Below, piece after piece: positions 1 through 64,000 of a stretch of DNA of 64,000 nt. Made by a program: the position numbers and the translations under genes. The DNA comes from an uncultured Candidatus Saccharibacteria bacterium. Its GTDB lineage: Bacteria > Patescibacteriota > Saccharimonadia > Saccharimonadales > CAZDQS01. The notes beneath the pieces are model-generated. The model was given only the letters and a program-made list of their open reading frames with translations, did not search any database and was not told the DNA's origin. How positions within the stretch are numbered: position 1 is the first letter of the stretch; each line of letters begins with the position of its first letter. The stretch covers positions 21,988 through 85,987 of the forward strand of contig CAZDQS010000003.1 in assembly GCA_964507855.1 (NCBI GenBank), in the 5' to 3' direction.

Positions 1-1553
1 CCGTCAAGTACGAGCCGCTGCACTTTATCCGTAGCAACGAAGGCACGAGCATCAACCAGAAGGTTGTTGTCAGCACCGGTGACAAGGTAAAGGCCGGTGA
101 AGTGCTCGTCGAGGGTATGTCTATCGCTGGCGGTGAGCTGGCACTTGGTAAAGACCTGCTGGTGGCCTTTATGCCATGGACTGGGTACAACTTTGAGGAC
201 GCTATCATCATTTCCCGCAAGCTGGTCGAGGATGACACGCTTACGTCTATCCATATCGTCGACTTCATGACTGAAGTCCGAGAGACCAAGCTTGGGCCAG
301 AAATCGTCACCCGTGACATCCCGAATGTTTCAGAAGACGCTCTCAGGCATCTCGATGAGGACGGTATTGTCCGTATCGGTGCCGAAGTCCACCCGGGTGA
401 TATCCTGGTTGGTAAGATTACGCCGAAGGGTGAGCAGGAGCTCAGCTCAGAAGAGCGCTTGCTTCGCGCTATCTTCGGCGAAAAGGCCAAGGAAGTTCGT
501 GACACGTCACAGCGCATGAGCAACGGCAAGCATGGCAAAGTCGTCGGTGTGAAGGTATTCTCCCGCGAGAATGGCCACGAGCTAAAAGCAGGTGTTATCA
601 AGCAAATCCAGGTCTTCGTTGCCCAGGCCCGCAAGATTGCGGTTGGTGACAAGCTTGGTGGACGCCACGGTAACAAGGGTGTTATCGCCCGAATCCTGCC
701 AGTCGAGGACATGCCGTTCCTCGATGACGGTACGCCAGTTGACATCATCCTCAACCCGCTCGGTGTCCCATCACGCATGAACGTCGGTCAGTTGTTTGAG
801 ACACATCTGGGCATGGCTGCCCGCGCGCTTGGTATCAAGGTTGCGAGCCCGTCATTCGACGGTGTACCGACCGAGAAAATCCAGAATCTGCTCAAGGAAG
901 CAGGCCTGCCGGAAGACGGCAAGCAGCAGCTCTACGACGGCCGCACTGGTGAGCCATTTGCAGAGCGCACAACAGTTGGCTCGATGTACATCATCAAGCT
1001 GAACCACATGATTGCCGACAAGATCCACGCCCGCTCGACCGGTCCATACACCATGGTTACCCAGCAGCCGCTTGGTGGTAAGGCTCAGAACGGTGGTCAG
1101 CGCTTCGGAGAGATGGAAGTATGGGCACTCGAAGCTTACGGTGCCGCCAATACACTCCAGGAAATGCTGACTATCAAGTCTGACGACGTGTACGGCCGTT
1201 CCAAAGCATACGAATCAATCATCAAGAAAACTGATATTGTTGGTCCGAAGGTTCCAGAGAGCTTCAACGTGCTTGTCAAGGAACTGCAGGGTCTTGGCCT
1301 GAAGGTTGACCTGATCGCATCCGACAAGGTGGTGGATGCCGAAGAGGTTTTGGCCGAAAACATCAAGGATGAGGCAGAAAATGCCGCCCAGGTTGATGTC
1401 CCGGCTGATGAGCTACCGCCGATTGATGTTACTGAGGAAGCTGTTGCCGACGAGTTCGAAATCATGGAGCTTGAAGATGACGTTCCGTCAGAGGTAACAG
1501 CAACGCTTAACGACGAAGAAGATACTTCTACTAACGAAAGGGAGGCAGCCTAA
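1..1553 (+). CDS. rpoB: DNA-directed RNA polymerase subunit beta, C-terminal part (gene runs off left edge; frame open from nt 3)
   Basis: Translation carries conserved RpoB C-terminal blocks ([38 protein letters not shown]). TAATG overlap with rpoC. Long acidic tail after the conserved end. Confidence 0.97.
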
Positions 1554-4500
1554 TGCGACGATACGCTTACGGCACAGATATTTCAGTCTTTGATGCCGTC
1601 CGGCTCGCAGTCGCCAGCCCGGAAGACATTCTGGACTGGTCACACGGTGAGGTATTGAAGCCGGAGACCATCAACTACCGCACACAGAAACCAGAACGCG
1701 ATGGTTTGTTCTGTGAGAGGATTTTTGGTCCGGTCAAGGACATTAACCCGCATGACGCAAAATATAAGGGCGTCCGTTCACGCGAGGCTGCCGTTGATAA
1801 GAATGGCGAGATTGTTACCCGCAGCATTGTCCGCCGCGAACGCATGGGCCACATTTCCCTCGCGTCGCCGGTTGCACATATCTGGTTCCTGCGTGGCACG
1901 CCATCTGCTATCGGGTTGGTGCTTGGCATGACCGTCAAGAACCTCGAGCGTGTTGCTTACTTTGCAAGCTACATCATCAAGTCTGTTGATGCTGAAAAGC
2001 GCGACAAGATGCTTGCCGATAAGGACGCAGAGTTCGAGGCGGCCAAGCAAGCAATCAAACTGCGCTACGAAAATGAAGCCAAGGACGAGAACGCCGACGT
2101 CAAGGCACTGGCTGAAGCACAGACCAAAGAACTCGAGGAAGTAACCCGCGACTATGAAGTACTTCGCGAGCAGCTACTTGGCCTTGAGAAGCTTCATCTC
2201 ATCAACGAGACCGAATATCGCAATCTACCTGAAGACCTGCAAAAGCTCATTACCGTTGGTATGGGTGGCTCAGCACTGAAGGACTTGCTTGAAGAAGTTG
2301 ACCTAACCAAGCTCATTGAAGAGCTGACTACAGAGGCTGAAGAAGCAAAAGGCCAGCGCAAGAAGAAGGTCATGAAGCGCCTTCGCTTGCTCGAGAGCAT
2401 GCAGCGTGCCGGTATCAAGCCGAGCAGCTTGTGTGTCACGGTATTGCCGGTTATTCCTCCGGATCTTCGTCCGATGGTTCAGCTGACTGGTGGCCGGTTT
2501 GCAACCAGTGACCTCAACGACCTCTACCGCCGTGTCATTAACCGCAACAACCGCCTGAAGAAGCTTATTGAGCTCAATGCGCCGGAAGTCATCCGCCGCA
2601 ATGAACAGCGTATGTTGCAAGAGGCAGTCGATGCATTAATTGACAACAGCAACGCCCGCAGTGGCCGCGCCGTAGCAGCCACTGGCCAGCGCCGTCGCCT
2701 TAAGAGCTTGAGCGACATGCTGAAGGGTAAGCAGGGCCGTTTCCGCCAGAACTTGCTTGGTAAGCGCGTTGACTACTCCGGCCGCTCTGTTATCGTGGCT
2801 GGTCCGGAGTTGAAGATTAACCAGTGTGGTCTGCCAAAAATGATGGCGCTTGAACTCTTCAAGCCATTTGTCATCGGCGAACTCATTGAACGCGAGCAAG
2901 CTCACAACATTCGCAGCGCAACCCGCATGATCGAAACTGGTGAAACCGCTGTATGGGACGCTCTCGATGAAGTCATTAAAGGTAAGTATGTGCTGCTTAA
3001 CCGTGCGCCGTCACTGCACCGCTTGAGCATCCAGGCATTCCAGCCGGTCCTTATCGAAGGTAAGGCCATCCAGCTGCATCCGCTTGTTTGTAAGGGCTTC
3101 AACGCCGACTTCGACGGTGACCAGATGGCTGTCCACCTGCCACTCAGTGATGAGTCTCAGGCTGAAGCGCGCGACATTATGGCCAGCAACAAGAACCTGC
3201 TGAAGCCAGCTGACGGTTCGCCAATTCTGCACATTGAGCAGGATATCGTGCTTGGCTGTTACTACCTGACCTACGAACGTCTTGGTGTCAGCGACAAAGA
3301 ACCGAAGCCATTTATGGAAGTTGCTGAAGCCGTTATGGCGCTTGAGCGAGGGGCAATCCAGCTGCAAAGCCGTATTCGCGTACCGTTCCGTGGCGAAGTT
3401 CGTACCACGACGCTCGGCCGTGTTCTGTTCAACGAGATTTTCCCGGAAGACTTTGCGTTCCAGGATGAGCCGATGACCAAGAAGAAGCTCGCAACTGTTA
3501 TGGCGCAGGTCTACGACAAGTACGGCCAGGATGAGACGGCGCGTATCGCTGACGACCTCAAGAGCCTTGGGTTTACATACGCTACCCGATCCGGTCTTTC
3601 GCTTGGTATGAGCGACTTCCGCGACATTGAGGGGCTTGAAGCCATCCTCAAGGAAGGCGAGAAGAAAGCCGCGATTATTAGCGAACAGTACGACCAAGGT
3701 TTCATTACTGACGAAGAGCGATACCGCCTGACAGTAGAAACCTGGATGGACACTGATGCGAAGGTCTTAAGCACGCTGGCAGATCAGTTCATGCACGAGG
3801 ATACCGCTATGGCAATCGCCGCCATTTCTGGTGCACGTGGTAACATCGGTCAGGTAAAGACAGCTGTCGGTATGCTCGGTGTCGGTATCGATGCCACCGG
3901 ACGTGCGATTGAGCTGCCTATCCGCTCCAACTATAAGGGCGGTCTGAGCCCACTTGAGTACTTCACCGCAACCCGTGGTGCCCGTAAGGGTATGATTGAC
4001 ACCGCCTTGAAGACAGCCGACTCCGGCTACCTTACTCGTCGTTTGGTAGACGTGAGCCAGGATGTCTTTACCGTCGAGGAAGAGTGCGACGATCCAGGCT
4101 TTGCTATGTATCGCGCAGATGCCGAGGATATTGGTGTTGAGTTCGCTTCACGCCTTGAAGGCCGGTTCGCAGCAGAAGATGTAGCAGGACACGTCAAGCG
4201 GGGTGAGCTGATTACCCGAGAAATCGCTCGTACGATTGAGGCTGACGAAAAGATTGGCGCTGTCCGTATTATGAGCGTACTGAGCTGTACCTCACTCCGT
4301 GGCGTTGCACAAAAGTCTTACGGTATCGATCCGGCTACTGGTGAGATTGTGGCAGAACGGCATCCAGTTGGTGTCATTGCTGCGCAGAGTATCGGTGAGC
4401 CAGGTACCCAGTTGACACTCCGAACCTTCCACGGTGGTGGTGTGGCGGCTGAAGACATTACGACTGGTCTACCTCGCGTTGAAGAGCTCTTTGAAGTTCG

Positions 4501-5335
4501 TACGCCAAAGGGCCAGGCTTACCTTTCAGACATTGACGGTGTCGTAACCGCATGGGAAGAAGGCGAGCAGTTCATCGTGGAAGTCACCGGCAAGGAAGAT
4601 GAGCGTCGCGAGATTGAATTGAACGGCCGTGAGCCTCAGGTGAAGAAGGGGCAAGAAGTCGCTGTTGGCGATGTCATTGCCGCAGAGGAAGGCGGTGCTA
4701 ATCCGCTTATCGCACCAATGGCTGGTAAGGTTGAGTTGAAGAAGGGCAAGATTACGATTGTCCCAACCAAGCAGTCCAAGGTCCGGTACGAAATCCCAGG
4801 CTTCAAGCAGCTTGTTGTCAAGGATGGTGACGAAGTCAAGGCTGGTCAGCGTCTGACCAACGGTTCGATCAACCTGCACGAACTCATGCGTCTGCAGGGT
4901 GTCGAAGCTACGCAGCGCTACATCATGAACGAGATCTTGCGCATCTTTGCTTCACAGGGTCAGAACATTTCCGACAAGCACCTTGAAATCATCGTTCGAC
5001 AGATGTTTAGCCGTGTCCAGATCGAAGACTCTGGTGACAGCGAATTTGTGACCGGTGATATTGTGAGCAGAGTCAGCGTGCTCGAAGAAAACGAGAAGCT
5101 GGTCAAGCAAGGCAAGAAGCCGGCAGTGTTCAACCAGTTGTTGCTGGGTATCACGAAAGCCTCGCTTGCGACCGATTCATTCCTCAGTGCCGCTTCATTC
5201 CAGGATACGACCCGCGTACTCATCGCTGCTGCGACCAGCGGTAAGGTTGACCACCTGTTTGGTCTCAAGGAGAACGTTATCCTGGGGCGTCCGATCCCTG
5301 TCGGAACCGGTTACCGCGAGGAAGACGAAGAATAA
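1553..5335 (+). CDS. rpoC: DNA-directed RNA polymerase subunit beta-prime
   Basis: 1260 aa with the catalytic NADFDGDQMAVHLP motif and conserved RpoC blocks throughout. Directly follows rpoB. Confidence 0.97.
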   Translation: MRRYAYGTDISVFDAVRLAVASPEDILDWSHGEVLKPETINYRTQKPERDGLFCERIFGPVKDINPHDAKYKGVRSREAAVDKNGEIVTRSIVRRERMGHISLASPVAHIWFLRGTPSAIGLVLGMTVKNLERVAYFASYIIKSVDAEKRDKMLADKDAEFEAAKQAIKLRYENEAKDENADVKALAEAQTKELEEVTRDYEVLREQLLGLEKLHLINETEYRNLPEDLQKLITVGMGGSALKDLLEEVDLTKLIEELTTEAEEAKGQRKKKVMKRLRLLESMQRAGIKPSSLCVTVLPVIPPDLRPMVQLTGGRFATSDLNDLYRRVINRNNRLKKLIELNAPEVIRRNEQRMLQEAVDALIDNSNARSGRAVAATGQRRRLKSLSDMLKGKQGRFRQNLLGKRVDYSGRSVIVAGPELKINQCGLPKMMALELFKPFVIGELIEREQAHNIRSATRMIETGETAVWDALDEVIKGKYVLLNRAPSLHRLSIQAFQPVLIEGKAIQLHPLVCKGFNADFDGDQMAVHLPLSDESQAEARDIMASNKNLLKPADGSPILHIEQDIVLGCYYLTYERLGVSDKEPKPFMEVAEAVMALERGAIQLQSRIRVPFRGEVRTTTLGRVLFNEIFPEDFAFQDEPMTKKKLATVMAQVYDKYGQDETARIADDLKSLGFTYATRSGLSLGMSDFRDIEGLEAILKEGEKKAAIISEQYDQGFITDEERYRLTVETWMDTDAKVLSTLADQFMHEDTAMAIAAISGARGNIGQVKTAVGMLGVGIDATGRAIELPIRSNYKGGLSPLEYFTATRGARKGMIDTALKTADSGYLTRRLVDVSQDVFTVEEECDDPGFAMYRADAEDIGVEFASRLEGRFAAEDVAGHVKRGELITREIARTIEADEKIGAVRIMSVLSCTSLRGVAQKSYGIDPATGEIVAERHPVGVIAAQSIGEPGTQLTLRTFHGGGVAAEDITTGLPRVEELFEVRTPKGQAYLSDIDGVVTAWEEGEQFIVEVTGKEDERREIELNGREPQVKKGQEVAVGDVIAAEEGGANPLIAPMAGKVELKKGKITIVPTKQSKVRYEIPGFKQLVVKDGDEVKAGQRLTNGSINLHELMRLQGVEATQRYIMNEILRIFASQGQNISDKHLEIIVRQMFSRVQIEDSGDSEFVTGDIVSRVSVLEENEKLVKQGKKPAVFNQLLLGITKASLATDSFLSAASFQDTTRVLIAAATSGKVDHLFGLKENVILGRPIPVGTGYREEDEE

Positions 5336-5342
5336 GGCAACC

Positions 5343-5371
5343 TTGAAAATTGTCCGTGTACCTGATATAGT
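5343..5371 (+). promoter_or_regulatory. candidate sigma-70 promoter for rpsL operon (TTGAAA-N17-TATAGT)
   Basis: Hexamers at 5343-5348 and 5366-5371 with a 17-nt spacer, followed by an approximately 240-nt structured leader. Manual call. Confidence 0.45.
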
Positions 5372-5613
5372 TTACAAGTTATTTAAGCAATCCGAGCCGG
5401 GTGTAGGCGACATGGATGGGATACCTTTACAACTCAGAGACGATAATCTTTAGTTCGCTGTGAGCGAAAGCGAGTGAAGCATGCCCGTAGGCACGTTGAG
5501 TGAGCTTTCGCTTGCAGCGGGCAAAGAGGGCGTCTCTGAATGAAGGGCTTTCCCATGCATGGCGCCTAGGGCATTCGCTCGCAGCAGTAGATTGCACATC
5601 TAAAGGAGTATAA

Positions 5614-6027
5614 ATGCCAACAATCAACCAATTGGTTAAGAAGTCTCGCAAGAGCAAGTCAGGGAGCTCCAACTCTCCGGCTCTGCAGCGCGTGGTCAAT
5701 AACCTCAAGAACAAATCCTATGAAAAACCATCGCCATTCAAGCGTGGTGTGTGCGTGAAGGTTACGACCAAGACCCCGAAGAAGCCAAACTCAGCGCTTC
5801 GTAAGGTTGCTCGTGTCCGCTTGCAGAATGGCCAGGAAGTCTGGGCTTACATCGGTGGTGAAGGCCACAACCTCCAAGAGCACGCTGTTGTGCTCGTTCG
5901 TGGCGGCCGCGTAAAAGACCTTCCAGGTGTGCGGTATCACATTGTCCGCGGCGCGCTTGACCTTCAGGGGGTCAACAACCGCAAGCAAGGCCGCTCCAAG
6001 TACGGCACCAAGAAGGAGGGCAAGTAG
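5614..6027 (+). CDS. rpsL: 30S ribosomal protein S12
   Basis: 137 aa with an S12 family sequence ([22 protein letters not shown]). SD AAAGGAG upstream. Confidence 0.97.
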
Positions 6028-6029
6028 AC

Positions 6030-6509
6030 ATGCCACGTAAGAAGACCAAAGCTCTCGTTCGAGAAGTACAGCCAGACCGCCTCTATAACAGCGTCATGGT
6101 CCAGAAGCTTATTAACCGCGTCATGCTGAACGGCAAGAAGCAGCTCTCTGAGCGTCTTGTCTATAACGGCATGCAGAAGGCAGCTGACAAGCTGAGCGTC
6201 AAGAACCCGCTCGAAGTGTTTGAGCAGGCGTTCAAGAATATTCAGCCACATGTTGAAACCCGTTCACGCCGCGTTGGCGGTGCCAACTACCAGATTCCGT
6301 TCGAGGTACGCGGCCAACGCCAGAACCACCTGACAATCATGTGGTTTGTCCAAGCTGCCCGTGCCCGTAGTGGCATGAGCATGGAAGACCGGATTGCAGC
6401 TGAATTGATTGACGCCTACAACAACACCGGTACTGCCGTTAAGAAGCGTGAAGACACGCACAAGATGGCCGAGGCCAACCGCGCCTTCGCCCACTTTGCA
6501 AGGTACTAA
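6030..6509 (+). CDS. rpsG: 30S ribosomal protein S7
   Basis: 159 aa with an S7 family sequence. Starts 2 nt after rpsL; its SD is embedded in the rpsL 3' end. Confidence 0.97.
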   Translation: MPRKKTKALVREVQPDRLYNSVMVQKLINRVMLNGKKQLSERLVYNGMQKAADKLSVKNPLEVFEQAFKNIQPHVETRSRRVGGANYQIPFEVRGQRQNHLTIMWFVQAARARSGMSMEDRIAAELIDAYNNTGTAVKKREDTHKMAEANRAFAHFARY

Positions 6510-6511
6510 CA

Positions 6512-6820
6512 ATGTCGTGTGAGTTTGACTGCGTTTACAAAAACCTAGCATCGCAAACTCAATCTGAGCTCAGTGAAATCATAGACCAAAATGAAGAGTG
6601 GGTAAGGCAGCAAGAAGCAGCTGCAGCCAATGGCTGGGGTGATAATGGTGCGCGAGATACACAAAATGACAGACAGAGAGATCTCCGACGCATTAGCGAA
6701 ATGCTTGAAATCGATGGCTTACTTTGCACTGAATACATATGTGGTTTCGCAGTCGAAAGTGTACGAAAGCGAGTTGAGGAGATGAGCTTCGATATTAAAT
6801 TAAGAAGAGAGCAAAAGTAA
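6512..6820 (+). CDS. hypothetical small protein (102 aa) wedged between rpsG and fusA
   Basis: The ORF exactly fills the rpsG-fusA gap: it starts 2 nt after the rpsG stop, and its stop overlaps the fusA ATG (TAATG). It contains CxxxC and CxxxxC pairs. More AT-rich than its neighbours (one 60-nt line hand-counted at 43% GC). Confidence 0.6.
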
Positions 6821-8907
6821 TGGCACAGAAGAAATACGCAATTGGAAAGATCCGAAACATCGGTATTATCGCGCACATTGACGCCGGTAAGACCACGACA
6901 ACCGAAGGTATCTTGTACCGCACCGGTATCAAGCACAAGATTGGTACGACCCATGAGGGCGAGACCACAACTGACTGGATGGCTCAGGAGCGCGAGCGCG
7001 GTATCACGATCGTCTCCGCCGCTGTTACGTGTTATTGGAAAGATCACCAGATCAACATTATTGATACACCAGGTCACATTGACTTTACCGTCGAGGTAGA
7101 GCGCTCGCTTCGCGTTCTCGATGGTGCGGTTGTTGTCTTTGACGGCAAGATGGGCGTCGAGTCACAGTCCGAGACGGTGTGGCGCCAAGCTGACAAGTAC
7201 GGTGTGCCACGTATTTGTTTTATTAATAAGATTAACCAGACCGGCGGTGACTTCTACAAGTCTCTCGAATCTATCCGCAATCGCCTCAATCGCCAAGCTT
7301 TTCCGATTCACCTGCCAATTGGCTTTGAACAAAGCGTCAAGGGTGTCATCGACCTTGTCGACATGAAGGCGTACACCTACAACGACTTCACTGACCATGA
7401 GCTGATCGTTGGTGACATCCCTGAAGATATGCTTGAGGAAGCCAAGCGCTACCGCAGCCTGCTTATCGAAAATGCTGTTGCCGAAGACGAAGCCATGCTT
7501 GAGAAGTATCTCGAAGTTGGTGAAGAAGGTTTGAGCGAAAGCGACATCAAGCATGCTATCCGTGCGGCCATCCTCAGCGGTAACTTCTTCGTTGTCACCG
7601 GTGGTGACGGACGTGGCGTTATCGTCGAAAAGCTGCTGGACATGGTCACTGACTTCTTGCCTTCTCCTGATAATATTTCGTCTGTTTGGGGTACGCACCC
7701 GAAGACTGGCGAGCAGGTTGAGCGCAAAGCGAGCGAAAGCGAGCCACTGGCTGGCTTGGCGTTTAAGATTGCTGCAGACCCGTTTGTGGGCAAGCTGGCA
7801 TATTACCGTGTGTATTCAGGTAAGCTTCAGTCCGGTTCATATGTTTTGAACAGTTCAACTGGTGAAAAAGAGCGCATTGGACGTGTCGTGCGTATGCAGG
7901 CCGACAAGCGCGAAGAGGTTGCCGAAGTAAGCGCCGGTGATATTGCCGCAATCGTGGGCCTTAAGGGTACTACTACAGGTAATACCCTCTGTGATCCGAA
8001 TAACCCGGTTGTGCTTGAGAGCATTAGCTTCCCTGAGCCACCTGTGTCCATTGCCATTGAACCCAAGACCAAGAGTGATCAGGAAAAGATGTCAACCGCC
8101 CTGCAGCGATTGGCCGAGGAAGACCCAACATTCCGCATCAAAGTAGACGAAGAGACGGGCCAGACCATCATCTCAGGAATGGGTGAGTTGCATCTTGAAA
8201 TCCTGGTTGATCGCATGAAGCGCGAATTCAACGTTGATGCAAACATCGGCCAGCCACAGGTTGCCTACCGCGAAACCATTCGCAAGGATGGCGTCGAGGT
8301 GGAGGGCAAGTTTGTTCGCCAAAGTGGTGGTCGTGGTCAGTACGGCCATGTCTGGATTCGCCTGTCGCAGAACGAGTCGGGCAAGGGCCTCGAGTTCATC
8401 AACTCTATCAAAGGTGGTGTCGTACCTGGTGAATACATCAAGCCAGTTGAAGAAGGTATCAAGGAAGCCATGAACAATGGTGTCCTGGCCGGTTATCCAG
8501 TTGTTGATATCAAGGCTGAGCTGTACGATGGCAGCTACCACGAAGTAGACTCTTCTGAGATGGCCTTTAAGATTGCCGGTTCTATGGCGCTCCAAGAGGG
8601 TGTGAAGAAAGCTAACCCTGTCCTTATGGAGCCAGTCATGAAAGTCGTTGTTGTCACACCGGAAGAGTTCATGGGTGACGTCATTGGTGACCTGAACGCC
8701 AAGCGCGGCCGGATTGAATCGATGGAAGACCTGCCATCTGGCATCAAGGAAATTACAGCCTTTGTGCCACTTGGCGAAATGTTCGGCTACACGACGAACC
8801 TCCGCAGCATGACCCAGGGCCGTGCTAGCTCAAGCATGGAGCTTGACCACTACGCTGACGTCCCGAACAATGTTGCTGAAGCAATCATCGCCAAAAGCGG
8901 CAAATAA
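6820..8907 (+). CDS. fusA: translation elongation factor G
   Basis: 695 aa with GTPase motifs AHIDAGKTT and DTPGHIDF and EF-G domain order. Confidence 0.97.
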
Positions 8908-8981
8908 GCAGTTGCTATTTCATTCTTGCAACCCTGACGTATACTTACTGATAAAGTAAGACAAGCAGGGAGGAGCACACT

Positions 8982-9200
8982 ATGAGTGCTGAAAATATGG
9001 CTACCCCAGTCGTAGTTGATCACGATGAGATGAGAGGGATCTATAAATTGCTCATGAGTGATGATCCTACGACACATAAGCTGGGCGTGTACAAATTTGA
9101 AGCAGCGGCTGCCAAGGCACACTGTATCGTCGAAGGATTAGGCGAAGTGTCGTTAGACGGAACGTTTGAGCCGGATTCACCTGCTTTAAACACCGACTAG
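8982..9200 (+). CDS. hypothetical small protein (72 aa) between fusA and tuf
   Basis: Strong SD (GGGAGGAG) about 7 nt before the ATG. No family recognised. Confidence 0.5.
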   Translation: MSAENMATPVVVDHDEMRGIYKLLMSDDPTTHKLGVYKFEAAAAKAHCIVEGLGEVSLDGTFEPDSPALNTD

Positions 9201-9204
9201 ACTA

Positions 9205-9233
9205 TTTACAAACCCCTGTTGTTCCTCTATACT
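9205..9233 (+). promoter_or_regulatory. candidate promoter for tuf (TTTACA-N17-TATACT)
   Basis: Hexamers at 9205-9210 and 9228-9233 with a 17-nt spacer. Manual call. Confidence 0.5.
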
Positions 9234-9303
9234 GAACGGGTATCTCGCATGAGACTTATATTCTTATGCGTAAATAACAAGTAACTAAGGAGATATACCA
9301 AAC

Positions 9304-10485
9304 ATGGCAGATTTTGACCGCAGCAAGCCGCACGTCAACGTTGGTACCATGGGCCACGTCGACCACGGTAAAACCACTCTGACTGCAGCTATTACCGCAG
9401 TCCTTGCTAAGAAGCTTCCGAGTGAAGTAAACAAGCCGGTCGCTTATGACCAAATTGACAATGCACCAGAAGAGAAAGCACGTGGTATCACCATTGCTAC
9501 TTCTCACAACGAGTATGAGTCAGAGAAGCGCCACTATGCGCACGTTGACATGCCGGGTCACGCCGACTACGTAAAGAACATGATTACCGGTGCCGCTCAG
9601 GTTGACGGTGCTATCCTCGTAGTCTCTGCAGCTGACGGCCCAATGCCGCAGACTCGTGAGCACGTACTTTTGGCTCGCCAGGTTGGTGTTCCAAAGATTC
9701 TCGTTTTCATGAACAAGATGGACCTCGCCGACCCAGAGCTCGTTGAGCTGGTCGAAATGGACATCCGCGAACTGCTCGCGAAGTATGAGTTCGATGAGAA
9801 CTGCCCGATCATCAAGGGTTCTGCCGCCAAGGCACTTGAAGGCGACGCAGCTAACGAAGACGCCATTATGGAACTCGTCAAGGCTATGGACGACTACATC
9901 GAAGAGCCACAGCGCGATCTGGACAAGCCGTTCATGATGGCTGTAGAGGACGTGTTCTCAATCAAGGGTCGTGGTACGGTTGCTACCGGTCGTATCGAAC
10001 AAGGTGTTGTTAAGATTAACGACGAAGTTGAAATCGTTGGTATTCGCGACACGCAAAAATCTGTCGTAACTGGTATTGAAATGTTCAAGAAGAGCCTCGA
10101 CCAAGGCCAGGCTGGTGACAACGCTGGTATCCTGCTCCGCGGTATTGAGCGTGATGACATTGAGCGCGGCCAGGTTTTGGCTAAGCCAGGTTCAATCACT
10201 CCTCACACCGAGTTTGACGCAGAAGTCTATATCCTTACCAAGGAAGAGGGCGGTCGTCACACACCATTCTTCAAGGGCTACAAGCCACAGTTCTACTTCC
10301 GTACTACGGACGTAACTGGTGAAGTTGAGCTACCAGCTGACAAGGAAATGGTCATGCCAGGTGATACAGTCACCTTTAAGGCCAAGTTGATCGCTCCAAT
10401 TGCTATGGACCAGGGTATGCGATTTACCATCCGTGAAGGCGGCCGCACCGTTGGTGCTGGTGTCGTAACCAAGATCAACAAATAA
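9304..10485 (+). CDS. tuf: translation elongation factor Tu
   Basis: 393 aa with [17 protein letters not shown] and NKMD motifs. SD TAAGGAG. Confidence 0.98.
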
Positions 10486-10506
10486 TCTAGCTCCGCTAGG
10501 TCATAC

Positions 10507-10543
10507 AAAGAGCTCCTAATTACCAAGGGAGCTCTTTTATTTT
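10507..10543 (+). terminator. intrinsic terminator after tuf
   Basis: 10-bp stem AAAGAGCTCC/GGAGCTCTTT with an 11-nt loop, followed by a T-rich run. Confidence 0.6.
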
Positions 10544-10652
10544 GCCAACAATTGTTATAGAATAGTTTGGTAAATTAATCGTGATGACTAAAAGTCGTTG
10601 CACTCGCTCTCTATAGCTGTGCAGAGATGTTACATCACAAAGGAGAAGAGTA

Positions 10653-10994
10653 ATGGCTGAAGCCAAGAAGACTGCTGCCAAGCCAGAGAGCAAGCAGCGC
10701 ATTCGTATCCGCCTTAAGGCATACGACCACAAAGTAATCGACCAGTCAGCAAAGCAGATTGTTGACACGGCACTGCGGACTGGCGCGACAATTGCCGGCC
10801 CAATCCCGCTGCCAACCCGTCGCAGCACCTACACGGTGGTTAAGAGCCCGCACGTCTACAAGAAGGGTCGTGAGCAGTTCGAGATGCGGATCCACAAGCG
10901 CATTATTGATGTCCTGGACCCGACGCCAAAGACCATCGACAGCCTCATGAACCTGTCACTGCCGGCTGGGTGTGACGCCGAAATCAAGATGTAA
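10653..10994 (+). CDS. rpsJ: 30S ribosomal protein S10
   Basis: 113 aa with an S10 family sequence ([16 protein letters not shown]...GPIPLPT) and an approximately 11-aa N-terminal extension. SD AAAGGAG. Confidence 0.95.
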
Positions 10995-11016
10995 ACTACC
11001 AGCGTACATCTGGTCT

Positions 11017-11054
11017 AAAACGACACTCAAGACTCCTTGGGTGTCGTTTTGCTG
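11017..11054 (+). terminator. intrinsic terminator directly after rpsJ
   Basis: 10-bp stem AAAACGACAC/GTGTCGTTTT (11017-11026 with 11041-11050), then a T-run. Confidence 0.6.
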
Positions 11055-11071
11055 TTATAAGAGTAACTGGT

Positions 11072-11371
11072 ATGATGTATGCAATGTCCCGAACAAAAAC
11101 AAAAACCAAGCGGCCTAAGTTCAGGTTGCTCCGCGAACAGGACAGTGTCTACTTCCTGAAGCTGGTGCTGCTTCTGGTGCTTGGTGCTCAGTGGCTTCGT
11201 ATCACTAACAACCAAACGTTCTCTATCCCTATTCCAGTTGGGCTGCTTGTTGGGATATATTTTGTCCAGAACGAACGGTTTAGCCTGGATCGAAAAATTC
11301 ATTACGCCATACTGCTGGTCACGGCATTTATTAGCTTCTGGCTGCCGCTCGGTGTATCTATCGTCATATAA
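11072..11371 (+). CDS. hypothetical small membrane protein (99 aa) between rpsJ and rplC
   Basis: Basic N-terminus followed by about 3 hydrophobic segments. An extended -10 (TGTTATAAG, 11053-11061) lies 10 nt before the ATG. No SD. Confidence 0.5.
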   Translation: MMYAMSRTKTKTKRPKFRLLREQDSVYFLKLVLLLVLGAQWLRITNNQTFSIPIPVGLLVGIYFVQNERFSLDRKIHYAILLVTAFISFWLPLGVSIVI

Positions 11372-11419
11372 GTCACAATGACAAGGTGCGTGTAAAGTCA
11401 TTGTAATATTTGCTTCATA

Positions 11420-11448
11420 TTGACAGAGGTAGCAATTTTTGTTAATCT
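11420..11448 (+). promoter_or_regulatory. candidate promoter for rplC operon (TTGACA-N17-TAATCT)
   Basis: Hexamers at 11420-11425 and 11443-11448. The approximately 150-nt leader contains the hairpin TCACCGA-TACT-TCGGTGA. Confidence 0.45.
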
Positions 11449-11601
11449 GTATGGGTATCACAAATTCTTGTACTTGGTCTATTGGCAGGTCTACTGAAAT
11501 TAACAGAGGTAGAAACCACCTTTGACCAAGCATTTTTGTGTCATTTTTCAAATCACCGATACTTCGGTGACCAATAACAACCGTTAAATTAAAGGAGAAC
11601 T

Positions 11602-12216
11602 ATGAAAGCTCTCATTACGAGAAAGGTAGGCATGACAAGTACCATCGCTGACGACGGTACTGTTCAAGCTGTTACTTTGCTTTCCGCTAGTCCCTGTGTC
11701 ATTACACAGGTCAAGACAGACGACAAGGACGGCTACACCGCTGTTCAGCTCGGCTATGGGGAAACAAAGCTCAACAAGGCCCAGGCTGGCCACTTTAAGG
11801 CCGCCGGCGTGCAGCCGAAGATTGTACGCGAATTCCGCGTCGATGAACTGACCGAAGACCTCAAGGTAGGCGAACAACTTACTCCCGAGGTCTTTTCAAT
11901 TGGTGACACTGTCCACGTAACCGGTACCAGCAAGGGTAAGGGTTGGGCTGGCACCATCAAGCGCCACAACTTCCACCGTCAGCGCAAAACGCACGGTGGT
12001 AAGGGTAACACCCGCAAGGTTGGCTCGATCGGATCGATGTACCCGCAGCACATTTTCAAAGGTAAGAAAATGGCTGGCCGCATGGGCGACGAGCAAGTGA
12101 CGGTACGTAACCTCAAGGTTGCATTAGTTGACACAGAGATGGGTGTTATTGGTGTGACAGGTGCTGTTCCTGGCCCACGTAAAGGCGTCGTAATCATCCG
12201 GGGCGAGGAGGCTTAA
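11602..12216 (+). CDS. rplC: 50S ribosomal protein L3
   Basis: 204 aa with a uL3 family sequence. First gene of the conserved L3-L4-L23-L2 order. SD AAAGGAG. Confidence 0.96.
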   Translation: MKALITRKVGMTSTIADDGTVQAVTLLSASPCVITQVKTDDKDGYTAVQLGYGETKLNKAQAGHFKAAGVQPKIVREFRVDELTEDLKVGEQLTPEVFSIGDTVHVTGTSKGKGWAGTIKRHNFHRQRKTHGGKGNTRKVGSIGSMYPQHIFKGKKMAGRMGDEQVTVRNLKVALVDTEMGVIGVTGAVPGPRKGVVIIRGEEA

Positions 12217-12219
12217 AGT

Positions 12220-12885
12220 ATGGCAACTGTACAGACCTATACCAAGACCGGCAACAAAGCGACAACCGCAGCCAAGCTCGATAAGGCGGTATTTGGCATT
12301 GAAGTTACAAACCATGAGCTGCTCAAGCAAGCTTACGTAGCGTATCTGGCTAATGGCCGCCAGGGTGACGCCCGCACCATGACTCGCGGTCTTATCCGTG
12401 GTGGTGGTAAGAAGCCATGGCGACAAAAGGGTACCGGCCGGGCTCGTTTCGGTTCCTCACGTAACCCTATCTGGCGTGGTGGTGGTATCGTCTTCGGCCC
12501 AACTGGCGAGGAGAACTACACACACCACATCAGCACCAAGATGAAGCGCCAGGCTATCCGCCAGGCACTGTCACTAGCTGCTAACGAGGGCCGTGTGAAA
12601 GTTATTGAAGAGTTTACTAGCAAAGATGGTAAGACGAAAGATGCCGCCGGCTTTTTGAAAAAGATTGAGGCGACTGGCAATGTGCTCATCATTGTCGACA
12701 CGAAGAACGATGAGGCCACCCGGGCTATCAACAACCTACGAGATGTTCGCATGGTTACCGCCCGCTATGTCACCGTCTATGATCTGCTAAACGCTGATGC
12801 AGTCGTTGTGACACAGAAGGCACTCGATGGCATTCACGAGTGGCTTGGCAACACTGCGCCAAAGGCAGAAAAGGAGGCTAAGTAA
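12220..12885 (+). CDS. rplD: 50S ribosomal protein L4
   Basis: 221 aa with a uL4 family sequence; conserved order. Confidence 0.95.
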   Translation: MATVQTYTKTGNKATTAAKLDKAVFGIEVTNHELLKQAYVAYLANGRQGDARTMTRGLIRGGGKKPWRQKGTGRARFGSSRNPIWRGGGIVFGPTGEENYTHHISTKMKRQAIRQALSLAANEGRVKVIEEFTSKDGKTKDAAGFLKKIEATGNVLIIVDTKNDEATRAINNLRDVRMVTARYVTVYDLLNADAVVVTQKALDGIHEWLGNTAPKAEKEAK

Positions 12886-13241
12886 TGGCACGTTCAATGA
12901 CACTGAAGCCTCGCATGAGCGAGAAGGCCTATGGCATGAGCCAAATCCGAAATACATATGTGTTTGAGGTTCCGAAAGAAGCCAACAAGCATGAAGTTGC
13001 GGTAGCGGTTGCCAAGCAGTTTGATGTAACTGTCGAAACCGTCAATATCACACTGACAAAGGGTAAGGTCAAGCGTACTTATCGTCGTGGTGGCCGCCCG
13101 GTTGTTGGCCGCGATAATGATGTAAAGAAGGCCTATGTCCGCATTAAGGCTGGTGATACCATCCCTGTCTTTGCCGCAGAAGAAGTAGCTCAAGCGGATA
13201 ATGAGAAGGCAACAAAGAAGGCCAAGAAGGAGGCTAAGTAA
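12885..13241 (+). CDS. rplW: 50S ribosomal protein L23
   Basis: 118 aa with a uL23 family sequence. TAATG overlap on both sides. Confidence 0.94.
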   Translation: MARSMTLKPRMSEKAYGMSQIRNTYVFEVPKEANKHEVAVAVAKQFDVTVETVNITLTKGKVKRTYRRGGRPVVGRDNDVKKAYVRIKAGDTIPVFAAEEVAQADNEKATKKAKKEAK

Positions 13242-14095
13242 TGGCTATTAAAGTACAACGCCCCATGACTCCTGGCCAGCGCGGCATGACCTCGCAGGAT
13301 TTCAGTACGATTACAACCAAGAAACCGTTGCGGTCCTTGCTCGTTGTCAGGAAGCGGCAAAGTGGCCGCAACAACACCGGCCGCATCACGGTACGGCATC
13401 GCGGTGGTGGCGCGCGCAAGTTCTATCGCCTTGTTGACTTTAAGCTTGCGCCAGGCACAACTGCGACTATTGAGCATATTGAGTATGACCCAAACCGCTC
13501 AGCGCACATAGCACGTATTAAGAGCGAGAACGGTACCTACCACTACATCCTGGCTGCCCAGGGCATGCGCGTCGGCCAAAAGATCGTCAGTGCTGAAGAA
13601 GCACCAATTGAGAATGGCAACCGCTTGCCGCTGAAGAATATCCCGACAGGTAGCGTGGTGCATGCAATTGAAATGCAACCAGGCAAGGGTGCCCAGATGG
13701 TGCGTGCCGCCGGTGCCAGCGCTCAGTTGACCGCAAAGGAGCATGGCCTCGCAACACTTCGCATGCCGAGCGGAGAAGTCCGCATGGTGAGTGAAGAGTG
13801 TATGGCTACCATCGGTTCTGTCGGCAATGAGCAGCACCAGAACATCAAGATCGGTAAGGCCGGCCGCAACCGCAAGCGCGGTATTCGTCCAAGTGTCCGC
13901 GGTGTCGTTATGAACGCAGCTGATCACCCACACGGTGGTGGTGATGGTGGCCGTCACGGTGTCGGTGGTGGTAAGAACCACGGTGCCGCACCAAAGACGC
14001 CATGGGGTCAGAAGACATTGGGTTACAAGACCCGCCGTCGTAAGAACACCGGCAAAATGATTGTAAGAAGCCGCCATGCGGCTAAGAGGAAATAA
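13241..14095 (+). CDS. rplB: 50S ribosomal protein L2
   Basis: 284 aa with a uL2 sequence (GRNNTGRITVRHRGGG, MNAADHPHGGG). Confidence 0.97.
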   Translation: MAIKVQRPMTPGQRGMTSQDFSTITTKKPLRSLLVVRKRQSGRNNTGRITVRHRGGGARKFYRLVDFKLAPGTTATIEHIEYDPNRSAHIARIKSENGTYHYILAAQGMRVGQKIVSAEEAPIENGNRLPLKNIPTGSVVHAIEMQPGKGAQMVRAAGASAQLTAKEHGLATLRMPSGEVRMVSEECMATIGSVGNEQHQNIKIGKAGRNRKRGIRPSVRGVVMNAADHPHGGGDGGRHGVGGGKNHGAAPKTPWGQKTLGYKTRRRKNTGKMIVRSRHAAKRK

Positions 14096-14108
14096 GAGGT
14101 AGGATGCT

Positions 14109-14384
14109 ATGAGTCGTTCACTGAAGAAGGGACCATTTGTCGATCCGAAGCTTGCCAAGAAAGTAAATGCACTTGGCAATGAGGACCGTACTATCATCAA
14201 GACTTGGGCGCGGGCATCAGTCATCCCGCCAGAGTTTGTTGGCCGCACAATCGCTGTCCATAACGGCCGCGTGCATGTGCCGGTTTTCGTTACCGAAAAC
14301 ATGGTTGGCCACAAACTGGGCGAATTTGCACCGACACGCAAGTTCCGCTCTCATGGCGGTAAGCTCGCCAAGGGAGGCAAATAA
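14109..14384 (+). CDS. rpsS: 30S ribosomal protein S19
   Basis: 91 aa with a uS19 sequence ([11 protein letters not shown]...HNGR). Confidence 0.96.
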
Positions 14385-14767
14385 TGAGTGTTAAAGCATT
14401 TGCCAAAGGTGTGCGGATGAGTCCGCGCAAGGTTGGCGTGGTTGCGAGTCTTGTTCGTGGCCGCACTGTCGCCGATGCGCTGACTATTCTTGAGCACACG
14501 CCACGCCGTGCATCCCTGCCGGTAAAGAAGGTTATTGAAAGCGCGCGTGCAAACGCCGACCATAACCACAACCTCAAGCCTGATACGCTTACGATTGTTC
14601 AGATCAGCGTAACGCCTGGGCCGCGCTTCAAGCGCTACCGTCCGGCTGCTCACGGCCGCGCGTTGCCGTTCCAACGCCGCACCTCACACATTCATGTCGA
14701 AGTTGACGGTGAAGTTCGTGCACCCAAGAAGCCAGCCAAGGCAACAACGAAGAAGGAGGCAAAATAA
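14384..14767 (+). CDS. rplV: 50S ribosomal protein L22
   Basis: 127 aa with a uL22 family sequence; conserved order. Confidence 0.94.
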   Translation: MSVKAFAKGVRMSPRKVGVVASLVRGRTVADALTILEHTPRRASLPVKKVIESARANADHNHNLKPDTLTIVQISVTPGPRFKRYRPAAHGRALPFQRRTSHIHVEVDGEVRAPKKPAKATTKKEAK

Positions 14768-15396
14768 TGGGCCAGAAAGTTAATCCAATTAGCATGCGCC
14801 TCCAGGTTAACAAGGATTGGCGGAGCAAGTGGTTCGCAAACAAGCGCGAGTACGCTACCTACCTCACCCAGGACCTGGCAGTCCGCAAACTTATCCAGGA
14901 CAAGCTTGGTAGCCGCGCAGCAATCAACAAAGTTGATATCGAGCGTTCACCGAACCTGGTTACTGTGACAGTTACGACCGCAAAAGCCGGTGTTGTTATC
15001 GGCCGCGGTGGTGCGGGCGCCCAAGAGCTGAAGGCAGCTATCGAGAAGATTTATGGCGTACCGGCCCGGGTTAATATTGAGGAAATCAAGAAGCCGGAGC
15101 TGTATGCCAAGCTGGTTGCAGAGAACATCGCACACCAGCTGGAGCGACGTATCTCATTCCGTCGCGCAGTTAAGTCAGCAGCCGGTGCAACCATGCGTGC
15201 TGGTGCACAGGGTATTCGTATCGAAGTAGCCGGTCGCTTGAACGGTGCAGAAATGTCACGTCGCGAGAAAGAAGTTGCCGGTTCTGTACCGCTGCACACC
15301 CTCCGCGCTGATATTGATTACGCCCACGTGAACGCCCAGACGCCTGCTGGCATCATTGGTGTCAAGGTGTGGATCTACAAAGGGGAGGTGAACTAG
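14767..15396 (+). CDS. rpsC: 30S ribosomal protein S3
   Basis: 209 aa with a uS3 sequence (MGQKVNP, KH domain). Confidence 0.96.
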
Positions 15397-15397
15397 T

Positions 15398-15811
15398 ATG
15401 TTAATTCCAAACCGAACCAAGCACCGCAAGGTCTTTAAGGGCAAAATCCGTGGCGCTGCAACATCCGGAAACGAAATTGCATTTGGTGATTTCGCACTCC
15501 AGGCTCAAGGCCACGAGCGCATTACCTCACGCCAGATTGAGTCTGCTCGTCAGGCAATGACTCGTTACGTCAAGCGCGGCGGTAAGATCTGGATTCGTAT
15601 TTTCCCGCACACTCCTGTCACCCGCAAGCCGCAGGATGTCAAGATGGGTAGTGGTAAGGGCAACCCCGAATTCTTTGTTGCCAAAGTCCGACCCGGAACT
15701 GTCTTGTTTGAGATGCAGGGTGTTTCAGAGGAAGTCGCACGCGAAGCGATGCGCCTGGCAAGTCACAAGCTTCCGGTAAAAACTAAGTTCCTCGTAAGAG
15801 AGGAGATCTAG
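15398..15811 (+). CDS. rplP: 50S ribosomal protein L16
   Basis: 137 aa with a uL16 sequence ([11 protein letters not shown]). Confidence 0.96.
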
Positions 15812-15813
15812 TC

Positions 15814-16014
15814 ATGAAGATTGCTGATATTCGTAAACTTTCAACCACAGAACTGACAACCGAGAGCACCAAACTCCGTGATGAGATTGCCGAGTTACGT
15901 CGCCGCTTGCACATGGGCGAGGTGCAGAACACCAAGGTATTGCGCAACAAGCGCAAAGATCTGGCGCGGATTCTGACAGTTCTCAGTGAACAACTAGCAA
16001 AGGAGACCGCATAA
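15814..16014 (+). CDS. rpmC: 50S ribosomal protein L29
   Basis: 66 aa with a uL29 family sequence; conserved order. Confidence 0.92.
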   Translation: MKIADIRKLSTTELTTESTKLRDEIAELRRRLHMGEVQNTKVLRNKRKDLARILTVLSEQLAKETA

Positions 16015-16331
16015 TGGCCAGGACATTAACCGGTACTGTCTCGTCCAACCGCGGCGACAAGACCATTGTGGTCACCGTGCCGACACGAAAGACGCACCCG
16101 ATTTATCGGAAGCAGTACACAATTACCAAGAAATTCATGGCGCATGATGAGAAGAACGAAGCGCAAGTTGGCGACAAGGTTCTCGTAGAAGAAACCCGTC
16201 CGCTGAGCGCACGCAAACGTCATGTATTGAAGAAGATTATCGAGCGACCACTACTACGTGAAGACGCACTCAAGGTTACTAAGGTCGAGGAACCTGAGGA
16301 AGATAAGACAACGAACGAGGAAGAGCAATGA
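16014..16331 (+). CDS. rpsQ: 30S ribosomal protein S17
   Basis: 105 aa with a uS17 core plus an acidic C-terminal extension; conserved order. Confidence 0.93.
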
Positions 16332-16696
16332 TCCAACAAGAATCACGCCTAAACGTCTGTGACAACAGCGGCGCAAAGTCAATTTTGTGCATCCGCGTGC
16401 TTGGTGGCACCCGTCGCCGATACGCACGGGTTGGTGATGTTATTGTTGCCAGCGTCAAGGCCGCAAACCCAAGCGGTAACGTCAAGAAGAAGCAAATTGT
16501 CCGAGCAGTTGTTGTCCGCACGCAGAATCCTATCAAGCGCAAGGATGGCTCAACCATTCGTTTCGACGATAACGCAGCCGTTATCATTGGCGACGACAAG
16601 CAGCCTCGTGCTACCCGTATATTCGGTCCGGTGCCGCGTGAACTGCGCGACCTTGGCTATAACAAGATCATTTCACTCGCTCCGGAGGTCCTGTAA
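16328..16696 (+). CDS. rplN: 50S ribosomal protein L14
   Basis: 122 aa with a uL14 sequence ([17 protein letters not shown]). Confidence 0.97.
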
Positions 16697-17025
16697 TGGA
16701 AAAGCAAGTATACAAGATCCGGCTGAAGAAGGGCGACACCGTCATGGTACGCTCTGGCAAGTACAAAGGCCAAACTGGCAAAGTTATTGCCGTACATCCT
16801 GCCGAGAACAAAGTTACTGTCGAAGGCATCAACGTCGTCAAGAAGCACGTCAAGCCAACTCGGCTGCAGCCACAAGGCGGCATCGTTGAGATAACAAAAC
16901 CGATTTGGGTATCAAAGGTAGGCATTCTCGACGCAGAGAAAAAGAAACCTGCCCGTATCGGCTACAAGCTTGGCAAAGACAGCAAGACACGCATCCTGAA
17001 GACAAGCGGAAAGGAGATTAAGTAA
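16696..17025 (+). CDS. rplX: 50S ribosomal protein L24
   Basis: 109 aa with a uL24 KOW sequence (KKGDTVMVRSGKYKGQTGKV). Confidence 0.95.
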   Translation: MEKQVYKIRLKKGDTVMVRSGKYKGQTGKVIAVHPAENKVTVEGINVVKKHVKPTRLQPQGGIVEITKPIWVSKVGILDAEKKKPARIGYKLGKDSKTRILKTSGKEIK

Positions 17026-17594
17026 TGGCGACAGCAGAAGTAACCACAGCACGCTTGAAGCAGCTGTACAACAGCCAGTACGCTCCTGAGCTGAAGAAAG
17101 AACTTGGTGTTACAAACGCTCACCAGGTGCCAAAGCTTGAAAAAATTGTCATAAACGTTGGTCTTGGCCGCGCAAAAGACGATAAGAAACTCATGGAAGT
17201 TGCTACAAACACGCTTCGCAAAATAACTGGCCAGCAGCCGGTTGAGACGGTTGCCAAGAAGTCAATCGCGTCATTTAAGCTGCGCGAAGGCAACAAGATT
17301 GGCCTCAAGGTCACACTTCGTGGCGAGCAAATGTACGAGTTCATGGACCGCCTCATCAACATCGTGTTGCCGCGGCTTCGTGACTTCCACGGTGTTAGTC
17401 CTAAGGCATTCGATCGCCAAGGTAATTTCAGCCTCGGTCTGACTGACCAGTCCGTCTTCCCAGAGTTAACATTCGATGAAACAACAACATTGCATGGTAT
17501 GCAGGTCGTATTTGTTGTCAAAGCCGAGGAGCAAGCGCATGCACGGGCTCTGCTCGAAAAGTTTGGCATGCCATTTGAGAAGGAGAATAAGTAA
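17025..17594 (+). CDS. rplE: 50S ribosomal protein L5
   Basis: 189 aa with a uL5 family sequence; conserved order. Confidence 0.96.
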
Positions 17595-17863
17595 TGGCTA
17601 AGAAATCTATCGTTGCACGAGATAAAAAGCGCCAGGAGATGATCAAGAAGTATGCTGCAAAGCGTGCTGAGTTGAAGAAGATGGGTGATTATGAAGGGCT
17701 GCACAAGCTGCCTCGTAATTCCAGCCCGACACGGTGGACCAACCGGTGCATTGAGACCGGCCGGCCGCGCGCTTACATGCGCACCTTCGGCATGAGTCGT
17801 ATCAGCTTCCGTGAACATGCCTCAAAGGGTGAGATCCCAGGCGTAACAAAGGCGAGTTGGTAA
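17594..17863 (+). CDS. rpsN: 30S ribosomal protein S14 (cysteine-poor, non-zinc form)
   Basis: 89 aa with a uS14 sequence ending ...[11 protein letters not shown]. Only one Cys, so no CxxC pairs. Confidence 0.93.
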
Positions 17864-17870
17864 GGAGTAT

Positions 17871-18269
17871 ATGATGGTTAGTACAGATCCAATTTCAGAT
17901 ATGCTTACCCGTATACGGAACGCTATTAGTGTCCGCAAGAGCCAGGTAACACTCCCGTACTCTAAGGTAAAGGAGTCGGTTGCTCGTTTGCTGCAGGAAA
18001 ACCGCTACATTGAGCAGGTTGAGGTTGTTGAAGACGGTGCGTTCAAGACATTGCGCCTGACCCTTTTCCCTGAAGAAGAGAACACCCGCATTACCGAGAT
18101 TGTCCGCATGAGCAAGCCTGGCCGCCGTTTGTACGCAAAGGTTGATGAAATCCCTCGCGTCAAGAACGGCCGTGGCGTGGTTATCGTGTCTACTTCAAAG
18201 GGCATGATGACTGATGCAGAGGCGCGCAAGCAGCGTCTTGGTGGCGAATTAATTTGTAAGGTTTACTAA
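17871..18269 (+). CDS. rpsH: 30S ribosomal protein S8
   Basis: 132 aa with a uS8 sequence (DPISDMLTRIRNA). The start could instead be the second ATG at 17874. Confidence 0.95.
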   Translation: MMVSTDPISDMLTRIRNAISVRKSQVTLPYSKVKESVARLLQENRYIEQVEVVEDGAFKTLRLTLFPEEENTRITEIVRMSKPGRRLYAKVDEIPRVKNGRGVVIVSTSKGMMTDAEARKQRLGGELICKVY

Positions 18270-18282
18270 AGAAAGGTAAGAG

Positions 18283-18822
18283 ATGAGTCGAGTAGGAAAA
18301 CTGCCCATTGCCATCCCGAGCGGCGTGACAATCACTGTCGACCCTGAGAACATCACCGTTGCCGGTTCCAAAGGCACGCTGACGCAGTTCACTATGCCTG
18401 GCGTTACCGTCAAGCAAGAGGGCGATCAAGTACTTGTCACCCGTGAGAATGATGAGCCAAAGAACCGCGCTAAGCATGGTCTTATGCGCACATTGGTTAA
18501 CAACATGGTGACCGGCGTCAGCCAAGGCTTCAGTAAGAAGCTTGAAATTAATGGTGTTGGTTACCGCGTCGCATTAGCTGGCCAGGATCTCAAGATGAAC
18601 CTTGGGTTTTCACATGAGGTTATTTACAAACTGCCACAGGGCATCACAGCAACTGTCGAGCAAAACACGATTACAATCTCAGGCATCGACAAGCAACAGG
18701 TTGGCCAGGTCGCGGCTGAAATCCGCGCGCTGAAGAAGCCGGAGCCGTATAAGGGCAAGGGCATCAAGTATGCCGACGAGCGTATCATCCGCAAGAGCGG
18801 TAAGTCAGGAAAGGAAAAGTAG
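18283..18822 (+). CDS. rplF: 50S ribosomal protein L6
   Basis: 179 aa with a uL6 sequence (SRVGKLPI). Confidence 0.95.
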   Translation: MSRVGKLPIAIPSGVTITVDPENITVAGSKGTLTQFTMPGVTVKQEGDQVLVTRENDEPKNRAKHGLMRTLVNNMVTGVSQGFSKKLEINGVGYRVALAGQDLKMNLGFSHEVIYKLPQGITATVEQNTITISGIDKQQVGQVAAEIRALKKPEPYKGKGIKYADERIIRKSGKSGKEK

Positions 18823-18830
18823 GTTAGGTC

Positions 18831-19187
18831 ATGGATAAATTAGCTCTCAAACTACACAACCGTGCTTTGCGCAAAAACCGTGTCCGCGCCGTCGTTTCCG
18901 GGACTGCCGAGCGGCCGCGTCTCAGTGTTTTTGTCAGCAACCGTCACATCAGCGCACAGCTTATTGACGACACGAATCACGTTACGATTGCCGCAGTTAC
19001 AACTGTCGGCCAAAAGGAAGCCACCGGCTCAATGACAGATCGGGCCGTATGGGCTGGCAAGCAGATAGCAAAGAAGGCGAAAGCAAAGAAGCTGAAGTCT
19101 GTTGTTTTCGACCGCAATGGGCGGCTGTACCACGGCCGCATTAAGGCGCTCGCGGATGCCGCGCGCGAGGAAGGACTGGAGTTTTAG
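18831..19187 (+). CDS. rplR: 50S ribosomal protein L18
   Basis: 118 aa with a uL18 family sequence; conserved order. Confidence 0.94.
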   Translation: MDKLALKLHNRALRKNRVRAVVSGTAERPRLSVFVSNRHISAQLIDDTNHVTIAAVTTVGQKEATGSMTDRAVWAGKQIAKKAKAKKLKSVVFDRNGRLYHGRIKALADAAREEGLEF

Positions 19188-19189
19188 CA

Positions 19190-19762
19190 ATGGGACCACA
19201 GACACATCACGACCGCCGGCCACGCCAAAACGCCGTAACAGAAGAAAAGCAATATGACGAGCGCGTCGTACACATCGACCGTGTTGCACGCGTTGTTAAG
19301 GGCGGACGCCGCTTCCGTTTCCGCGCACTTGTTGTTCTCGGTGACCACAAAGGCAAGGTTGGTATTGGTACTGCTAAAGGTGCTGACGTTACCGCCGCAG
19401 TCACCAAAGCTGTTGATGTTGCTAAGAAGAATCTTGTTAGCATCAATCTTTACAATGACACAATCCCGCACGAAGCAGAGGCCAAGGTCGGAGGGGCGCG
19501 CATACTTGTGAAGCCAGCCCGCCCTGGTACTGGTTTGATCGCCGGCGGTGTCGTCCGGACTATTTTGGAAGTCGCAGGCATCAGTAACGCGCTTTCGAAG
19601 TCACTTGGCTCAACAAACAAAATCAACACTGCGTACGCAACACTCGAGGCATTACAGAGCATCGTACCCGCAAAGCAGTGGTTGACTCGGCAAAACGCAG
19701 CAAAGAAACCAGCTGCAAAGAAGGCTGAGAAGGCACCAGTAGCCGCAAAAGGAGCGAAATAA
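19190..19762 (+). CDS. rpsE: 30S ribosomal protein S5
   Basis: 190 aa with a uS5 sequence (VVKGGRRFRFRALVVLGD) and a Lys/Ala-rich C-terminal tail. Confidence 0.95.
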   Translation: MGPQTHHDRRPRQNAVTEEKQYDERVVHIDRVARVVKGGRRFRFRALVVLGDHKGKVGIGTAKGADVTAAVTKAVDVAKKNLVSINLYNDTIPHEAEAKVGGARILVKPARPGTGLIAGGVVRTILEVAGISNALSKSLGSTNKINTAYATLEALQSIVPAKQWLTRQNAAKKPAAKKAEKAPVAAKGAK

Positions 19763-20238
19763 TGAAGTACAACGAACTATCAGTATCTTCACATAAGTCA
19801 AAGCGCCGCGTTGGTCGCGGTATCGCAGCCGGTCAAGGTAAGACCGCTGGTCGCGGTACCAAGGGTCAGAGCTCACGCAGCGGTGGCCGGGTTCGCCCGG
19901 GCTTCGAGGGCGGCCAGAACCCGCTCATGCAACGTTTGCCAAAGCTGCCGGGCTTCCGCTCAATTCGCCCGAAAGCCGAAAATGTCTACACTGGTCAATT
20001 GAATCAATTCTCCGGTACGGTAGACAATTTCAAACTAGCTGACGCAGGGCTTATTACCAGCCCATACGTCAAGGTAAAGCTTATCCTCAAAGGGGATGTG
20101 ACCAAGAAGGTGGCCGTGAAACTGCAGGCCGCAAGCGCCAGCGCAATTGCGGCTGTCAAGAAGGCCGGCGGCAGCTTCGATGTCGTCGAGCAGGTCAAGC
20201 GCCAGCCAAAAGAACCTGCCAAGAAGGCTGACAAGTAA
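19762..20238 (+). CDS. rplO: 50S ribosomal protein L15
   Basis: 158 aa with a uL15 sequence. It overlaps the rpsE stop, so there is no room for an L30 gene. Confidence 0.94.
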   Translation: MKYNELSVSSHKSKRRVGRGIAAGQGKTAGRGTKGQSSRSGGRVRPGFEGGQNPLMQRLPKLPGFRSIRPKAENVYTGQLNQFSGTVDNFKLADAGLITSPYVKVKLILKGDVTKKVAVKLQAASASAIAAVKKAGGSFDVVEQVKRQPKEPAKKADK

Positions 20239-20442
20239 AAATACGGCAAAACAATTAGCCAGACTGCTCCGCTAGAGCGCACTTTAGGGTATACATTTTC
20301 TGCTGCAACAGACCCAGGCAGCTTTCCGCCAGCACACCGCTCCCGCTGCGTAATCACCATTACGCTTTGGTCGCCTGGTACTGGCGGAAAACACCCTGGC
20401 GCCAGTTTCGCATAGAAAAGTATCCCAAAAGTGTGCTCTTCT

Positions 20443-20451
20443 TGCTATACT
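20443..20451 (+). promoter_or_regulatory. candidate extended -10 promoter element (TGCTATACT) for secY
   Basis: TGn+TATACT lies 36 nt before the secY ATG, inside an unusual 248-nt rplO-secY spacer. Confidence 0.35.
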
Positions 20452-20486
20452 AGGAGCAGTTTTATTTTGGGGATACAAGAGACAAT

Positions 20487-22007
20487 ATGAGTTGGAAGAT
20501 TATTTGGCGTTCGCTCAAAGAAGCGGACATGCGCAAACGGATTTTTGCAGTACTTGGGATGATTTTGGTGTTCCGTGTGTTTGCGCACATACCTATTCCG
20601 ATTGGCGACCAGGAAACACTCAAGCAGATTATTGAAAATCTGTTTACTGATAACGGCACACCGCAACTTCTGAACTTTATCAATGTACTTTCGGGTGGTG
20701 CGCTAGCCAACTTCTCAATCATGCTGCTTGGCCTCGGTCCTTACATCAACGCCAGCATTATCATGCAACTGCTGACCCGGGCTATACCAAGACTTGAAGC
20801 GCTCAATAAAGAAGGCGAATTTGGTAGAAAGAAAATAAACCAATACACGCGTATCCTGACGTTGCCACTGGCTATCATCCAATCCATCGGTGCAATTTAT
20901 CTGGTTAGGCAAACTGCAGCGAGCATTAGCGGTATCAGTGACATCACTGCGAATGCTTCATTTATGCAATGGATACTTATGGTTGCAGCCATGACCGGTG
21001 GCTCAATGATCCTGATGTGGATCGGGGAATTGATTACCGAACGGGGTATTGGTAACGGTATATCGTTGCTTATTACGGCTGGTATTGTTAGCACCTTACC
21101 ACAGACCGCCTCACAGATAATTGGTTCGGTCGTAAGCGAATCAAGCACGTGGACAGTATTTGGCCGCAACTTGCCGGTTAACCGGACGGCACTCTGGTAT
21201 GCCCTTATTATCCTCGTTGCAACAATAATAACGACCTGGATAGTTGTGAAGCTGAATGAAGCGTCGCGCCGGCTTACCATACACTACGCCAAGCGAGTTC
21301 AGGGGAATCGCGCGTATGGTGGCGTCACGACCATGCTTCCCGTGAAGCTGATTACTGCGGGTGTTATTCCGATTATCTTCGCTGTTGCTTTCTTGAGCGT
21401 ACCTGGTTTTGTCGGCGGGCTCTTAAGTACTAACTCCAGCGCACGTCTGCAGGCTATGGGTATGGACCTGCAGCGCTGGTTCCAGACACCAAGCGCACAA
21501 ACCTTTGCCTTTGGTGGGTGGGAGGCATATATCTATCCGGTTGTGTACTTTGTGCTTGTTTTTGCCTTTACGTATTTCTACACAAGCATTACTTTCAATG
21601 CAAAAGAGATTGCCGAGAACCTCCAGAAACAAGGCGGCTTCATAGAAGGTGTCCGCTCGGGTGCACAAACGGAAAAATACCTTGCTAAGGTCGTAAACAG
21701 GCTGACGTTGTTTGGCGCTTTGGCGCTCGGTCTGTTGGCGCTGTCGCCAATTATCGGCCAGATCTTCCTCAAGACTGACATCACTGTTGGCGGTACCAGC
21801 ATACTCATCCTTGTGGCAGTTGCGCTCGAGACGCTGCGCCAGATAGAGTCCCGAGCTCTCATGGTTACATATGACCAATACACTACACCTGATTTCTTTA
21901 CTGACACGACCGCAGACGCGGCGCCGGCTGGCACAGGGGCGCGGGTAACGCGCTTTATGCCCAACCGGATTTTCCGCCGCAATAAGTCCTCAGGGAAGAG
22001 AAAGTAA
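20487..22007 (+). CDS. secY: preprotein translocase subunit SecY
   Basis: 506 aa, multi-TM, SecY family sequence with a C-terminal basic extension. Confidence 0.95.
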   Translation: MSWKIIWRSLKEADMRKRIFAVLGMILVFRVFAHIPIPIGDQETLKQIIENLFTDNGTPQLLNFINVLSGGALANFSIMLLGLGPYINASIIMQLLTRAIPRLEALNKEGEFGRKKINQYTRILTLPLAIIQSIGAIYLVRQTAASISGISDITANASFMQWILMVAAMTGGSMILMWIGELITERGIGNGISLLITAGIVSTLPQTASQIIGSVVSESSTWTVFGRNLPVNRTALWYALIILVATIITTWIVVKLNEASRRLTIHYAKRVQGNRAYGGVTTMLPVKLITAGVIPIIFAVAFLSVPGFVGGLLSTNSSARLQAMGMDLQRWFQTPSAQTFAFGGWEAYIYPVVYFVLVFAFTYFYTSITFNAKEIAENLQKQGGFIEGVRSGAQTEKYLAKVVNRLTLFGALALGLLALSPIIGQIFLKTDITVGGTSILILVAVALETLRQIESRALMVTYDQYTTPDFFTDTTADAAPAGTGARVTRFMPNRIFRRNKSSGKRK

Positions 22008-22014
22008 AATACTG

Positions 22015-22043
22015 TTTACAGAATGTTGTAAGTTTAGTATAAT
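22015..22043 (+). promoter_or_regulatory. candidate promoter for infA (TTTACA-N17-TATAAT)
   Basis: Hexamers at 22015-22020 and 22038-22043 with a 17-nt spacer; 18 nt before the infA ATG. Confidence 0.55.
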
Positions 22044-22060
22044 TAACTCTTGTTATATTT

Positions 22061-22282
22061 ATGGCCAAAAATAAGGAAGTGATCGAGTTGACAGGGACGA
22101 TAGTTGAGACCCTTCCGGGTACTCAGTTTCGAGTCGAACTCGAAAATGGCCATCAAATTATAGCTCACGTTGCCGGCAAGATGAGGAAGCATTTCATCCG
22201 CATCGTGCCAGGTGACAGCGTTACGGTTGAGTTGACGCCTTACGATCTTAGTAAGGGCAGAATCACGTACCGCAAAAGTTAG
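22061..22282 (+). CDS. infA: translation initiation factor IF-1
   Basis: 73 aa with an IF-1 S1-fold sequence ([20 protein letters not shown]...AHVAGKMRK). Confidence 0.96.
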
Positions 22283-22465
22283 TACCTTCAGAGAACGGCA
22301 CATCTCGGGCGAAAAAGTCCACTACGCGCTCACCGTACACTCGGTACGGCTCGCTTACGTTGCTCCTTTTTCATCCCAAGCTGTACCATCCTCCGAAAGT
22401 CCTAGCAACTTATCAATAAACTTAAGCAGTGTGTCATCGTCACATTAAAGGAGGCAATGATCCGC

Positions 22466-22582
22466 ATGAAAGTGCGTGCTAGCGTCAAGAAAATCAGTCC
22501 TGACGACAAGATCGTCCGCCGTAAAGGACGACTCTACGTTATCAACAAACTTAAGCCAAAGCATAAGCAAAGGCAGGGTTAA
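22466..22582 (+). CDS. rpmJ: 50S ribosomal protein L36 (cysteine-free form)
   Basis: Too short for the ORF track. Hand translation is [48 protein letters not shown] lies 10 nt upstream. The stop is 2 nt before rpsM. Confidence 0.9.
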
Positions 22583-22584
22583 GT

Positions 22585-22971
22585 ATGGCTCGAATTTCCG
22601 GTGTTACTATTCCAAGCGAAAAGCAGGTGCAGGTTGCACTGACTTACGTATATGGCATTGGCCCAAAGACCAGCCAGAGCATTCTGGCAGAAGCTAAGGT
22701 TGAACCGACCGTTCGCGTCAAGAACCTAACGGATGAAGAAATTTCCCGCATCCAGGATGTCATTAACGCTAAGCTTACAGTTGAAGGTGAGCTGCAGCGC
22801 ATGGTGACGGGCAATATTAAGCGCCTGAAGGATATTAACAGCTACCGTGGCCTGCGCCACAAGTCCAACCTTCCTTCTCGCGGCCAACGTACGCGTACCA
22901 ATGCCCGCACGCGACGCGGCAAGAAGTTGACTGTTGGTGGAACAGCCAAGAAAGCACCGTCTAAGACGTAA
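22585..22971 (+). CDS. rpsM: 30S ribosomal protein S13
   Basis: 128 aa with a uS13 sequence (MARISGVTIP). Confidence 0.96.
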   Translation: MARISGVTIPSEKQVQVALTYVYGIGPKTSQSILAEAKVEPTVRVKNLTDEEISRIQDVINAKLTVEGELQRMVTGNIKRLKDINSYRGLRHKSNLPSRGQRTRTNARTRRGKKLTVGGTAKKAPSKT

Positions 22972-22988
22972 GGTAAGGTAGAGAAGAT

Positions 22989-23381
22989 ATGGCAGAAGCA
23001 ACAACAACCAAGAAGAAGAAAGCCAAGCGCTCAGTACCTTATGGTCATGTGCATGTCTTGGCCACTTTCAATAACACGATTATTACTGTTACAGATGGCT
23101 CCGGCAATGTATTGTCGGCTTCCAGTGCTGGCGGTTGCGGTTTCCGTGGCTCAAAGAAGGGTACTGCATACGCTGCCCAGGTAGCTGCTGAGCGTGCTAT
23201 CCAGGCCGCTAAGCAAGCACATGGCTTCAGCAAAGCTGATGTATTCATCAAGGGCGTGGGGCTGGGCCGCGAAGCAGCCGTCCGTGCGCTTTCTGGCGCA
23301 AACATTCAGGTCGAAAACATCGCTGATATAACTGGCGTACCACATGGTGGCGTACGGCCAAGGAAGGCACGGCGAATCTAG
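22989..23381 (+). CDS. rpsK: 30S ribosomal protein S11
   Basis: 130 aa with a uS11 family sequence. Confidence 0.96.
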   Translation: MAEATTTKKKKAKRSVPYGHVHVLATFNNTIITVTDGSGNVLSASSAGGCGFRGSKKGTAYAAQVAAERAIQAAKQAHGFSKADVFIKGVGLGREAAVRALSGANIQVENIADITGVPHGGVRPRKARRI

Positions 23382-23389
23382 GAGTAACT

Positions 23390-24010
23390 ATGGCACGAGA
23401 TACACATTCTATAGTCAAGATGAGTCGACGCGAGGGTTACGCCCTCCATCCCAAGGCTCACAAGGCGCTTGTTAAGCGCAGCACACTGCCTGGCCAGCAA
23501 GGTCAGGGTGGCCGTGGCCCCCGTGGCAAGACTAGCCAGTACGCACTGCAGCTACGAGAAAAGCAAAAGGTCAAGCGGCTGTATGGCTTACTTGAGCGGC
23601 AGTTTGCCAACCTCATGAACGAAGCTACCCGAAAGCAGGGTGAATCCGGTGAAGTGTTGCTCGAATACCTTGAGCGGCGCCTGGACAACACCATCTATCG
23701 GGCTGGTTTTGCTCCAAGCCGTCGGGCTGCACGCCAATTGGTAACCCATGGCCATTTCATGTACAACGGCCGCCGGGTAGATATCCCATCTATTCGCGTG
23801 CAGGCAGGTGATGTAATCACCCTTCGCGACCACAGCAAGAATACTGAATATTTCAAGAAGCTTGACGAAGTTAGCCCAGCCGCTGAAAGTGTCAGCTGGC
23901 TCAAGGTTGATCGCAAGAAGGTTGAAATCAAGGTCACTGGCGTACCGACTCGTGATGAGGCAGAGCCAGATATTAAAGAACAATTAATCGTAGAGTACTA
24001 CTCACGCTAG
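23390..24010 (+). CDS. rpsD: 30S ribosomal protein S4
   Basis: 206 aa with a uS4 sequence including the S4 RNA-binding domain. Confidence 0.95.
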   Translation: MARDTHSIVKMSRREGYALHPKAHKALVKRSTLPGQQGQGGRGPRGKTSQYALQLREKQKVKRLYGLLERQFANLMNEATRKQGESGEVLLEYLERRLDNTIYRAGFAPSRRAARQLVTHGHFMYNGRRVDIPSIRVQAGDVITLRDHSKNTEYFKKLDEVSPAAESVSWLKVDRKKVEIKVTGVPTRDEAEPDIKEQLIVEYYSR

Positions 24011-24030
24011 GGGAGGCTTAGGCGAAAACT

Positions 24031-24978
24031 ATGACAAAGACAATTCACACTCCAGGACTAGTACAGGTCGACGAGCACGGTGCACACAGTGCAACCTTCG
24101 TTGTCGAACCATTGCACACTGGCTACGGTATGACCCTCGGCAACTCTTTGCGCAGAGTATTACTCTCAAGCATCGCAGGTGCAGCGGTTACTTCATTCCG
24201 TATCGAAGGTGCAAGCCATGAGTTTACAACACTGCCAGGTGTCAAAGAAGACATCGTAGATATCATGTTAAACCTCAAGGGTGTACGTTTCCGCGTATTC
24301 GGCGACGAACCACAGACCGTCCGTCTTGAGAAGACAGGTGGCGGCACGGTAACCGCACGCGACATCAAGACAACAGCTGATGTTGAAGTTGTTAACCCTG
24401 AGCACGTTATTGCAACGCTCGATGACAAGAAGGCCAAGTTCGTTATGGATCTCGTTGTTGAGACTGGCCGCGGCTATCGCACTGTTGACGAATCTGGTGC
24501 ACACCGCAAGGCAAGCGACATGATCGCCGTTGACGCAATCTTCAGTCCGGTCCTGCGCGTACGCTACAAGGTTGAAAACACCCGTGTTGGCCAGATGACC
24601 GACCTCGACAAATTACTGATTACTGTCGACACCGATGGCACCATCACACCGCGCGAAGCGTTTGAGGAGGCTAACGCAATCTTGCTGAACCAGTACACCA
24701 CACTTGCCGGCCAGACCCGTGTTGAGGCTGCCGCACCTTTGGCACCATCAGGCACAGATAGCAAGGGCGGCGTTGATAGCGAAGAGCCTGCAGAGCTGAT
24801 GACCCCGATTGAGGACCTGAACCTGTCAGCTCGCACCACCAACGCATTGATTAACAACGACATCCACACTCTGAAAGACTTGCTGTCCCTCAGCGATGCC
24901 GAGCTTCGCGATCTGAAGGGATTTGGCAGCAAGGCTCTGGATGAAGTAAAAGAGAAGATGTCGGAACTGGAGCTTTAG
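24031..24978 (+). CDS. rpoA: DNA-directed RNA polymerase subunit alpha
   Basis: 315 aa with an RpoA N-terminal domain and C-terminal domain (LNLSARTTNAL). Conserved position after rpsD. Confidence 0.96.
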   Translation: MTKTIHTPGLVQVDEHGAHSATFVVEPLHTGYGMTLGNSLRRVLLSSIAGAAVTSFRIEGASHEFTTLPGVKEDIVDIMLNLKGVRFRVFGDEPQTVRLEKTGGGTVTARDIKTTADVEVVNPEHVIATLDDKKAKFVMDLVVETGRGYRTVDESGAHRKASDMIAVDAIFSPVLRVRYKVENTRVGQMTDLDKLLITVDTDGTITPREAFEEANAILLNQYTTLAGQTRVEAAAPLAPSGTDSKGGVDSEEPAELMTPIEDLNLSARTTNALINNDIHTLKDLLSLSDAELRDLKGFGSKALDEVKEKMSELEL

Positions 24979-24981
24979 ATC

Positions 24982-25437
24982 ATGCATCGTCACGGATATC
25001 AAGGAAGGAAATTTGGCCGGGAGCGAGACCAGCGTCGCGCGCTTCTGAAGAGCCTGGCAGAGTCTCTGGTCAAGTACGAGTCTATTGAGACCACATTGCC
25101 AAAGGCCAAGGAAGTCGTGCCTTACGTTGAACAACTCATCACCAAGGCCAAGCGAGGCGATCTGCATGCCCGCCGGCAAATTATTGCAGACTTACAGACC
25201 GTCGAAACAGCACACAAGCTGGTCGACCAGATCGCACCAAAGCTAAAGGGCCGCACCAGCGGACACCTGCGCATTACACGCACAGCTCTTCGCCGCGGTG
25301 ACAATGCCCAGATGGCACGAGTTAGCTTTGTTGACGACCTCAAGGAAGAAGCTGCAAAGCCAGCGCCAAAGGCAACCGCTGCTAAAAGCGACACGCACAA
25401 GAAGCCGGCCAAGAAGACAGAGGAGGCTAAGGCATAA
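24982..25437 (+). CDS. rplQ: 50S ribosomal protein L17
   Basis: 151 aa with a bL17 core plus a Lys/Ala-rich tail. Confidence 0.94.
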   Translation: MHRHGYQGRKFGRERDQRRALLKSLAESLVKYESIETTLPKAKEVVPYVEQLITKAKRGDLHARRQIIADLQTVETAHKLVDQIAPKLKGRTSGHLRITRTALRRGDNAQMARVSFVDDLKEEAAKPAPKATAAKSDTHKKPAKKTEEAKA

Positions 25438-25439
25438 CT

Positions 25440-25880
25440 ATGAAGACATACAGCGCAAAACCAAGTGACGTAACCCGCAAGTGGTACGTAATTGACGCCT
25501 CTGAGGCAACTCTCGGCCGCGTCGCGACTGTTGCCGCCAAGCTTCTGACAGGCAAGGACAAGCCGATGTTTACCAAGCACATCGATGTTGGTGACTTTGT
25601 TATTGTCATAAACGCTGACAAGATTGTTGTAACCGGCGGCAAAGAAACGAAGAAGAAGTACTACAGCCACAGCGGTTACCCTGGCGGCTTGTACGAAGCA
25701 ACACTTACAGAGAAGATGGAAAAAGACCCGACATTTGCTATCACCAATGCTGTCCGCGGCATGCTTCCGGTCAACAAGCTCCGCGATGGACGTCTGCAGA
25801 GACTTAAGGTCTATGCTGGTGCCGAGCATAAGCACGAGGCCCAGAAGCCCGAAAAGATTTCAGTAAAGGAAGGTAAGTAA
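25440..25880 (+). CDS. rplM: 50S ribosomal protein L13
   Basis: 146 aa with a uL13 family sequence. Confidence 0.95.
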   Translation: MKTYSAKPSDVTRKWYVIDASEATLGRVATVAAKLLTGKDKPMFTKHIDVGDFVIVINADKIVVTGGKETKKKYYSHSGYPGGLYEATLTEKMEKDPTFAITNAVRGMLPVNKLRDGRLQRLKVYAGAEHKHEAQKPEKISVKEGK

Positions 25881-25882
25881 TT

Positions 25883-26281
25883 ATGGCGACACAAAACTAC
25901 TTCTATGGTCTTGGCCGCCGCAAGAGTTCGACCGCACGCGTTCGGCTTATGAACGGCAAGGGGACGATTACAGTCAATGGCAAGCCTGCTAGTGAGTACT
26001 TTGCTGACAGCAAGTATCTACTCAACGAACTGAGCCGCCCGTTTGCAGTGCTCGAGCAGGAGAACAAGTACGATGTGAGCGCCGTCGTTTCTGGTGGCGG
26101 ACACAACGGTCAAGTTGATGCTATCCGTCTCGGTATTGCCAAGGCACTGGCTGTCATGAACGAAGATCTAAAAGGCACATTACGCCGTGCTGAACTCTTG
26201 GGCCGCGACCCACGCGAGAAAGAACGCAAGAAGTTCGGTCTCAAAGGTGCACGCAAGCAACGCCAGTTCACCAAGCGTTAA
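25883..26281 (+). CDS. rpsI: 30S ribosomal protein S9
   Basis: 132 aa with a uS9 sequence ending ...KQRQFTKR. Confidence 0.95.
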   Translation: MATQNYFYGLGRRKSSTARVRLMNGKGTITVNGKPASEYFADSKYLLNELSRPFAVLEQENKYDVSAVVSGGGHNGQVDAIRLGIAKALAVMNEDLKGTLRRAELLGRDPREKERKKFGLKGARKQRQFTKR

Positions 26282-26300
26282 TTCGCATACCGCACAACAC

Positions 26301-26338
26301 AAAACGACGCTCTTACATCAGGGCGCCGTTTTGTTTTA
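26301..26338 (+). terminator. intrinsic terminator after rpsI
   Basis: Stem AAAACGACGC/GCGCCGTTTT (one mismatch), followed by GTTTTA. Confidence 0.65.
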
Positions 26339-26367
26339 TGTGACAATTTGACAAAGTGTGGTAATAT
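26339..26367 (+). promoter_or_regulatory. candidate promoter of pheA leader (GTGACA-N16-TGgTAATAT, extended -10)
   Basis: The -10 TAATAT at 26362-26367 is preceded by TGG. It ends 8 nt before the leader-peptide ATG, which suggests a leaderless transcript. Confidence 0.4.
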
Positions 26368-26374
26368 ACCATTG

Positions 26375-26449
26375 ATGTCAAACGTAACATATCGCTTTTT
26401 CTTTTGGTTTACACCTTTTGCCAAGGCGGTTTGTTCGCTGCGCTCATAA
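26375..26449 (+). CDS. candidate Phe-rich leader peptide (24 aa: MSNVTYRFFFWFTPFAKAVCSLRS)
   Basis: Hand-translated. 5 Phe and 1 Trp within 8 consecutive codons, immediately upstream of prephenate dehydratase. Lies upstream of a terminator hairpin. Confidence 0.5.
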   Translation: MSNVTYRFFFWFTPFAKAVCSLRS

Positions 26450-26474
26450 ACGCATACATCACCAAAAAGTAATC

Positions 26475-26503
26475 AAGCCGCCAACAAGGCGGTTTTTCGT
26501 TTT
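26475..26503 (+). terminator. attenuator terminator in pheA leader
   Basis: 8-bp stem AAGCCGCC/GGCGGTTT (26475-26482 with 26488-26495), loop AACAA, then a T-run. It ends 17 nt before the pheA ATG, just ahead of the SD AAGGAG. Confidence 0.55.
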
Positions 26504-26519
26504 ATAAGGAGTAATATAG

Positions 26520-27377
26520 ATGTCAGAACTGGTTGGAGTACAAGGAAGAGAAGGCTCGTATCACGAAGAAGCAGCTCGCTCTCTGTGGGGCGAAAATGTT
26601 GATATTGCCTATATTGATACGTTTCGTGAGCTTTTTGATAGCATACGCACAGGTAAAGTCGGCCGCGGCGTTGTTGCAATTGCTAATAACTCCATAGGGT
26701 TTATACCTGAGACGTATGCGCTTCTCGTGTCCGAAGAGGCGAGCAAATACCAGATACGTGGCGAAACATATGTGCGTGTAGAGCACCAGCTGCTTGGGTT
26801 GCCGGGCACGAACTTATCACAAGTACGTGAAGTGCACTCCCAGTCGCCTGCCATCAATCAATGCACCGATTTTCTTGAGACCCATTTGCCGCGTTTCACC
26901 GTAGTAGAGCAGGATGACACGGCCCTGAGTGCCGAACTAGTCAGTACATGGGGCGACCCCACCAAAGCTGCTATCGCCAGCCGGACCGCCGGCAAACTAC
27001 ATGGTCTCGAACCGATAGCTGCTAACATTCAGGACGACCCAGATAACATAACTCGATTCCTGATACTCGAGAAGCGAGCCGATTCTCAAGAGATTGCAGA
27101 TTCAGACAAGACGTCAGCAATACTACAAACTGGCCAAGCTCCAGGCTCACTGTATAAAGCGCTCGGAGTCTTTGCCGATCGAGAAGTAAACATAGCGACG
27201 CTGCATTCTGCTTTCGTCCCCAACTCTGCGTTCAAGATGAAATTCTTGATAGAATTCGACGCTGGCGCGGAAGAAGCGGAGGTCATCACAAAAGAACTTC
27301 GAGCAATGTCCTGCCAGCTCGCGACACTTGGCAGTTATCAGTGTTCAGAAATACCAGTAAAGGAGACTACGAAATGA
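26520..27377 (+). CDS. pheA: prephenate dehydratase (PDT + ACT domains)
   Basis: 285 aa. N-terminal PDT-like sequence (GVQGREGSYHEEAA...) and a C-terminal ACT-like region (TSAILQTGQAPGSLYKALGVFADREVNI). Confidence 0.88.
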   Translation: MSELVGVQGREGSYHEEAARSLWGENVDIAYIDTFRELFDSIRTGKVGRGVVAIANNSIGFIPETYALLVSEEASKYQIRGETYVRVEHQLLGLPGTNLSQVREVHSQSPAINQCTDFLETHLPRFTVVEQDDTALSAELVSTWGDPTKAAIASRTAGKLHGLEPIAANIQDDPDNITRFLILEKRADSQEIADSDKTSAILQTGQAPGSLYKALGVFADREVNIATLHSAFVPNSAFKMKFLIEFDAGAEEAEVITKELRAMSCQLATLGSYQCSEIPVKETTK

Positions 27378-27547
27378 CACACCATAGAAATGTCCCAGAA
27401 GCAATACAACAGGAGATACCAGATATAGAAGGCAGGGATGTTCTCCGGCAAGCACAGGAACATGATAAAAATTCAGCTGTACAGTACCTTGGCGAGGCTG
27501 CCATTAAAATAGTCACGAAGCAAGAGCTTTTCCGCGTGGATATTTAA
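27374..27547 (+). CDS. hypothetical small protein (57 aa)
   Basis: ATGA overlap with the pheA stop. SD AAGGAG 8 nt upstream. No family recognised. Confidence 0.4.
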   Translation: MTHHRNVPEAIQQEIPDIEGRDVLRQAQEHDKNSAVQYLGEAAIKIVTKQELFRVDI

Positions 27548-27568
27548 GCTTAGGGTATAATACAAGTA

Positions 27569-28597
27569 ATGAGCAAACCAGTAATCCTGACGGGACTACG
27601 CGCCAACAGTGAGTTTCACCTTGGCAACTATCTTGGTGGCATCTTGCCAATGGTTGAGCTGCAGGCTGCGCACGCCGGAGAATACCAGCTCAATATGTTC
27701 GTGCCGGACCTGCACAGCTTCACGACGCCCATAGACCACAGCAAGTTGTACAAGCAAACCATAGAGAATCTTGCAGTGTTTGTTGCAGCCGGCCTCGATA
27801 TCAACAACCCCGATACGTTCCTGTACCGCCAGAGCTACATTACAGCACACAGCGAACTCACCTGGATATTGAACTGCTTCACCTACATGGGCGAACTCAG
27901 CCGTATGACACAGTATAAAGAAAAAGGCGAGTCACAAGAGAACCAAACTGCCGGACTGTTTACCTACCCAGTGCTAATGGCGGCGGATATCTTGCTCTAT
28001 GGTGCGGAATGGGTGCCTGTTGGTGATGATCAAAAGCAGCACCTCGAGTTAGCTCGAGATTTGGCGACACGGCTAAATAACAAGTTCGGCGAGTTATTTA
28101 TCGTGCCTCATGAATGGAAAAAGCAGCTGGAATTCGCCAGCCGCGACAATGGTGTCCGTATTCGTTCACTCCGCAATCCGGAAAAGAAAATGAGTAAAAG
28201 CGTGTCAGATCCAGCTGGTACTATCATGCTTTCCGACAGTCCAGAAGAAGCTGCCAAAAAAATCATGTCAGCAACGACTGATTCAGAGGGCGTTATTAAA
28301 CTCGACTGGGAGCGCCAGCCAGGGATAAGCAACCTCCTGCAGATTACGGCACTTCTCAGCAACACACCGCTTCATGATGCCGCACGTGAATGGGAAGGCA
28401 AAACTAGCTACGGTGACTTGAAACAACACGTTGCTGAGCTCGTGAAGGACTTCTTGGTTGATGTGCAAGCCAAGCTGGCAGAAGTTGACGAGCAAACCTT
28501 ATTGTCCAAGCTCGAGCAAGATGAGGAAAAAATGCGTCATGTTGCCAACGAAACACTAGCTAAAGTGCAGCGTGCCGTCGGTTTACGTCCTGCATGA
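27569..28597 (+). CDS. trpS: tryptophan--tRNA ligase
   Basis: 342 aa, class I signature (FHLGNYLG as the HIGH variant, KMSKS), TrpRS-like sequence. Confidence 0.94.
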   Translation: MSKPVILTGLRANSEFHLGNYLGGILPMVELQAAHAGEYQLNMFVPDLHSFTTPIDHSKLYKQTIENLAVFVAAGLDINNPDTFLYRQSYITAHSELTWILNCFTYMGELSRMTQYKEKGESQENQTAGLFTYPVLMAADILLYGAEWVPVGDDQKQHLELARDLATRLNNKFGELFIVPHEWKKQLEFASRDNGVRIRSLRNPEKKMSKSVSDPAGTIMLSDSPEEAAKKIMSATTDSEGVIKLDWERQPGISNLLQITALLSNTPLHDAAREWEGKTSYGDLKQHVAELVKDFLVDVQAKLAEVDEQTLLSKLEQDEEKMRHVANETLAKVQRAVGLRPA

Positions 28598-29454
28598 CCA
28601 CGTATACAGTTGAAAAGGAATCTGTCGGAGAAAGGCTTGATGTCTTTCTGGCGGCGTGTTACCCCGACCTCAGCCGGGCATTCATCCAACGACTTATTGA
28701 GCAGGAAAACGTGCTGGTTGGTGATCACGTTGAACGTGCTAGTTACAAACTCCGCGAGAATGATAGGGTTGTTGTCCAGTTTAACCAAGATGAACTCATG
28801 CAGATCCCGGACATCGAACTGCCGGTACTGTATGAAGATGACGACTGTATTGTCATAAACAAGCCCACTGGCGTCCTGACGCATAGTAAGGGTGCGTTCA
28901 ATCCCGAGGCGACAGTTGCAACCTTCATCAGTAGTCGTGTGCACGGCATGTCAGGTGATCGGGCGGGTATTGTCCATCGGCTTGACCGAGCTACCTCTGG
29001 CGTTATTATCTGTGCAAAACATCCAGAGGCCCTCTCGTGGCTGCAGAAACAGTTTAGCCAGCGGAAGGTCAAAAAAGTTTATTATGCTGTTATCACAGGC
29101 ACGTTGAAGCCCGAAAAGGCCATGATTGATATGCCAATAGAACGTCACCCGAAGCGGCCGCAGACGTTTCGTGTTGGCAGCAACGGGAAGCAGGCAGTCA
29201 CGGAATACGAGGTAACCACATCGAACGAAACCCATTCTCTTATCACGCTGCGGCCAACAACCGGTCGTACTCACCAGCTCCGTGTTCACTTAGCAAAGCT
29301 TAACCATCCAATACTGGGTGATACGTTGTACGGTGGTGAAGAAGCCGATCGTCTGTATCTCCACGCTCATAGCCTGGAGATAACATTGCCTACTAGAGAA
29401 CGAAAAGTCTTCACCGCACAAATACCCGAAGAATTCTCTATAATAGTGCAGTGA
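28594..29454 (+). CDS. RluA-family 23S rRNA pseudouridine synthase (RluD-like)
   Basis: 286 aa with an N-terminal S4-like domain and the catalytic HRLDRATSG motif. ATGA overlap with trpS. Confidence 0.9.
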   Translation: MTTYTVEKESVGERLDVFLAACYPDLSRAFIQRLIEQENVLVGDHVERASYKLRENDRVVVQFNQDELMQIPDIELPVLYEDDDCIVINKPTGVLTHSKGAFNPEATVATFISSRVHGMSGDRAGIVHRLDRATSGVIICAKHPEALSWLQKQFSQRKVKKVYYAVITGTLKPEKAMIDMPIERHPKRPQTFRVGSNGKQAVTEYEVTTSNETHSLITLRPTTGRTHQLRVHLAKLNHPILGDTLYGGEEADRLYLHAHSLEITLPTRERKVFTAQIPEEFSIIVQ

Positions 29455-30326
29455 TGTTTGAAGAATTACTAACCCACTCTACGACCAGTGCTGCCATCCG
29501 ACAGCTCATAGCCCGGCCAACACACGCCGTGCTGCTTACCGGCCTCAGGGGCGCTGGCAAAGGCACACTGGCACGACGCTTACTGGCAACGTTTCTTGAA
29601 GTGAAGCCAGACAAGATAGAGCGATACCCATACTACCTATGTGTAACCCCGCAGAAAGGCGTCATATCGATAGATGACATCAGGCGTATACATGAATTCC
29701 TGCGGCTCAAAACCACCGGTGAACGCACGATCCGGCGCGCACTGCTCATTGAGGACGCACACCAGCTCACGCATGAAGCTCAAAATGCATTCTTAAAAAC
29801 GCTCGAGGAGCCGCCCGCAGACACCATCATACTCATGACAGCCGAAGGCGAGCATTCGCTGCTGCCGACCATCTACTCGCGCGTTCAGAAGATTACTGTG
29901 CGCGCACCGGCAAAGGAAGAGGCGGTAGAGTATTTTTCATCCAAAGGCTATCCTTCGGGTGCGATTGAGCGCGCATATCATATGAGCGACGGCCAGCCCG
30001 GTCTCATGATGGCACTTCTAGAGAAAGACGAATCACATGAAATTGTCGCCGGAATCACGACGGCAAAGTCCATCCTGCAGGCTCCACCATATCAACGCCT
30101 GGTCAAGATAGAAGAATACGCCAAGCAGCGAGATGCGCTACCACTGCTGATGTACTCGCTCGAACGTGTCAGTTACGCGGCACTGACAATTGCCGCCGAG
30201 AAGGGCAATGGCAAAGAACTTCGGCGCTGGCATGAAACCCTGAAGAAAGTTACGTGGAGCAAGCAGCAGCTGCCACGGAACCCAAACGTGAAATTGCTCT
30301 TGGCCGATCTGCTTATGGCGCTGTGA
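29451..30326 (+). CDS. holB: DNA polymerase III delta-prime subunit
   Basis: 291 aa, AAA+ clamp-loader-like (LLTGLRGAGKGTLA, SRVQK sensor region). Confidence 0.8.
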   Translation: MMFEELLTHSTTSAAIRQLIARPTHAVLLTGLRGAGKGTLARRLLATFLEVKPDKIERYPYYLCVTPQKGVISIDDIRRIHEFLRLKTTGERTIRRALLIEDAHQLTHEAQNAFLKTLEEPPADTIILMTAEGEHSLLPTIYSRVQKITVRAPAKEEAVEYFSSKGYPSGAIERAYHMSDGQPGLMMALLEKDESHEIVAGITTAKSILQAPPYQRLVKIEEYAKQRDALPLLMYSLERVSYAALTIAAEKGNGKELRRWHETLKKVTWSKQQLPRNPNVKLLLADLLMAL

Positions 30327-30342
30327 TATAATATCCACGAAC

Positions 30343-30996
30343 ATGATTGAGCTTGCTCTGGTTGTTGGATTTGGAATTATTGCCCTCAGGAACGTCAAGG
30401 TGCATGATGACGAACTGTCTGAGTTTCCGAGAAAACTTGGTGATAAGCTCGGCAAGCTGTGGGATATTGCCCACCAAGGCATGCGTGAGAACCGCTTCCT
30501 GCGAGCCGAAAAAGCACTGCTCACCATCCTCAAAATTGACGAGAAAAATGCTGCTGCCTACAACCGTCTCGGCATCCTGTACGCCAAACAAAAGGAGTAC
30601 AAAGATGCTATCGATTGCTTTGAGATTGCCTCAAGTATCGAACCGACTGCATCGAGCCTGCACAACCTCGGGCTTATCTATTATGAGACAGAAAATTATG
30701 AAAAAGCTGCGGCGGCGTTTGAGATGGCACTCAAGCAAGAGGGCAACCTTGCCGCTCGTCACATTGCCTATGCGAAGGTTCAAGAGAAGTTGGGTCGTGA
30801 CAGGATAATGATCGAGGAGCTTGAAAAGGCCGCCGAGCTGGAGCCTACGCAAGAAACGTACGAATTGCTGCAACGCGCCTATGAAAGTCGCGGCATGCAG
30901 GCTGAGGCCGACGAAGTTGCCAGCAAGCTCGAGAAGCTTATTATGCCAACCGGGCGCCGCAAGCGCATTATGCGGCCCCGACGGGTTGTTATCTAG
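30343..30996 (+). CDS. TPR-repeat protein with N-terminal membrane anchor
   Basis: 217 aa with a hydrophobic N-terminus and repeated TPR-like units (AAYNRLGILYAKQKEYKDAIDCFEIA...). Confidence 0.8.
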   Translation: MIELALVVGFGIIALRNVKVHDDELSEFPRKLGDKLGKLWDIAHQGMRENRFLRAEKALLTILKIDEKNAAAYNRLGILYAKQKEYKDAIDCFEIASSIEPTASSLHNLGLIYYETENYEKAAAAFEMALKQEGNLAARHIAYAKVQEKLGRDRIMIEELEKAAELEPTQETYELLQRAYESRGMQAEADEVASKLEKLIMPTGRRKRIMRPRRVVI

Positions 30997-31001
30997 GCCG
31001 T

Positions 31002-32030
31002 CTAGTACCAGAGTTTTGACATTGCAAAATATAGCTTGCGGTAGGCGAGCTCTAGCTTTGGCCACACTTTATAGCTGCTGCTCAAAGGGAGTTCGTAAGC
31101 AGGCATCATATGGGTTACGTCGCGGGTATATGCGGTCTTAAAGATGTAAATACCTTTCATTCGGCTGCGTTCATAGTCAGCCGGATTGGGAATACCGCCT
31201 AAGTCAAATGTGGTATAGCCACCTTGCTTCAGATTCTTGGCAATTTCCCACAACAGTAGCCGTGGTCCGTAATGAGCAGCTTTGCTGGTAACCGAAGCGC
31301 CGTCCTTGTACCACGCCATTGTGCCGGTTGCGTCCGTCACGACAATTGCACCGGCGATGACGTCATTATCATGTTTTGCAAAGAATAACTTCAGCTGTCC
31401 AGCTTGTCGGAAGCTTTCCCAAAACTTCATAACAAAGGTTTTGTTTCGTATTGAGAAGTCTTTGCGCTTGGAGGTGTCGCGCAGCAAAGCGTACATTGTT
31501 TCAAGATTATCAGTAGTTGGGTCAACCTCCTCAACCTGTACGCCGTCTTTTGTTGCACGGTTAAGTTCGTTGCGGGCACGCTTCTTCATGCCCGCCCGGA
31601 GCGCTTCAACAGATTGCCGCAGATCAATGCGCACGGTGTATTCGTACTGGGTTATGCGTGCCGGTTTCCAGCCCGCCTGTTCAAACATGCGCACTAAATC
31701 ATCGTTGTGCGCCGTACAGGACTCGAGTTTGCAGCAGATGTTGTTGCCGCGGACTTTCTTGACTTTTTCTGTTAGTTCCTTGAGCTCTTCAAGTGAAACG
31801 GGTACAAACCCTGGTATGAACAATACCGATCCAGCCGGCGTTCGGCGGCGAAAATATCGAACAGTACGGGTTGCTAGTGATATGTCGCCAGGCTTCCATG
31901 CAGATCGTTCACGCACCTTTGCCCAGCTGTCTGATTGGAGATAGTGTTCGTATGGTACAGCAACAGTAGCCGGTGCATCCGGTTTGTTGGCTTCGCTCTT
32001 GCTTGATACTACGGCCTCATGTGCTGTCAC
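31002..32030 (-). CDS. FemAB-family peptidoglycan aminoacyltransferase (tRNA-dependent)
   Basis: 342 aa with FemAB-like blocks (KKRARNELNRATKDGV, LFFAKHDNDVIAGAIVV, WYKDGAS, FDLGGIP, GIYIFK). Confidence 0.82.
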   Translation of the reverse strand: MTAHEAVVSSKSEANKPDAPATVAVPYEHYLQSDSWAKVRERSAWKPGDISLATRTVRYFRRRTPAGSVLFIPGFVPVSLEELKELTEKVKKVRGNNICCKLESCTAHNDDLVRMFEQAGWKPARITQYEYTVRIDLRQSVEALRAGMKKRARNELNRATKDGVQVEEVDPTTDNLETMYALLRDTSKRKDFSIRNKTFVMKFWESFRQAGQLKLFFAKHDNDVIAGAIVVTDATGTMAWYKDGASVTSKAAHYGPRLLLWEIAKNLKQGGYTTFDLGGIPNPADYERSRMKGIYIFKTAYTRDVTHMMPAYELPLSSSYKVWPKLELAYRKLYFAMSKLWY

Positions 32031-32131
32031 GTGCGCTTGTTCCTTAAACGTCTACTCCGGTATTCTCCGCCAATTATTAGCACTACCAGTACTTTTTTGC
32101 AAATAATCTGGAAAGGCCCGTATATAACAGA

Positions 32132-32160
32132 TTGAAAATAATTAAGTTTTTTGCTACACT
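32132..32160 (+). promoter_or_regulatory. candidate promoter for tRNA cluster (TTGAAA-N17-TACACT)
   Basis: Hexamers at 32132-32137 and 32155-32160. An 8-bp hairpin plus T-run (32168-32195) follows immediately. Confidence 0.4.
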
Positions 32161-32209
32161 TGCACCTGTTCTTCAGCTATTGAAGAACATTTTTTACAAC
32201 CAACTCGTT

Positions 32210-32285
32210 GCCGATGTAGCTCAGTGGCTAGAGCGGCTGTTTTGTAAACAGCGGGTCGTGGGTTCGAATCCCTCCATCGGCTCCA
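32210..32285 (+). tRNA. tRNA-Thr (anticodon UGU), CCA encoded
   Basis: Manual cloverleaf: acceptor GCCGATG/CATCGGC, D-arm GCTCAGTGGCTAGAGC, anticodon loop TTTGTAA, T-arm GGGTTCGAATCCC. Confidence 0.92.
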
Positions 32286-32375
32286 TGATTAGACGCAATG
32301 CGAGAGTGTCTAATCAAGCCTCGTGTGAGGTCTAGTGAGAGAGGTGTTATACTAGAGGCCAGAAAGGCCTCTTTA

Positions 32376-32461
32376 GCAGGGGTTGTGGAGCGGTCAAACA
32401 CGACAGACTGTAAATCTGTTGGCATTCGCCTTCGGGGGTTCGAATCCCTCCCCCTGCACCA
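32376..32461 (+). tRNA. tRNA-Tyr (anticodon GUA), long variable arm, CCA encoded
   Basis: Acceptor GCAGGGG/CCCCTGC, anticodon loop CTGTAAA, long variable arm, T-loop TTCGAAT. Confidence 0.9.
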
Positions 32462-32471
32462 TAAACTAAGA

Positions 32472-32497
32472 ACATCTGCCCGCGGCAGGTGTTTTTA
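32472..32497 (+). terminator. intrinsic terminator after tRNA-Tyr
   Basis: 9-bp stem ACATCTGCC/GGCAGGTGT with a short loop, then TTTTTAGTTTATTTT. Confidence 0.55.
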
Positions 32498-32505
32498 GTT
32501 TATTT

Positions 32506-32527
32506 TGGAGACGGGCTGGGATTCGAA
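32506..32527 (-). other. orphan tRNA 3'-end fragment (T-loop to CCA-like end), not a complete tRNA
   Basis: The minus strand reads TTCGAATCCCAGCCCGTCTCCA. No matching 5' acceptor or T-stem partner lies upstream. Confidence 0.4.
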
Positions 32528-32709
32528 CGACAACTGCCAGTGGCAGTTGGCCGCCCTTTAGCCCCGAAGGGGTCATTGTAGCGAAAGTATTTTTCTTTCG
32601 CGCAATGAGGTCCAATCCCCCCAAAAAAACCAAACAAAAACAACTTTCCATCCCTTATCCTGAGGTGTATATTTAGAAATAACTCATCAAGTAATAAAAA
32701 GTTTATTAG

Positions 32710-33192
32710 ATGTCTCATTTACTCCGGTCAGAAAGCGCTCATATACCACTCCTGCCGCCCGCACCCGTGCCTACAGTCGAAAGATCAGCCGAGATGGTAG
32801 GCTTGGGCAATTGGTACGCCCTGCGGCCTGATGATGTCCCGGGGGATGATAGGTTAATTGTTCTTGGCGAGAACCCAGAAAGGGCTATCGACAGATTTGC
32901 TAATGAACTTTCAGCAGAAGGGCCGATCAGACTGCCGAGCACGATCGACCTTATGTGTAAGGATAAGATTCCGGATATTTCAGCTTATCAGCGCATCATA
33001 GCCCTCGGCGAGTTTGCTTGCCACGTGGAACAGCTCGACACAGGCAATGCAGCATATTACGACGGCTTATTTAGGAGACTAGGTTACGCGGTTATCATGG
33101 CGCCATCTCTGTACGCAAGCAAGGCAGGTCCCATGCCGCCACGAGGCGAGCTAGTTTACTATTCAAAGAATCATTCTAATCTGTTAAAATAG
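32710..33192 (+). CDS. hypothetical protein (160 aa)
   Basis: Only long ORF in the gap between the tRNAs, with an AT-rich upstream region. No family recognised. Confidence 0.5.
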   Translation: MSHLLRSESAHIPLLPPAPVPTVERSAEMVGLGNWYALRPDDVPGDDRLIVLGENPERAIDRFANELSAEGPIRLPSTIDLMCKDKIPDISAYQRIIALGEFACHVEQLDTGNAAYYDGLFRRLGYAVIMAPSLYASKAGPMPPRGELVYYSKNHSNLLK

Positions 33193-33221
33193 ACCCGTTT
33201 GGAAAACTATTGGCTGCTAAT

Positions 33222-33290
<69 letters not shown>

Positions 33291-33296
<6 letters not shown>

Positions 33297-33410
33297 AAAC
33301 CGGACTTAAATTGGAATTGTCGCCCATTCGGGCGATTTTTCTTTGGTTGCGCGGAGCGCAAACCAAATATTTTCTTGGGGGGAATGGGATTTTGGCTCGC
33401 TGGATGCGAC
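33291..33410 (+). repeat. IR-A left copy (120 bp, perfect inverted repeat)
   Basis: Its reverse complement is identical to 34997-35116 (checked base by base). It starts with the last 6 nt of the tRNA and covers the last 34 codons plus the stop of the recombinase. Confidence 0.97.
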
Positions 33411-34826
33411 TACTTTTTTGTTTTCTAAAAACAGGTTCAACCCAAAGATTTCAATGAGCAAAGACTTTTTGGCGTTTTGGTCGGCGGAATTAGCGATTTT
33501 ACAGACAGAAAGTGCCTTATTGAGCCAATTTTGGAGCGGTTCAACCCAAACCAAATTGCCTAAATGTAAATCGCTAATTTGTTCCTCAATGGTTTTCTTT
33601 TGGCTCATAATTTCAGCTTTCTTTTGCGTGTAAATATCACGCTCCAAAACGCCGTCAAGAAAACCGTCCAGAAGTCTTTGTAATTTCTCGGACAAATGCG
33701 TGAGTTCGCCCCGCATACCGTCAATTTTGCCGTTTATCTGTGCTTTATCTGCTAATTCGTCCGCAGTAGCCCACTCACGCATTTTGTCCGCATATTCTTT
33801 GGGCAAAGTGAAGCCAGCCAACAGGTCGGATAACTGCTGATCTAAAAGCTCAGAACGAAGGGCAGGTTCAACACACTTCACAGTTTTGTTTTTACGGCTA
33901 CACCTGTAATAGACATAGTGGTGCGTGTTACCGTTTTTCTGCCGCTTCGTTTTGTTTTCAGCAGTTATCATCATTCCGCAACAGCAACGCAGTAGCCCGC
34001 AGTAGGCTTGCGGCTCTATCAAGCCTTTGGTGGGGTGGCTTCGTTGTTTTATGACGGCTTGGACTTTATCAAAAAGTTTCTTGCTAATAATAGGCGTGTG
34101 CTTACCTTCGTAAATCTCGCCACCATAAACGAAATGACCGTAATAAAACGGGTTTTTCAAGATATATTTAACTTTGTCTTTGCTGTATGGTTTGCCACCG
34201 CCAGTTTTAACGCCGCGCTCAAACAAATAATCTGATATATCTTGAAAAGTGCTTTGCCCCAAAGAATACAGAACAAAAATCGCTTCAACTAATTCGGCTT
34301 GGCGTTTATCTACTTTTACTACTTTGGCACGAGTGTCATTGTAGTAGCCGAGCGGAGCAACGCCTGGAAATTCGCCCCGCCGTACTTTCTGGCGAAGCCC
34401 ACGCTTGGTATTCTCGCTCAAATTATCTACATAGTATTTGCTCTGACCAAAAGCGATATTCAACATAAACTTGCCCTGACTGGTACTCTCAAACCAAAAG
34501 GTCTGAAACTTCAAGTCGGCAAGGTGGTTTTGGTCAAGCAAATAGATAATTTGTCCGCCGTCTATGCTATTGCGGGCAAGCCTATCAGGGTGCCACGCCA
34601 AAATGCCGTTAGCTTCGCCATTTTGTATGCGTTTTAGTACTTCGGCGAACTTCGGTCTGCCCGGAGTTTTGGCGGATTTCTTTTCAATAACAGTATCTAC
34701 CACGACTAAACCGTTATCTTTGGCATATTTCCGAAGTTCTGCCAGTTGTGCCTCAATGGACAAAACCTGCTTGTCCTCAACATCTGTACTCTTGCGAGCA
34801 TACAAAATATAGCGATTTTGGTTCAT
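33306..34826 (-). CDS. large serine recombinase (resolvase N-domain + recombinase domain + zinc ribbon + coiled coil)
   Basis: 506 aa from ATG 34826 (SD GGGAGG 9 nt upstream). Catalytic motif YARKSTDVEDKQVLSIEAQ, Cys cluster CGLLRCCCG...YYRCS, long helical C-terminus. Confidence 0.9.
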   Translation of the reverse strand: MNQNRYILYARKSTDVEDKQVLSIEAQLAELRKYAKDNGLVVVDTVIEKKSAKTPGRPKFAEVLKRIQNGEANGILAWHPDRLARNSIDGGQIIYLLDQNHLADLKFQTFWFESTSQGKFMLNIAFGQSKYYVDNLSENTKRGLRQKVRRGEFPGVAPLGYYNDTRAKVVKVDKRQAELVEAIFVLYSLGQSTFQDISDYLFERGVKTGGGKPYSKDKVKYILKNPFYYGHFVYGGEIYEGKHTPIISKKLFDKVQAVIKQRSHPTKGLIEPQAYCGLLRCCCGMMITAENKTKRQKNGNTHHYVYYRCSRKNKTVKCVEPALRSELLDQQLSDLLAGFTLPKEYADKMREWATADELADKAQINGKIDGMRGELTHLSEKLQRLLDGFLDGVLERDIYTQKKAEIMSQKKTIEEQISDLHLGNLVWVEPLQNWLNKALSVCKIANSADQNAKKSLLIEIFGLNLFLENKKVVASSEPKSHSPQENIWFALRATKEKSPEWATIPI

Positions 34827-34952
34827 AGAAATTACCTCCCAACTTAAAAGACCGCCTTGGTGCAACCAATTCAAGCAAGCCTGAACTGTCCAAGACGGTC
34901 ATTTAAGACCCTAAATAAAAACAGACTGCTTTTGTGAATTGGTTGCAACCTC

Positions 34953-34961
34953 ATTATAACA
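34953..34961 (-). promoter_or_regulatory. candidate extended -10 promoter (TGTTATAAT) for the recombinase
   Basis: The minus strand reads TGTTATAAT, about 120 nt upstream of the recombinase ATG and preceded by a small hairpin. Confidence 0.4.
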
Positions 34962-34996
34962 AAAAGCCGCCTATGGCGGGCAAAAACAAAAATGCG

Positions 34997-35116
34997 GTCG
35001 CATCCAGCGAGCCAAAATCCCATTCCCCCCAAGAAAATATTTGGTTTGCGCTCCGCGCAACCAAAGAAAAATCGCCCGAATGGGCGACAATTCCAATTTA
35101 AGTCCGGTTTTGGAGC
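34997..35116 (-). repeat. IR-A right copy (120 bp)
   Basis: Perfect reverse complement of 33291-33410. Its last 6 nt (TGGAGC) are also the first 6 nt of IR-B. Confidence 0.97.
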
Positions 35117-35376
35117 ATTTCTACCGATACGCTAGAACCTATTTTAGCAAAGACCAACAGATAAGAACAGATGTGAAATGGAAAAAAGAGGACAATTTGC
35201 GAAACCAGAAGTCAAACCCCGCCGCCTAGCGGGCAAGTCTGCCCAGCTAGCGCCCCGCCAGAAAAAGCCTTTGCATTTTTTGAGATTTCCCCCGCCGTAT
35301 TTTTTCTTTTTAGTTGAAAGGGTCGGAATTTTCTGTCGGTTCGCCTGCCAAAATTGGCAGAGGCGTCGGAGCTTCG
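35111..35376 (+). repeat. IR-B left copy (266 bp, perfect inverted repeat)
   Basis: Its reverse complement is identical to 40449-40714 (checked by eye along the full length). Contains hairpins at 35226-35250 and 35345-35360. Confidence 0.97.
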
Positions 35377-35401
35377 GAGGAAGACCTTATAAATAAGGAT
35401 A

Positions 35402-35430
35402 TTGAACTATCGATAGAGATGGAGTACTAT
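35402..35430 (+). promoter_or_regulatory. candidate promoter for the repeat-peptide operon (TTGAAC-N17-TACTAT)
   Basis: Hexamers at 35402-35407 and 35425-35430; 26 nt inside the IR-B boundary. Confidence 0.45.
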
Positions 35431-35463
35431 GTAAAATACAACGTATAGTAGTAAGGAGAGGTT

Positions 35464-35787
35464 ATGGAAAAGGGAACACAAATGTTATCAGATGTAAAAA
35501 CCGGTATTGCTTCAGACACGTGCTCACGTGTGCTCGAGGAGACCAAGGATGGTATTGCGTCAGAAACTTGTTCACGCAGCATTGAAGAGTACTTAAAGGT
35601 CGGTGCAGCAGCAATGACATGCTCACGAGTAATCGAAGCTAAGGTGGGCATCGCATCGGACACTTGCTCACGTGCCCTAGAAGAAGTTAAGAATGGGGCT
35701 GCGGCTGATACGTGCTCTCGCGTACTTGAGGACGCCGTAGAACAATCAGCTTCACTTGATCAGTATGTTAACGTATGGTCGAACTAG
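35464..35787 (+). CDS. tandem-repeat peptide/protein: 5 units of G(I/A)A(S/A)xTCSRx(L/I)E
   Basis: 107 aa with SD AAGGAGAGG. The five 15-17-aa units conserve TCSR using different synonymous codons. 13-nt overlap with the next gene. Confidence 0.7.
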   Translation: MEKGTQMLSDVKTGIASDTCSRVLEETKDGIASETCSRSIEEYLKVGAAAMTCSRVIEAKVGIASDTCSRALEEVKNGAAADTCSRVLEDAVEQSASLDQYVNVWSN

Positions 35788-36920
35788 GTCCTGAGTTCTG
35801 TCCGAATGCGAACGAACTAGCAGAGAACGTTACTAGACACTTTGAAGAAGGTGCAAACCGTGCTGAATGCGTAATAACTGGTCGGCGCGTTCTGTCCGCT
35901 GACTTCAAGCCCCCTACGAATCTTATGCCGAAAGGCACGGAAGAATGGGAGAACGACTGGTCTAGTCGCCATTTGCAGGCATATGTTTTTGATTCGATTG
36001 CAAGCACGATACAGCCTGGGCCACCGACACAAGACAAGTTAAACGCACAGACTCTCGAAAACCTAACCGACACTTTGGGCAGTCCCGACTATTTTCACGC
36101 ATATTGCGTTAGCAGAATGCTGGATCCTCAACGCGTCCTTAGACTAGCAAACGATTACCTTGAAGACTCAGCTGCATCGTACCACAAACAAAGCAAGGCA
36201 ATGCTTGGAGATGAATTTGGCTCTTTTCATGAAGAACAGTTTCAAGAAAGGCTGACCGCAGCAGTTACACAGGATGCAAATAAATATCCACATGAACGAA
36301 CCACAGGCGAAGTAGAGCGGGTAATTCGCGATCTCGGTCTTATGGCACTGGTTGATAGCTCCCGTGAATCGGCCATTGACCTTACCGTAAATGTTCCACA
36401 CCCAGAGAGTCGTACAAGTAGATTGTTTCTGGCTCGATCTAAAGGCATAGAGGCGTATCGTGGCGCGTTACATGCATTGGGTCACGCGGTATTTAGCGTA
36501 ATGGCTCCAAGAGTTGAGGATAATCTCGGCGTTAATATTGCGGCAACAGAAACTATTGCGTTTCAAGCGCAGCACGTGGCTCTGGATGGCGCGCCATCTG
36601 ATACTGCCGAATTTCTCCGATTCCTGCACCTTTATCAATCACGGCTATACGCTGTTCGTGCTATTCATGAGTCAATTAGACTTGAAAACCGTAGCCCAGA
36701 GCTTGAGACACTACAAGATTTAGGGCGCGAGCATCTTGGTCTTGTCGAGATAAGACCACATCAATTTAGGCCAAAATTAGTAGCTGTTGATTTTCTGATA
36801 GCGTTCTCAGAATATTTCCGCCAAGGTGAACTGTCGCCCGATTGGTCTGAGGTTTTAGAGCTTGCTCAAAACACAACCAATATCAAAATTACAAAGGATA
36901 TTTCACTAAAGACTAATTAG
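35775..36920 (+). CDS. hypothetical protein, gluzincin-peptidase-like with degenerate HExxH (HALGH)
   Basis: 381 aa. The segment ALHALGHAVF...(22 aa)...TETIAFQ resembles M3-type HEFGH...E spacing, but the catalytic Glu is Ala. Function uncertain. Confidence 0.7.
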   Translation: MVELGPEFCPNANELAENVTRHFEEGANRAECVITGRRVLSADFKPPTNLMPKGTEEWENDWSSRHLQAYVFDSIASTIQPGPPTQDKLNAQTLENLTDTLGSPDYFHAYCVSRMLDPQRVLRLANDYLEDSAASYHKQSKAMLGDEFGSFHEEQFQERLTAAVTQDANKYPHERTTGEVERVIRDLGLMALVDSSRESAIDLTVNVPHPESRTSRLFLARSKGIEAYRGALHALGHAVFSVMAPRVEDNLGVNIAATETIAFQAQHVALDGAPSDTAEFLRFLHLYQSRLYAVRAIHESIRLENRSPELETLQDLGREHLGLVEIRPHQFRPKLVAVDFLIAFSEYFRQGELSPDWSEVLELAQNTTNIKITKDISLKTN

Positions 36921-36957
36921 GCATTATAAGATTTAGAAAACAGAATTTATAATAAGT

Positions 36958-38796
36958 ATGATGATGACAAATAAACAAGATAGTCTGCATGCCATGCGTC
37001 ACAGCTTGGCACACATCATGGCTTCTGCAATAAAAAAGTTATGGCCAGAAGTTAAGTTCGGCGTTGGTCCGGTTGTAGAAAACGGGTTCTATTATGACGT
37101 TGATGTTAAAGGAACGAAAATCTCAGAAGGAGATTTTGATCGTATTGAAGCAGAGATGCAAAAGATCATCAAAGAAAACCAACCGTTCAAAAGATCCGAG
37201 AAAGTTATTGATAAGGCTATAAAATGGGCTAAAGATTCAAACCAGCCATACAAAGAAGAGCTTTTGAACGACCTTAAGCGTTCAGGTACTACAGTAGCCA
37301 AGGATCTCAATGAGGATGAAATAGGTACTTTCACAGAGGGTAGTAGTGAAGTAGACAGGGTGTCATTCTTTACAAACGGTGATTTTACAGATCTGTGCAG
37401 AGGGCCTCATGTAGATTCAACAGGTGAAGTAGGCAAGTTTAAATTGATGCGAATCGCTGGTGCGTACTGGCGAGGCAAAGATAATAATCCGCAGATGCAA
37501 CGTATTTATGGGGTAGCATTTGAAACAGACAAGGAGTTGCGCCAATACTTGAGCATGCTGGAAGAGGCAAAAAAACGCGATCATCGGAAACTTGGTAAAG
37601 AGTTAGAACTTTTCATGTTTCATGATACAGCTCCCGGAATGCCGTACTGGCTTCCAAAAGGTGTAGTTATATATAATCAACTCGTAGACTTTTGGCGCAA
37701 AGAGCATCAGATGAGAGATTATCAGGAGATTGTATCACCTATTCTGAATAAAAAAGAGCTTTATCAGACCTCTGGGCATTACGATCACTATTGGCAGGAA
37801 ATGTTTACTACTGAGGAAAATGAAGATGGCGAAGTTTATGGGGTAAAGGCTATGAATTGCCCAAACGCAATGGTCGTTTTTGGATCAAAGCAGCGATCAT
37901 ATCGTGATCTGCCGCTTAGGCTTAGCGACACAGACACACTGCACAGAAATGAACGTTCAGGTACATTGAATGGGCTATTGAGGGTTCGAGAATTCAGACA
38001 GGACGATGCGCATATCTTTGTCGAGCCCAACCAGATAAAAGAAGAATATGAAAAGATCCTTGAGATAACTGAAAAATTCTACTCGATTTTTAACATGTCA
38101 TACTCATTTAGACTCGGTACGCGGCCTGATAAATTCATGGGGGATGAAAAACTTTGGGATGAAGCAGAGTCGACACTTGAGGACATATTAAAAGATAGTG
38201 GAAAAGACTATTTTATCGAGGAGGGCGACGGCGCATTCTACGGGCCAAAGATAGATATCCTGATGAAAGATGCACTCGGTCGTTCATGGCAAATGGGAAC
38301 CATGCAATTGGACTTCCAGCAGCCTCTCAGATTTGACCTGAAATACACAGACAGAGATGGATTAGAGAAGACCCCAATTGTGATTCATAGAGTTATCTAC
38401 GGATCGCTGGAGCGTTTTATAGGTATACTTATTGAGCATTTAGCCGGTAAGTTTCCTGTTTGGCTTGCGCCGGAACAAGTTAGATTAATTACCGTTAATC
38501 AAGAGCCTCCAACAGTCGAATTCGCGAATAAGATGCTTGCAAGAGCTAGAGATTTGGGCGTACGAGCCAGTGTTGATAATAATAACGAATCAGTAGGCAA
38601 AAAGATTCGTCAAGCGGAGATTGAGAAAGTTCCATACACGATCGTAGTAGGCGAGCAAGAAATCGCGAGCAATGAGGTATTGCCCCGCATACGTAAAGAC
38701 CTAGTTGACGCTAAAGACGTAAAAAAAATTATGTCTGATGACTTCCTGAGACAGGTTGCGGAAGAATCGGCACTTCGCGTTACACCTTTTGCTTAA
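36958..38796 (+). CDS. thrS: threonine--tRNA ligase lacking the N-terminal TGS domain
   Basis: 612 aa. Editing motifs RHSLAH and CRGPH, MNCP, HRNERSG...RVREFRQDDAHIF, HRVIYGSLERF, and an anticodon-binding C-terminus. AT-rich with AGA codons. Confidence 0.93.
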   Translation: MMMTNKQDSLHAMRHSLAHIMASAIKKLWPEVKFGVGPVVENGFYYDVDVKGTKISEGDFDRIEAEMQKIIKENQPFKRSEKVIDKAIKWAKDSNQPYKEELLNDLKRSGTTVAKDLNEDEIGTFTEGSSEVDRVSFFTNGDFTDLCRGPHVDSTGEVGKFKLMRIAGAYWRGKDNNPQMQRIYGVAFETDKELRQYLSMLEEAKKRDHRKLGKELELFMFHDTAPGMPYWLPKGVVIYNQLVDFWRKEHQMRDYQEIVSPILNKKELYQTSGHYDHYWQEMFTTEENEDGEVYGVKAMNCPNAMVVFGSKQRSYRDLPLRLSDTDTLHRNERSGTLNGLLRVREFRQDDAHIFVEPNQIKEEYEKILEITEKFYSIFNMSYSFRLGTRPDKFMGDEKLWDEAESTLEDILKDSGKDYFIEEGDGAFYGPKIDILMKDALGRSWQMGTMQLDFQQPLRFDLKYTDRDGLEKTPIVIHRVIYGSLERFIGILIEHLAGKFPVWLAPEQVRLITVNQEPPTVEFANKMLARARDLGVRASVDNNNESVGKKIRQAEIEKVPYTIVVGEQEIASNEVLPRIRKDLVDAKDVKKIMSDDFLRQVAEESALRVTPFA

Positions 38797-39476
38797 GGGT
38801 ACTGTACTCTATCGCGTACAACCAGCGGTTCCTTTTCCCAGTCAGTTGGTGGGAGGTTTTCGCCAACAAACCAGCGTGCCTGTCGCGTGCTTGCCTCTCG
38901 TTGAAATAGTGAAGGAGCCTCCTCGTTTGTGCGGTGATCTACGAGTGATGGACATGTGTACCAGCAGCGAATCTGCTGCCTAGCAAAATACCATGCGATG
39001 CGACGTTCATCGCGCTCGGTTTCAGTAACAGAATCACACCATTCGAGCATTTCCGGAATAGACGCCACAGGTAATGCATAGGCAACGCCCCACCATGGGC
39101 CTTCCATCTCCAGCCAGGGTACATCGCTTTGCTTTACTCTATCCAATGCTGGCGCAACAATTTCTGCGTGTGGTCGTGGTCCGCCCAAATAAAATGAAAC
39201 TGGGCGGATCGGATCCACGCTTCGGAGTGCCGCCTCGGCATGAATCTGAAAATCCCGGCAAAGTATCGCATCATCTTGGACTACAAGATGCCATAGACAA
39301 GCGCGACCGTATGCGCGCCAAGCACGCGATGCTGTATCCCAAATTCCTTTTTCTTGATCCAAATGCACTTTAGCATCTGGGAGTTGTTTTTGAAGCTCGT
39401 CAACAAATTTCATTCGTGATGGATGTGCCATTATTGCAGTTGACAGGAAGGGCTTCTCACTCTCCAGTATTTTCAT
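38793..39476 (-). CDS. hypothetical protein (227 aa), possible GT-A-fold nucleotide-sugar transferase
   Basis: Clean ORF. The hint is only VVQDDAIL (DxD-like). Its stop overlaps the thrS stop within TTAA, and its start overlaps the upstream gene by 4 nt. Confidence 0.7.
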   Translation of the reverse strand: MKILESEKPFLSTAIMAHPSRMKFVDELQKQLPDAKVHLDQEKGIWDTASRAWRAYGRACLWHLVVQDDAILCRDFQIHAEAALRSVDPIRPVSFYLGGPRPHAEIVAPALDRVKQSDVPWLEMEGPWWGVAYALPVASIPEMLEWCDSVTETERDERRIAWYFARQQIRCWYTCPSLVDHRTNEEAPSLFQREASTRQARWFVGENLPPTDWEKEPLVVRDRVQYP

Positions 39477-40342
39477 GATGTTGCATCCTCAAAATCCACC
39501 AATATACCAACGCTCGCCCCTATTGGGTTATTTGGGCGAGGGAAAAGGACTCCCATATTAGTGCTAGTAGCACGAAGCTCTTTTTGACCATCCCAGGCAA
39601 ATGGGCCCTGTTGGAGGCGCACACCAGACTTAACGTGTGGAGCATAGTCAAATTGATCCGATTCGCGGATAATTAACTCTCTAGCTTGTGCGATAGGCGG
39701 TTTTGGCGTCAGTACCTCACCGGTATCCTTGATCCCCGTGAGCGATAAAAATCTACGGACGGCGCTTCGTGCAATAGCGGTGTTATCATCTTTATGATAG
39801 CCCAGTTCAAGGCAAACCCCAATCCTCCCGAGCTCGTACATATATGCATCTGATGTACCCGGTTCGACAGTCTCTAGACCATGAACGAACAGATCAGCGC
39901 CAAGAGACGTAGCCACATGCGACGATAAAACTGAAGCTATTGCAACTGACCCTAGGCCAATATCTTTATGCTCGTGTAGGTCTAAGCAGGCATCAGATTC
40001 GTTTAGAATATCCATTATTAAACGGGCTGACTTAAACTCGGGCTGAGGGCCGGTTTCAGTTTCGGTAGTGGTTAGGATTGTATTAAGATTCAAGTTCACT
40101 GCTCTTACGCCAATTTCATAAGCAGTAGGGTTAGCAATTATGATTGATAGCGAGCCTCTGTCTAGTTCTAGCTTTTCTCGGTCATTCAGTATATTCTCGA
40201 GAAAACGAACCGCAGACGGTTCGTCACCGTGCATTCCGCCAATAATCGCTACGTTTGGCCCTGAGACACCAGAATCAAGCACTTTAACTATAGGCGGCTC
40301 GATATTATATATCGCTTGGCCAGAGTTTTCCTTGTTTGGCAT
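39473..40342 (-). CDS. AstE/AspA-family zinc deacylase (succinylglutamate desuccinylase/aspartoacylase-like, M14-related)
   Basis: 289 aa with IIGGMHGDEP (His/Glu zinc ligands) and CLDLHEH (third His region). Confidence 0.78.
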   Translation of the reverse strand: MPNKENSGQAIYNIEPPIVKVLDSGVSGPNVAIIGGMHGDEPSAVRFLENILNDREKLELDRGSLSIIIANPTAYEIGVRAVNLNLNTILTTTETETGPQPEFKSARLIMDILNESDACLDLHEHKDIGLGSVAIASVLSSHVATSLGADLFVHGLETVEPGTSDAYMYELGRIGVCLELGYHKDDNTAIARSAVRRFLSLTGIKDTGEVLTPKPPIAQARELIIRESDQFDYAPHVKSGVRLQQGPFAWDGQKELRATSTNMGVLFPRPNNPIGASVGILVDFEDATS

Positions 40343-40448
40343 CCACTTTCATACTTCTGCCTACCCAATAATTATACGATTAATATGCATACATTGTAGC
40401 ATACTCCAGAGCTGAAGTTGCGGTTACGATAAGTTTTGCATGTCGCTG

Positions 40449-40714
40449 CGAAGCTCCGACGCCTCTGCCAATTTTGGCAGGCGAACCGACAGAAAATTCC
40501 GACCCTTTCAACTAAAAAGAAAAAATACGGCGGGGGAAATCTCAAAAAATGCAAAGGCTTTTTCTGGCGGGGCGCTAGCTGGGCAGACTTGCCCGCTAGG
40601 CGGCGGGGTTTGACTTCTGGTTTCGCAAATTGTCCTCTTTTTTCCATTTCACATCTGTTCTTATCTGTTGGTCTTTGCTAAAATAGGTTCTAGCGTATCG
40701 GTAGAAATGCTCCA
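40449..40714 (-). repeat. IR-B right copy (266 bp)
   Basis: Perfect reverse complement of 35111-35376. Ends with GCTCCA, identical to the tRNA-Thr(GGU) 3' end. Confidence 0.97.
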
Positions 40715-40718
40715 TTAG

Positions 40719-40747
40719 TTGATGCTATATGGTTTTCGTGGTATAAT
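40719..40747 (+). promoter_or_regulatory. candidate promoter (TTGATG-N17-TGgTATAAT) for PspC-domain gene/rpmG
   Basis: Hexamers at 40719-40724 and 40742-40747 with a TG extension. Begins 5 nt after the island boundary. Confidence 0.55.
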
Positions 40748-40764
40748 AATAAGTATTAATTCAG

Positions 40765-40989
40765 ATGGGTGGCCTTTACATGCAAAAGAAGCTCTACCGG
40801 AGTCGAACAGATAGGATGCTCACAGGACTTTGTGGGGGCATCGCGAAGTACCTCGGTGTCGATGCAACCTTGGTGCGTCTCGTGATGGTACTGCTGGAAT
40901 TTGCAACGGTTGGACTTCTTATCATCGGTTATTTCATCATAGCTATAATCGTTCCCCTGGAACCAGAAGGAGATAATATAAATGGCTAA
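40765..40989 (+). CDS. PspC-domain membrane protein
   Basis: 74 aa (or 69 aa from ATG 40780) with the motif LYRSRTDRMLTGLCGGIAKYLGVDATLVRL plus one TM segment. Confidence 0.8.
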   Translation: MGGLYMQKKLYRSRTDRMLTGLCGGIAKYLGVDATLVRLVMVLLEFATVGLLIIGYFIIAIIVPLEPEGDNING

Positions 40990-41185
40990 AAAAGGCGAGA
41001 AGCGAAAAACAATAGGTCTTGTGAGCGAAGAAAGCGGCCACAGGACATATTACACGCGCAAAAACACAATGAATACCCCCGATAAGCTACGCCTTCGCAA
41101 GTATGACCCAGTGCTGCGCAAGCACGTCTGGTACTCAGAAACCAAGAAAAACCTTGGCCGCAACGAAGTCAAGCCGAAGAAGTAA
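40982..41185 (+). CDS. rpmG: 50S ribosomal protein L33 (cysteine-free form)
   Basis: 67 aa with ...YYTRKNTMNTPDKLRLRKYDPVLRKHVWYSETKK. No Cys residues. Confidence 0.9.
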   Translation: MAKKGEKRKTIGLVSEESGHRTYYTRKNTMNTPDKLRLRKYDPVLRKHVWYSETKKNLGRNEVKPKK

Positions 41186-41204
41186 TAACGTTACTATATA
41201 AAAC

Positions 41205-41232
41205 AATCGCCTTCTCGTGAGGCGATTTTTTA
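41205..41232 (+). terminator. intrinsic terminator after rpmG
   Basis: Stem ATCGCCT/AGGCGAT with a 7-nt loop, then TTTTTTATT. Confidence 0.65.
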
Positions 41233-41233
41233 T

Positions 41234-41254
41234 TGGCAGGGGAGACAGGACTTG
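41234..41254 (-). repeat. 21-nt duplicate of the tRNA-Trp 3' end (T-loop to CCA)
   Basis: TGGCAGGGGAGACAGGACTTG is identical to 41399-41419, in direct orientation, 165 bp apart. Confidence 0.85.
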
Positions 41255-41368
41255 GCTCTTTATGCTCGCTCAAAGATTGATCTTTTCGCTCGGTCAAGCA
41301 AGCAAAACTCAAATGTCCACCGGACATTTTCGACCCAAGGGTTCAAATCTGTCCCGCCTCCAGAACAC

Positions 41369-41389
41369 AAAAACCACCAAAAGGTGGCT
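41369..41389 (-). terminator. candidate terminator downstream of tRNA-Trp
   Basis: The minus strand reads GCCACC-TTTT-GGTGGT followed by TTTTT. Confidence 0.45.
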
Positions 41390-41398
41390 TCCATGTTC

Positions 41399-41474
41399 TG
41401 GCAGGGGAGACAGGACTTGAACCTGCGACACCCGGTTTTGGAGACCGGTGCTCTACCAACTGAGCTACTCCCCT
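41399..41474 (-). tRNA. tRNA-Trp (anticodon CCA), CCA end encoded
   Basis: The reverse complement folds as: acceptor AGGGGAG/CTCCCCT, D-arm GCTCAGTTGGTAGAGC, anticodon loop CTCCAAA, T-arm GCAGGTTCAAGTCCTGT. Confidence 0.92.
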
Positions 41475-41583
41475 TTACTAAGCCGCTTACCGCGACTTTT
41501 CCGTCGGAGATAATTATAACTTACAAGTCTTCAAGGGTAAAACTTTTCAACAGATGGCGAATCTGTTATACAATAATATATCA

Positions 41584-42243
41584 ATGAGTAAGATCGTCCT
41601 GAACAAACCACTTCTGATTATGCTGTACGGCTTCCCGGGGGCAGGCAAAACACATTTTGCGCGCCAGCTTACTGAGACGGTCAGTGCTGCACATATCCAG
41701 GGAGATCGCATCCGTGCGCAGCTTTTTGAGCAGCCTCGCTACGACAAGCAAGAGAACGAGATTGTCAGCCACCTGATGGAATATATGGCAGAAGAGTTCC
41801 TCAACGCTGGCGTGAGTGTTGTTTTTGATGCCAATGCGCTAAGGCTTGTGCAGCGCCGCAGCTTGCGCGACATAGCCCGCCGGGCAAAAGCTGAGCACCT
41901 GCTGATATGGCTTCAGATTGACCAAGAAAGCGCCTATGGTCGTGTTTCCCGCCGTGACCGACGCCGTGCCGATGACAAATATGCTGCCCCGTACGACCAG
42001 AAATCGTTCCAGGCCTACATCGCCGCCATGCAGAACCCCCAGAATGAAGAATACGTCGTTATCAGCGGCAAACACACGTTCAATACCCAGCGTAGCGCTG
42101 TCGTGAAACGGCTCTACGAGCTAGGTCTTATCACAGCTGATAGCGCTTCTACCAACGTCGTCAAACCAGGACTCGTAAACTTAATACCCAATCCTGCCGC
42201 CGGCCGCGTCGACATGACGCGCCGGAATATCGTCATACGGTAA
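41584..42243 (+). CDS. P-loop ATPase/kinase (AAA_33 / zeta-toxin-like fold)
   Basis: Walker A GFPGAGKTHFA. Start taken at ATG 41584 (MSKIVLNKP...), with TAATAT 5 nt upstream. Confidence 0.75.
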   Translation: MSKIVLNKPLLIMLYGFPGAGKTHFARQLTETVSAAHIQGDRIRAQLFEQPRYDKQENEIVSHLMEYMAEEFLNAGVSVVFDANALRLVQRRSLRDIARRAKAEHLLIWLQIDQESAYGRVSRRDRRRADDKYAAPYDQKSFQAYIAAMQNPQNEEYVVISGKHTFNTQRSAVVKRLYELGLITADSASTNVVKPGLVNLIPNPAAGRVDMTRRNIVIR

Positions 42244-42950
42244 TGGCATCGAAAGTCATAGACGTTCCAGGAGTCGGACCCGTTCACCTGTATAAGCGTC
42301 GTGGCTCACGGCACATCCGACTAACGATAACTCATGATGGCAAGGTGCGCGTGACAATGCCGTTCTGGACACCATACCAAACTGGTGTTTCTTTCGTGAA
42401 TGCCAAGAAACAGTGGCTTGAAGCCAACCAAGCGCTCCAGAAGCCTGTTCTGGCTGATCATGCACGGATCGGCAAGGCTCACACGCTGGTGTACTGCAGC
42501 GACACCAACACTACCCGGCCGGTTTCAAAAATCTTCATGAACGAAATCCGCATCAAATACCCGGCGACGTTGAATATCGATGACGTAAGCGTCCAGGACG
42601 CCGCCCGCAAGGCTTGCATTCGCGCTTTGCGCAAACAAGCCGAGGCCTTACTACCCGGCCGGCTTGCTCAATTAGCCCAAAAACACGGCTACACATACGG
42701 TAGCGTTACGGTCAAACAGCTCAAGAGCCGGTGGGGAAGCTGTGACAGTAAAGGAAACATTACGCTCAATGTCTTCCTTATGCAGCTGCCGTGGCACTTG
42801 ATAGATTATGTGCTGATCCACGAACTCGTGCACACAAAAGTTATGAATCATGGCACGGATTTTTGGCAGGAATTCGAAAACAGCCTGCCGTCCGCCAAGC
42901 TGCTGCGTCGCCACATCAAGGAATACAAAGCGGCTATTAACCCTGTTTAA
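42243..42950 (+). CDS. DUF45/YgjP-family zinc metallohydrolase
   Basis: 235 aa with the C-terminal motif IDYVLIHELVHTKVMNHGTDFW. TAATG overlap with the upstream gene. Confidence 0.85.
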   Translation: MASKVIDVPGVGPVHLYKRRGSRHIRLTITHDGKVRVTMPFWTPYQTGVSFVNAKKQWLEANQALQKPVLADHARIGKAHTLVYCSDTNTTRPVSKIFMNEIRIKYPATLNIDDVSVQDAARKACIRALRKQAEALLPGRLAQLAQKHGYTYGSVTVKQLKSRWGSCDSKGNITLNVFLMQLPWHLIDYVLIHELVHTKVMNHGTDFWQEFENSLPSAKLLRRHIKEYKAAINPV

Positions 42951-42993
42951 TTTTGCAGGTGTGCCATCAAGCACAAAAAGCTATAATGTGCTT

Positions 42994-44109
42994 ATGCCTG
43001 GCGCTAAAACCAAGACAGAAAAGGCAGCCAACAAGCTTGCCGCGGATATTGAGCATGAGCGGCTAACCAGCCTTATTAACAGTATGGCTGACGGTGTTAT
43101 TGCGACTGATAACAAGACGAACGTCTTGATATATAACGGCGCCGCACTGAACATACTTGATTTAAACACGTCTATCCAAGACAAGCCGATTTCCTCTGTC
43201 ATGAAAGTTGTTGACCGCAACAACCAGCCGATAGACATCCGCCGTATGGTTCTTGACACTCGGACATCCACCGCCAACCGCGACCTGCAACTTTGCCTCA
43301 GTGATGGCAGCCGCATTAGCCTGTATCTCAGCATTGCCCCGGTACACCTCGGCTACGGCCAGGACGGCGACCACGGCTTTGTACTCCTGCTGCGCGACAT
43401 AACGCATGAAAAGTCCCTCGAGGAGGAACGTGATGAGTTTATCAGCGTCGTCAGCCATGAGCTGCGCACACCCGTTGCTATCGTCGAAGGCAATATCAGC
43501 AATGCCAAGCTCATCGCCGACAAGACCGGCAACTTGACGCAGATAAAGGCCGCTTTAACCCAAGCGCACGAACAAATAATGTTCCTGAGCAGCCTTATCA
43601 ATGATCTTTCCACGCTATCCCGTGCCGAGCGCGGCAAATTGACCGTTGAGATTGAGTCCATTAACGTGCATGCGCTCGTCAAGGATCTCTACAATAGCCA
43701 CAAGCCCGAAACAGAGTCGAAAGGTCTGGAATTACATCTGGAGGCCGATCCCCAGCTTGAACTTCTTAAATCAAGTGAACTGTATGTACGGGAAATACTG
43801 CAGAACTTTATCACCAATGCCATCAAGTATACAAATGAGGGCCAAGTAACTATCGGCGCAAAAGCCCGGCCGGACGGCGTGCTTTTCCAGATTACGGACA
43901 CCGGTATTGGCATCAGTAAGGGCGAGCAGGAGCGGGTCTTTGACAAATTTTTCCGTTCTGAAGACTATCGAACACGCGCCAACAGCGGCACTGGACTGGG
44001 GTTGTATGTCTCAATGAAGCTTGCCCGCTTACTGCACGCTGAAATAAATCTCGAAAGCGAACTTAACAAGGGTTCAACGTTCTCGATCTTCATCCCCAAT
44101 CTCGAGTAA
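42994..44109 (+). CDS. cytoplasmic sensor histidine kinase (PAS + HisKA + HATPase_c), orphan
   Basis: H-box FISVVSHELRTP, N/G boxes (NAIKYT, DTGIGI, GTGLGLY). Start taken at ATG 42994, 7 nt after TATAAT (42982-42987). No response regulator is adjacent. Confidence 0.85.
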   Translation: MPGAKTKTEKAANKLAADIEHERLTSLINSMADGVIATDNKTNVLIYNGAALNILDLNTSIQDKPISSVMKVVDRNNQPIDIRRMVLDTRTSTANRDLQLCLSDGSRISLYLSIAPVHLGYGQDGDHGFVLLLRDITHEKSLEEERDEFISVVSHELRTPVAIVEGNISNAKLIADKTGNLTQIKAALTQAHEQIMFLSSLINDLSTLSRAERGKLTVEIESINVHALVKDLYNSHKPETESKGLELHLEADPQLELLKSSELYVREILQNFITNAIKYTNEGQVTIGAKARPDGVLFQITDTGIGISKGEQERVFDKFFRSEDYRTRANSGTGLGLYVSMKLARLLHAEINLESELNKGSTFSIFIPNLE

Positions 44110-45618
44110 TCAAAGTTCGGGCAAGTGCGGAATGACTTCCAAATCCAGCTCGCAAATATTGCGGCCTTTCCAATGGACTTCGCCGAACTCGTGCCGCCGC
44201 ATCGACTCATTGACTATACCGATCTCAATAAGCGCAACAAGCAGATAGTTAATCGCCCCCAGCCAGATAGCTTTGGGCGCTGAGAGGGCAATGACAAGCA
44301 TATGTGCGAACGTCAGGCCTGCAAATGCGAGTGCACTGAACGCAAGCGCATTGGTATTGCCAACAATCAACGAAACAATCATCGTCAACGCCGGTCCAGC
44401 TAGTACGAACATCTCAAAGACAGTCAGCATAAACACCCGATCAGGGCGGTAATGCACCTCAGGATATCGGACGCGCATAGCGGTGTTGAACTGGTCACGC
44501 CAGCTCTTCATACTTTCTAGCCCAAGGCCTTTGCCGCCAATAAAGAATGTATATCCGCCCTTTCGCCTAAACTCTCTGGCAAAGTATGCCTCTGGCCTGA
44601 TAGTGCGGGGAACTGCCTTAAACCCACCCATATCCAACAGCTTTGCTCGATCAACGAGCCAGCAGGTGGTCAATGACGCGGGCTGTTTCATAAGAAACCG
44701 CGGCATAGCTAACTCCCACCAATAGCGCATCGGTTGCAAAAAGAACCCGAGCGGGTTTACTAATGAACGCCTGGGCAGGACAGTAAGCATATCCAGATTG
44801 CTTGCATGAAGCCGCTGCACCAAGCGACTGATCGTCTTCCGCTCAAACCGGACATCAACACCACAGAAGAGAATCAGCTCTCCGGTGGCATTGAGGGCAA
44901 GATCATTATAAGCCTGGTTTTTTGCCAGCCAGTTACGCTCCGCCGGCCTTCCCTTTAAGAATCGCACGCCGGATTGCGCAAAACCTTTGATAATTGCCGG
45001 CGTCGTGTCAGTCGAACAGTCATCAAGGACCAACGTTTCGAGCTTAGGATAATCGCTTGCCACGATGGACTGTAAACATTCAGCCAGACTGGTCGTTTCG
45101 TTCCGCGCCGGGATTGCCACGGTCACCGTCGGCAGTTTACTCTCCGTTTCTGTGATGTCATGCCACGTCGCTCTGCTCCTGGCAACATTAATAAGAATTG
45201 TCGTCAGTCCGATGCAGGCCAATACTAACTGGACAAGAGCGACATGCGTGAGCCCCAACGAGGGCAGCCAGCCGCCGTCATATGCATACCATGTCAGACC
45301 AAGTAGCACCTGGATGCCGAACAAGCTCCAGAATGAGGTGATAACAGCACGCTTGGCGTGCTGCGTATTGCGCCGCTCGGTTGTCAGGCGGGCAATATTC
45401 ACGCACTGATAGACACACGTCATGGCAATCAACAGGCTGAATACGTTGTACGTCCGCCACAGTAAAATGCACGCAAACGCAGACAATACGACGACTGCTA
45501 CGCCTGCCAGCACATACTTCAGCTGCCACAGCCAGCGTATATACAACACTCCTGCCAAGGACACAGTTGCCCCGCCAAACAGTAAAGCCAGTACGTAATC
45601 ATGCATTATCATGAGCAT
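44110..45618 (-). CDS. integral-membrane family-2 glycosyltransferase
   Basis: 502 aa. TM segments flank a GT2 core (VTVAIPARNE, LVLDDCSTD, GVDVRF). Its stop abuts the kinase stop with zero spacer. Confidence 0.85.
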   Translation of the reverse strand: MLMIMHDYVLALLFGGATVSLAGVLYIRWLWQLKYVLAGVAVVVLSAFACILLWRTYNVFSLLIAMTCVYQCVNIARLTTERRNTQHAKRAVITSFWSLFGIQVLLGLTWYAYDGGWLPSLGLTHVALVQLVLACIGLTTILINVARSRATWHDITETESKLPTVTVAIPARNETTSLAECLQSIVASDYPKLETLVLDDCSTDTTPAIIKGFAQSGVRFLKGRPAERNWLAKNQAYNDLALNATGELILFCGVDVRFERKTISRLVQRLHASNLDMLTVLPRRSLVNPLGFFLQPMRYWWELAMPRFLMKQPASLTTCWLVDRAKLLDMGGFKAVPRTIRPEAYFAREFRRKGGYTFFIGGKGLGLESMKSWRDQFNTAMRVRYPEVHYRPDRVFMLTVFEMFVLAGPALTMIVSLIVGNTNALAFSALAFAGLTFAHMLVIALSAPKAIWLGAINYLLVALIEIGIVNESMRRHEFGEVHWKGRNICELDLEVIPHLPEL

Positions 45619-45638
45619 TATAACTTCTTTTTCCTCGC

Positions 45639-45667
45639 TTGACCAAAGGGCGAAAAGGGCGTACTAT
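45639..45667 (+). promoter_or_regulatory. candidate promoter for secE-nusG (TTGACC-N17-TACTAT)
   Basis: Hexamers at 45639-45644 and 45662-45667. Confidence 0.45.
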
Positions 45668-45677
45668 TGACACATCG

Positions 45678-45705
45678 GGACCTACTATCTATGTAGGTCT
45701 TTTTA
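45678..45705 (+). terminator. promoter-proximal hairpin + T-run in secE leader (attenuator or 5' stabiliser)
   Basis: Stem GGACCTAC/GTAGGTCT with a 7-nt loop, then TTTTT. Starts about 4 nt after the predicted transcription start. Confidence 0.4.
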
Positions 45706-45726
45706 AGTTAAAGAGAGGCAAACAAG

Positions 45727-46143
45727 GTGGCAGACGATAGCCAGACAAAGAGGAAGCCGCGAATTATCAAAAAGCCAAAAGAGACAGTCCGACAGCGTGC
45801 CGAGAAGGCAAGTACGGAAACCGCACGCAAGCCGCGACGCATACGTGCGACAGCCGGTAAGGTTGCCGCCCCTGTTAAGCGAGCAAGCACAGCTGGTAAG
45901 CGCGAGTTCAACATCCCGCTTCCAGACAACAAAATCGGGCGTTTTTTCAACAAGCGCGTCCACTTTATTCCTCGGTATTTCCGGGAAGCCTACGGCGAGC
46001 TTCGCCAAGTAACCTGGCCCTCGCGCACGGAGACATGGAAGTTAACCGGCGCGGTCTTTGTCTTCGCTATCTTCTTCAGCCTCCTCATCGCCGTCACAGA
46101 CTACGGTCTCAGCACAGTGTTTAGAAAGATATTCTTGCAATAG
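45727..46143 (+). CDS. secE: preprotein translocase subunit SecE with long basic N-terminal extension
   Basis: 138 aa, GTG start. The C-terminus (ELRQVTWPSRTETWKLTGAVFVFAIFFSLLIA) is SecE-like. Precedes nusG. Confidence 0.85.
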   Translation: MADDSQTKRKPRIIKKPKETVRQRAEKASTETARKPRRIRATAGKVAAPVKRASTAGKREFNIPLPDNKIGRFFNKRVHFIPRYFREAYGELRQVTWPSRTETWKLTGAVFVFAIFFSLLIAVTDYGLSTVFRKIFLQ

Positions 46144-46170
46144 AGCAGAGTCAAGAAAGAAGGAGCAAGT

Positions 46171-46713
46171 ATGAGCAAACGATATGACACCAGCAAGCAG
46201 TGGTACGCCATTCACACCTACAGCGGCTACGAAGAGAAGGTCGCCGAGAGTATCCGACAGCGCGCCGATTCATTAGACATGAAGGACAAGATCTTCCAGG
46301 TGCTTGTCCCGAAAGAGAAGATGATCGAGGTCAAGAACGGCAAGCGCAAAGTGGTTGAAAAGCGAATTTTCCAGGGATATGTGCTTGTTCAGATGAAAAT
46401 GAGCGAGGATGCCTGGTACATCGTCCGCAACACACCATCAGTCACCGGCTTCGTCGGTAGCGGTAGCGAGCCGACCCCTGTCAGCAACGACGAGATGGAA
46501 AAGATCATGAAGCGCATGGGCCGTGAAGAGCCGAAGCACAAGATTGACTTCAGCGTCGGTGATGTAGTGAACATTACAGATGGTCCGTTCAAGGGCTTCG
46601 ACGGGGCTATCAACGAAATTGACCAGCAAAAGGGCAAGCTCAAGGTCCTCGTCAATATGTTCGGCCGCGAAACACCGGTTGAGCTTGACAGCTTGCAAGT
46701 AAAGAGGGTATAA
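46171..46713 (+). CDS. nusG: transcription termination/antitermination factor NusG
   Basis: 180 aa with an NGN domain (WYAIHTYSGYEEKV) and a KOW domain. Confidence 0.95.
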   Translation: MSKRYDTSKQWYAIHTYSGYEEKVAESIRQRADSLDMKDKIFQVLVPKEKMIEVKNGKRKVVEKRIFQGYVLVQMKMSEDAWYIVRNTPSVTGFVGSGSEPTPVSNDEMEKIMKRMGREEPKHKIDFSVGDVVNITDGPFKGFDGAINEIDQQKGKLKVLVNMFGRETPVELDSLQVKRV

Positions 46714-46738
46714 CAGCTGTTATAGCTAACGTAAGAGG

Positions 46739-46770
46739 CGGGGCTTTCTCAGATGAGGGAGCCCCGTTTT
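46739..46770 (+). terminator. intrinsic terminator after nusG
   Basis: Stem CGGGGCT/AGCCCCG with a 14-nt loop, then TTTT. Confidence 0.55.
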
Positions 46771-46788
46771 GCACAAGAAGAGTGATAT

Positions 46789-47745
46789 ATGCGTGATGCC
46801 GTCGGACAATATCTCCACGAAATTGGCCAAGTGCCACTATTGACCGCTGATGAAGAAAAGCAACTGGCGCAAAGAATTGAGCTTGGCAGGCTCGCCAGAG
46901 ATCAACTGAGCGATATTTGTCCCCAGCTCGTGGACCATGCGTCGAACGGGCATGCCGGCGAACTTGATATTGCCGATACTCATACTATCGATGAAGCAGA
47001 CCTCGCTGCACGCGGCCTGGCTAATACCGTTGCTGATCCAGAGAAGGTTCGGCAGCTAAAGCAAGAAATGCACGATGCCGAAAAGGCTCGAGAAGAATTC
47101 ATTAAGGCTAACCTCCGCCTTGTGGTCAGCATCGCCAAGAAGTACGCAAAACAAGATGGCCTGGAGCTAAGCGATCTTATCCAGGAGGGAAACCTCGGGC
47201 TTGAGCGTGCAGTTGAGAAATTCGACTGGCGCAGAGGCTTTAAATTCTCTACGTATGCAACATGGTGGATTATACAAGCGCTCGGTAGAGCCCGGGACAC
47301 AAAAGCAAATCTCATACGTTTACCTGATGAAAGAGCTAAGCAGCTCAGGAGCGGGCAGCGTGAGACCTCCGGTGATCTTGATGCTCTCGACGACGTGCTG
47401 TACAGATTGCATTTACTCACAACACCCACCAGCCTCAATAGCAAACGCTCACCTGACAGTGATGACGAGATAGGCGACTTTGTTGCAGATAGTGCTCCTG
47501 GGCCGGAATTAAATGTTATGAACCTTGCAACAAGAGAGGTTGTTATGACAGCCCTGGCCCGGCTTGATCCTCGGGCGCGCACTGCTGTTGAGCTGAGGTT
47601 TGGTTTGCTTGATGACCATAAGCACACATTTGTCGACATTGGTGAGAAACTAGGCATTACCAAAGAGGCAGCACGACAGGTGGTAGGCACTGCCATCAAA
47701 AAACTCAGGGCCGACAAGACTCTCAAAGAGCTGATCTCAAGCTAG
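46789..47745 (+). CDS. RNA polymerase sigma-70 family factor (regions 1.2-4)
   Basis: 318 aa with YLHEIGQVPLLTADEE, NLRLVVSIAKKY, DLIQEGNLGLERAVEKFD, FSTYATWWI and a region 4 HTH. Confidence 0.9.
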   Translation: MRDAVGQYLHEIGQVPLLTADEEKQLAQRIELGRLARDQLSDICPQLVDHASNGHAGELDIADTHTIDEADLAARGLANTVADPEKVRQLKQEMHDAEKAREEFIKANLRLVVSIAKKYAKQDGLELSDLIQEGNLGLERAVEKFDWRRGFKFSTYATWWIIQALGRARDTKANLIRLPDERAKQLRSGQRETSGDLDALDDVLYRLHLLTTPTSLNSKRSPDSDDEIGDFVADSAPGPELNVMNLATREVVMTALARLDPRARTAVELRFGLLDDHKHTFVDIGEKLGITKEAARQVVGTAIKKLRADKTLKELISS

Positions 47746-47856
47746 GCTGGACAACAGGGGTGATTCCGTTGTATAATTGATAAGTTACGCACTACTTAAA
47801 GGTAGGAGAATCCGCAGAGCTTCAATACTGCAGGTTCGACAAAAGGAGTATTACTT

Positions 47857-48285
47857 ATGGCAAAGCCAGTAAAGGCAAACCTCAAGATGCGCATTCGCGG
47901 CGGACAGGCCAGCGCTGCGCCACCGGTTGGTAGCACGCTTGGACAGCATGGTGTGAACATGATGGATTTTATTAATCCGTTCAACGATGCCACCAAAGAC
48001 CGCATGGGTCAAAACCTGACCGTACACATCACCATTTATGAAGACCGTACTATGGATTGGCGCGTTGTCGGCACACCGACCGATGACCTCATCCGCGACG
48101 CCCTAAAGATTGACAAGGGCTCCGGCCGCCCAAACAGCGAGAAAGTCAGCAAGAAGCTCAACCAAGCGCAATTGCAACAAATTGCTGAAACAAAGGCCGG
48201 TGATATGAACACCGACGATGTCGAAGCGGTCAAGAAGATGGTCGCCGGGACAGCCCGCTCGATGGGTGTCGAAATCGAAGGCTAG
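47857..48285 (+). CDS. rplK: 50S ribosomal protein L11
   Basis: 142 aa with a uL11 sequence (GQASAAPPVGSTLGQHGVN). Confidence 0.96.
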   Translation: MAKPVKANLKMRIRGGQASAAPPVGSTLGQHGVNMMDFINPFNDATKDRMGQNLTVHITIYEDRTMDWRVVGTPTDDLIRDALKIDKGSGRPNSEKVSKKLNQAQLQQIAETKAGDMNTDDVEAVKKMVAGTARSMGVEIEG

Positions 48286-48294
48286 GACATTAAG

Positions 48295-48468
48295 ATGTCG
48301 GAAAATCAGCAAACCTTTGAGACGCTCGGCGAAAAGCACACCAGAGAAGCAAGAGAGCACAGCGAGTGGGTCAGGAAAGACAACGCCTCGAGGTTGCAAG
48401 CTTGTCTTGCGGCACTACGCAACGCTCAGTCCGGAGACCCCGAGAACAGTACGCAACCAGATAGTTAA
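48295..48468 (+). CDS. possible small ORF (57 aa) in the rplK-rplA spacer
   Basis: Hand-translated as MSENQQTFETLGEKHTREAREHSEW...; no clear SD. The spacer could instead be a regulatory leader. Confidence 0.25.
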   Translation: MSENQQTFETLGEKHTREAREHSEWVRKDNASRLQACLAALRNAQSGDPENSTQPDS

Positions 48469-48519
48469 AGCATTGTGGGAGGCATAGGTAGCCGTTTGCA
48501 CCACGAAAGGAGTATTATT

Positions 48520-49473
48520 ATGGCGGAAGCCAAAGAAGCAGCAAAGAAGTCTAAGGAAGCGGAGGAGGTGAAGAATGGGAGTATTGAAGAAACTGGTACG
48601 ACTGAGGTTCAAGCAGATATCGAACCAAAAGAAGCAGTAAAGACCGCCAAAGCAGGCAAGCGGAGCGCTAAGGCCATCCAGGAAGCGGAAGAGAAGCAGG
48701 CCAAAGAAGCACGCAAAGCTGCCAAGTCTGAGGCAGATGCTGAAGACAAGCCAAAAGTTCAGCAAAAACCGCCACGTACCCGCCTGGAGCGCCGCGGCAA
48801 GAACTTCCGCAAAGCTGCTGAGCTCGTCGACAAAGACAAGCAGTACAGCTTAGTAGAAGCGCTTGAGCTGGCAACTAAGACCAGCCCGACTAAGTTTGAT
48901 GCAACAGTTGAACTTCACATCAATCTAAACGTTGATCCGCGCCAAGCAGATCAGAACATCCGTGGCGCAGTTGTCTTGCCAGCAGGTACCGGCAAGACCG
49001 TACGTGTTGCCGTGTTTGCTGACGTCGATGACGCTGCTAAGGCCACCAAGGCCGGCGCCGACATCGTTGGTATCGAGGAAATCACCAAGCTGCTTGATAA
49101 GGGTCAACTGAACTTCGACATCCTGATAGCCACGCCAACACAAATGGCCAAGCTTGGTAAATATGCCCGCACATTGGGTCCAAAGGGCCTTATGCCCAAC
49201 CCGAAGAGCGGCACCGTTACCACAGATGTCGCTAAGGCAGTAAAAGAAGCCAAAGCAGGCCGGGTTGAGTACCGCGTCGACAGCACCGGTATCATCCATG
49301 TCGGTATCGGCAAAGTAAGTTTCGGCCCGGAGAAGCTGGCCGAAAACGCCCGTGTGCTTATCGGCAACATCCGTGGCGCCAAGCCTGCCTCAATCAAGGG
49401 TGCTTACGTCAAAAGTGTCCACGTGGCAACCACCATGGGCCCGGGCATCAGCATCGCCCCAAGCGAGATTTAA
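48520..49473 (+). CDS. rplA: 50S ribosomal protein L1 with ~90-aa Lys/Glu/Ala-rich N-terminal extension
   Basis: The uL1 core begins near ...[19 protein letters not shown]. Start taken at ATG 48520 with SD AAAGGAG. No in-frame ATG lies closer to the core. Confidence 0.88.
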
Positions 49474-49493
49474 GTCTCTTGCGACTTTCCAGG

Positions 49494-49527
49494 AAAAGAC
49501 AGCTTTCTCAGGCTGTCTTTTTCGTTT
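49494..49527 (+). terminator. intrinsic terminator after rplA
   Basis: 10-bp stem AAAAGACAGC/GCTGTCTTTT with an 8-nt loop, then a T-run. Confidence 0.6.
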
Positions 49528-49565
49528 GGCCTACATAACGGGCAAGGCATAGTACAATTGCTGGT

Positions 49566-50204
49566 ATGACAAACGGACAGGTTATTGCATTCGACGGGCC
49601 GGACGGCATTGGTAAGAGCACACAACTGCGCCTGCTGGCAGAATATCTTACAGAACAAGGGAAAACTGTGTATTCCACGCGAGCTTCCGGCGGGACGCCA
49701 ATCGGAGAGGCACTGCGGGCAGTATCGTTATCAGAGCACAGCCGACCAGCGGAAGTAGATCTTTATATATCGCTTGCGATGCACACGGCGCTTGGCTATG
49801 ACCTGCAAGAGAAGCGTACCCAGTATGATTACGTGCTCGTTGACCGCAGCCCGCTCGCTATCGTTGCCTATCAGAGCTACGGCAGCCAATTGCCCAATCC
49901 GCAAGATGGGTTTGATGCCTGTCGCAAGATGCTCAAGCTGTGGGAGCTCGACGAACTTGTTGCCTTAACAGCACCCCAGGATATCCTAGACAAGCGCCGG
50001 GCGGCCCGCGCAACTAACGACGCATCGCAAAACAATAACTACTTCGAACGGCAGAACCACGATTATCATTTACGAGTCCAGGAAGGTTACATTGCTGCAA
50101 CCGCAGCTGAGAAAGAGACCCTACAAACACGCCTGATAGAAATAGACGGTACCGGCAGCATTCAGTCCGTCCATAATGCCATTAAAGCTTCGCTTGGACT
50201 CTAA
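49566..50204 (+). CDS. tmk: thymidylate kinase (stand-alone copy)
   Basis: 212 aa with P-loop FDGPDGIGKSTQ and a dTMP kinase-like sequence. Confidence 0.87.
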   Translation: MTNGQVIAFDGPDGIGKSTQLRLLAEYLTEQGKTVYSTRASGGTPIGEALRAVSLSEHSRPAEVDLYISLAMHTALGYDLQEKRTQYDYVLVDRSPLAIVAYQSYGSQLPNPQDGFDACRKMLKLWELDELVALTAPQDILDKRRAARATNDASQNNNYFERQNHDYHLRVQEGYIAATAAEKETLQTRLIEIDGTGSIQSVHNAIKASLGL

Positions 50205-50282
50205 ACAGTTGTAATATTTTCTCTATCTGTACGTATCACAATATTTTTCGTACAATGAAGCAATAGTGAAGAGAGGGAACAC

Positions 50283-50777
50283 ATGACGCGTCTGGGATGG
50301 GACGAATACTTTTTTGGCATTATGGAAGCAGTCGGTCAACGGGCTACCTGTGATCGAGGCAAATCCGGCTGTGTTATCGTCCGCGACAAGCGGATTGTCG
50401 CTACTGGATACGTCGGCGCTCCGGCTGGTATAGCTCACTGCGATGATGTTGGACATGAAATGCATGAAGTCATCAACACCGACGGCAGTGTCAGCCAGCA
50501 CTGCATTCGTACTACTCACGCTGAACAAAATGCCATTGTGCATGCGGCACGTTTTGGCTCACCGCTTGAGGGCGCCACGCTTTACTGCAAAATGACGCCG
50601 TGCTATGCCTGTGCCAAGATGATTATCAACGCTGGTATTGTCCGTGTGGCAGCCGCAAAAGATTACCATGCCAGCGCCCGCACAAAAGAAGTCTTCAAAG
50701 AAGCAGGCATCACCCTCGATATAGTTGACGAGTCCATCGAATCATATGAAAAACAGGCGGTGAAGCATGGCCGTTAA
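50283..50777 (+). CDS. dCMP deaminase (ComEB-type)
   Basis: 164 aa with zinc motifs HAEQNAI and PCYACAKMI. Confidence 0.9.
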   Translation: MTRLGWDEYFFGIMEAVGQRATCDRGKSGCVIVRDKRIVATGYVGAPAGIAHCDDVGHEMHEVINTDGSVSQHCIRTTHAEQNAIVHAARFGSPLEGATLYCKMTPCYACAKMIINAGIVRVAAAKDYHASARTKEVFKEAGITLDIVDESIESYEKQAVKHGR

Positions 50778-51099
50778 TCTGCAGGAGCTTCAAAAAGAGG
50801 TCTTGCGCAATAAGCTCGAAAAGGGCTTTAACACCACCGACATAGCGTTGGAATTCTGCCGGGCATACGAGGAACTATCCGAAGCTTTCTCAAAGGCAAG
50901 CAAGCGCGAGGACGGCGTCGGCGAAGAGTTCGCGGACGTGGTTATTTTCCTGCTGGGCATGAGCGAGATTCTCGGTATTGACCTTGAGAAAGAGCTTGTC
51001 GATAAAATCGAAAAGAACAAGAGTAGAAAGTACCGCAAGATCAAGAGCCCGGACGGAAAAGATATTTTTGTGCGCATCAAGACTGCGACAGATCCTTAA
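50767..51099 (+). CDS. MazG-like nucleoside triphosphate pyrophosphohydrolase
   Basis: 110 aa, all-alpha, with the MazG motif EELSEAF...EEFADVVIFLL. Confidence 0.8.
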   Translation: MAVNLQELQKEVLRNKLEKGFNTTDIALEFCRAYEELSEAFSKASKREDGVGEEFADVVIFLLGMSEILGIDLEKELVDKIEKNKSRKYRKIKSPDGKDIFVRIKTATDP

Positions 51100-51165
51100 A
51101 TCAACCGATAGAATGAAGCAGATTACAGGTCAATCAATAAACGGGTGGATCATCAAGGAGGGGAC

Positions 51166-53463
51166 ATGGAGCGCGGATTATTCCTGGTCATAGAGGGGAC
51201 TGATGGTTCTGGCAAAGGGACGCAGTTTAAGCTGCTGGTCGAACGGCTGAAGAGCGCGGGGCATGAGGTCGCGACTTTTGACTTTCCTCAATATGACGAA
51301 GCTTCTAGCTTTTTTGTGAAAGAATACTTGAATGGTAAGTACGGAAGCGCAGATGAGGTTGGTCCGTACACCGGTTCGCTGTTCTACGCGCTCGACCGCT
51401 ACCAGGCAGCCCCGAAGATCCGCCAAGCTTTAGCCGAAGGTAAAATCGTGCTCGCCAACCGCTACACTGGCTCAAACATGGCCCATCAAGGTACGAAGTT
51501 TAACAACTATGACGAACGCCGCGGCTACTTCCTTTGGCTTGACAGCCTAGAATTCCAGATGCTCGGCATACCACGCCCTACCAAAAGCTTCGTCCTGCGC
51601 GTCCCTGCTGAAACCGCTCAAAGCCTCGTCGACCAGAAAGAGAAGCGTTCTTATACCGATAGCAAGCGTGATATCCACGAAGCTGACCTGAGCCATTTGC
51701 AGCGTGCAGTTGCTGTGTATGACGATTTGTGTGCACTTTTTCCCGAAGATTTCCAGCGCATCGACTGCGTCCGCCAAGACAAGCTTATGAGCGTCGAAGA
51801 AATTAATAATTTACTATGGGAGGCGATCCAGCCTATGTTACCAACCCGACCCGAAGAAAACGAATCACAAAACCAAGACGCATACGTCGAGAAAAACAAA
51901 GACGGCATCTATGTCATGACCGAGGCTGGCAAACAGTTCCTCAAAGAAGCAGTTACGAATGTCAACAAAGACGTGTATGCGTTTACTGACAAGCTGAGTC
52001 CTGTTACCGTGGCCGCTGCCATGGCGCGCCTCAGCCGCCGCGGCGATGACATGCGTATAACCATACTGGATGAATTTGCCGCTGCCGCCGGCAAAGATGA
52101 GAAGTTGCTCCAGCGGGTCATTACCGCTTACGGTGACGACTCTGTCCAGCAACTTGTCGGTCAACACCTCGTGGTTGAAGGCGCTTCGAACTTGCTTACC
52201 AAAAAGCTGGAGTGGGGCAGGCTAGCCGCGTACCTAGAGCAATCGACGCGTTATATATATTTTGACCAGAAAGACGAACGAGGCAAGTACAAGTACCACA
52301 CGCCCAAACACCTGGACACTAAGACCAAGCGTCAGTATACGGAGACAATGGACCAGATCTTCGACATGTATTCCGAGATGGTCCACAAACTAACAGATTA
52401 CATCAAGTCAACTTCGTCGACACCTAAAGAAGAGCGTGATGCCGCTTGGAAGGGAGCTGTACGCGCCCAGGCATGTGATGCTATTCGCCCCGTCCTGCCA
52501 GTGGCAACCAAATCTACTGTGGGAATTTATGCCTCCGGTCAGGCACTTGAGAGCCTCATCATGCACCTGCTCAGTGATGAATTGCCGGAAGCCAAGCAAA
52601 CCGGGCAATACATCCTGCAAGAAACCCGTAAAGTCATTCCTACTTTCCTCGAACGTGCTGATAAGCCGGATCGCGGCGGAGCTGCAATCGCATATGTCGC
52701 CAACACAAGAAGCGCCGTCCGCGAACTTGCCGAGAAAAATCTACAGGAACGCCACAGCGAAGATCTCGACCCCGTCAATCTCGTCAGCGTCTGGCCGCGC
52801 AATGAACTCGATATCGTTCCCGATATGCTGTATGAGCACAGCGGCCTGTCACTCGAGGAGCTAACGCAACAGGTCAATACGTGGCCGTATGATAAGCGAG
52901 TTGAAGTATTTCAGGCATACATGGGTGAGCGCCTCAACCGCCGGCACAAGCCAGGACGGGCACTAGAGAAAATCCATTATAACTGGGACCTTATCTGTGA
53001 CTATGGTATCTTCCGCGACTTGCAACGTCACCGCATGGTAGATGATCTGGAGTGGCAGCAGCTGACTCCGCGGTATGGTTATGATATTCCGTCGCTCGTA
53101 GAAGAAGCAGGTCTAACAGAACAGTTCGTGGCATGTTTTGATCTCAGCCTCGGTCTCCACAGCTACCTGCAGGCTGCCGGCTACACGCTGGAAGCACAGT
53201 ATGCGACACTCCTTGGCCACAAGATGCGCTGGAAAGTCACCTACAATGCTCGTGAGGCGTTTCATCTGCACGAACTGCGCACCTCGCCGCAAGGACACCC
53301 AGGCTACCGCAAGCTTGTCCAGCAAATGCACGAGAAGCTCGCCGAGGTTCACCCGCTGCTGGCGGAGGCTATGAAATTCGTAAACCAAGGCGAAGACCCG
53401 GAGCTTACCCGCCTCGCCGCCGAACGCTACACCCAGTTCAAACTCCAGCAGCTAAGCGGCTAG
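51166..53463 (+). CDS. fusion protein: thymidylate kinase domain + tandem ThyX-like (flavin-dependent thymidylate synthase) halves
   Basis: The N-terminus carries EGTDGSGKGTQ (Tmk). The C-terminal ~550 aa carry EQSTRY in half 1 and QRHRM...PRYG in half 2 (a split ThyX signature). SD AAGGAGGGG. Confidence 0.72.
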   Translation: MERGLFLVIEGTDGSGKGTQFKLLVERLKSAGHEVATFDFPQYDEASSFFVKEYLNGKYGSADEVGPYTGSLFYALDRYQAAPKIRQALAEGKIVLANRYTGSNMAHQGTKFNNYDERRGYFLWLDSLEFQMLGIPRPTKSFVLRVPAETAQSLVDQKEKRSYTDSKRDIHEADLSHLQRAVAVYDDLCALFPEDFQRIDCVRQDKLMSVEEINNLLWEAIQPMLPTRPEENESQNQDAYVEKNKDGIYVMTEAGKQFLKEAVTNVNKDVYAFTDKLSPVTVAAAMARLSRRGDDMRITILDEFAAAAGKDEKLLQRVITAYGDDSVQQLVGQHLVVEGASNLLTKKLEWGRLAAYLEQSTRYIYFDQKDERGKYKYHTPKHLDTKTKRQYTETMDQIFDMYSEMVHKLTDYIKSTSSTPKEERDAAWKGAVRAQACDAIRPVLPVATKSTVGIYASGQALESLIMHLLSDELPEAKQTGQYILQETRKVIPTFLERADKPDRGGAAIAYVANTRSAVRELAEKNLQERHSEDLDPVNLVSVWPRNELDIVPDMLYEHSGLSLEELTQQVNTWPYDKRVEVFQAYMGERLNRRHKPGRALEKIHYNWDLICDYGIFRDLQRHRMVDDLEWQQLTPRYGYDIPSLVEEAGLTEQFVACFDLSLGLHSYLQAAGYTLEAQYATLLGHKMRWKVTYNAREAFHLHELRTSPQGHPGYRKLVQQMHEKLAEVHPLLAEAMKFVNQGEDPELTRLAAERYTQFKLQQLSG

Positions 53464-53490
53464 TTGGTGCTATTCGACTTTGCCCGCTAG

Positions 53491-53979
53491 TTAAGTTCTT
53501 GGCGCCAGCCCGCTGAGCAGGGTATATACAACACCGTGTGGTGAAGTACCGTCGTTCAGCAGCAGCGGTCCCATGAACCTTGTGATTCTATGGATACGCT
53601 GATCACTCCTCCCACTCCAGAGGAGGCTGACGTTTGGGTATGCATCCGCTTCAAAAGGTATGGTCATGATTCTACTTTTTGCGACTCGTATTAGCCGTGC
53701 ATCAACTTCGGTTAGCGTGCCCTCGTCGACATCATAGCCATAAGCTATACAACTCCCGCTCTCCTTAAGGTCGTCTTGACCTACAGCATCTAAGTGCCTT
53801 CTAAGTCGCGCAGTAGTACGTACAATTTTCACGGCATCAACAGAAGGGTTGAGGGGAATTCCCTGGCGAATTTTTTCATCCAACGGTTCAGGAGCGCCTT
53901 TATTGGCGTCAAAGTTTACAACCAAAATCTCATTGGCTGCCTGTTCTGCACCTACGGTCGCCTGCTCTCGGCCTATCAT
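53491..53979 (-). CDS. hypothetical protein (162 aa)
   Basis: Clean ORF with SD GGAG about 10 nt upstream. No family recognised. Confidence 0.6.
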   Translation of the reverse strand: MIGREQATVGAEQAANEILVVNFDANKGAPEPLDEKIRQGIPLNPSVDAVKIVRTTARLRRHLDAVGQDDLKESGSCIAYGYDVDEGTLTEVDARLIRVAKSRIMTIPFEADAYPNVSLLWSGRSDQRIHRITRFMGPLLLNDGTSPHGVVYTLLSGLAPRT

Positions 53980-53994
53980 ACTATTATTCTCCGT

Positions 53995-54028
53995 AAAAAA
54001 ACCGAGCTTCGTCGTTGGAGCTCGGTTT
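53995..54028 (-). terminator. intrinsic terminator oriented on the minus strand
   Basis: 10-bp stem AAACCGAGCT/AGCTCGGTTT. On the minus strand it is followed by TTTTTTT. Confidence 0.55.
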
Positions 54029-54387
54029 GTGTTTCTTCTTGTCTAAATTATCGTGTTACACGAACTCCAACGTTATTTGCCCACAATGAGTACATAGCCG
54101 TACTTGCGGGCCGGCATGTGCTTGGCAATAAAGTTGAAGCATTGTGTTATCACGGCCAAAACTGTAAACCTCATCAACATTCTTGTCAAGTCCAATTTGG
54201 TGTGATATGTTCGTCTACATGATTCGCTTTAACCATATAATGCACGGTCTCAGCCTCCTCCTCGGCCTTCATGGGCTGTGCTTCAACATGGTTGAAGCCT
54301 CCCGCCGATAAGAGGTGGCAGCACAGCCCTTAAGACACCAAAGCAGGCTTCAACCAGAAGTCTGTTTATTAATTTTTGGAGATTGTT

Positions 54388-54678
54388 ATGAGCATAGAAA
54401 TTGGAAGTGTTGACCCTGCTGAATGGGAGAAGGCATGCGCCAACGCGATTGTTGGCCCCGGAGAAGCTAGCTGGAAGTCCTGGAAGATGGGAGGCGGTCC
54501 GCACACAAGTGATATGGAGACAGCTCACCCAGATGTAATAACCAAATACGGCTCAATCGGTAGCCAAGTCGTTAGACGCACATCCTGCATAGTGCCTTAC
54601 GCTGGCACAGAGAGCGAGTATGACATGCCCCAACAGGCAGCCACCCCCAACGAGCATTGGGTTAATATGATTGCTTGA
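54388..54678 (+). CDS. hypothetical protein (96 aa)
   Basis: ATG 54388 with GGAG 7 nt upstream. No family recognised. Confidence 0.5.
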   Translation: MSIEIGSVDPAEWEKACANAIVGPGEASWKSWKMGGGPHTSDMETAHPDVITKYGSIGSQVVRRTSCIVPYAGTESEYDMPQQAATPNEHWVNMIA

Positions 54679-54701
54679 CAATTAGAAGGCGGAGGCGCAC
54701 T

Positions 54702-54773
54702 ATGATTTCCATGGTAAAAAGTCTCATTCTTGGTTTGATTATTATCAACCCCGAAAGCGGGACTACTGCCTAA
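54702..54773 (+). CDS. possible 23-aa hydrophobic micro-protein (MISMVKSLILGLIIINPESGTTA)
   Basis: Hand-found. SD GGAGG 7 nt upstream, and a strong terminator follows 22 nt downstream. Confidence 0.35.
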   Translation: MISMVKSLILGLIIINPESGTTA

Positions 54774-54795
54774 TTGCCTTCAATCAAAGAAAAGT

Positions 54796-54819
54796 AGCCC
54801 CGCATCCGCGGGGCTTTTT
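54796..54819 (+). terminator. intrinsic terminator
   Basis: 8-bp stem AGCCCCGC/GCGGGGCT, loop ATCC, then TTTTT. Confidence 0.65.
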
Positions 54820-54840
54820 AATTACATCAAGGAGTAGATC

Positions 54841-55116
54841 ATGAGGAGAAAAACATCAAGTGACACAAGGGAGGGTAGGACAACTGCTTGGGGTGATGAA
54901 ATTTATGCTAAGGGTAGAGTGGTCATAAGTCACCCCCAGGGACTGGGCTCGTATGCGCTTGCTAATCGCATGTACGGTGCGCCACCTGTCGAAAAGCCAA
55001 TAGACACCGGTGATTATCGTCGCCCGCAGACAACGGAGCAGCACGAGCAACAAAAATTCGAAGAAGTTGTAGCCAAAATCGCCGAAATGGCAACGCAAAC
55101 TGTGGTAGAAGTATGA
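54841..55116 (+). CDS. hypothetical protein (91 aa)
   Basis: SD AAGGAG. ATGA overlap with ridA. Confidence 0.55.
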   Translation: MRRKTSSDTREGRTTAWGDEIYAKGRVVISHPQGLGSYALANRMYGAPPVEKPIDTGDYRRPQTTEQHEQQKFEEVVAKIAEMATQTVVEV

Positions 55117-55484
55117 GCACACAATTCGGCCCCTATTCACCAGTAAAACAAGCCGGGAACCTCTACTTCGTATCCGGCCAAGTTGGTGTCCATCCGGTCA
55201 CCAAGACAGCGCCATCCGACATTAGAGCTCAGACCAGACAGGTGCTTGATAATCTTGCAGCAGTCCTCAAAACAGCCAACCTGGACCTAAGCCACGTCGT
55301 GAAAACCACCTTGTTCTTAAATAATATTGATGACTTTGCAGCTGTTAATGAAATATATGTTACGTATTTTCCTGAGCCGCGACCGGCACGCTCATGCGTC
55401 GCAATAGCGTCGCTACCCAGAGTTGCAGGTGATACAGAGCTTTTGATTGAGATAGAAGCCATCGCCCACAAGGAGGACAAGTGA
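55113..55484 (+). CDS. ridA: RidA/YjgF-family enamine/imine deaminase
   Basis: 123 aa with ...GNLYFVSGQVG...PARSCVAIASLP...IEIEAIA. Confidence 0.9.
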   Translation: MSTQFGPYSPVKQAGNLYFVSGQVGVHPVTKTAPSDIRAQTRQVLDNLAAVLKTANLDLSHVVKTTLFLNNIDDFAAVNEIYVTYFPEPRPARSCVAIASLPRVAGDTELLIEIEAIAHKEDK

Positions 55485-56974
55485 GCAAAAACAGCACAAC
55501 AGCTCAGGTAAACGTCTATGACTTGGCGATCAAAACGCCGCTTCATAAGACCGCTAAACTTTCACGCGAACTCGGCAATACCGTCTATTTAAAACGCGAA
55601 GACCTCCAGCCTGTCCACTCATTTAAAATCCGTGGCGCGTACTACAAAATCGCCAGCCTCAACGAGGAAGAGCGATCACGCGGCGTCATTGCAGCCAGTG
55701 CCGGCAACCACGCGCAAGGCGTGGCGCTGAGCGCCCGCGAGCTCGGTATCCCCGCAACCATCGTTATGCCAGTCACGACCCCCAGCATCAAGGTTGACGC
55801 CGTCAAGGGCTATGGCGCAGAGGTGGTATTGGCAGGAGATAACTATTCGGAGGCTTACGAGCATTGCCAGCAGCTCATAGAGAGCAGCGGCAAGATCTTT
55901 ATCCACCCTTATGATGATCCGCTCGTCATCGCCGGCCAGGGCACAATTGGGCAAGAAATTATAGATGAATTGCCCACCACCAGCCATGTGTTTGTGCCGG
56001 TTGGCGGCGGCGGACTAATCGCTGGTGTCGCACAAGCTATCAAGCACGTGAATCCAAGCATAAAGATTATTGGCGTCGAGCCAGAGGACAGCAATGCCAT
56101 GCAGGCCTCTCTGGCAGCCGAGCATCGAGTCACATTACCGCACGTCGGATTATTTGCAGATGGTGTCGCCGTCAAACAGGTCGGCAACCTCACTTTTGAC
56201 CTGGTGCAAAAGCATGTTGACGAGGTTATTACCGTCAGTACCGACGAAATATGCGCGGGCATCAAGGCGGGATTTGAAGAAACCCGCAGCATCCTCGAGC
56301 CAGCCGGCGCGCTGAGCATTGCCGGCATGCAAAAGTATGTTGCCCAACACGGTACATGGAACCAGCAGCTCGTTGCCATTTGCTCGGGCGCCAACATGCC
56401 ATTTGAGCGTTTGCAGTTTGTGGCCGAGCGCACCTTGCTTGGCAGCAAGAAGGAAGCACTATTTGTCGTGACCTTGCCAGAAGTGCCTGGTGCACTTAAA
56501 AAATTCTGTTTTGAGGTTGTAAACGGACATAATATCACCGAGTTCAACTATCGGCTCAACGAGCGTGAGCAGGCGCGCATATTTGTTGGCATTACGGTGC
56601 GTGACGAGGAAGACAAGCAGGCGTTCACAGCCAAAATGTCCCGCCATAAATATGCGTATACGGACGTTTCGCATGACGACATCGCCAAAGAGCATATACG
56701 CCACATGGTGGGCGGCACCAGCGACAAAGCCTTGCATGAGCAGCTGTACGAGATCCAGTTCCCTGAAAGGCCGCGAGCCTTGGCGGATTTCCTGAATGCA
56801 CTGGGAGAGCGCTGGAATATCAGCCTTTTCCACTATCGCGGCGTCGGAGGTGATGTCGGCCGGGTGCTCATCGGCTTCGAGGCAGACAATCGAACCGAAC
56901 TTGAAAGGGTGCTCAAGAGCATTGGCTATGAGTTTGTCAGGGCAGATTCCCCAGCGGCCAAGCTGCTGCTCTAA
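55481..56974 (+). CDS. ilvA: biosynthetic threonine dehydratase (PLP domain + two regulatory ACT-like domains)
   Basis: 497 aa with the PLP-Lys motif HSFKIRGA, the GGGGLIAG loop and a duplicated C-terminal regulatory domain. Confidence 0.93.
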   Translation: MSKNSTTAQVNVYDLAIKTPLHKTAKLSRELGNTVYLKREDLQPVHSFKIRGAYYKIASLNEEERSRGVIAASAGNHAQGVALSARELGIPATIVMPVTTPSIKVDAVKGYGAEVVLAGDNYSEAYEHCQQLIESSGKIFIHPYDDPLVIAGQGTIGQEIIDELPTTSHVFVPVGGGGLIAGVAQAIKHVNPSIKIIGVEPEDSNAMQASLAAEHRVTLPHVGLFADGVAVKQVGNLTFDLVQKHVDEVITVSTDEICAGIKAGFEETRSILEPAGALSIAGMQKYVAQHGTWNQQLVAICSGANMPFERLQFVAERTLLGSKKEALFVVTLPEVPGALKKFCFEVVNGHNITEFNYRLNEREQARIFVGITVRDEEDKQAFTAKMSRHKYAYTDVSHDDIAKEHIRHMVGGTSDKALHEQLYEIQFPERPRALADFLNALGERWNISLFHYRGVGGDVGRVLIGFEADNRTELERVLKSIGYEFVRADSPAAKLLL

Positions 56975-57355
56975 TGGTTGCGCTCAAGACTGTTATCTGG
57001 TAGAATTGTACCTGTTGCCAAAGACAGCGACAGACCACAAGTCTTAATACGTCGCCGAGGTACAAATCAATCATTTGAATTTGTGCACTTTATAAGAGTC
57101 TTTGGTCTACGGCCAAAGGCTTTTCTATTGAACCCAGTGCATATCTTTCTCTGGGGTTCGAGGGCAAAAGTGACGAGGAAGATGGCAAGTTTCTTGTGAC
57201 AAAGCGTACCTCCCCAGGTACGGTGCGAAGCAAAAAATTGGCAGATTTCCGTCATTTTTGGCTGCAGAATAGAGAAAAGATTGCAGTGGGTTCACTAGGC
57301 AACAAAGAATTTACTAAGGTCGAGGTAAATTTCAATCTAAAAAAGGAGTCATTTT

Positions 57356-57880
57356 ATGGCTTTAACAAAGCAGAAGAAGAACGACATCGTCAAAGAAGTT
57401 GCTGACTTGCTCGGTTCTTCGAAAATGACGGTTGTCGCGAAGTACGAAGGCACGCCAGTGAAGGCGCTGCAGGATCTGCGCCGCCAAGCCCGCGATAACG
57501 GCACCAAGATCAAGGTCGTCAAGAACCGGCTTGTCATCAAGGCGATCGAAGCGACCGAGAGCATCAAGGATGTGGACACCAGCGCGTTGGAAGGCATGCT
57601 TGTCTACGCCTTTAACGACGGGGATGAAGTTGCTCCGGCCCAAAGCCTGGCCAACTTCGCCAAGACCACACCGACTATCGAATTCGTCGGTGCCATCAGC
57701 GCGGACGGCAAGTTCCTAAGCGCCGATGAAGTCAAAGCTCTGGCAACTCTGCCAAGCAAAGATGAGCTTATTGCTCAGGTTATCGCAACCCTTCTTTCGC
57801 CAGTCAACGATGTTACCAATGCGCTTTCGGGCAATTTGCACGCATTACTTGACGGCGTAGAAGCCAAAGCAGCCGCTTAG
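57356..57880 (+). CDS. rplJ: 50S ribosomal protein L10
   Basis: 174 aa with a uL10 sequence. SD AAAGGAG. Preceded by an approximately 380-nt leader. Confidence 0.95.
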   Translation: MALTKQKKNDIVKEVADLLGSSKMTVVAKYEGTPVKALQDLRRQARDNGTKIKVVKNRLVIKAIEATESIKDVDTSALEGMLVYAFNDGDEVAPAQSLANFAKTTPTIEFVGAISADGKFLSADEVKALATLPSKDELIAQVIATLLSPVNDVTNALSGNLHALLDGVEAKAAA

Positions 57881-57984
57881 CGGCAAGTAGCAAGTTAAAA
57901 GTTCGTAAAGTCAAAAGGATTTTCCTGCTAACTTTAATAAACTTTCAACTTTAAAACCTTCAACTAATGTAAAGGAGATAACAA

Positions 57985-58365
57985 ATGGCTGATGTAAAGA
58001 AATTAGCTGAAGAACTGACAAAGCTGACAGTTCTCGAAGTAAACGAACTTAAGACTATCCTCAAGGATGAGTACGGCATTGAGCCAGCTGCTGCTGCAGT
58101 TGCTGTTGCCGGTCCTGCTGGCGGCGGCGACGCTGCTCCAGCTGCTGAGGAAAAGGCTGAGTACGACGTTGTCCTCAAGGACGCAGGTGCTCAGAAGGTA
58201 GCTGTCATCAAGGCTGTTAAGGACCTCACAGGCCTCGGTCTCGGTGAAGCCAAGGCTATCGTTGACGGCGCTCCAAAGACCGTCCTCGAGAAGGCTAAGA
58301 AAGAAGACGCCGAGAACGCCAAGAAGGCTCTCGAAGAAGCCGGTGCCACAGTCGAATTGGCATAA
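57985..58365 (+). CDS. rplL: 50S ribosomal protein L7/L12
   Basis: 126 aa with an Ala-rich hinge and a conserved C-terminal domain ([28 protein letters not shown]). Confidence 0.96.
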
Positions 58366-58386
58366 GCACAGACTTTATCTATTCAG

Positions 58387-58418
58387 AAAACCGCCTTTTA
58401 GGAGGCGGTTTTTCTTTT
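58387..58418 (+). terminator. intrinsic terminator after rplL
   Basis: Stem AAACCGCCT/AGGCGGTTT followed by TTCTTTT. Confidence 0.65.
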
Positions 58419-58480
58419 ATCATAATATTGTGAGTTACATAACTTTGTGGTATTGTGATTTTAATTCAAGGAGACTCGTA

Positions 58481-59293
58481 ATGCCTAATTTTGCGTTTTT
58501 GGATAACAGTGGAGAAGTTATTGCTTTTGCACACAGAGGAGGCGATGCAGCTGGCGCTGACAAAGAAAATACAATGGCTGCCTTTCAGGCTGCACACGAT
58601 ATGGGCTATGGATACTTCGAAACCGACGTCATCTCAAGCGCAGATGGAAAAGTCATGGCAATTCATGGCTCCAAGAACAAGAAAGCTGTCAAAGAAACGA
58701 AGTTACCGCTTCGTTCGGAGCTTCAAGAGATGACTTATGATCAGATTCAGGAAAACGTAAGAATCGGCGGCGAACCGGTGCCAACTCTTGAAGAAGTGCT
58801 GCGAACCTTTCCGGACACACGTGTCAATATTGATCCAAAAACCAAACAAGTCGTCGAACCTCTCGCTAAACTTATTCGCAAAACCGGTGCCATTGATAGA
58901 GTATGTATTGGTGCATTCAGCTATAAGCGCACAAAAGCAGTTGCTGCAGAGCTGGGCGGCCAAGAGAAAGTTTGCACTGCAGTCGGCCCACTTGGCTTCT
59001 TAGCAGCAAAGGGCCTCATGCCCCGTGCATATTTACTGAAAACAGAAGCGGCATGTCTTCAGCTTCCGTTCCGGAAAAAAGACCTTAAGCAGATGTCAAA
59101 CGATCCTGACTTTCCCAACGACCCTATGCTTACAGACACACATGTCGTCGAACGAGCACGCGACGCGGGGCTTGATTTGCACGTATGGACGGTAAACGAT
59201 ACCGAATCCATGGAGAAAGCAGCTGCACTTGGCGTGGACGGAATTATGTCTGATAACCTCGTCGGGCTTCAGTCTGTACTTGGTTCTAAGTAG
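58481..59293 (+). CDS. glycerophosphodiester phosphodiesterase family protein
   Basis: 270 aa from ATG 58481 (SD AAGGAG). GDPD motifs AHRGG...ENT..AF and FETDV. Confidence 0.84.
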   Translation: MPNFAFLDNSGEVIAFAHRGGDAAGADKENTMAAFQAAHDMGYGYFETDVISSADGKVMAIHGSKNKKAVKETKLPLRSELQEMTYDQIQENVRIGGEPVPTLEEVLRTFPDTRVNIDPKTKQVVEPLAKLIRKTGAIDRVCIGAFSYKRTKAVAAELGGQEKVCTAVGPLGFLAAKGLMPRAYLLKTEAACLQLPFRKKDLKQMSNDPDFPNDPMLTDTHVVERARDAGLDLHVWTVNDTESMEKAAALGVDGIMSDNLVGLQSVLGSK

Positions 59294-59432
59294 GTTGAAG
59301 CGCCGAGCCTTACCAGGTGCTGAAAATATTATCCACAGATTTTGATGTTTTTTTTGACATGATTAACTAAAAGTGATAGCTTCATTAGTAAGTGGAGCTC
59401 GAAGATAAACACTTAAGAAGAGAGACCTAAGG

Positions 59433-59939
59433 ATGGCGGAAGTACCCGATAAACAAATAAAAAGGCTTAAGGCTCTTATTCAAGAGGCTGAGACAAGCTT
59501 GGCTGCGGCCAAGGAATTGCTCGTGAGTCTTGTGGGTGAAGACCCGGGAATCATCGCCAGCACCAAAGACGAAGCTCTCGGCAAAGTTATCGAAGGCGTG
59601 TTTGACGGGCAGAACATGGTCGGCAGCGATGGCAAGACATACCCTGTGCCGGCTAACTACGCTTCCAAGTCGAAACTCGTCCAAGGCGACATCCTGAAGC
59701 TGACCATCAGCGATGACGGCACATTTATGTATAAGCAAATTGGCCCGATACCCCGCAAGCAAGTAGTTGGTGCACTCGAACAAAAAGACGGCCATTACTT
59801 TGTTGATGTTAATGGCAAAGAATACCGCGTGCTGCTTGCAAGCGTAACATACTTCAAGGCTAAGCCCGGTGATCGGGTCAGTGTCAACATCCCTGAAGAT
59901 GGCAACGCCGAGTGGGCAGCCCTCGAAGCAGCTTTATAG
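59433..59939 (+). CDS. hypothetical protein (168 aa)
   Basis: Clean ORF with SD-like TAAGGATG context. No family recognised. Confidence 0.7.
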   Translation: MAEVPDKQIKRLKALIQEAETSLAAAKELLVSLVGEDPGIIASTKDEALGKVIEGVFDGQNMVGSDGKTYPVPANYASKSKLVQGDILKLTISDDGTFMYKQIGPIPRKQVVGALEQKDGHYFVDVNGKEYRVLLASVTYFKAKPGDRVSVNIPEDGNAEWAALEAAL

Positions 59940-59983
59940 CCGGCCAGATATCCAAAGCCGCAACTCTCTGGTATTGTTAACGC

Positions 59984-60523
59984 ATGAATATCCGTCGTGA
60001 GGACATTATTACGCCGGCTAACGCTGTGTCGGTTATGGGCTTGATGCTCGTTGTCGCCGGCTCTTTGCGGCTTGATACATTACCGGGCGTCATACTCATC
60101 GGCACAGGACGGCTGCTGGACATAGCTGACGGCTACATCGCCCGCCGCACACGCACAAGCGAATTCGGGGCCGCGCTTGACGCATCGTTGGACAAACTAG
60201 CGATCCTTGTTATTGTCACCAGCGCCCTTTGGTATCAGGCTGTACCATGGCCGTTGCTGCTCTGGGTATTCGGGCAAAACCTCGTCAATGCCATGTTTGC
60301 CATAGCCGCATGGAGCAGGGGTAGGCCGCTACACTCATCACTGTATGGCAAGCGGACAATTTTCTTACAAAATCTCGCGATTGGGCTTTTGCTTCTGGCA
60401 CACTTTGTACCGGAGGGAGCAATCGAAACATTCGTGGTTGGAGCAGGTGTTATAGCCGGCGCGGCTAGTGTCCCGCTCGGGCTTCATGCTACCAAAAACT
60501 ATGCACACCAACTGCTTCATTAA
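59984..60523 (+). CDS. CDP-alcohol phosphatidyltransferase family protein
   Basis: 179 aa, multi-TM, with the motif DIADGYIARRTRTSEFGAALDASLDK (DGxxAR...G...D...D). Confidence 0.85.
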   Translation: MNIRREDIITPANAVSVMGLMLVVAGSLRLDTLPGVILIGTGRLLDIADGYIARRTRTSEFGAALDASLDKLAILVIVTSALWYQAVPWPLLLWVFGQNLVNAMFAIAAWSRGRPLHSSLYGKRTIFLQNLAIGLLLLAHFVPEGAIETFVVGAGVIAGAASVPLGLHATKNYAHQLLH

Positions 60524-60566
60524 TAACAACAGACCATTGGGCCAACGCGGCATATAATACATTGAT

Positions 60567-62054
60567 ATGGGCCAGGCACTATACCGAAAATACCGCTCGC
60601 GAAACCTTGCTGAAATTGTCGGCCAGGAGCATATTACGGCCGCGCTGACGACAGCCTTGAAACAGGGTAAAATTAGCCATGCTTATCTCTTTACCGGGCC
60701 GCGCGGTGTTGGCAAGACCAGTATTGCCCGTATCCTGGCCTATGAGGTTAATAGCCTGCCATACGATGACATAAGGCTGCCGATTGACATCATTGAGATT
60801 GATGCTGCCAGCAACCGGCGCATTGATGAAATCCGCGATCTGCGCGACAAAGTGCATATTGCGCCAGCTAACGCCAAGTACAAGGTCTACATTATTGACG
60901 AAGTGCACATGCTGACCAAAGAGGCCTTCAATGCACTGCTGAAGACACTTGAGGAGCCGCCGGCACATGTTATTTTTGTACTAGCTACGACCGAGGCGCA
61001 TAAGCTTCCGGAAACCATCATCAGCCGGACGCAGCGCTTTACCTTCAAGCCTGTCATGCAGGATAAAGTCGTGGCCCACTTGCGCTCCATCGCCGAGAAG
61101 GAAAACATCGATATTGATGATGACGCGCTCGCCCTGATAGCTGCCCACGGAGAAGGCAGCTTCCGCGATAGTATCAGCCTGCTTGACCAAGCAAGCAACA
61201 CGGCGCAAAAAGTCACGCTGAATGACGTCCGCGCCCTCTTGGGTATTGCCGCGCCGGAAGCCATTGACACCATCCTTGAGCTTATAGCAACCGGCTCGCC
61301 GAAAGACTTGCTGGCCGAACTGAAGTCGCTTCGGCACCACGGCACGCACGCCGCCTCAGTTGCTACGCAACTCAGTGAGCGTATTCGTCGCGGCATCGTT
61401 GAAGATACACCGCTCATGCCGCTTCAGGACGCAACGACGCTGCTTGGTGAACTCCTCAAAGTACGGGCTGCCGATGATAGCGAACGAATGCTGGAAATCG
61501 TACTGTTGGATACACAGTTGAAGCGGCAAGGTCAACCAGCGGAAGCCCTACCTACGTCCACTACGCCCGCTCCGTCGCCCGAACCCCAGAAGCCAGCCCC
61601 CGTTCCCATAAAGGATGTTAAGCCGCCCAAAAGCGCTGCAGCCAAAATCGAACCTACCGAGACCCCATCAATAGATGCCACGCCAGCCGACGTAAAGATA
61701 ACCGAACTATGGGCCAAAGCGCTTGACGTGATCCGTCAGAAGCACAATACCCTGTATGGAATACTGCGCACCGCGGAACCCCGCAAGGGCAGTGGTGCCA
61801 CACTGGTGCTAGCCTTTGCTTATCAGTTCCACCTCAAGCGCATCAGTGACGCCAAAAACAAAAAAATAGTCATGGACATCCTCGCCGACATCAGCGGCAA
61901 GCCGTTTAGTATTGAGTGCATTATCGATAAACAGGCGTTGCCACCGCCTGAGAGCAAGGCACCGAGCAGCACGCAACCTGTTCAAGAGCCGCCAAAGCAA
62001 CCGCCGGCCGCCGTTACCAGCGTTTTCGGAGAGGCGGAAGTGCTCGAGGCGTAG
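60567..62054 (+). CDS. dnaX: DNA polymerase III subunit gamma/tau
   Basis: 495 aa with HAYLFTGPRGVGKTS, DEVHML and SRTQRF, plus a Pro-rich C-terminal region. Confidence 0.92.
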   Translation: MGQALYRKYRSRNLAEIVGQEHITAALTTALKQGKISHAYLFTGPRGVGKTSIARILAYEVNSLPYDDIRLPIDIIEIDAASNRRIDEIRDLRDKVHIAPANAKYKVYIIDEVHMLTKEAFNALLKTLEEPPAHVIFVLATTEAHKLPETIISRTQRFTFKPVMQDKVVAHLRSIAEKENIDIDDDALALIAAHGEGSFRDSISLLDQASNTAQKVTLNDVRALLGIAAPEAIDTILELIATGSPKDLLAELKSLRHHGTHAASVATQLSERIRRGIVEDTPLMPLQDATTLLGELLKVRAADDSERMLEIVLLDTQLKRQGQPAEALPTSTTPAPSPEPQKPAPVPIKDVKPPKSAAAKIEPTETPSIDATPADVKITELWAKALDVIRQKHNTLYGILRTAEPRKGSGATLVLAFAYQFHLKRISDAKNKKIVMDILADISGKPFSIECIIDKQALPPPESKAPSSTQPVQEPPKQPPAAVTSVFGEAEVLEA

Positions 62055-62094
62055 CGTATCTGCAGCTGGTAACGTACACTATATATAGGACTTT

Positions 62095-63501
62095 ATGAAG
62101 CATTCGAGAACCGACCAACCGAAGCGAGGTGTTATGAACCCATCAGATACCGGCGGTGCAAAACTTCCGCCCCAGAATACCGAGGCGGAGGCAAGCCTGC
62201 TCGGTGCAATCCTGATAGATAGTGATGCTATTGTTAAAATCGCCGACATCATTAGTCCTGATGATTTTTATGATGAGCGCAACAAGTACATTTATGAGGC
62301 CATCACCAAGCTCTACGAACGACACAGCCCAATTGATGTCCTGACGTTATCCGATCAACTAAAGGCCGCTGGCTACCTCGATGCCGTGGGCGGACCGGCG
62401 TATTTGACCGAGCTAACTAACTTCGTCCCGACGGCAGCACACGTCGAGCAGTATGCCGATATCGTAGCCCAGAAGGCCATGCGCCGGCGGCTCATCAAAG
62501 CCTCGCAAGATATCGTCGGCATCGGCTACGACGAGGCCCAAAGCCTCCAGGAGCTTATCGAACTGGCCGAGAGCAAGCTTTTTGAAGTTAGCCAGCGGCA
62601 TATCAAGCAAGATATCAGCAGCCTGGAAAGCATTCTGGCCGAAAGCTTCGAGCGCCTGGATGAACTCCACAAAGACAAAGGCACCATCCGCGGCATCCCG
62701 ACCGGCTTCAAGGACCTCGATAACATCTTGGCTGGCTTGCAGCGCTCCGATCTATTCATCCTCGCTGCTCGTCCCTCTATGGGTAAAACGGCGTTTTCGC
62801 TCAATCTCGCCCACAACATTGCGCTGAAGGGACATCCGGTTCTTGTATTCAGCCTGGAAATGAGTAAAGAGCAGCTCGTTGACCGCATGCTGGCCATGGA
62901 GTCTGGCGTTGACGCCTGGGCGCTCAGGACTGGCAACCTGACCGACGCCGATTTTGAAAAAATTGGCCAGGCTATGGGCACACTGAGTGAAGCGCCTATC
63001 TACATCGATGATACTCCTGGCATAACTGTTAGTGATTTGCGAACTAAGGCCAGAAGGGAAGCGCACCAACGGGAACTTGGGCTTATTGTTGTGGACTACC
63101 TGCAGCTCATGAGTGGCGGCGCCAAATTCGGTGGTGATGGCAACCGCGTACAAGAAATTTCCGAAATATCGCGCGGGCTTAAGGGCATAGCCCGTGAGCT
63201 TAATGTGCCCTTGATCGCACTCAGTCAGCTCAGCCGCTCCGTCGAAAGCCGCAGCCCGCAAATCCCCCAGCTTGCCGACCTTCGCGAATCCGGCTCTATC
63301 GAACAGGATGCCGACGTAGTAGCCTTCATTTACCGCGAAGATTACTACAACCCCGAAACCGAGCGAAAGAACGTCACTGATATCCTTATCAAAAAACACC
63401 GTAACGGCCCAACTGGCGGCGTAGAGTTGTACTTCGACAAAGAAAAGCAGCGTTTCCGCTCACTCGATACCAAGCACGCCTCGCAGCCATTTGAATCATG
63501 A
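62095..63501 (+). CDS. dnaB: replicative DNA helicase
   Basis: 468 aa with N-terminal PPQNTEAEASLLGAIL and a RecA-like core (ARPSMGKTAF, VVDYLQLM). An alternative start exists at ATG 62134. Confidence 0.93.
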   Translation: MKHSRTDQPKRGVMNPSDTGGAKLPPQNTEAEASLLGAILIDSDAIVKIADIISPDDFYDERNKYIYEAITKLYERHSPIDVLTLSDQLKAAGYLDAVGGPAYLTELTNFVPTAAHVEQYADIVAQKAMRRRLIKASQDIVGIGYDEAQSLQELIELAESKLFEVSQRHIKQDISSLESILAESFERLDELHKDKGTIRGIPTGFKDLDNILAGLQRSDLFILAARPSMGKTAFSLNLAHNIALKGHPVLVFSLEMSKEQLVDRMLAMESGVDAWALRTGNLTDADFEKIGQAMGTLSEAPIYIDDTPGITVSDLRTKARREAHQRELGLIVVDYLQLMSGGAKFGGDGNRVQEISEISRGLKGIARELNVPLIALSQLSRSVESRSPQIPQLADLRESGSIEQDADVVAFIYREDYYNPETERKNVTDILIKKHRNGPTGGVELYFDKEKQRFRSLDTKHASQPFES

Positions 63502-63646
63502 GACACCCTTTCAGGGTTTCTCATCGCTCCCTATCGAAATAAATTCGATCTCGAGCTAAAGCTCGAACCGGTGGCTGCTCTTCCCGGCCAGTGACGTTTA
63601 CTCGAGTCATAAACATTTTGGGATTTGCTATACTACTACCAAGCAT

Positions 63647-64000
63647 ATGAAGAAATTCCGACTTTTTGTGGCCAGCATGTGGCAACCAGCGGTCATCTAT
63701 GGGATTGCCGCTGTGCTCGTCGCAGTCCTCTTGTGGTACAAGCTGCCGACACTCGTACCAGCCGCCTCGCCATCCGAGGCCGAAGCCAGAGCAAGCGCCG
63801 CTAGCTTCACTACGCTTATTCAGGATCCTTTGTATTTGCCGCACAAGATTGGCCAGTTCATTATGCTGAAGTTTGGCGCTGACGGTGTACTCGGCATGCG
63901 GCTTGTCAGTACGGTTTTTGCCGCGCTTATCGCTGCAGCGTTTTATCGGATATTGCAGACATGGTATCGGCCGCGCATAGCCGCCATTGGGACAGCCTTG
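63647..64000 (+). CDS. hypothetical membrane protein, N-terminal part (runs off right edge)
   Basis: Not in the ORF track because no stop occurs in the window. Hand translation is MKKFRLFVASMWQPAVIYGIAAVLVAVLLWYKL...; TGCTATACT lies 13 nt upstream. Confidence 0.55.
   Translation, partial: MKKFRLFVASMWQPAVIYGIAAVLVAVLLWYKLPTLVPAASPSEAEARASAASFTTLIQDPLYLPHKIGQFIMLKFGADGVLGMRLVSTVFAALIAAAFYRILQTWYRPRIAAIGTAL

What the first reader, a model, noticed from the sequence alone, without database searches (positions are those of the whole stretch)
26339..26519. Phe-rich leader peptide with competing terminator/antiterminator pairings upstream of prephenate dehydratase
Seen:
- A 24-codon ORF (26375-26449) translates as MSNVTYRFFFWFTPFAKAVCSLRS. 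It has 5 Phe and 1 Trp within 8 consecutive codons.
- It sits 8 nt downstream of an extended -10 (TGGTAATAT), so the transcript is possibly leaderless.
- It lies 70 nt upstream of pheA.
- A terminator hairpin AAGCCGCC-AACAA-GGCGGTTT plus a T-run occupies 26475-26503.
- The 10-mer AAGGCGGTTT occurs twice, at 26423-26432 inside the leader ORF and at 26486-26495 as the terminator 3' arm. The upstream copy can pair with the same 5' arm (26475-26482), giving an alternative hairpin without a T-run.

Established: E. coli pheA is controlled by translation of the Phe-rich pheL leader through attenuation.

Inference: stalling at the FFFWF codons leaves the upstream copy free and favours the antiterminator. 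Efficient translation through 26423-26449 favours the terminator.

Caveat: a ribosome parked at the stop codon would only partly cover the upstream copy, so the geometry is not textbook.
Basis: partly seen in the sequence, partly recalled or inferred. Interest (0 to 1): 0.6.

Follow-up and report, generated by a model that had tools for sequence, protein, structure and literature searches.

The report
Leaderless aromatic-codon attenuator upstream of pheA
A tiny, probably leaderless upstream reading frame rich in Phe/Trp codons, followed by mutually exclusive RNA hairpins, most likely switches transcription of a Saccharibacteria (candidate-phyla-radiation) prephenate dehydratase operon on when aromatic amino acids run short. 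It belongs to a large, so far undescribed family of such switches in that phylum, but the mechanism itself is the classical one.

Summary
The interpretation, leader-peptide attenuation, is strongly supported by comparative evidence but has no experimental test.

The window is from a Saccharibacterium. The 24-codon ORF (26375-26449) starts 7 nt after an extended -10 box. It is homologous to small ORFs in 12 pheA-anchored relatives and about 80 metagenome loci (73 distinct sequences).

The family shares these features:
- a promoter ending 6-10 nt before the start codon, i.e. leaderless;
- an aromatic core [Y/F]-W-F;
- a GGCGG "region 2" 14-16 nt after the last Phe codon;
- an intrinsic terminator;
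- a long antiterminator helix whose extra pairs covary, including pairs with terminator-loop bases.

Genes behind the leader are prephenate dehydratase, DAHP synthase or orphan small ORFs. trpS nearly always follows.

Where two leaders occur in tandem, the pheA-proximal one carries only Phe codons at the conserved stall site. The trpS-proximal one keeps Trp. The window's single FFFWF leader precedes pheA-orf57-trpS.

No Rfam family matches, and I found no report for Patescibacteria. The closest analogues are E. coli pheL, Corynebacterium aroR and mycobacterial leaderless attenuators. Verdict: a new member of a known kind.

The parts
26340..26367 (+). Promoter: -35 GTGACA (26340-26345), 16-nt spacer, extended -10 TGgTAATAT (26359-26367)
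   Evidence: Only promoter-like site found in 25800-28000. Homologous loci have TTGACA-17-TATAAT-like boxes at the same place.
26375..26449 (+). Leader ORF MSNVTYRFFFWFTPFAKAVCSLRS. The ATG lies 7 nt after the -10 box and has no Shine-Dalgarno, so the mRNA is inferred to be leaderless.
   Evidence: Homologous ORFs occur in 12 pheA-anchored loci and 73 distinct metagenome leaders. The first ATG after the promoter is in frame in 62 of 62 loci.
26396..26410 (+). Regulatory codons TTT TTC TTT TGG TTT (F F F W F). The last TTT ends 14 nt before the GGCGG of region 2. A further Phe codon lies at 26417-26419.
   Evidence: The [Y/F]-W-F core is conserved: the residue before W is Y or F in 76 of 84 leaders. 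The spacing is 14-16 nt in all 12 pheA-anchored, pattern-independent leaders.
26383..26398 (+). Region 1 (anti-antiterminator 5' arm). It pairs with 26423-26437 and overlaps the R-F-F codons.
   Evidence: Present in the MFE and centroid folds: -15.1 kcal/mol, z = -2.4. In most relatives region 1 instead lies just 3' of the W-F codons.
26423..26437 (+). Region 2, with core GGCGGUUUG at 26425-26433. It pairs either with region 1 or with region 3.
   Evidence: Conserved GGCGGU block in alignment A3.
26474..26482 (+). Region 3, CAAGCCGCC. It is the antiterminator 3' arm with region 2 and the terminator 5' arm with region 4.
   Evidence: Antiterminator helix is 84% paired across 50 leaders against 38-53% in slid controls.
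26488..26503 (+). Region 4, GGCGGUUU, plus the T-run: the intrinsic terminator 3' arm.
26506..26511 (+). Shine-Dalgarno AAGGAG of pheA
   Evidence: Read directly from the sequence.
26520..27377 (+). pheA: prephenate dehydratase, 285 aa. First regulated gene.
   Evidence: Pfam PF00800, E = 1.8e-50. Saccharibacterial homologues at 44-56% identity.
27374..27547 (+). Orphan 57-aa ORF. Its ATG overlaps the pheA stop (ATGA) and it has its own SD. Probably co-transcribed and translationally coupled.
   Evidence: No Pfam hit. No homologue among 5.8e9 proteins.
27556..28597 (+). trpS (27569-28597), with its own perfect TATAAT (27556-27561) 7 nt before the ATG. A possible secondary target of read-through.
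   Evidence: A perfect TATAAT lies 6-10 nt before trpS in 29 of 42 related loci, against 1.5% of shuffles.

Best explanation
This is a ribosome-mediated (leader-peptide) transcription attenuator of a Saccharibacterium. It controls pheA and orf57, and possibly adds read-through into trpS.

**Proposed sequence of events**
1. Transcription starts at or within about 1 nt of the A of ATG 26375. The 24-codon leader is therefore translated as a leaderless mRNA by a ribosome that loads directly behind RNA polymerase.
2. When Phe-tRNA and Trp-tRNA are plentiful, the ribosome runs through FFFWF to the stop codon at 26447-26449.
3. Region 2 (26423-26437) is then held by region 1 (26383-26398) behind the ribosome, and is partly covered by the terminating ribosome.
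4. Region 3 pairs with region 4, and transcription stops at the T-run (26493-26503).
5. When charged tRNA-Phe or tRNA-Trp is scarce, the ribosome stalls on 26396-26410.
6. The stalled ribosome covers region 1, and its leading edge ends a few nucleotides before GGCGG.
7. Region 2 is free to pair with region 3 as soon as region 3 is made (-18.1 against -12.3 kcal/mol for the terminator).
8. The terminator cannot form, and polymerase reads into pheA.

**Shown**
- All sequence elements.
- Their conservation and covariation.
- The energetics.
- The codon make-up of paralogous leaders.

**Inferred**
- The transcription start.
- Translation of the ORF.
- Stalling.
- The response to starvation.
For: **Anatomy and energetics in the window**.

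**The ORF is conserved as an ORF.**
- There are 73 distinct leaders.
- The position of W varies by whole codons.
- The first ATG after the best promoter is in frame in 62 of 62 loci, and lies 6-10 nt after the -10 box in 60 of those 62.

**Aromatic core.**
- The residue before W is Y or F in 76 of 84 leaders.
- 20% of all leader residues are aromatic.

**Stall geometry.** The last Phe codon ends 14-16 nt before region 2 in all 12 leaders found through PheA alone.

**Antiterminator.**
- The 20-pair helix is 84.3% paired against 38-53% when slid.
- Its covariation score exceeds all 500 shuffles.
- Column 67 pairs with column 140, a terminator-loop base not fixed by my search pattern, as GC 15, UA 13 and CG 4.
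- My own permutation test gives p about 1.5e-4.
- The 3' partner is non-coding, so the conservation of GUUUGUUCUGUG (which encodes VCSV) is at RNA level. Region 2 is read in other frames in L035a and L037a.

**Concerted change.** In L095b, regions 2, 3 and 4 read GUGACGG / CCGUCAC / GUGACGG.

**Function of the neighbouring genes.** Every large first gene is PDT or DAHP synthase. trpS follows in 49 loci.

**Codon partition in tandem leaders.**
- pheA-proximal leaders have only Phe at the conserved stall site: L035a FFF and L036a LF carry no Trp codon, and L037a FF..FFF has its single W inside region 2.
- trpS-proximal leaders keep W: YWF, YWP, YWR, AWY, W..W.W and W..W.
Against: - There are no experimental data. 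The transcription start, translation, termination efficiency and starvation response are all untested.
- The metagenome set was retrieved with a pattern that fixes TGGTTT, GCGGT and GGCGGTTTTT. The W-F codons, the spacing and the core pairs of that set are therefore not independent evidence. Only the flanking pairs, the ORF, the promoters and the 19 pattern-independent leaders are.
- The permutation tests ignore phylogeny.
- Phe-codon number is not significantly higher before PDT (2.85 against 2.26, p = 0.09).
- The 1:2 hairpin is only moderately supported family-wide (64% paired). In the window it uses a different, upstream partner.
- With a modelled stalled ribosome, only 46 of 87 minimum-energy folds show the antiterminator. 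A kinetic argument is needed for the rest.
- The extra Phe codon at 26417-26419 would, if stalled on, cover region 2.
- Most family members precede orphan small ORFs whose link to aromatic amino acids is unknown.
- trpS has its own promoter.
Confidence: 0.8

Rival explanations
1. A nascent-peptide (arrest-peptide) sensor. The conserved ...[Y/F]WFT...AVCSVRS peptide would stall the ribosome in response to a free aromatic amino acid in the exit tunnel, as TnaC does, rather than in response to uncharged tRNA. The same hairpin switch would follow.
For: The peptide is conserved well beyond the aromatic codons: T follows WF in 59 of 84 leaders, and AVCSVRS recurs. Many leaders have only one codon each of Y, W and F, which is few for a hungry-codon sensor.
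Against: - The conserved non-aromatic residues are explained by RNA pairing. ACC (Thr) pairs with GGU of region 2. GUUUGUUCUGUG pairs with a conserved non-coding partner.
- Region 2 is read in other frames in L035a and L037a.
- N-termini and C-termini vary in length and sequence, and stop codon position varies.
- Codon content tracks the downstream gene in tandem leaders.
Confidence: 0.07
2. An RNA-only switch, bound by a protein, a tRNA or a metabolite. The small ORF would be incidental and the hairpins would be set by a trans factor.
For: Strong nucleotide-level conservation of regions 2 and 3, and a long covarying helix. The 5' end AUGAACAAAC is complementary to GUUUGUUC (79% paired).
Against: - The first ATG is in frame in 62 of 62 loci, and indels before W come in whole codons.
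- No match to T-box or any other Rfam family.
- Apart from the switch helices there is no conserved unpaired pocket.
- The aromatic codon core is not explained by any conserved pairing.
Confidence: 0.05
3. No regulation. A constitutive partial terminator insulates pheA from the upstream ribosomal-protein operon, and the ORF and repeat are fortuitous.
For: Intrinsic terminators built on AAACCGCC...GGCGGTTT are common in this genome; another one lies at 58377-58441.
Against: - rpsI already has its own terminator at 26308-26325, followed by a dedicated promoter.
- The whole module is conserved in more than 80 loci with covariation.
- The 10-mer duplication is far above chance.
Confidence: 0.03
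4. The leader peptide, or the released attenuator RNA, has an additional trans-acting role, as peTrpL/rnTrpL have in Sinorhizobium. This is not exclusive of attenuation.
For: Precedent in PMC7298713 and PMC6614838. The leader is very widespread and conserved.
Against: No evidence here. The conservation is accounted for by the cis structures.
Confidence: 0.05

Closest known systems
E. coli pheL-pheA attenuator (Rfam RF01859 Phe_leader); also pheM-pheST
   Same: A short leader ORF with a Phe-codon run directly upstream of a prephenate dehydratase gene. Alternative 1:2, 2:3 and 3:4 hairpins end in an intrinsic terminator. The logic is that stalling at Phe codons gives read-through.
   Different: - No sequence or structure homology: 19.4 bits against a gathering score of 55.
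- A different phylum.
- The leader here is apparently leaderless, with no SD.
- The core includes an obligatory Trp codon and often Tyr.
- The enzyme is a monofunctional PDT without a chorismate mutase domain.
- The antiterminator in the family is a roughly 19-bp interrupted helix.
Corynebacterium glutamicum aroR leader upstream of aroF (DAHP synthase), Neshat et al. 2014 as summarised in PMC11802643
   Same: A mixed aromatic leader (Phe-Tyr-Phe) controls an aromatic-pathway gene by ribosome-mediated attenuation. In this family, DAHP synthase is likewise a frequent first gene.
   Different: A different phylum and sequence. aroR lacks Trp. The Saccharibacterial family is anchored next to trpS and often precedes orphan small ORFs.
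Streptomyces trpS (and leuS) classical attenuators (PMC1262725)
   Same: Leader-peptide attenuation predicted in front of a tryptophanyl-tRNA synthetase gene, with Trp codons in the leader.
   Different: Here trpS is usually separated from the leader by one or more genes and has its own TATAAT box. Direct control of trpS is therefore uncertain.
Mycobacterial leaderless poly-Cys short ORF attenuators (bioRxiv 10.1101/834739)
   Same: A regulatory short ORF that begins at the 5' end of a leaderless transcript and senses supply of its cognate amino acid.
   Different: Those act on cysteine. According to that work they do not rely on a canonical intrinsic terminator/antiterminator pair of the kind seen here. 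Different phylum.
E. coli trpL attenuator (Rfam RF00513)
   Same: Four-region architecture. The regulatory codons lie roughly 14 nt before region 2 (the trpL figure is recalled from my own knowledge, not checked here), so a stalled ribosome masks region 1 only.
   Different: 14.5 bits against a gathering score of 41. trpL has an SD-led leader, two Trp codons, and controls trp biosynthesis genes.

Membership tests
Classical ribosome-mediated transcription attenuator (trpL/pheL class, defined by mechanism) | Short ORF upstream of the operon, enriched in codons for the amino acid(s) related to the regulated genes | tested here: met
   FFFWF lies before pheA (...trpS). The family core is [Y/F]-W-F, before PDT, DAHP synthase and trpS.
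Classical ribosome-mediated transcription attenuator (trpL/pheL class, defined by mechanism) | Intrinsic terminator between the leader ORF and the first structural gene | tested here: met
   Stem 26475-26495 plus T-run: -12.3 kcal/mol, z = -4.3. Conserved in all relatives.
Classical ribosome-mediated transcription attenuator (trpL/pheL class, defined by mechanism) | Antiterminator that uses the terminator 5' arm and is mutually exclusive with the terminator | tested here: met
   26425-26433 pairs with 26474-26482: -18.1 kcal/mol, 0 of 200 shuffles. The family helix is 84% paired, with covariation at pairs outside the terminator stem.
Classical ribosome-mediated transcription attenuator (trpL/pheL class, defined by mechanism) | Anti-antiterminator (1:2) that a ribosome stalled on the regulatory codons would melt, with region 2 just beyond the stalled ribosome | tested here: met
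   In the window, 26383-26398 pairs with 26423-26437 (-15.1 kcal/mol, z = -2.4) and overlaps the Phe codons. The masked fold switches to the antiterminator. Family-wide, the local 1:2 hairpin is only moderately supported (64% against 27-49%).
Classical ribosome-mediated transcription attenuator (trpL/pheL class, defined by mechanism) | The leader ORF is actually translated, and read-through rises when the cognate amino acid or charged tRNA is limiting | not testable with these tools
   Only indirect evidence: the in-frame first ATG in 62 of 62 loci, and the codon partition in tandem leaders.
Rfam RF01859 Phe_leader (enterobacterial pheL) | Covariance-model score at or above the gathering cut-off (55 bits) | tested here: not met
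   19.4 bits, E = 1. No hit at gathering threshold in the window or in 19 related loci.
Rfam RF00513 Trp_leader | Covariance-model score at or above the gathering cut-off (41 bits) | tested here: not met
   14.5 bits, E = 4.1.
T-box leader (tRNA-sensing riboswitch) | Match to the T-box covariance model (specifier loop and T-box sequence) upstream of an aaRS or amino-acid gene | tested here: not met
   No T-box hit, even at E up to 10, in 26200-26700, nor at gathering threshold in the window or the 19 loci. The leader is only about 125 nt long.
Saccharibacterial aromatic leader family (defined here; alignment A3, model R1) | ATG 6-10 nt after a -10 box; TGG-TTT; GGCGG 14 nt later; non-coding partner ...AAACCGCC; loop; GGCGGUUUUU | tested here: met
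   The window has every block. It scores 83 bits with R1, but it was in the training alignment, so that score is by construction. Members not used for training score 84-102 bits (L033b, L036b, L035b).
Leaderless mRNA | Transcription start at or within a few nucleotides of the start codon; no Shine-Dalgarno | tested here: inconclusive
   The extended -10 ends 7 nt before the ATG and there is no SD. The same geometry holds in 60 of 62 relatives. The transcription start itself is not testable with these tools.

The most novel reading that the evidence does not exclude
The leaderless aromatic leader may be a portable starvation-sensing cassette, fixed at the rpsI-trpS junction of Saccharibacteria. 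Besides aromatic-pathway genes, it would drive a rapidly turning-over set of orphan small proteins. These include the window's orf57, which has no homologue in 5.8e9 proteins. They could be starvation-induced effectors of the episymbiotic lifestyle, expressed when the host stops supplying aromatic amino acids, and not mere spacers or coupling ORFs. Leaderless initiation would replace the RNA-polymerase pause used in E. coli to synchronise ribosome and polymerase.
Probability: 0.12. Interest if true: 0.7.

Novelty: new member of a known kind. Interest (0 to 1): 0.5.

Why it matters
Almost nothing is known about gene regulation in Patescibacteria (CPR).

- It implies that these reduced-genome episymbionts monitor aromatic aminoacyl-tRNA supply through coupled leaderless translation and transcription.
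- It flags a small regulon: PDT, DAHP synthase, perhaps TrpRS, and orphan small ORFs.
- It provides a covariance model for annotating Saccharibacterial genomes.
- It adds a natural set of tandem leaders whose codon content tracks the downstream gene.
- It supplies a compact amino-acid-responsive switch that could be tested in the newly tractable Saccharibacteria.

Mechanistically it is the textbook attenuator. A specialist would be interested but not astonished.

Tried and rejected
- **Rfam.** No family reaches gathering threshold in the window or in 19 related loci. The Phe_leader, Trp_leader and DUF2815 hits are sub-threshold and driven by the terminator.
- **UUUUGGU/ACCAAAA pairing.** The sub-threshold Phe_leader and MicC alignments suggested pairing between about 26402-26408 and 26461-26467. 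Relatives lack the 3' partner, so I rejected it as window-specific chance.
- **First alignment for locus retrieval.** The 36-sequence PheA alignment was too divergent. A 12-sequence one worked.
- **More Phe codons before PDT.** There is a trend only (p = 0.09), although all five leaders with 5 Phe codons precede PDT.
- **Pfam on 49 small downstream ORFs.** Nothing, except one truncated class-II DAHP synthase.
- **Homologues of window orf57.** None found.
- **RNAalifold on A3.** It returns only the terminator, as expected for a bistable element. It neither supports nor contradicts the alternative helices.
- **Minimum-energy folding with a masked ribosome.** It gives the antiterminator in only 46 of 87 leaders. 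Thermodynamics alone does not decide, and order of synthesis must be invoked.
- **Automatic terminator picking.** My script failed for L036b, L037b, L056b and L151b. I checked those by eye only.
- **Second copy in the window.** None. The other weak hits to model R1 are plain terminators.
Full report
**1. Observation**

The sequence is as described.
- A 24-codon ORF runs from ATG 26375 to TAA 26449 and translates as MSNVTYRFFFWFTPFAKAVCSLRS.
- The only sigma-70-like promoter in 25800-28000 is GTGACA-16-TAATAT (26340-26367), with a TG extension. It ends 7 nt before that ATG.
- No Shine-Dalgarno precedes the ATG, whereas pheA has AAGGAG.
- rpsI, upstream, has its own terminator at 26308-26325.
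- The leader terminator is 26475-26495 plus a T-run (-12.3 kcal/mol, z = -4.3).
- AAGGCGGTTT occurs at 26423 and 26486. There are 3 copies in the window against 0.23 expected.
- pheA (26520-27377) is a prephenate dehydratase (PF00800, 1.8e-50). It is followed by a 57-aa ORF whose ATG overlaps the pheA stop, then trpS, then rluD.

**2. Organism and relatives found through PheA (independent of the leader)**

PheA's nearest relatives (44-56% identity) come from Candidatus Saccharibacteria / Saccharimonadales. The synteny rpsD-rpoA-rplQ-rplM-rpsI ... pheA ... trpS-rluD-holB recurs in them.

Twelve distinct relatives carry a homologous small ORF, repeat and terminator in front of pheA. Their aromatic cores are:

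| Locus | Aromatic core of the leader |
|---|---|
| L001 | YYFWF |
| L002 | YFYFWF |
| L003/5/7 | FWF |
| L004 | FFWF |
| L008 | YWF |
| L038 | YWF |
| L032 | FWF |
| L040 | YFYFWF |
| L035 | FFF |
| L036 | LF |
| L037 | FF..FFF |

- In all 12, the last Phe codon of the core ends 14-16 nt before the GGCGG of region 2.
- In L035 and L037 that GGCGG is read in a different frame. Its conservation is therefore at RNA level, not peptide level.
- Saccharibacterial pheA genes in other contexts (L006, L009-L012, L015) lack the element.

**3. Family size**

I ran one metagenome scan with TGGTTT-N15-GCGGT-N{40,70}-GGCGGTTTTT.
- About 80 are true members, giving 73 distinct leader sequences. The rest are chance hits inside long ORFs.
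- Caveat: the pattern fixes W-F, the spacing and the core of regions 2 and 4. In this set only the remaining features count as evidence.

Those remaining features are striking.
- A TTGACA-17-TATAAT-like promoter is present.
- The first ATG after the promoter is in frame with TGG-TTT in 62 of 62 loci, and lies 6-10 nt after the -10 box in 60 of them.
- The number of codons before W varies from 7 to 13, i.e. by whole codons.
- The residue before W is Tyr (50) or Phe (26) in 76 of 84 leaders.
- 20% of all leader residues are aromatic.

A leaderless, translated, aromatic-codon ORF is thus a family trait.

**4. What lies downstream**

- trpS follows within 0.2-2 kb in 49 loci, essentially all those with enough sequence. 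L076 is an exception.
- The first gene after the terminator falls into three groups:
  - PDT: L047, L072, L089, L095, L118, L148 and the genome set.
  - DAHP synthase: class I in L042/155, L048, L076, L077, L081, L082/149, L088 and L111; class II in L145. L037 has class II after pheA.
  - In about 46 loci, an SD-led ORF of 38-128 aa with no Pfam match and almost no mutual similarity.
- The window's orf57 has no homologue in 5.8e9 proteins.
- trpS itself is preceded by a perfect TATAAT 6-10 nt before its ATG in 29 of 42 loci (1.5% of shuffles), and rarely by an SD.
- The window has the same arrangement, with TATAAT at 27556-27561.
- trpS therefore probably has its own leaderless promoter. Read-through from the attenuator may add to its expression, but this is open.

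**5. RNA structures**

*Antiterminator.* Anchoring on GGCGG and CCGCC shows that region 2 pairs with region 3 over far more than the terminator arm. In the main subfamily, GUGGCGGUUUGUUCUGUGCGUUC pairs with GAA..CAUUGAAGAAACCGCCAC. On the 50-sequence MAFFT alignment A3, the results are:
- The 20-pair antiterminator is 84.3% paired, against 38-53% for slid partners.
- Its covariation score beats 500 of 500 shuffles.
- Column 67, two bases 5' of GGCGG, pairs with column 140, the second base of the terminator loop, as G-C 15, U-A 13 and C-G 4.

An anchored test on 87 leaders gives Watson-Crick pairing in 39 of 87 (permutation p about 1.5e-4). Where the neighbouring pair exists it is 37 of 62 (p about 5e-5). 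These tests are not corrected for phylogeny. Those pairs exist only in the antiterminator and were not imposed by the search pattern. The 3' partner is non-coding, which explains the nucleotide-level conservation of the VCSV codons.

*1:2 hairpin.* A local 1:2 hairpin (ACCGACAC / GUGGCGGU, directly 3' of W-F) is 64% paired against 27-49% when slid.

*5' end.* The 5' end AUGAACAAAC is complementary to GUUUGUUC: 79% paired against 37-63%. It may close the leader after the first ribosome has passed. That is inference.

*Divergent leaders that were found without the pattern*:
- L095b shows concerted change of all three arms: GUGACGG / CCGUCAC / GUGACGG.
- In L037b and L151b, a U in region 3 pairs with G in region 2 and with A in region 4.

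**6. The window's own switch**

The folds give:

| Structure | Coordinates | Energy (kcal/mol) |
|---|---|---|
| 1:2 | 26383-26398 with 26423-26437 | -15.1 |
| 2:3 | 26425-26433 with 26474-26482 | -18.1 |
| 3:4 | 26475-26482 with 26488-26495 | -12.3 |

- The free leader folds as 1:2 plus 3:4.
- With the 5' part covered up to 10 nt beyond the last Phe codon of FFFWF, the minimum-energy fold is 2:3 and the terminator is gone.
- Here region 1 lies upstream, overlapping the R-F-F codons, and not downstream of W-F as in the consensus. A ribosome stalled anywhere on FFFWF covers it either way.
Termination under plenty needs only the re-formed 1:2 hairpin, not full occlusion of region 2 by a ribosome at the stop codon.
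- One wrinkle remains. A stall on the extra Phe codon at 26417-26419 would cover region 2. Under Phe limitation, ribosomes would already be held at the five upstream codons.

Across the family:
- 61 of 87 free leaders fold with the terminator.
- 46 of 87 masked ones fold with the antiterminator.
- The structure available before region 4 is made is more stable than the terminator-only alternative in 84 of 87 (mean difference 6.4 kcal/mol).
- So order of synthesis matters.

**7. Tandem leaders**

A covariance model from A3 (R1) finds one copy in the window. In several relatives it finds second copies that were not in its training set.

| Locus | Upstream leader → following gene(s) | trpS-proximal (second) leader |
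|---|---|---|
| L035 | FFF → pheA | ...NTYWPTDT... → trpS |
| L036 | LF → pheA | ...NYWFTDT... → orf-trpS |
| L037 | FF..FFF → pheA | ...CICWQ...SWRWH → DAHPS-II-trpS |
| L095 | YSYFWF → PDT | ...GYWRRT |
| L151 | FFTYWF | ...QAWYTDT |
| L056 | AFWF | ...YIWRYHLKRWRY |

- L033 has the canonical YWF leader after pheA.
- Where functions are split, the pheA leader loses Trp from the conserved stall site and the trpS-proximal leader keeps Trp but may lose Phe. L035a and L036a have no Trp codon; L037a keeps one W, but it lies inside region 2.
- This is the pattern expected if the codons are the sensor.
- The window has a single leader with both a Phe run and the Trp codon, ahead of pheA-orf57-trpS.

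**8. Comparison with what is known**

*It works like:*
- E. coli pheL/pheA and trpL.
- The C. glutamicum aroR (F-Y-F) leader of aroF (PMC11802643).
- The predicted Streptomyces trpS attenuator (PMC1262725).
- In being leaderless, the mycobacterial poly-Cys short ORFs (bioRxiv 10.1101/834739).

*It is not a member of any Rfam family:*
- Phe_leader scores 19.4 against 55 bits.
- Trp_leader scores 14.5 against 41 bits.
- There is no T-box.
- Nothing reaches gathering threshold in the window or 19 related loci.

Full-text searches for attenuators, leader peptides, leaderless mRNAs or riboswitches in Saccharibacteria, TM7 or Patescibacteria found no description. The held library is incomplete, so this is absence of evidence only.

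**9. Verdict**

- The finding is real.
- It is a new family, in a new phylum, of a well-known kind of switch.
- What remains unexplained is why most copies drive orphan small ORFs, and whether trpS is a true target.

Noticed in passing
window 27556-27571; also L044-L159 upstream of trpS: trpS has a perfect TATAAT ending 7 nt before its ATG and no Shine-Dalgarno. The same holds in 29 of 42 related loci, against 1.5% of shuffles. This suggests that leaderless mRNAs may be a common expression mode in Saccharibacteria, and that trpS has a promoter of its own inside the operon.
   Followed up: partly
window 27374-27547: A 57-aa ORF is translationally coupled to pheA (ATGA overlap) and has its own AAGGAG. 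It has no Pfam hit and no homologue in 5.8e9 proteins. It shares only the short motif [IV]PD[IV][AE]GRD[IV] with the small ORFs at the same position in L059, L094 and L151.
   Followed up: partly
L044-L161, first ORF after the leader terminator: About 46 loci have SD-led ORFs of 38-128 aa between the attenuator and trpS. They are almost unrelated to one another (9% mean identity). One recurrent type begins M-[DE]-x-x-EA-x-x-L-R-x-x-GVE. In several loci the stop codon of this ORF lies inside the trpS TATAAT box.
   Followed up: partly
window 26520-27377; L037 4067-5260; L042, L048, L076 and others: Reduced-genome Saccharibacteria carry isolated aromatic-pathway enzymes at this one locus: a monofunctional prephenate dehydratase, and class I or class II DAHP synthases, some very divergent (Pfam scores just above cut-off). 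I did not check whether the rest of the pathway exists in these genomes.
   Followed up: no
window 58377-58441, both strands: A bidirectional intrinsic terminator is built on the same AAACCGCC-loop-GGCGGTTT arms as the leader terminator. It holds the third copy of the 10-mer AAGGCGGTTT and gives weak partial hits to model R1.
   Followed up: partly
window 57000-57135 (+): Rfam L10_leader (RF00557) matches at 60.3 bits against a gathering score of 44. This is a ribosomal-protein autoregulatory leader. tRNA genes lie at 32210-32458, 33222-33293 and 41402-41474.
   Followed up: no
L004 (JAYVTZ010000011.1): The record is titled 'Burkholderiaceae bacterium' MAG. However, it has the Saccharibacterial rpsI-leader-pheA synteny and a PheA 48% identical to the window's. 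The contig is probably mis-binned.
   Followed up: no
A3 columns 3-20 with 73-80; for example L042 leader nt 3-10 with GUUUGUUC: The very 5' end of the leaderless mRNA, (AU)GAACAAAC, which encodes M-N-K-L, is complementary to GUUUGUUC just 3' of region 2 (79% paired against 37-63% when slid). It could sequester the start codon after the first round of initiation.
   Followed up: partly

What the first reader, a model, noticed from the sequence alone, without database searches (positions are those of the whole stretch)
33291..40714. 7.4-kb insertion at tRNA-Thr(GGU) made of two abutting modules, each bounded by perfect long inverted repeats that share a 6-bp GCTCCA core with the tRNA end
Seen directly:
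(i) The last 6 nt of tRNA-Thr(GGU), GCTCCA (33291-33296), recur inverted (TGGAGC, 35111-35116) and direct (GCTCCA, 40709-40714).
(ii) 33291-33410 and 34997-35116 are a perfect 120-bp inverted repeat (IR-A) enclosing only a large serine recombinase gene.
(iii) 35111-35376 and 40449-40714 are a perfect 266-bp inverted repeat (IR-B) enclosing five genes.
(iv) IR-A and IR-B abut and overlap by exactly the 6-bp core.
(v) Hand counts of single 60-nt lines give 35-43% GC in the recombinase and thrS versus about 57% in rpoC and rplB. Arg is often AGA inside the island but CGY outside.
(vi) Five nt right of 40714, a TTGATG-N17-TATAAT promoter and housekeeping genes resume.

Inference: an element integrated at the tRNA 3' end, with attL = tRNA-core-A and attR = B'-core-flank. 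The central junction A'-core-B is then the exact reverse complement of the reconstructed attP (B'-core-A). So the island either carries an intact inverted attP-like site, or it is two adjacent invertible modules using one crossover core. I do not know of a described serine-recombinase element with this three-core, double-palindromic layout.
Basis: partly seen in the sequence, partly recalled or inferred. Interest (0 to 1): 0.85.

Follow-up and report, generated by a model that had tools for sequence, protein, structure and literature searches.

The report
tRNA-targeting serine-recombinase element with duplicated inverted attP
The 7.4-kb insertion is real: it belongs to a large, apparently undescribed family of small mobile elements in ultra-small (CPR) bacteria that insert at the ends of tRNA genes using a large serine recombinase and always carry a second, inverted copy of their own attachment site in the middle.

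Summary
All six sequence observations hold exactly. tRNA-Thr(GGU) ends at 33296. IR-A is perfect for 120 bp and IR-B for 266 bp. They overlap on one 6-bp core, which recurs directly at 40709-40714. GC and Arg codon use are foreign.

It is not an artefact. The same grammar (tRNA | core-A | recombinase | A'-core'-B | cargo | B'-core | flank) recurs in over 100 independent assemblies, mostly Saccharibacteria and other Patescibacteria. These sit at 28 tRNA isoacceptors, with recombinases down to about 40% identity.

One 5,178-bp element occurs with 2 mismatches at two different tRNA-Thr genes. Identity starts and stops at the cores, so the whole double-repeat unit moves as one piece.

The B arm carries a GAAC motif 4-5 bp further from the crossover than the tRNA T-loop GAAC. 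That is the known attP-versus-attB offset of serine integrases.

Best reading (inferred): the free form is a circle with two inverted copies of a roughly 390-bp attP region, integrated through one copy. One locus (L143) has both modules flipped, as use of the other copy predicts.

No conserved directionality-factor gene exists. Why attP is duplicated and kept identical is unknown. I found no published description. This is a new variant of a known kind.

The parts
33222..33296 (+). tRNA-Thr(GGU), the target gene. Its last 6 nt (33291-33296, GCTCCA) form the left core, so this junction is attL (tRNA half-site plus A half-site).
   Evidence: ARAGORN; Rfam; sequence
33291..33410 (.). IR-A outer arm: 120 nt perfect, imperfect out to 33424. 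It holds the P'-type half-site, two hairpins and the last ~35 codons of the recombinase ORF.
   Evidence: arm alignment
33319..33336 (+). Terminator-like hairpin with a T-run inside arm A, oriented from the core inward. It would stop read-through from the tRNA. Its mirror copy lies at 35088-35071 on the minus strand.
   Evidence: compensatory changes among elements
33306..34826 (-). Large serine recombinase gene (506 aa). Relative to its 531-aa homologues, one A is missing from an A-run near 33340, so the ORF stops at 33306 instead of reading on into the antisense tRNA.
   Evidence: Pfam; NCBIfam; homologue alignment; PDB matches
34827..34996 (-). Unique region upstream of the recombinase, presumed to hold its promoter and operator. 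It contains a 20-nt imperfect inverted repeat (34861-34880 / 34928-34947).
   Evidence: I8; function inferred
34997..35116 (.). IR-A inner arm (A').
35111..35116 (.). Central core TGGAGC, shared by IR-A and IR-B. A'-core'-B is the reverse complement of the reconstructed attP (B'-core-A).
35111..35376 (.). IR-B inner arm (266 nt perfect). It holds the P-type half-site with the conserved GCTAGAACC(Y)ATTTT motif, three CCCCGCC boxes and a covarying hairpin.
35464..35787 (+). Cargo ORF of 107 aa with an internal repeat of the type (D/E)TCSR(V/A/S)(L/I)EE. No family match.
35775..36920 (+). Cargo ORF of 381 aa. No family match.
36958..38796 (+). Cargo thrS, threonine--tRNA ligase (612 aa).
   Evidence: Pfam; TIGR00418 632 bits against cut-off 384
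38793..39476 (-). Cargo ORF of 227 aa. No family match.
39473..40342 (-). Cargo ORF of 289 aa, similar to AstE/AspA (succinylglutamate desuccinylase / aspartoacylase family).
   Evidence: Pfam PF24827
40449..40714 (.). IR-B outer arm (B'), ending in the right core GCTCCA (40709-40714). This junction is attR (B' half-site plus host flank).
   Evidence: Logan contig L082 starts 24 nt inside this arm and runs into the same flank
40715..41185 (+). Host flank: promoter-like TTGATG-N17-TATAAT (40719-40747), a PspC-domain gene (40765-40989) and rpmG/L33 (40982-41185).

Best explanation
This is an integrated copy of a small mobile element driven by a large serine recombinase (LSR). I inferred the free form; nothing in the data shows it directly.

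Inferred free form: a circle in which a roughly 390-bp attachment region (B'-core-A) is present twice, as inverted copies. These split the circle into a recombinase segment and a cargo segment.

The LSR recombines one attP copy with the 3' end of a tRNA gene. The crossover lies within nt 72-74, around the discriminator base. Integration splits that copy into attL (tRNA-core-A) and attR (B'-core-flank). The other copy stays intact and inverted between recombinase and cargo. That accounts for the two abutting perfect inverted repeats and the three cores.

The B arm imitates the tRNA T-arm, with its GAACC motif placed 4-5 bp further out, as in attP against attB. The downstream host half-site is not conserved. 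This lets closely related recombinases use many different tRNAs and even insert next to older copies.

The long arms also carry terminator-like hairpins that would insulate the recombinase and cargo.

The two copies of each arm evolve in concert. I think this is most likely gene conversion between the inverted repeats, because identity decays at their inner edges.

Integration through the other attP copy, or recombination between the repeats, gives the flipped isomers that are occasionally seen.

Shown here: the architecture, its conservation, movement as a unit, the half-site offset and the existence of isomers.
Inferred: the circular intermediate, catalysis by the LSR, and gene conversion.
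Unknown: why attP is duplicated.
For: (1) The layout is exact in the window.

(2) The same layout appears in independent assemblies. Of 158 loci, 105 have IR-A around the LSR. In 69 a tRNA 3' end overlaps the arm on the LSR 3' side by 4-8 nt. In 26 an IR-B abuts, always on the LSR 5' side, with 4-9 nt overlap. Cargo between the B arms is 1.1-5 kb. Junction grammar is identical in 14 elements.

(3) The L001 element (6361-11538) and L003 (5082-10259) differ at 2 of 5,178 nt. They sit at tRNA-Thr(CGT) and tRNA-Thr(GGT) with unrelated flanks, and identity begins and ends at the cores.

(4) The three-way identical core, mapped onto tRNA numbering in 23 elements, intersects at nt 73-74 after I corrected by hand the 1-nt numbering offset for the two tRNAs that ARAGORN ends without CCA (the script's raw output was max 73, min 73). 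It is 72-74 if L065 is excluded.

(5) GAA starts at position 16 from the centre in 82% of tRNA half-sites. It starts at position 20 or 21 in 75% of B arms. Serine integrases place the DBD2 motif 4-5 bp closer to the centre in attB than in attP (PMC11722253).

(6) L143 has the recombinase 5' end next to the tRNA and the HTH end of its cargo at the outer arm. Both modules are flipped relative to 6 of 6 canonical relatives. This is the isomer expected from integration through the second attP copy.

(7) Arms are 100% identical within an element but 88-91% between related elements.

(8) The recombinase has Resolvase, Recombinase and Zn-ribbon domains, with an invariant YARKST serine motif.

(9) Composition and codon use are foreign to the host.
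Against: No excised circle and no empty site for this host were found. No contig in the set is circular, and the circle junction has the same sequence as the internal junction.

If both attP copies were equivalent, canonical and flipped integrants should be equally common. The ratio seen is 69:3. This needs extra selection or a mechanistic bias, neither of which I demonstrated.

No recombination directionality factor is conserved in the elements, so how excision (attL x attR) is licensed is unexplained.

The window copy lacks the usual C-terminal read-through because of a -1 frameshift and could be inactive.

Gene conversion that leaves orientation almost fixed is assumed, not shown.

Only one informative flipped locus (L143) supports the prediction that both modules flip together.
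Confidence: 0.68

Rival explanations
1. The locus is chiefly a pair of adjacent invertible (phase-variable) segments. The recombinase acts as an invertase on core sites in inverted orientation: S1 x S2 flips its own gene and S2 x S3 flips the cargo. Mobility is secondary.
For: Both segments are bounded by inverted cores inside perfect repeats. The recombinase module is flipped at a few loci (L035, L062, L143). Cargo is inverted between the related elements L013 and L074 while the recombinase module stays collinear. Short contigs L163 and L164 join the recombinase 3' end to a B arm.
Against: Orientation is almost fixed: 69 canonical against 3 flipped, and the HTH gene lies next to the central junction in 6 of 6 canonical elements. 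Because the repeats are perfect for 120-266 bp, flipping changes nothing within that distance of either gene, so no switch is evident. The enzyme is a large serine recombinase, not a Hin/Gin-type invertase. The unit clearly transposes as a whole. Walks such as L163, L164 and L095 can be graph artefacts at repeats.
Confidence: 0.15
2. The transferred form is single-stranded DNA, for example after uptake by natural competence. Pairing A with A' and B with B' folds one strand into a rod whose centre is a ready-made duplex attP. On this view the inverted duplication exists to build attP from a single strand, as in CTX-phi attP(+) or integron attC.
For: The geometry fits exactly: the two stems stack on the shared core to give B'-core-A over A'-core'-B (sequence). 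Heteroduplex repair in the stems would explain the perfect identity of the arms. Strand-specific transfer would explain the strong orientation bias. The hosts are CPR bacteria, which to my knowledge lack conjugation and rely on DNA uptake.
Against: Serine recombinases cut both strands. Recombining a stem with chromosomal attB would leave hairpin-capped chromosome ends, which then need replication and a second attL x attR-type event. This is far less parsimonious than a double-stranded circle. There is no evidence for any ssDNA-generating function in the elements. Identity decays gradually at the inner repeat edges, as expected for conversion rather than regeneration.
Confidence: 0.07
3. The double palindrome is an assembly or MDA chimera, not a real structure.
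For: Palindromic mis-walks do occur in this family. L095 is a 5.2-kb contig with 1,817-nt inverted ends. L016 and L018 end in 99-nt k-mer repeats.
Against: The same architecture, with different sequences, cargo and target tRNAs, is present in over 100 contigs from SPAdes, MEGAHIT and other assemblies, including contigs of 270-680 kb. The tRNA/element overlap is only 6 nt, too short for a k-mer join. Element-specific substitutions are present in both arms. Logan contigs from two runs match window sequence at 100%.
Confidence: 0.02

Closest known systems
Serine-integrase (large serine recombinase) integrative elements and prophages, e.g. A118/LI, SPbeta SprA, Bxb1, phiC31
   Same: The domain architecture matches: Resolvase, Recombinase (DBD1) and Zn-ribbon (DBD2). 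The sites share a short core, with no long target duplication. The P-type half-site motif lies 4-5 bp further from the centre than the B-type.
   Different: The target is the 3' end of tRNA genes, which from memory is the usual habit of tyrosine integrases rather than LSRs. Only one attB half-site (the tRNA side) is conserved. The attP region is about 390 bp with conserved accessory motifs rather than about 50 bp. It is duplicated in inverted orientation inside the element. No RDF gene is conserved. Elements are only 3.5-7.4 kb, with neither phage nor conjugation genes.
SCC elements with Ccr recombinases (SCCmec)
   Same: CcrB is the best NCBIfam match. Both are small cargo-carrying cassettes inserted site-specifically at the 3' end of a conserved gene by LSRs. 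From memory, Ccr recombinases both integrate and excise without a separate RDF.
   Different: The score is 145 bits against an equivalog cut-off of 900, so this is not a Ccr. SCC targets rlmH, not tRNAs, and has no internal inverted attachment site or long perfect inverted repeats.
Yeast 2-micron plasmid (FLP/FRT amphimeric circle)
   Same: The inferred free form has the same topology: two long perfect inverted repeats, each containing the recombinase target, divide a circle into two unique segments that exist as inversion isomers (from memory).
   Different: FLP is a tyrosine recombinase. The 2-micron plasmid replicates autonomously and does not integrate. Here the circle is inferred, no origin is known, and orientation is strongly biased.
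Tycheposons and other tRNA-targeting genomic islands
   Same: Both are small cargo islands at tRNA 3' ends in streamlined genomes. Both show serial insertion at the same tRNA: L002, L003 and L095 have remnants of an older A arm beyond the outer core.
   Different: I did not open the tycheposon preprint (10.1101/2020.12.28.424599; it appeared only in search lists). From memory these elements mainly use tyrosine recombinases, with direct repeats of the tRNA end, and I recall no internal inverted attP. I did not test this comparison.
DNA invertase systems (Hin/Gin/Cin, Min, shufflons)
   Same: Segments are bounded by inverted crossover sites next to the recombinase gene. Adjacent invertible segments share a site.
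   Different: Those systems use small serine invertases with an enhancer and Fis, or the tyrosine recombinase Rci, and 26-34-bp sites (from memory). They are not themselves integrative elements with attL and attR.

Membership tests
Large serine recombinase (serine integrase) | N-terminal resolvase-type catalytic domain with a serine nucleophile | tested here: met
   PF00239 E=3.5e-25 over residues 7-152. R11 and S13 of the YARKST motif are invariant in 9 homologues.
Large serine recombinase (serine integrase) | Recombinase domain (DBD1) followed by a zinc-ribbon domain (DBD2) | tested here: met
   PF07508 E=8e-20. PF13408 scores 24.4 bits, just under its 25.3 cut-off in the window protein, but is precomputed in most homologues. 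The protein aligns with SPbeta integrase residues 66-495.
Large serine recombinase (serine integrase) | Coiled-coil insertion in DBD2 that controls synapsis | not tested
   Residues ~340-470 look heptad-rich by eye. No coiled-coil or structure prediction was run.
Large serine recombinase (serine integrase) | attP and attB share only a short central sequence, and the DBD2 motif is 4-5 bp further out in attP half-sites | tested here: met
   The shared core is 4-9 nt, intersecting at tRNA nt 72-74. GAAC starts at position 16 in the tRNA half-site against 20/21 in the B arm, across 62 loci. The rule is cited from PMC11722253.
Large serine recombinase (serine integrase) | Element-encoded recombination directionality factor for excision | tested here: not met
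   The only parts conserved across elements are the LSR, arm A and arm B. Cargo of 23 modules shares no common gene. An RDF encoded elsewhere cannot be excluded.
Large serine recombinase (serine integrase) | Catalyses attP x attB recombination | not testable with these tools
   Needs an in vitro or in vivo assay.
tRNA-targeting integrative element / genomic island | Insertion at the tRNA 3' end with the tRNA end repeated directly at the far boundary | tested here: met
   GCTCCA lies at 33291-33296 and 40709-40714. The same holds in 14 relatives.
tRNA-targeting integrative element / genomic island | The same element occurs at different loci, or an empty site exists | tested here: met
   L001 and L003 differ by 2 mismatches in 5,178 bp at two different tRNA-Thr genes with unrelated flanks. 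An empty site for the window's own host was not found.
tRNA-targeting integrative element / genomic island | Composition differs from the host | tested here: met
   GC is 0.45 against 0.515. AGA is 22% against 2% of Arg codons.
Invertible DNA segment (inverton / Hin-Gin type) | Both orientations coexist in a population | tested here: inconclusive
   No reads were available. Across assemblies there are 69 canonical and 3 flipped recombinase modules, one pair with inverted cargo, and ambiguous short contigs.
Invertible DNA segment (inverton / Hin-Gin type) | Small serine invertase with a C-terminal HTH, short (~26 bp) sites and an enhancer | tested here: not met
   The enzyme is a 506-531-aa LSR. 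The repeats are 100-400 bp.
SCC / Ccr cassette chromosome elements | Recombinase is a CcrA, CcrB or CcrC equivalog | tested here: not met
   CcrB scores 144.9 bits against a cut-off of 900. CcrA and CcrC score 92 bits against 700 and 900.
2-micron-type amphimeric circle | A circular replicon split by two long inverted repeats that contain the recombinase target | not testable with these tools
   The topology follows from joining attL and attR in silico. No circular contig was found. No replication function was identified.

The most novel reading that the evidence does not exclude
The internal inverted attP is a functional device rather than a passenger. It could be a built-in cis-acting substitute for a directionality factor: an LSR dimer on the central attP would bridge attL and attR and license RDF-free excision. 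Or it could be the means of forming a duplex attP from a single folded DNA strand after uptake. Either would make these elements a new design of site-specific mobile element, suited to bacteria that lack conjugation, and a main vehicle of gene transfer in CPR bacteria, including housekeeping genes such as thrS, purD and purB.
Probability: 0.2. Interest if true: 0.92.

Novelty: new variant of a known kind. Interest (0 to 1): 0.8.

Why it matters
CPR/Patescibacteria have tiny genomes and, as far as I know, few recognised mobile elements. How they exchange genes is an open question.

This finding defines an abundant family: thousands of recombinase homologues in the protein database and more than 100 loci examined here. 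The elements are 3.5-7.4 kb. They carry metabolic, aminoacyl-tRNA-synthetase and restriction-modification genes, and they hop between tRNA genes.

For recombinase biology the family offers four things:
- a serine integrase clade whose attP arm mimics the tRNA T-arm;
- retargeting between tRNAs at 84-86% protein identity (L005 Cys and L007 Lys against Thr);
- tolerance of an arbitrary second attB half-site;
- no cognate RDF gene.

All of this bears on programmable integration tools.

The conserved, perfectly homogenised inverted duplicate of attP has no described counterpart in serine-recombinase elements and calls for a mechanistic explanation.

Two practical points follow. These repeats systematically break or mis-join CPR assemblies: many contigs end in the arms, and palindromic contigs occur. 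The recombinase ORFs in databases also carry spurious tails translated from antisense tRNA.

Tried and rejected
- Exact-protein look-ups of the window recombinase and of the upstream 160-aa ORF found nothing. The L33 and ThrRS look-ups found only short Logan contigs identical to the window. So I obtained no empty site and no alternative context for this host.
- A viral-contig scan with the recombinase found no relative. There is no evidence for a phage origin.
- Rfam matched nothing in the arms.
- I found no circular contigs among 165 loci. The circle junction is in any case sequence-identical to the internal junction, so pattern searches cannot tell them apart.
- I considered that the recombinase module or the cargo module is an independent simple insertion. 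I rejected this because the cores at the ends of each module are inverted, and integration of a circle by a serine recombinase cannot produce that.
- I considered whole-element inversion for L143. I rejected it because the recombinase module remains next to the tRNA.
- I considered that small ORFs inside arm B encode a conserved protein or RDF. I rejected this because conservation is at the nucleotide level, with indels and a covarying hairpin.
- I looked for a rule that cargo genes always read inward from the B arms. It does not hold: L115, L116 and L118 are divergent.
- Six literature searches for a prior description were negative within the held library.

Full report
**Observation check**

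- ARAGORN and Rfam place tRNA-Thr(GGT) at 33222-33296.
- A direct base-by-base comparison shows 33291-33410 against 34997-35116 is perfect for 120 nt, with the first mismatch at 33411.
- 35111-35376 against 40449-40714 is perfect for 266 nt, with the first mismatch at 35377.
- GCTCCA, TGGAGC and GCTCCA lie at 33291, 35111 and 40709.
- The next-best inverted repeat nearby is 56 nt at 71%.
- IR-A encloses only one gene, 33306-34826 on the minus strand. It has Resolvase, Recombinase and Zn-ribbon domains.
- IR-B encloses five ORFs, among them a thrS that passes its equivalog cut-off.
- Island GC is 0.45 against 0.515 in the flanks. AGA is 22% against 2% of Arg codons.
- A promoter-like TTGATG-N17-TATAAT follows at 40719-40747, then a PspC-domain gene and rpmG.
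- Two Logan assemblies from sibling runs match window 35298-39290 and 40685-41781 at 100%. The second starts 24 nt inside arm B', where a graph would branch.

**A family, not a one-off or an artefact**

The recombinase has thousands of homologues. Their C-termini read ...LEPRSGVEPETSS..., which is antisense tRNA. So the gene normally sits directly against a tRNA and reads into it. The window copy lacks one A in an A-run and stops 25 residues earlier.

The two closest NCBI genomes (L001, L002) have the same double inverted repeat at tRNA-Thr(CGT) and tRNA-Thr(GGT), with different cargo.

I scanned species-representative genomes and JGI metagenomes and then ran a uniform script. This gave 158 distinct loci.
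- 105 have a 40-173-nt inverted repeat around the recombinase (median 123 nt; 45 at 100% identity).
- 69 have a tRNA 3' end overlapping the arm on the recombinase 3' side by 4-8 nt.
- 26 have a second repeat of 69-418 nt abutting the other arm with 4-9 nt overlap, always on the recombinase 5' side.
- Cargo between the B arms is 1.1-5 kb.

Most loci without the repeats are cut by a contig end within a few hundred bases of the gene, or are distant homologues below 45% identity.

Hosts are overwhelmingly Saccharibacteria and other Patescibacteria. Targets are 28 isoacceptors. Many contigs end exactly in the arms. One contig (L095) is a 1.8-kb-armed palindrome. So the repeats do upset assemblers, but they are real.

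**Mobility as one unit**

L001 6361-11538 and L003 5082-10259 differ at 2 of 5,178 positions, both in unique sequence. Alignments of the two boundaries show identity starting at the outer TGGAGC and ending at the tRNA-side TGGAGC. The flanks are unrelated, and the tRNAs differ (Thr-CGT against Thr-GGT). The unit that moves is therefore core-A-recombinase-A'-core'-B-cargo-B'-core, with internal orientation preserved.

In L002, L003 and L095 the sequence beyond the outer core is a diverged remnant of an A arm. New copies therefore insert between the tRNA and an older copy.

**Attachment-site logic**

In 14 elements the three junctions have the same grammar. I mapped the three-way identical core onto tRNA numbering in 23 elements. 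The intersection is nt 73-74 after I corrected by hand the 1-nt numbering offset for the two tRNAs that ARAGORN ends without CCA (the script's raw output was max 73, min 73). It is 72-74 if L065 is set aside. So the crossover dinucleotide is at the discriminator.

Reading outward from the centre in 62 loci, the tRNA side has GAAC (T-loop antisense) starting at position 16 in 82%. The B arm has a conserved ...GCTAGAACCYATTTT... with GAA starting at 20 or 21 in 75%. Serine integrases bind their second DNA-binding domain 4-5 bp closer to the centre on attB than on attP (PMC11722253).

So the B arm behaves as a P-type half-site that mimics the tRNA T-arm. The A arm is a weaker P-type half-site. 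The host flank half-site is not conserved. That explains the many targets and the retargeting between Thr, Cys and Lys at 84-86% protein identity.

**What else is in the arms**

Arm A carries two hairpins with compensatory substitutions among elements. Each is followed by a T-run when read from the core inward. In both copies they would block transcription entering the recombinase segment. They overlap the last codons of the recombinase, where the protein sequence is poorly conserved.

Arm B carries three CCCCGCC boxes and a hairpin. Seven of the eight pairs with double compensatory changes, out of 18 predicted pairs, lie in this hairpin.

Within an element the two copies of each arm are identical. 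Between related elements they differ by 9-12%. Identity decays at the inner edges: there are 3 mismatches in the 14 nt after the perfect 120 in the window, and single mismatches at positions 104-123 of 137 in L001-L004. That pattern fits gene conversion between repeats better than fresh synthesis at each move. This is an inference.

**Cargo**

Cargo is variable and shares no common gene. It includes ThrRS, an adenylosuccinate-lyase fusion and NUDIX/HAD enzymes by Pfam match. By my reading of the ORF translations it also includes a PurD-like ligase, an SDR, DNA methyltransferases, a tyrosine-recombinase-like protein and small XRE-type HTH proteins in one subclade. There is no conserved candidate for a directionality factor.

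**Isomers**

The orientation of the recombinase module is strongly biased: 69 canonical against 3 flipped with recognisable repeats.

L143 is the one flipped locus with cargo attached. There the recombinase 5' end faces the tRNA, its 3' end reads into the central B arm, and the HTH gene lies at the far end of the cargo. In six canonical relatives the HTH gene abuts the central junction. Both modules are thus flipped in place. This is what integration of a two-attP circle through its other attP copy predicts. Inversion of the whole element does not predict it.

L013 and L074 are related elements at tRNA-Lys(TTT). Their recombinase modules are collinear but their shared SDR gene is inverted.

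Short contigs L163 and L164 join the recombinase 3' end to a B arm. This could be a flipped module, a circle or a mis-walk.

**Mechanism**

The only reading consistent with serine-recombinase chemistry is this: the element carries attP twice in inverted orientation and is integrated through one copy. A simple insertion cannot leave inverted cores at the ends of each module.

Joining attL and attR in silico gives a circle with two ~390-bp inverted repeats that separate the recombinase and cargo segments. This is the topology of the yeast 2-micron plasmid.

I put 0.68 on this model. It does not explain three things: why the duplicate exists, why orientation is biased, and how excision is licensed without an RDF. 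For the bias, I suggest (unsupported) that tRNA read-through would over-express a co-oriented recombinase and make flipped integrants unstable.

Rivals:
- two phase-variable invertons (0.15; not exclusive);
- a fold-back single-stranded intermediate that forms duplex attP (0.07);
- an artefact (0.02).

**Comparison and novelty**

By domains and site logic the enzyme is a large serine recombinase. Its nearest named family is CcrB, but far below the cut-off. PDB relatives are SPbeta integrase and catalytic-domain fragments.

It is not a Hin/Gin invertase and not a Ccr.

Several features have no counterpart that I know of or could find in six full-text searches:
- tRNA targeting by an LSR;
- an attP arm that mimics the T-arm;
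- a ~390-bp structured attP;
- the conserved, homogenised inverted duplicate of that attP;
- the lack of an RDF gene;
- the very small size.

I rate it a new variant of a known kind. It is of high interest to people working on site-specific recombination and on CPR genome evolution.

**Limits**

No reads, no empty site and no circle were available. The L143 argument rests on a single locus. Function of the arm motifs, the crossover position and gene conversion are inferred. The window copy may be inactive.

Noticed in passing
window 41234-41254 and 41399-41419; 41330-41365: The last 21 nt of tRNA-Trp (minus strand, 41399-41474) are repeated perfectly 165 bp away. Between the copies lies a fragment that looks like the 3' half of another tRNA (gggttcaaatctgtcccgcctcca). 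This may be the scar of a different integration event at tRNA-Trp.
   Followed up: no
window 35464-35787: The first cargo ORF (107 aa) is built of about five repeats of the type (D/E)TCSR(V/A/S)(L/I)EE... It has no family match.
   Followed up: no
window 35200-35260 and 40565-40625; arm B of L001, L002, L004, L006, L011, L014, L019, L074: Arm B contains a hairpin with compensatory changes at most pairs. It is flanked by invariant GCCCCGCCG / CGCCCCGCCAG boxes, with a third CCCCCGCC box downstream. Arm A has a complementary G-run (GGGGGGAA). These could be accessory protein-binding sites or a structured RNA. Rfam has no match.
   Followed up: partly
protein hits P0001-P0120, alignment: Database ORFs of this recombinase family end in 20-40 residues translated from antisense tRNA (LEPRSGVEPETSSLP...) or from arm B (HFYRNARTHFSK...). 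The C-terminal tail therefore depends on what lies beyond the core, and is probably not part of the functional protein.
   Followed up: partly
L133 149-2023: A recombinase module lies between two convergent tRNA-Ala genes (CGC on the plus strand, TGC on the minus strand), and each has a different A-arm variant. This is the outcome expected if recombination between elements at two oppositely oriented tRNAs, or the internal attP with a second tRNA, inverted a chromosome segment.
   Followed up: partly
L003 5040-14348; L001 and L019 (same genome GCA_964565615.1); L027; L104: Several contigs or genomes carry two family members at neighbouring tRNAs. L003 has one at tRNA-Thr(GGT) and one at tRNA-Tyr(GTA), about 0.8 kb apart. 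One Saccharibacteria MAG has elements at tRNA-Thr(CGT) and tRNA-Tyr.
   Followed up: partly
L095 1-5205; L016; L018: L095 is a contig with 1,817-nt perfect inverted ends around the recombinase segment. It is a palindromic mis-walk through IR-A. L016 and L018 are recombinase-only contigs that end in 99-nt inverted k-mer overlaps. These elements systematically fragment or mis-join CPR assemblies.
   Followed up: yes
record titles of L003, L006, L016-L018, L022, L031, L040, L046: Contigs carrying these elements are binned as Sphingomonadaceae, Arachnia, Clostridia, Acidobacteriota, Gammaproteobacteria, Rickettsia or Acetofilamentum. Many are short and are probably mis-binned CPR contigs, though a wider host range is not excluded.
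   Followed up: no
window 36958-38796; L001 1-718; L136 8137-9414; L001 7225-9402: Cargo includes housekeeping-type genes: thrS here, a PurD-like ligase in L136 (my reading of its translation) and an adenylosuccinate-lyase fusion in L001 (Pfam Lyase_1/ASL_C). The window thrS is 76% identical at nucleotide level over 170 nt to the chromosomal thrS near the L001 element. I could not tell whether the window host has another thrS. That a ThrRS rides in an element inserted at tRNA-Thr looks coincidental, given the cargo diversity.
   Followed up: partly
window 27569-32461 against L002 13132-16958: The left flank of the window has the same gene order as the left side of the L002 locus in an uncultured Saccharibacteria MAG: tRNA-Thr(TGT), tRNA-Tyr, a TPR protein, DNA pol III delta' and a further upstream ORF. 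Only scattered stretches match at 70-75% nucleotide identity. Both genomes have a family member at the same tRNA-Thr(GGT), with the same A-arm type but different cargo.
   Followed up: partly

What the first reader, a model, noticed from the sequence alone, without database searches (positions are those of the whole stretch)
33291..35116. Self-contained 1.8-kb recombinase cassette: the gene's own 3' end lies inside its 120-bp terminal inverted repeat, with built-in terminators and a structured 5' UTR
Seen:
- The last 34 codons and the stop of the recombinase (33306-33410) lie inside IR-A. The right copy is therefore an inverted duplicate of the gene's 3' end plus the tRNA end.
- Each IR-A copy carries two hairpins. 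The first is TCGCCC-ATTC-GGGCGA plus a T-run (33320-33344), which doubles as the tRNA-Thr terminator. The second is TTTGGTTGCGC-GGA-GCGCAA(A)CCAAA (33342-33367).
- In the inverted right copy the same terminator faces leftward. It would stop cargo-side transcription from entering the recombinase gene.
- The recombinase has its own extended -10 (TGTTATAAT, 34961-34953).
- Its approximately 120-nt 5' UTR can form a 13-bp long-range stem (34935-34947 with 34861-34873). One arm of that stem contains the perfect palindrome GGTTGCAACC (34941-34950).

Inference: the gene is transcriptionally insulated in either orientation, and the palindrome or stem could serve autoregulation.
Basis: partly seen in the sequence, partly recalled or inferred. 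Interest (0 to 1): 0.55.

Follow-up and report, generated by a model that had tools for sequence, protein, structure and literature searches.

The report
Recombinase module of tRNA-inserted mobile element
The repeat-flanked recombinase gene is real, but it is one half of a 7.4-kb mobile element inserted at the end of a tRNA-Thr gene, built on a layout shared by over 100 related elements in ultra-small (CPR) bacteria and apparently undescribed: two inverted copies of the element's own attachment site.

Summary
A large serine recombinase (LSR) gene (33306-34826, minus strand) lies between inverted repeats 33291-33424 and 34983-35116. They are perfect for 120 nt and contain its last 34 codons.

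It is not self-contained. A second repeat pair, 269 nt and 100% identical (35111-35379 / 40446-40714), shares the 6-nt core GCTCCA with the first. GCTCCA is also the 3' end of tRNA-Thr. The three junctions read attL (tRNA·a), an intact inverted attP (b'·a) and attR (b'·R).

The same layout recurs across Patescibacteria, at over 15 tRNA types, with variable cargo:
- 117 of 131 related loci have the recombinase-flanking repeat.
- 45 loci have both repeat pairs.

Further evidence:
- One contig (L125) looks like the free 8-kb circle, with two complete 448-bp inverted attP regions.
- Three lineages carry the recombinase segment in the opposite orientation.
- The 'a' arm holds three covarying terminator hairpins.
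- The GGTTGCAACC palindrome is not conserved.

Why attP is duplicated remains unexplained. This is a new variant of LSR integrative elements, and I found no description in the searchable literature.

The parts
33222..33296 (+). tRNA-Thr(GGT) with encoded CCA. This is the left (B-type) half of the integration target; its last 6 nt, GCTCCA (33291-33296), form the shared core.
   Evidence: ARAGORN and Rfam tRNA. In 45 related loci the core equals the 3' end of the tRNA.
33291..33424 (+). IR-A left arm ('a', the attL side), perfect to 33410. It carries three tandem terminator-like hairpins that face from the core into the recombinase gene. Hairpin 1 is 33319-33336 plus a T-run. Hairpin 2 is 33342-33367. 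Hairpin 3 is about 33394-33413 plus a T-run. On the other strand it encodes the last 34 codons and the stop of the recombinase.
   Evidence: Covariation in 24 elements.
33306..34826 (-). Large serine recombinase gene, 506 aa. It has Resolvase, Recombinase and Zn-ribbon domains, with invariant R11/S13 and five invariant cysteines.
   Evidence: Pfam and the 32-sequence alignment. More than 7900 homologues. The closest solved structure is SPbeta integrase, at only E = 1e-9.
34835..34952 (-). Structured leader of the recombinase mRNA. P1 pairs 34947-34935 with 34873-34861. P3 pairs 34904-34890 with 34860-34846 and crosses P1. The Shine-Dalgarno sequence GGGAGG is at 34840-34835.
   Evidence: No Rfam family matches.
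34953..34981 (-). Extended -10 promoter TGTTATAAT (34961-34953), preceded by hairpin GCCCGCC-ATA-GGCGGC plus a T-run (34981-34961) that blocks read-in from upstream.
   Evidence: The position is conserved in relatives.
34983..35116 (-). IR-A right arm (a'). It is an inverted copy of the gene's 3' end and the three terminators, which here face leftward.
34983..35379 (.). Intact internal copy of the attachment region (a'·core'·b), an inverted attP. Its core TGGAGC is at 35111-35116.
   Evidence: Junction comparison. The conserved b' motif AAAATAGGTTCTAGC is at 35131-35145.
35111..35379 (+). IR-B left arm ('b'). The first ~100 nt next to the core are highly conserved, followed by GC-rich hairpins. 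A terminator-like site on the - strand at 35237-35218 stops transcription leaving the cargo.
35380..40445 (.). Cargo segment X (5066 nt): a repeat protein (35464-35787), a 381-aa unknown (35775-36920), threonyl-tRNA synthetase (36958-38796, low GC), a 227-aa unknown (38793-39476, - strand) and an AstE/AspA-like protein (39473-40342, - strand).
   Evidence: Cargo differs completely between related elements.
40446..40714 (+). IR-B right arm (b'), ending in the core GCTCCA (40709-40714). This is attR. A terminator-like site lies on the + strand at 40588-40607.
40715..40747 (+). Native chromosomal flank R, the right half of the target. It carries the promoter TTGATG-17-TATAAT (40719-40747) for the PspC-domain gene and rpmG.

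Best explanation
**What it is.** The finding is the recombinase module of a 7,418-bp integrative element (33297-40714). The element is inserted at the CCA end of tRNA-Thr(GGT) in a Saccharibacteria-like genome.

**Free form.** The element's free form is inferred to be a circle with two inverted copies of a roughly 400-bp attachment region, b'·core·a. These copies separate two unique segments:
- M: promoter, leader and recombinase gene.
- X: variable cargo.

The large serine recombinase joins the attP copy that overlaps its own 3' end to the tRNA end, which acts as attB. That copy is thereby split into IR-A-left (tRNA·a, attL) and IR-B-right (b'·R, attR). The second copy stays intact between the recombinase promoter and the cargo. 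This is why the gene's own 3' end sits inside an inverted repeat.

**What the arms do.**
- The 'a' arm carries three tandem intrinsic terminators, written antisense through the last ~45 codons. They terminate the tRNA transcript at attL. At the internal copy they shield the recombinase promoter from cargo transcription.
- The 'b' arms stop transcription from leaving the cargo.
- Because the arms are identical, M (and presumably X) can invert without damaging any gene.

**Shown here:** the anatomy, its conservation, the junction logic, the circle-like contig, flipped isomers, and covariation of the hairpins and leader.

**Inferred:** that the recombinase catalyses these events, where the crossover lies, and why attP is duplicated.
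For: **Repeats and junctions in the window.**
- Two abutting repeat pairs share the 6-nt core that ends the tRNA.
- The chromosomal flank right after the element carries a native promoter.

**Recurrence.**
- 36 genome loci and 9 metagenome loci show both repeat pairs; the three-junction pattern T·core·a, b'·core·a, b'·core·R was read out directly in the 36 genome loci.
- They sit at more than 15 tRNA types.
- 117 of 131 loci with both flanks have the recombinase-flanking repeat, and 79 of these are at least 98% identical.

**attP versus attB half-sites.**
- b' carries a family-wide motif, AAAATAGGTTC(G/T)AGC.
- Its GGTTC lies 29 nt from the CCA end. The tRNA T-loop GGTTC lies 25 nt from it. 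The offset is a constant 4 nt.
- A 4-bp shift is what distinguishes P-type from B-type half-sites for SPbeta integrase, the closest solved relative (PMC11722253).

**Arms evolve in concert.** The arms are identical within a locus but diverged between loci, including a 1-nt deletion shared by both window copies.

**Candidate free form.** In L125, M is flanked on both sides by a complete 448-bp b'·core·a. X leads from one arm back to the other with a period of 8026 nt. There is no tRNA.

**Recombinase reading into b instead of a tRNA.** Five contigs from separate samples (L202-L206) show this.

**Flipped M.**
- L084.
- L094/L093.
- L148 versus L144, with a 100% identical 4.4-kb flank.

**Cargo is variable.** It includes restriction-modification genes and aminoacyl-tRNA synthetases.

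**Regulatory structures covary.** Terminators and leader.
Against: - If the two attP copies were equivalent, integration should give both orientations of M about equally. The common orientation instead outnumbers the other by roughly 30-60 to 1. This needs selection or a cis-preference, and neither was tested.
- No recombination directionality factor, and no other conserved gene, accompanies the recombinase. Excision is therefore unexplained.
- L125 could be a tandem array or a graph walk rather than a circle. Its first 53 nt do not fit a perfect wrap.
- Flipped isomers come from short-read assemblies across 105-135-nt repeats.
- L148 is not a simple flip of L144, because its inner arm, b and cargo differ.
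- No empty site was recovered for this species.
- Recombinase ORFs stay intact even where the repeats have decayed to 80-93% identity. The repeat is therefore not required to keep the gene.
Confidence: 0.7

Rival explanations
1. Autonomous 1.8-kb cassette. The segment [a-M-a'] is a self-contained, IS-like element with 120-nt terminal inverted repeats that moves on its own. The neighbouring cargo is unrelated.
For: - The cassette carries its own promoter, leader, gene and terminators.
- Many database contigs are only 1.6-2.5 kb.
- In L138 the recombinase lies between two convergent tRNA genes without an obvious b arm.
Against: - In 45 loci the cassette abuts a second repeat pair through a shared core.
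- The outer ends of IR-A coincide with the tRNA end and with the b' motif. This is the logic of site-specific junctions, not of transposon ends with target duplications.
- Sites in inverted orientation give inversion, not excision.
- The short contigs are what assembly breaks at repeats longer than the k-mer would produce.
Confidence: 0.06
2. Dedicated inversion switch. The recombinase is mainly a DNA invertase. It flips M and/or X between the identical arms to switch expression, for example recombinase level by convergence with or read-through from the tRNA promoter, or cargo expression. Integration is an ancient, now rare event.
For: - Both orientations of M exist.
- The arms stay near-identical in most loci.
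- In the flipped state the recombinase transcript would run through the arm, which has no terminators in that direction, into b and the cargo.
- The recombinase gene lies inside its own invertible segment, as hin does in the Salmonella H segment (own knowledge).
Against: - Orientation is strongly skewed, not mixed.
- The promoter lies inside M, so flipping does not turn the gene on or off directly.
- Both modules are insulated by terminators.
- The elements occupy many different tRNA genes with unrelated cargo. That requires repeated integration.
- Known large serine recombinases do not recombine attL with attP (PMC11722253).
Confidence: 0.12
3. Passive repeat. The duplication arose once by accident and persists only because RecA-dependent gene conversion homogenises 100-450-bp inverted repeats. 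It has no role in the element's life cycle. Occasional flips are homologous-recombination by-products.
For: - Arms evolve in concert, down to a shared 1-nt deletion in the window.
- 21 loci show decayed arms (80-94% identity) with an intact recombinase gene.
- Arm lengths vary widely: 58-173 nt for a and 100-420 nt for b.
Against: - The layout is kept from 40% to 90% protein identity across many CPR phyla and many independent integration events.
- Simple single-attP derivatives should have replaced a useless repeat, yet 89% of loci retain it.
- The internal copy keeps the full conserved P-type motif.
Confidence: 0.1
4. Fold-back single-strand form. The element travels as single-stranded DNA, for example through natural competence. 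The two inverted copies pair to create a double-stranded attP stem in an otherwise single-stranded molecule. This is analogous to CTX phage attP hairpins or integron attC sites (own knowledge).
For: - Only the anatomy: the inverted copies would form a ~400-bp stem holding a complete attP.
- A strand-specific intermediate could explain the strong orientation bias.
Against: - Serine recombinases cut both strands of both partners. Recombining a hairpin stem with the chromosome would leave hairpin-capped chromosome ends.
- There is no evidence for a single-stranded stage.
- L125 is assembled as ordinary duplex sequence.
Confidence: 0.03

Closest known systems
Large serine integrases of phages and integrative elements (phiC31, Bxb1, A118/LI, TP901-1, SPbeta SprA)
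   Same: - The domain set is the same: Resolvase, Recombinase and Zn ribbon.
- The recombinase gene lies next to attP.
- Junction logic is attP x attB giving attL and attR, with a short shared core.
- The P-type half-site motif lies 4 nt further from the centre than the B-type motif, as in SPbeta.
   Different: - Only distantly related in sequence (E = 1e-9 to SPbeta).
- Confined to Patescibacteria chromosomes and nearly absent from viral contigs.
- The target is the extreme 3' CCA end of many different tRNA genes.
- The element carries a second, inverted, intact attP region.
- No directionality factor gene is evident.
Yeast 2-micron plasmid (FLP/FRT within 599-bp inverted repeats)
   Same: A circle divided into two unique segments by two long inverted repeats, each holding the recombinase target. 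The recombinase gene lies in one segment, and inversion gives isomers (own knowledge; compare L125).
   Different: FLP is a tyrosine recombinase and the plasmid is eukaryotic and self-replicating. There the inversion serves copy-number amplification. Here the element integrates and shows no replication genes.
Hin/Gin/Cin invertible segments (Salmonella H segment, Mu G segment)
   Same: - A serine recombinase gene can lie inside its own repeat-bounded invertible segment, as hin does.
- Gene 3' ends can lie within the repeats, so that inversion preserves or swaps C-termini (Mu G segment, shufflons) (own knowledge).
   Different: - Those use small (~190 aa) invertases, 26-bp sites, and a Fis plus enhancer requirement. 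They have no integration function.
- Here the enzyme is a 506-aa large serine recombinase, the arms are 100-450 bp, and the orientation is heavily skewed.
Large-serine-recombinase islands and transposons (Tn4451 TnpX, Tn5397 TndX, SCCmec CcrAB)
   Same: A large serine recombinase moves a small island with variable cargo through a circular intermediate (own knowledge).
   Different: Those have one joint site in the circle and short or no inverted repeats. None is known to me with a duplicated inverted attachment region or with a tRNA CCA-end target.

Membership tests
Large serine recombinase (integrase) family | N-terminal resolvase catalytic domain with the Arg-x-Ser nucleophile motif | tested here: met
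   PF00239 at E = 3.5e-25. R11 and S13 are invariant in 32 homologues.
Large serine recombinase (integrase) family | Recombinase domain plus zinc-ribbon domain with conserved cysteines | tested here: met
   PF07508 at E = 8e-20. PF13408 scores 24.4 bits, just under its cutoff of 25.3. C276, C281, C283, C309 and C318 are invariant.
Large serine recombinase (integrase) family | Coiled-coil motif inserted in the zinc-ribbon domain, which controls directionality | not tested
   No structure prediction or coiled-coil analysis was run.
Large serine recombinase (integrase) family | Distinct attP and attB sites, a short identical core, and hybrid attL/attR after integration | tested here: met
   Three-junction comparison in the window and in 36 genome loci; 9 further metagenome loci have both repeat pairs but their junctions were not read out. 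This is inferred from sequence, not from a reaction.
Large serine recombinase (integrase) family | The outer DNA-binding-domain motif lies 4-5 bp further from the centre in attP than in attB half-sites | tested here: met
   GGTTC lies at 29 nt (b') against 25 nt (tRNA) from the CCA end. The 4-nt difference is constant. Reference: PMC11722253. It was tested for the left half-sites only.
Large serine recombinase (integrase) family | A cognate recombination directionality factor for excision | tested here: inconclusive
   No gene other than the recombinase is shared among elements. Such factors are diverse and may be encoded elsewhere.
Small serine DNA invertases (Hin/Gin/Cin/Pin) | A protein of about 190 aa with a C-terminal helix-turn-helix, short (~26 bp) sites, and enhancer/Fis dependence | tested here: not met
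   The protein is 506 aa with large-serine-recombinase C-terminal domains, and the arms are 100-450 bp. The 'Pin-like invertase' labels given by one database source are generic.
Insertion sequence / transposon with terminal inverted repeats | Terminal inverted repeats bounding the mobile unit, flanked by a target-site duplication, found at many unrelated sites | tested here: not met
   The outer ends of IR-A are the tRNA end on one side and the b arm on the other. There is no direct target duplication beyond the shared core, and the sites are always tRNA 3' ends.
Known RNA families (Rfam 15) for the leader and the b arm | A match to a curated covariance model | tested here: not met
   Only tRNAs matched in 32000-42000 at E <= 1.

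The most novel reading that the evidence does not exclude
The internal inverted attP is a working part of a life cycle not known for serine integrases. The free form would be a two-attP circle of the 2-micron type. The intact internal attP in the integrated state would serve a function such as directionality control without a protein directionality factor, cis-preferential site choice by a recombinase whose last codons are the site itself, or module shuffling. This would define a new class of mobile element that shapes CPR genomes and ferries aminoacyl-tRNA synthetase and defence genes.
Probability: 0.3. Interest if true: 0.85.

Novelty: new variant of a known kind. Interest (0 to 1): 0.7.

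Why it matters
- **A new layout for serine-integrase elements.** It shows a conserved, widespread architecture for these elements: a duplicated inverted attachment region, a gene 3' end and terminators overlapping the site, and invertible modules. Six full-text searches of the held library found no description of it.
- **A set of natural site pairs.** The data give dozens of attP/attB pairs for a deep-branching integrase clade that recognises the universal tRNA T-loop and CCA end. This is useful for understanding site recognition and possibly for integrase toolkits.
- **A question about directionality.** How are excision and site choice controlled without a visible directionality factor?
- **A vehicle for gene flux in CPR bacteria.** The cargo includes restriction-modification systems and, repeatedly, aminoacyl-tRNA synthetases.
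- **A new leader RNA.** It adds a conserved, covarying leader motif of unknown function.
- **An annotation problem.** Many database 'recombinase' proteins carry C-terminal tails that are antisense tRNA translations.

Tried and rejected
**Searches that found nothing useful.**
- Rfam on 32000-42000 found only tRNAs.
- IMG/VR viral contigs hold almost no close relatives. The best is 41% identical, so this is not a typical phage integrase.
- PDB gave only weak matches.
- Six literature searches found no description of the architecture.

**Ideas tested and dropped.**
- Assembly artefact. Rejected because the layout recurs in more than 100 independent assemblies, including a record titled as a complete genome (L034, CP064994.1).
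- I looked for a mirror-image GAACC motif in the 'a' arm to define the right half-site. No convincing symmetry was found.
- I tested whether b' is a degenerate tRNA. It is not; only the GGTTC motif is shared.
- I tested whether decayed repeats go with broken recombinase genes. They do not.
- I tried to explain L148 as a simple flip of L144, or as homologous exchange between two copies. Neither single-step model fits.

**Leads not resolved or not pursued.**
- The third repeat pair in L017 carries no b' motif and was not pursued.
- A small ORF starting in the promoter hairpin (MAGKNKNAV...) lacks a conserved start codon and was dismissed.
Full report
**1. The observation**

The window contains an inverted repeat with arms 33291-33424 and 34983-35116. 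It is 134 nt at 98% identity and perfect for 120 nt.

Between the arms lies a 506-aa large serine recombinase (LSR) gene on the minus strand.
- Its ATG is at 34826 and its stop at 33308-33306.
- It has Resolvase, Recombinase and zinc-ribbon domains.
- Its last 34 codons and its stop lie in the left arm.
- The left arm begins 6 nt inside tRNA-Thr(GGT), which spans 33222-33296.

**2. What surrounds it**

A second inverted repeat, 269 nt and 100% identical, has arms at 35111-35379 and 40446-40714. It overlaps the right arm of the first repeat by exactly 6 nt.

That 6-mer, GCTCCA, is also the end of the tRNA (last acceptor base, discriminator, CCA). Written in one orientation, the three junctions are:
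- tRNA·GCTCCA·a at 33291
- b'·GCTCCA·a at 35116-35111, on the reverse strand
- b'·GCTCCA·R at 40709-40714

This is the pattern of attL, an intact inverted attP, and attR. R begins with a good promoter (40719-40747) for the PspC-domain gene and rpmG, so it is native chromosome. The inserted unit is therefore 33297-40714, or 7,418 nt.

It has two unique segments.
- M is the recombinase gene with its promoter and leader.
- X is 5,066 nt of cargo that includes a low-GC threonyl-tRNA synthetase.

**3. Recurrence**

The recombinase belongs to a very large family, with more than 7,900 proteins at E < 1e-20. By record titles the family is confined to Patescibacteria/CPR, including Saccharibacteria, Parcubacteria-group phyla and Moranbacteria.

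Self-comparison of 163 fetched loci gave these counts.
- Of 131 loci with both flanks available, 117 have the recombinase-flanking repeat.
- Among those 117, identity between arms is at least 98% in 79, between 95% and 98% in 17, and below 95% in 21.
- 45 loci also show the abutting second repeat pair, enclosing 0.9-8 kb.

The target is always the 3' end of a tRNA gene. Targets include Thr, Gly, Lys, Phe, Gln, Leu, Arg, Glu, Val, Ile, Cys, Tyr, Ser, Ala and Met. The layout persists down to 40% protein identity. It is also present in a record titled as a complete genome (L034).

An assembly artefact is therefore excluded. The many 1.6-2.5-kb database contigs are what assemblers produce when a repeat is longer than the k-mer.

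**4. The sites behave like LSR att sites**

The core-proximal part of b' carries a family-wide motif, AAAATAGGTTC(G/T)AGC. Its GGTTC starts 29 nt before the end of CCA. The T-loop GGTTC of the target tRNA starts 25 nt before it. The difference is a constant 4 nt.

For LSRs, the outer DNA-binding domain sits 4-5 bp closer to the centre on attB than on attP half-sites. For SPbeta integrase the shift is 4 bp (PMC11722253). SPbeta integrase is also the closest solved relative of this protein.

So the tRNA end is a B-type half-site and b' is a P-type half-site. I could not define the right half-sites in the same way.

**5. The arms**

*Concerted evolution.* Within a locus the two copies of 'a' are identical. 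Between loci the region next to the core differs strongly. The window's 1-nt shorter T-run is present in both of its copies. It shifts the reading frame, so that this recombinase stops 10 nt before the core. In most relatives the ORF runs through the core instead.

Most database homologues therefore end in a translated antisense tRNA (…LEPRSGLEPETSSLPWMRSTN). Eleven of 120 instead end in translated b (…LEHFYRNARTHF…).

*Terminators.* 'a' consists of three hairpins, each followed by a T-run, all oriented from the core toward M.
- Hairpins 1 and 2 are supported by compensatory changes in 24 elements.
- Hairpin 3 is different in sequence but present in each (alignment).
- The same DNA, read on the other strand, encodes the last ~45 residues of the recombinase.

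'b' carries a terminator-like hairpin that faces out of the cargo.

Taken together, the tRNA transcript is terminated at attL. Leftward transcription from the cargo meets five terminator-like hairpins before the recombinase promoter. Cargo transcription is also stopped before rpmG.

**6. Promoter and leader**

An extended -10 box follows a hairpin plus T-run at the same position in relatives.

The leader is a conserved RNA motif with two helices.
Across 36 sequences, 10 of its 12 pairs show compensatory changes.
- P3 pairs 34904-34890 with 34860-34846. Nine of its 14 pairs show compensatory changes.
- Over both helices, 97% of cells are paired, against about 40% when the partners are slid by 1-3 columns. 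None of 500 shuffles reaches this.

P1 and P3 cross each other. They form either a pseudoknot or alternative folds. The 3' strand of P3, with its UUUAAGUU tail, ends just before the Shine-Dalgarno sequence. No Rfam family matches. The GGTTGCAACC palindrome is specific to this window. Some Parcubacteria-type members lack the leader altogether.

**7. Free form and isomers**

*L125.* In this 12,034-nt contig, M (1,518 nt) is flanked on both sides by a complete 448-bp b'·core·a at 100% identity. A 5,612-nt cargo leads from the right arm back to the left arm, as a direct repeat with a period of 8,026 nt. There is no tRNA gene.

This is what a free circle with two inverted attachment regions would look like, and the layout resembles the yeast 2-micron plasmid. 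Two caveats apply. The first 53 nt do not wrap, and a tandem array or a graph walk cannot be excluded.

*L202-L206.* Five contigs from separate samples of a 91%-identical recombinase all read from the gene's 3' end into b.

*Flipped M.* Three lineages have the promoter side next to the tRNA.
- L084, where the k-mer of 141 exceeds the 135-nt repeat.
- L094 together with L093.
- L148.

L148 and L144 share a 100% identical 4.4-kb chromosomal flank and a 100% identical M, but M is inverted between them. They differ in the outer part of the inner arm, in b and in the cargo. The locus is therefore dynamic, although the difference is not a single flip.

*Other arrangements.*
- In L138 the recombinase sits between two convergent tRNA genes.
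- L026, L030 and L040 show a second b'-like arm where the tRNA should be. This suggests tandem accretion.

**8. Cargo**

Cargo differs completely even between elements whose a, b and M are 84-91% identical.

Among 96 cargo ORFs the recurrent families are DNA methylases and restriction enzymes, HAD and NUDIX hydrolases, and aminoacyl-tRNA synthetases of several classes. The window's ThrRS is thus part of a pattern.

**9. Mechanism**

*Best supported.* An LSR integrative element whose attachment region is duplicated in inverted orientation. It integrates through the copy that overlaps the recombinase's 3' end.

*Not explained.* The function of the duplication, the strong orientation bias, and excision without a visible directionality factor.

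Rival readings are scored separately: an autonomous cassette, a dedicated inversion switch, a passive repeat kept by gene conversion, and a fold-back single-strand attP.

**10. Novelty**

The protein family and the attP/attB logic are known. I found no description of the following in six full-text searches:
- the duplicated inverted attP
- the overlap of gene end, terminators and site
- the CCA-end target across many tRNAs
- the leader RNA
- the restriction to CPR bacteria

I rate it a new variant of a known kind, with a real chance that the duplication reflects a new mechanism.

Noticed in passing
window 36958-38796 (and the cargo of L009, L013, L019 and others): The cargo of this element includes a complete threonyl-tRNA synthetase with clearly lower GC (0.39-0.44 against about 0.50 nearby). 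Aminoacyl-tRNA synthetases of several classes recur as cargo in related elements. Whether this is the cell's only ThrRS is unknown.
   Followed up: partly
window 41234-41254 and 41399-41419; also about 41331-41353: A perfect 21-nt direct repeat of the 3' end of tRNA-Trp (minus strand) lies 165 nt from the gene. A tRNA-like 3' fragment (GGTTCAAATCTGTCCCGCCTCCA) lies between the two copies on the plus strand. This may be the scar of another integrative element.
   Followed up: no
window 35464-35787: A 107-aa ORF is made of about five repeats of a G(I/A)A(S/A)(D/E)TCSR-type unit. It has no Pfam family and is the first gene of the cargo.
   Followed up: no
database proteins P0001-P0120: Most annotated homologues carry 20-100 C-terminal residues that are translations of the antisense strand of the adjacent tRNA gene (…GLEPET…, …GFEPTT…). 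This is an annotation artefact of ORFs that run through the att core.
   Followed up: yes
window 35111-35215 and 40610-40714 (b arms): The first ~100 nt of b beyond the half-site motif are more than 95% conserved between elements whose cargo is unrelated. They contain a short ORF start (MEKRGQFAKP…) whose continuation is not conserved in frame. The function is unknown; it could be a promoter, an RNA or accessory binding sites.
   Followed up: partly
L138:149-2023: A recombinase cassette sits between two convergent tRNA-Ala genes (CGC on the plus strand, TGC on the minus strand), with 68-nt arms that do not reach either tRNA. This is the product expected if an internal attP recombined with a second tRNA gene.
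   Followed up: partly
L017:5256-7068: A third inverted-repeat pair (211 nt, 98.6%) abuts the outer b arm, giving a chain of three repeat-bounded segments. It lacks the b' motif.
   Followed up: partly
L040:7400-7748: The cargo is flanked on both sides by complete a·core·b regions. A remnant of a second recombinase 3' end lies upstream and no tRNA is nearby. This looks like a decayed tandem or circle-derived arrangement inside a chromosome.
   Followed up: partly
L144:3487-3598 versus L148:8540-8730: In L144 both b arms lack the core-proximal ~110 nt, including the conserved P-type motif, that L148 has at the same chromosomal site. The same truncation is present in both inverted copies.
   Followed up: partly
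window 34882-34888 versus 34867-34873: The 3' strand of leader helix P1 can alternatively pair with the conserved GUACAAnUUnGG segment just upstream. The minimum-free-energy fold chooses this pairing. This hints at a switch rather than a static pseudoknot.
   Followed up: partly
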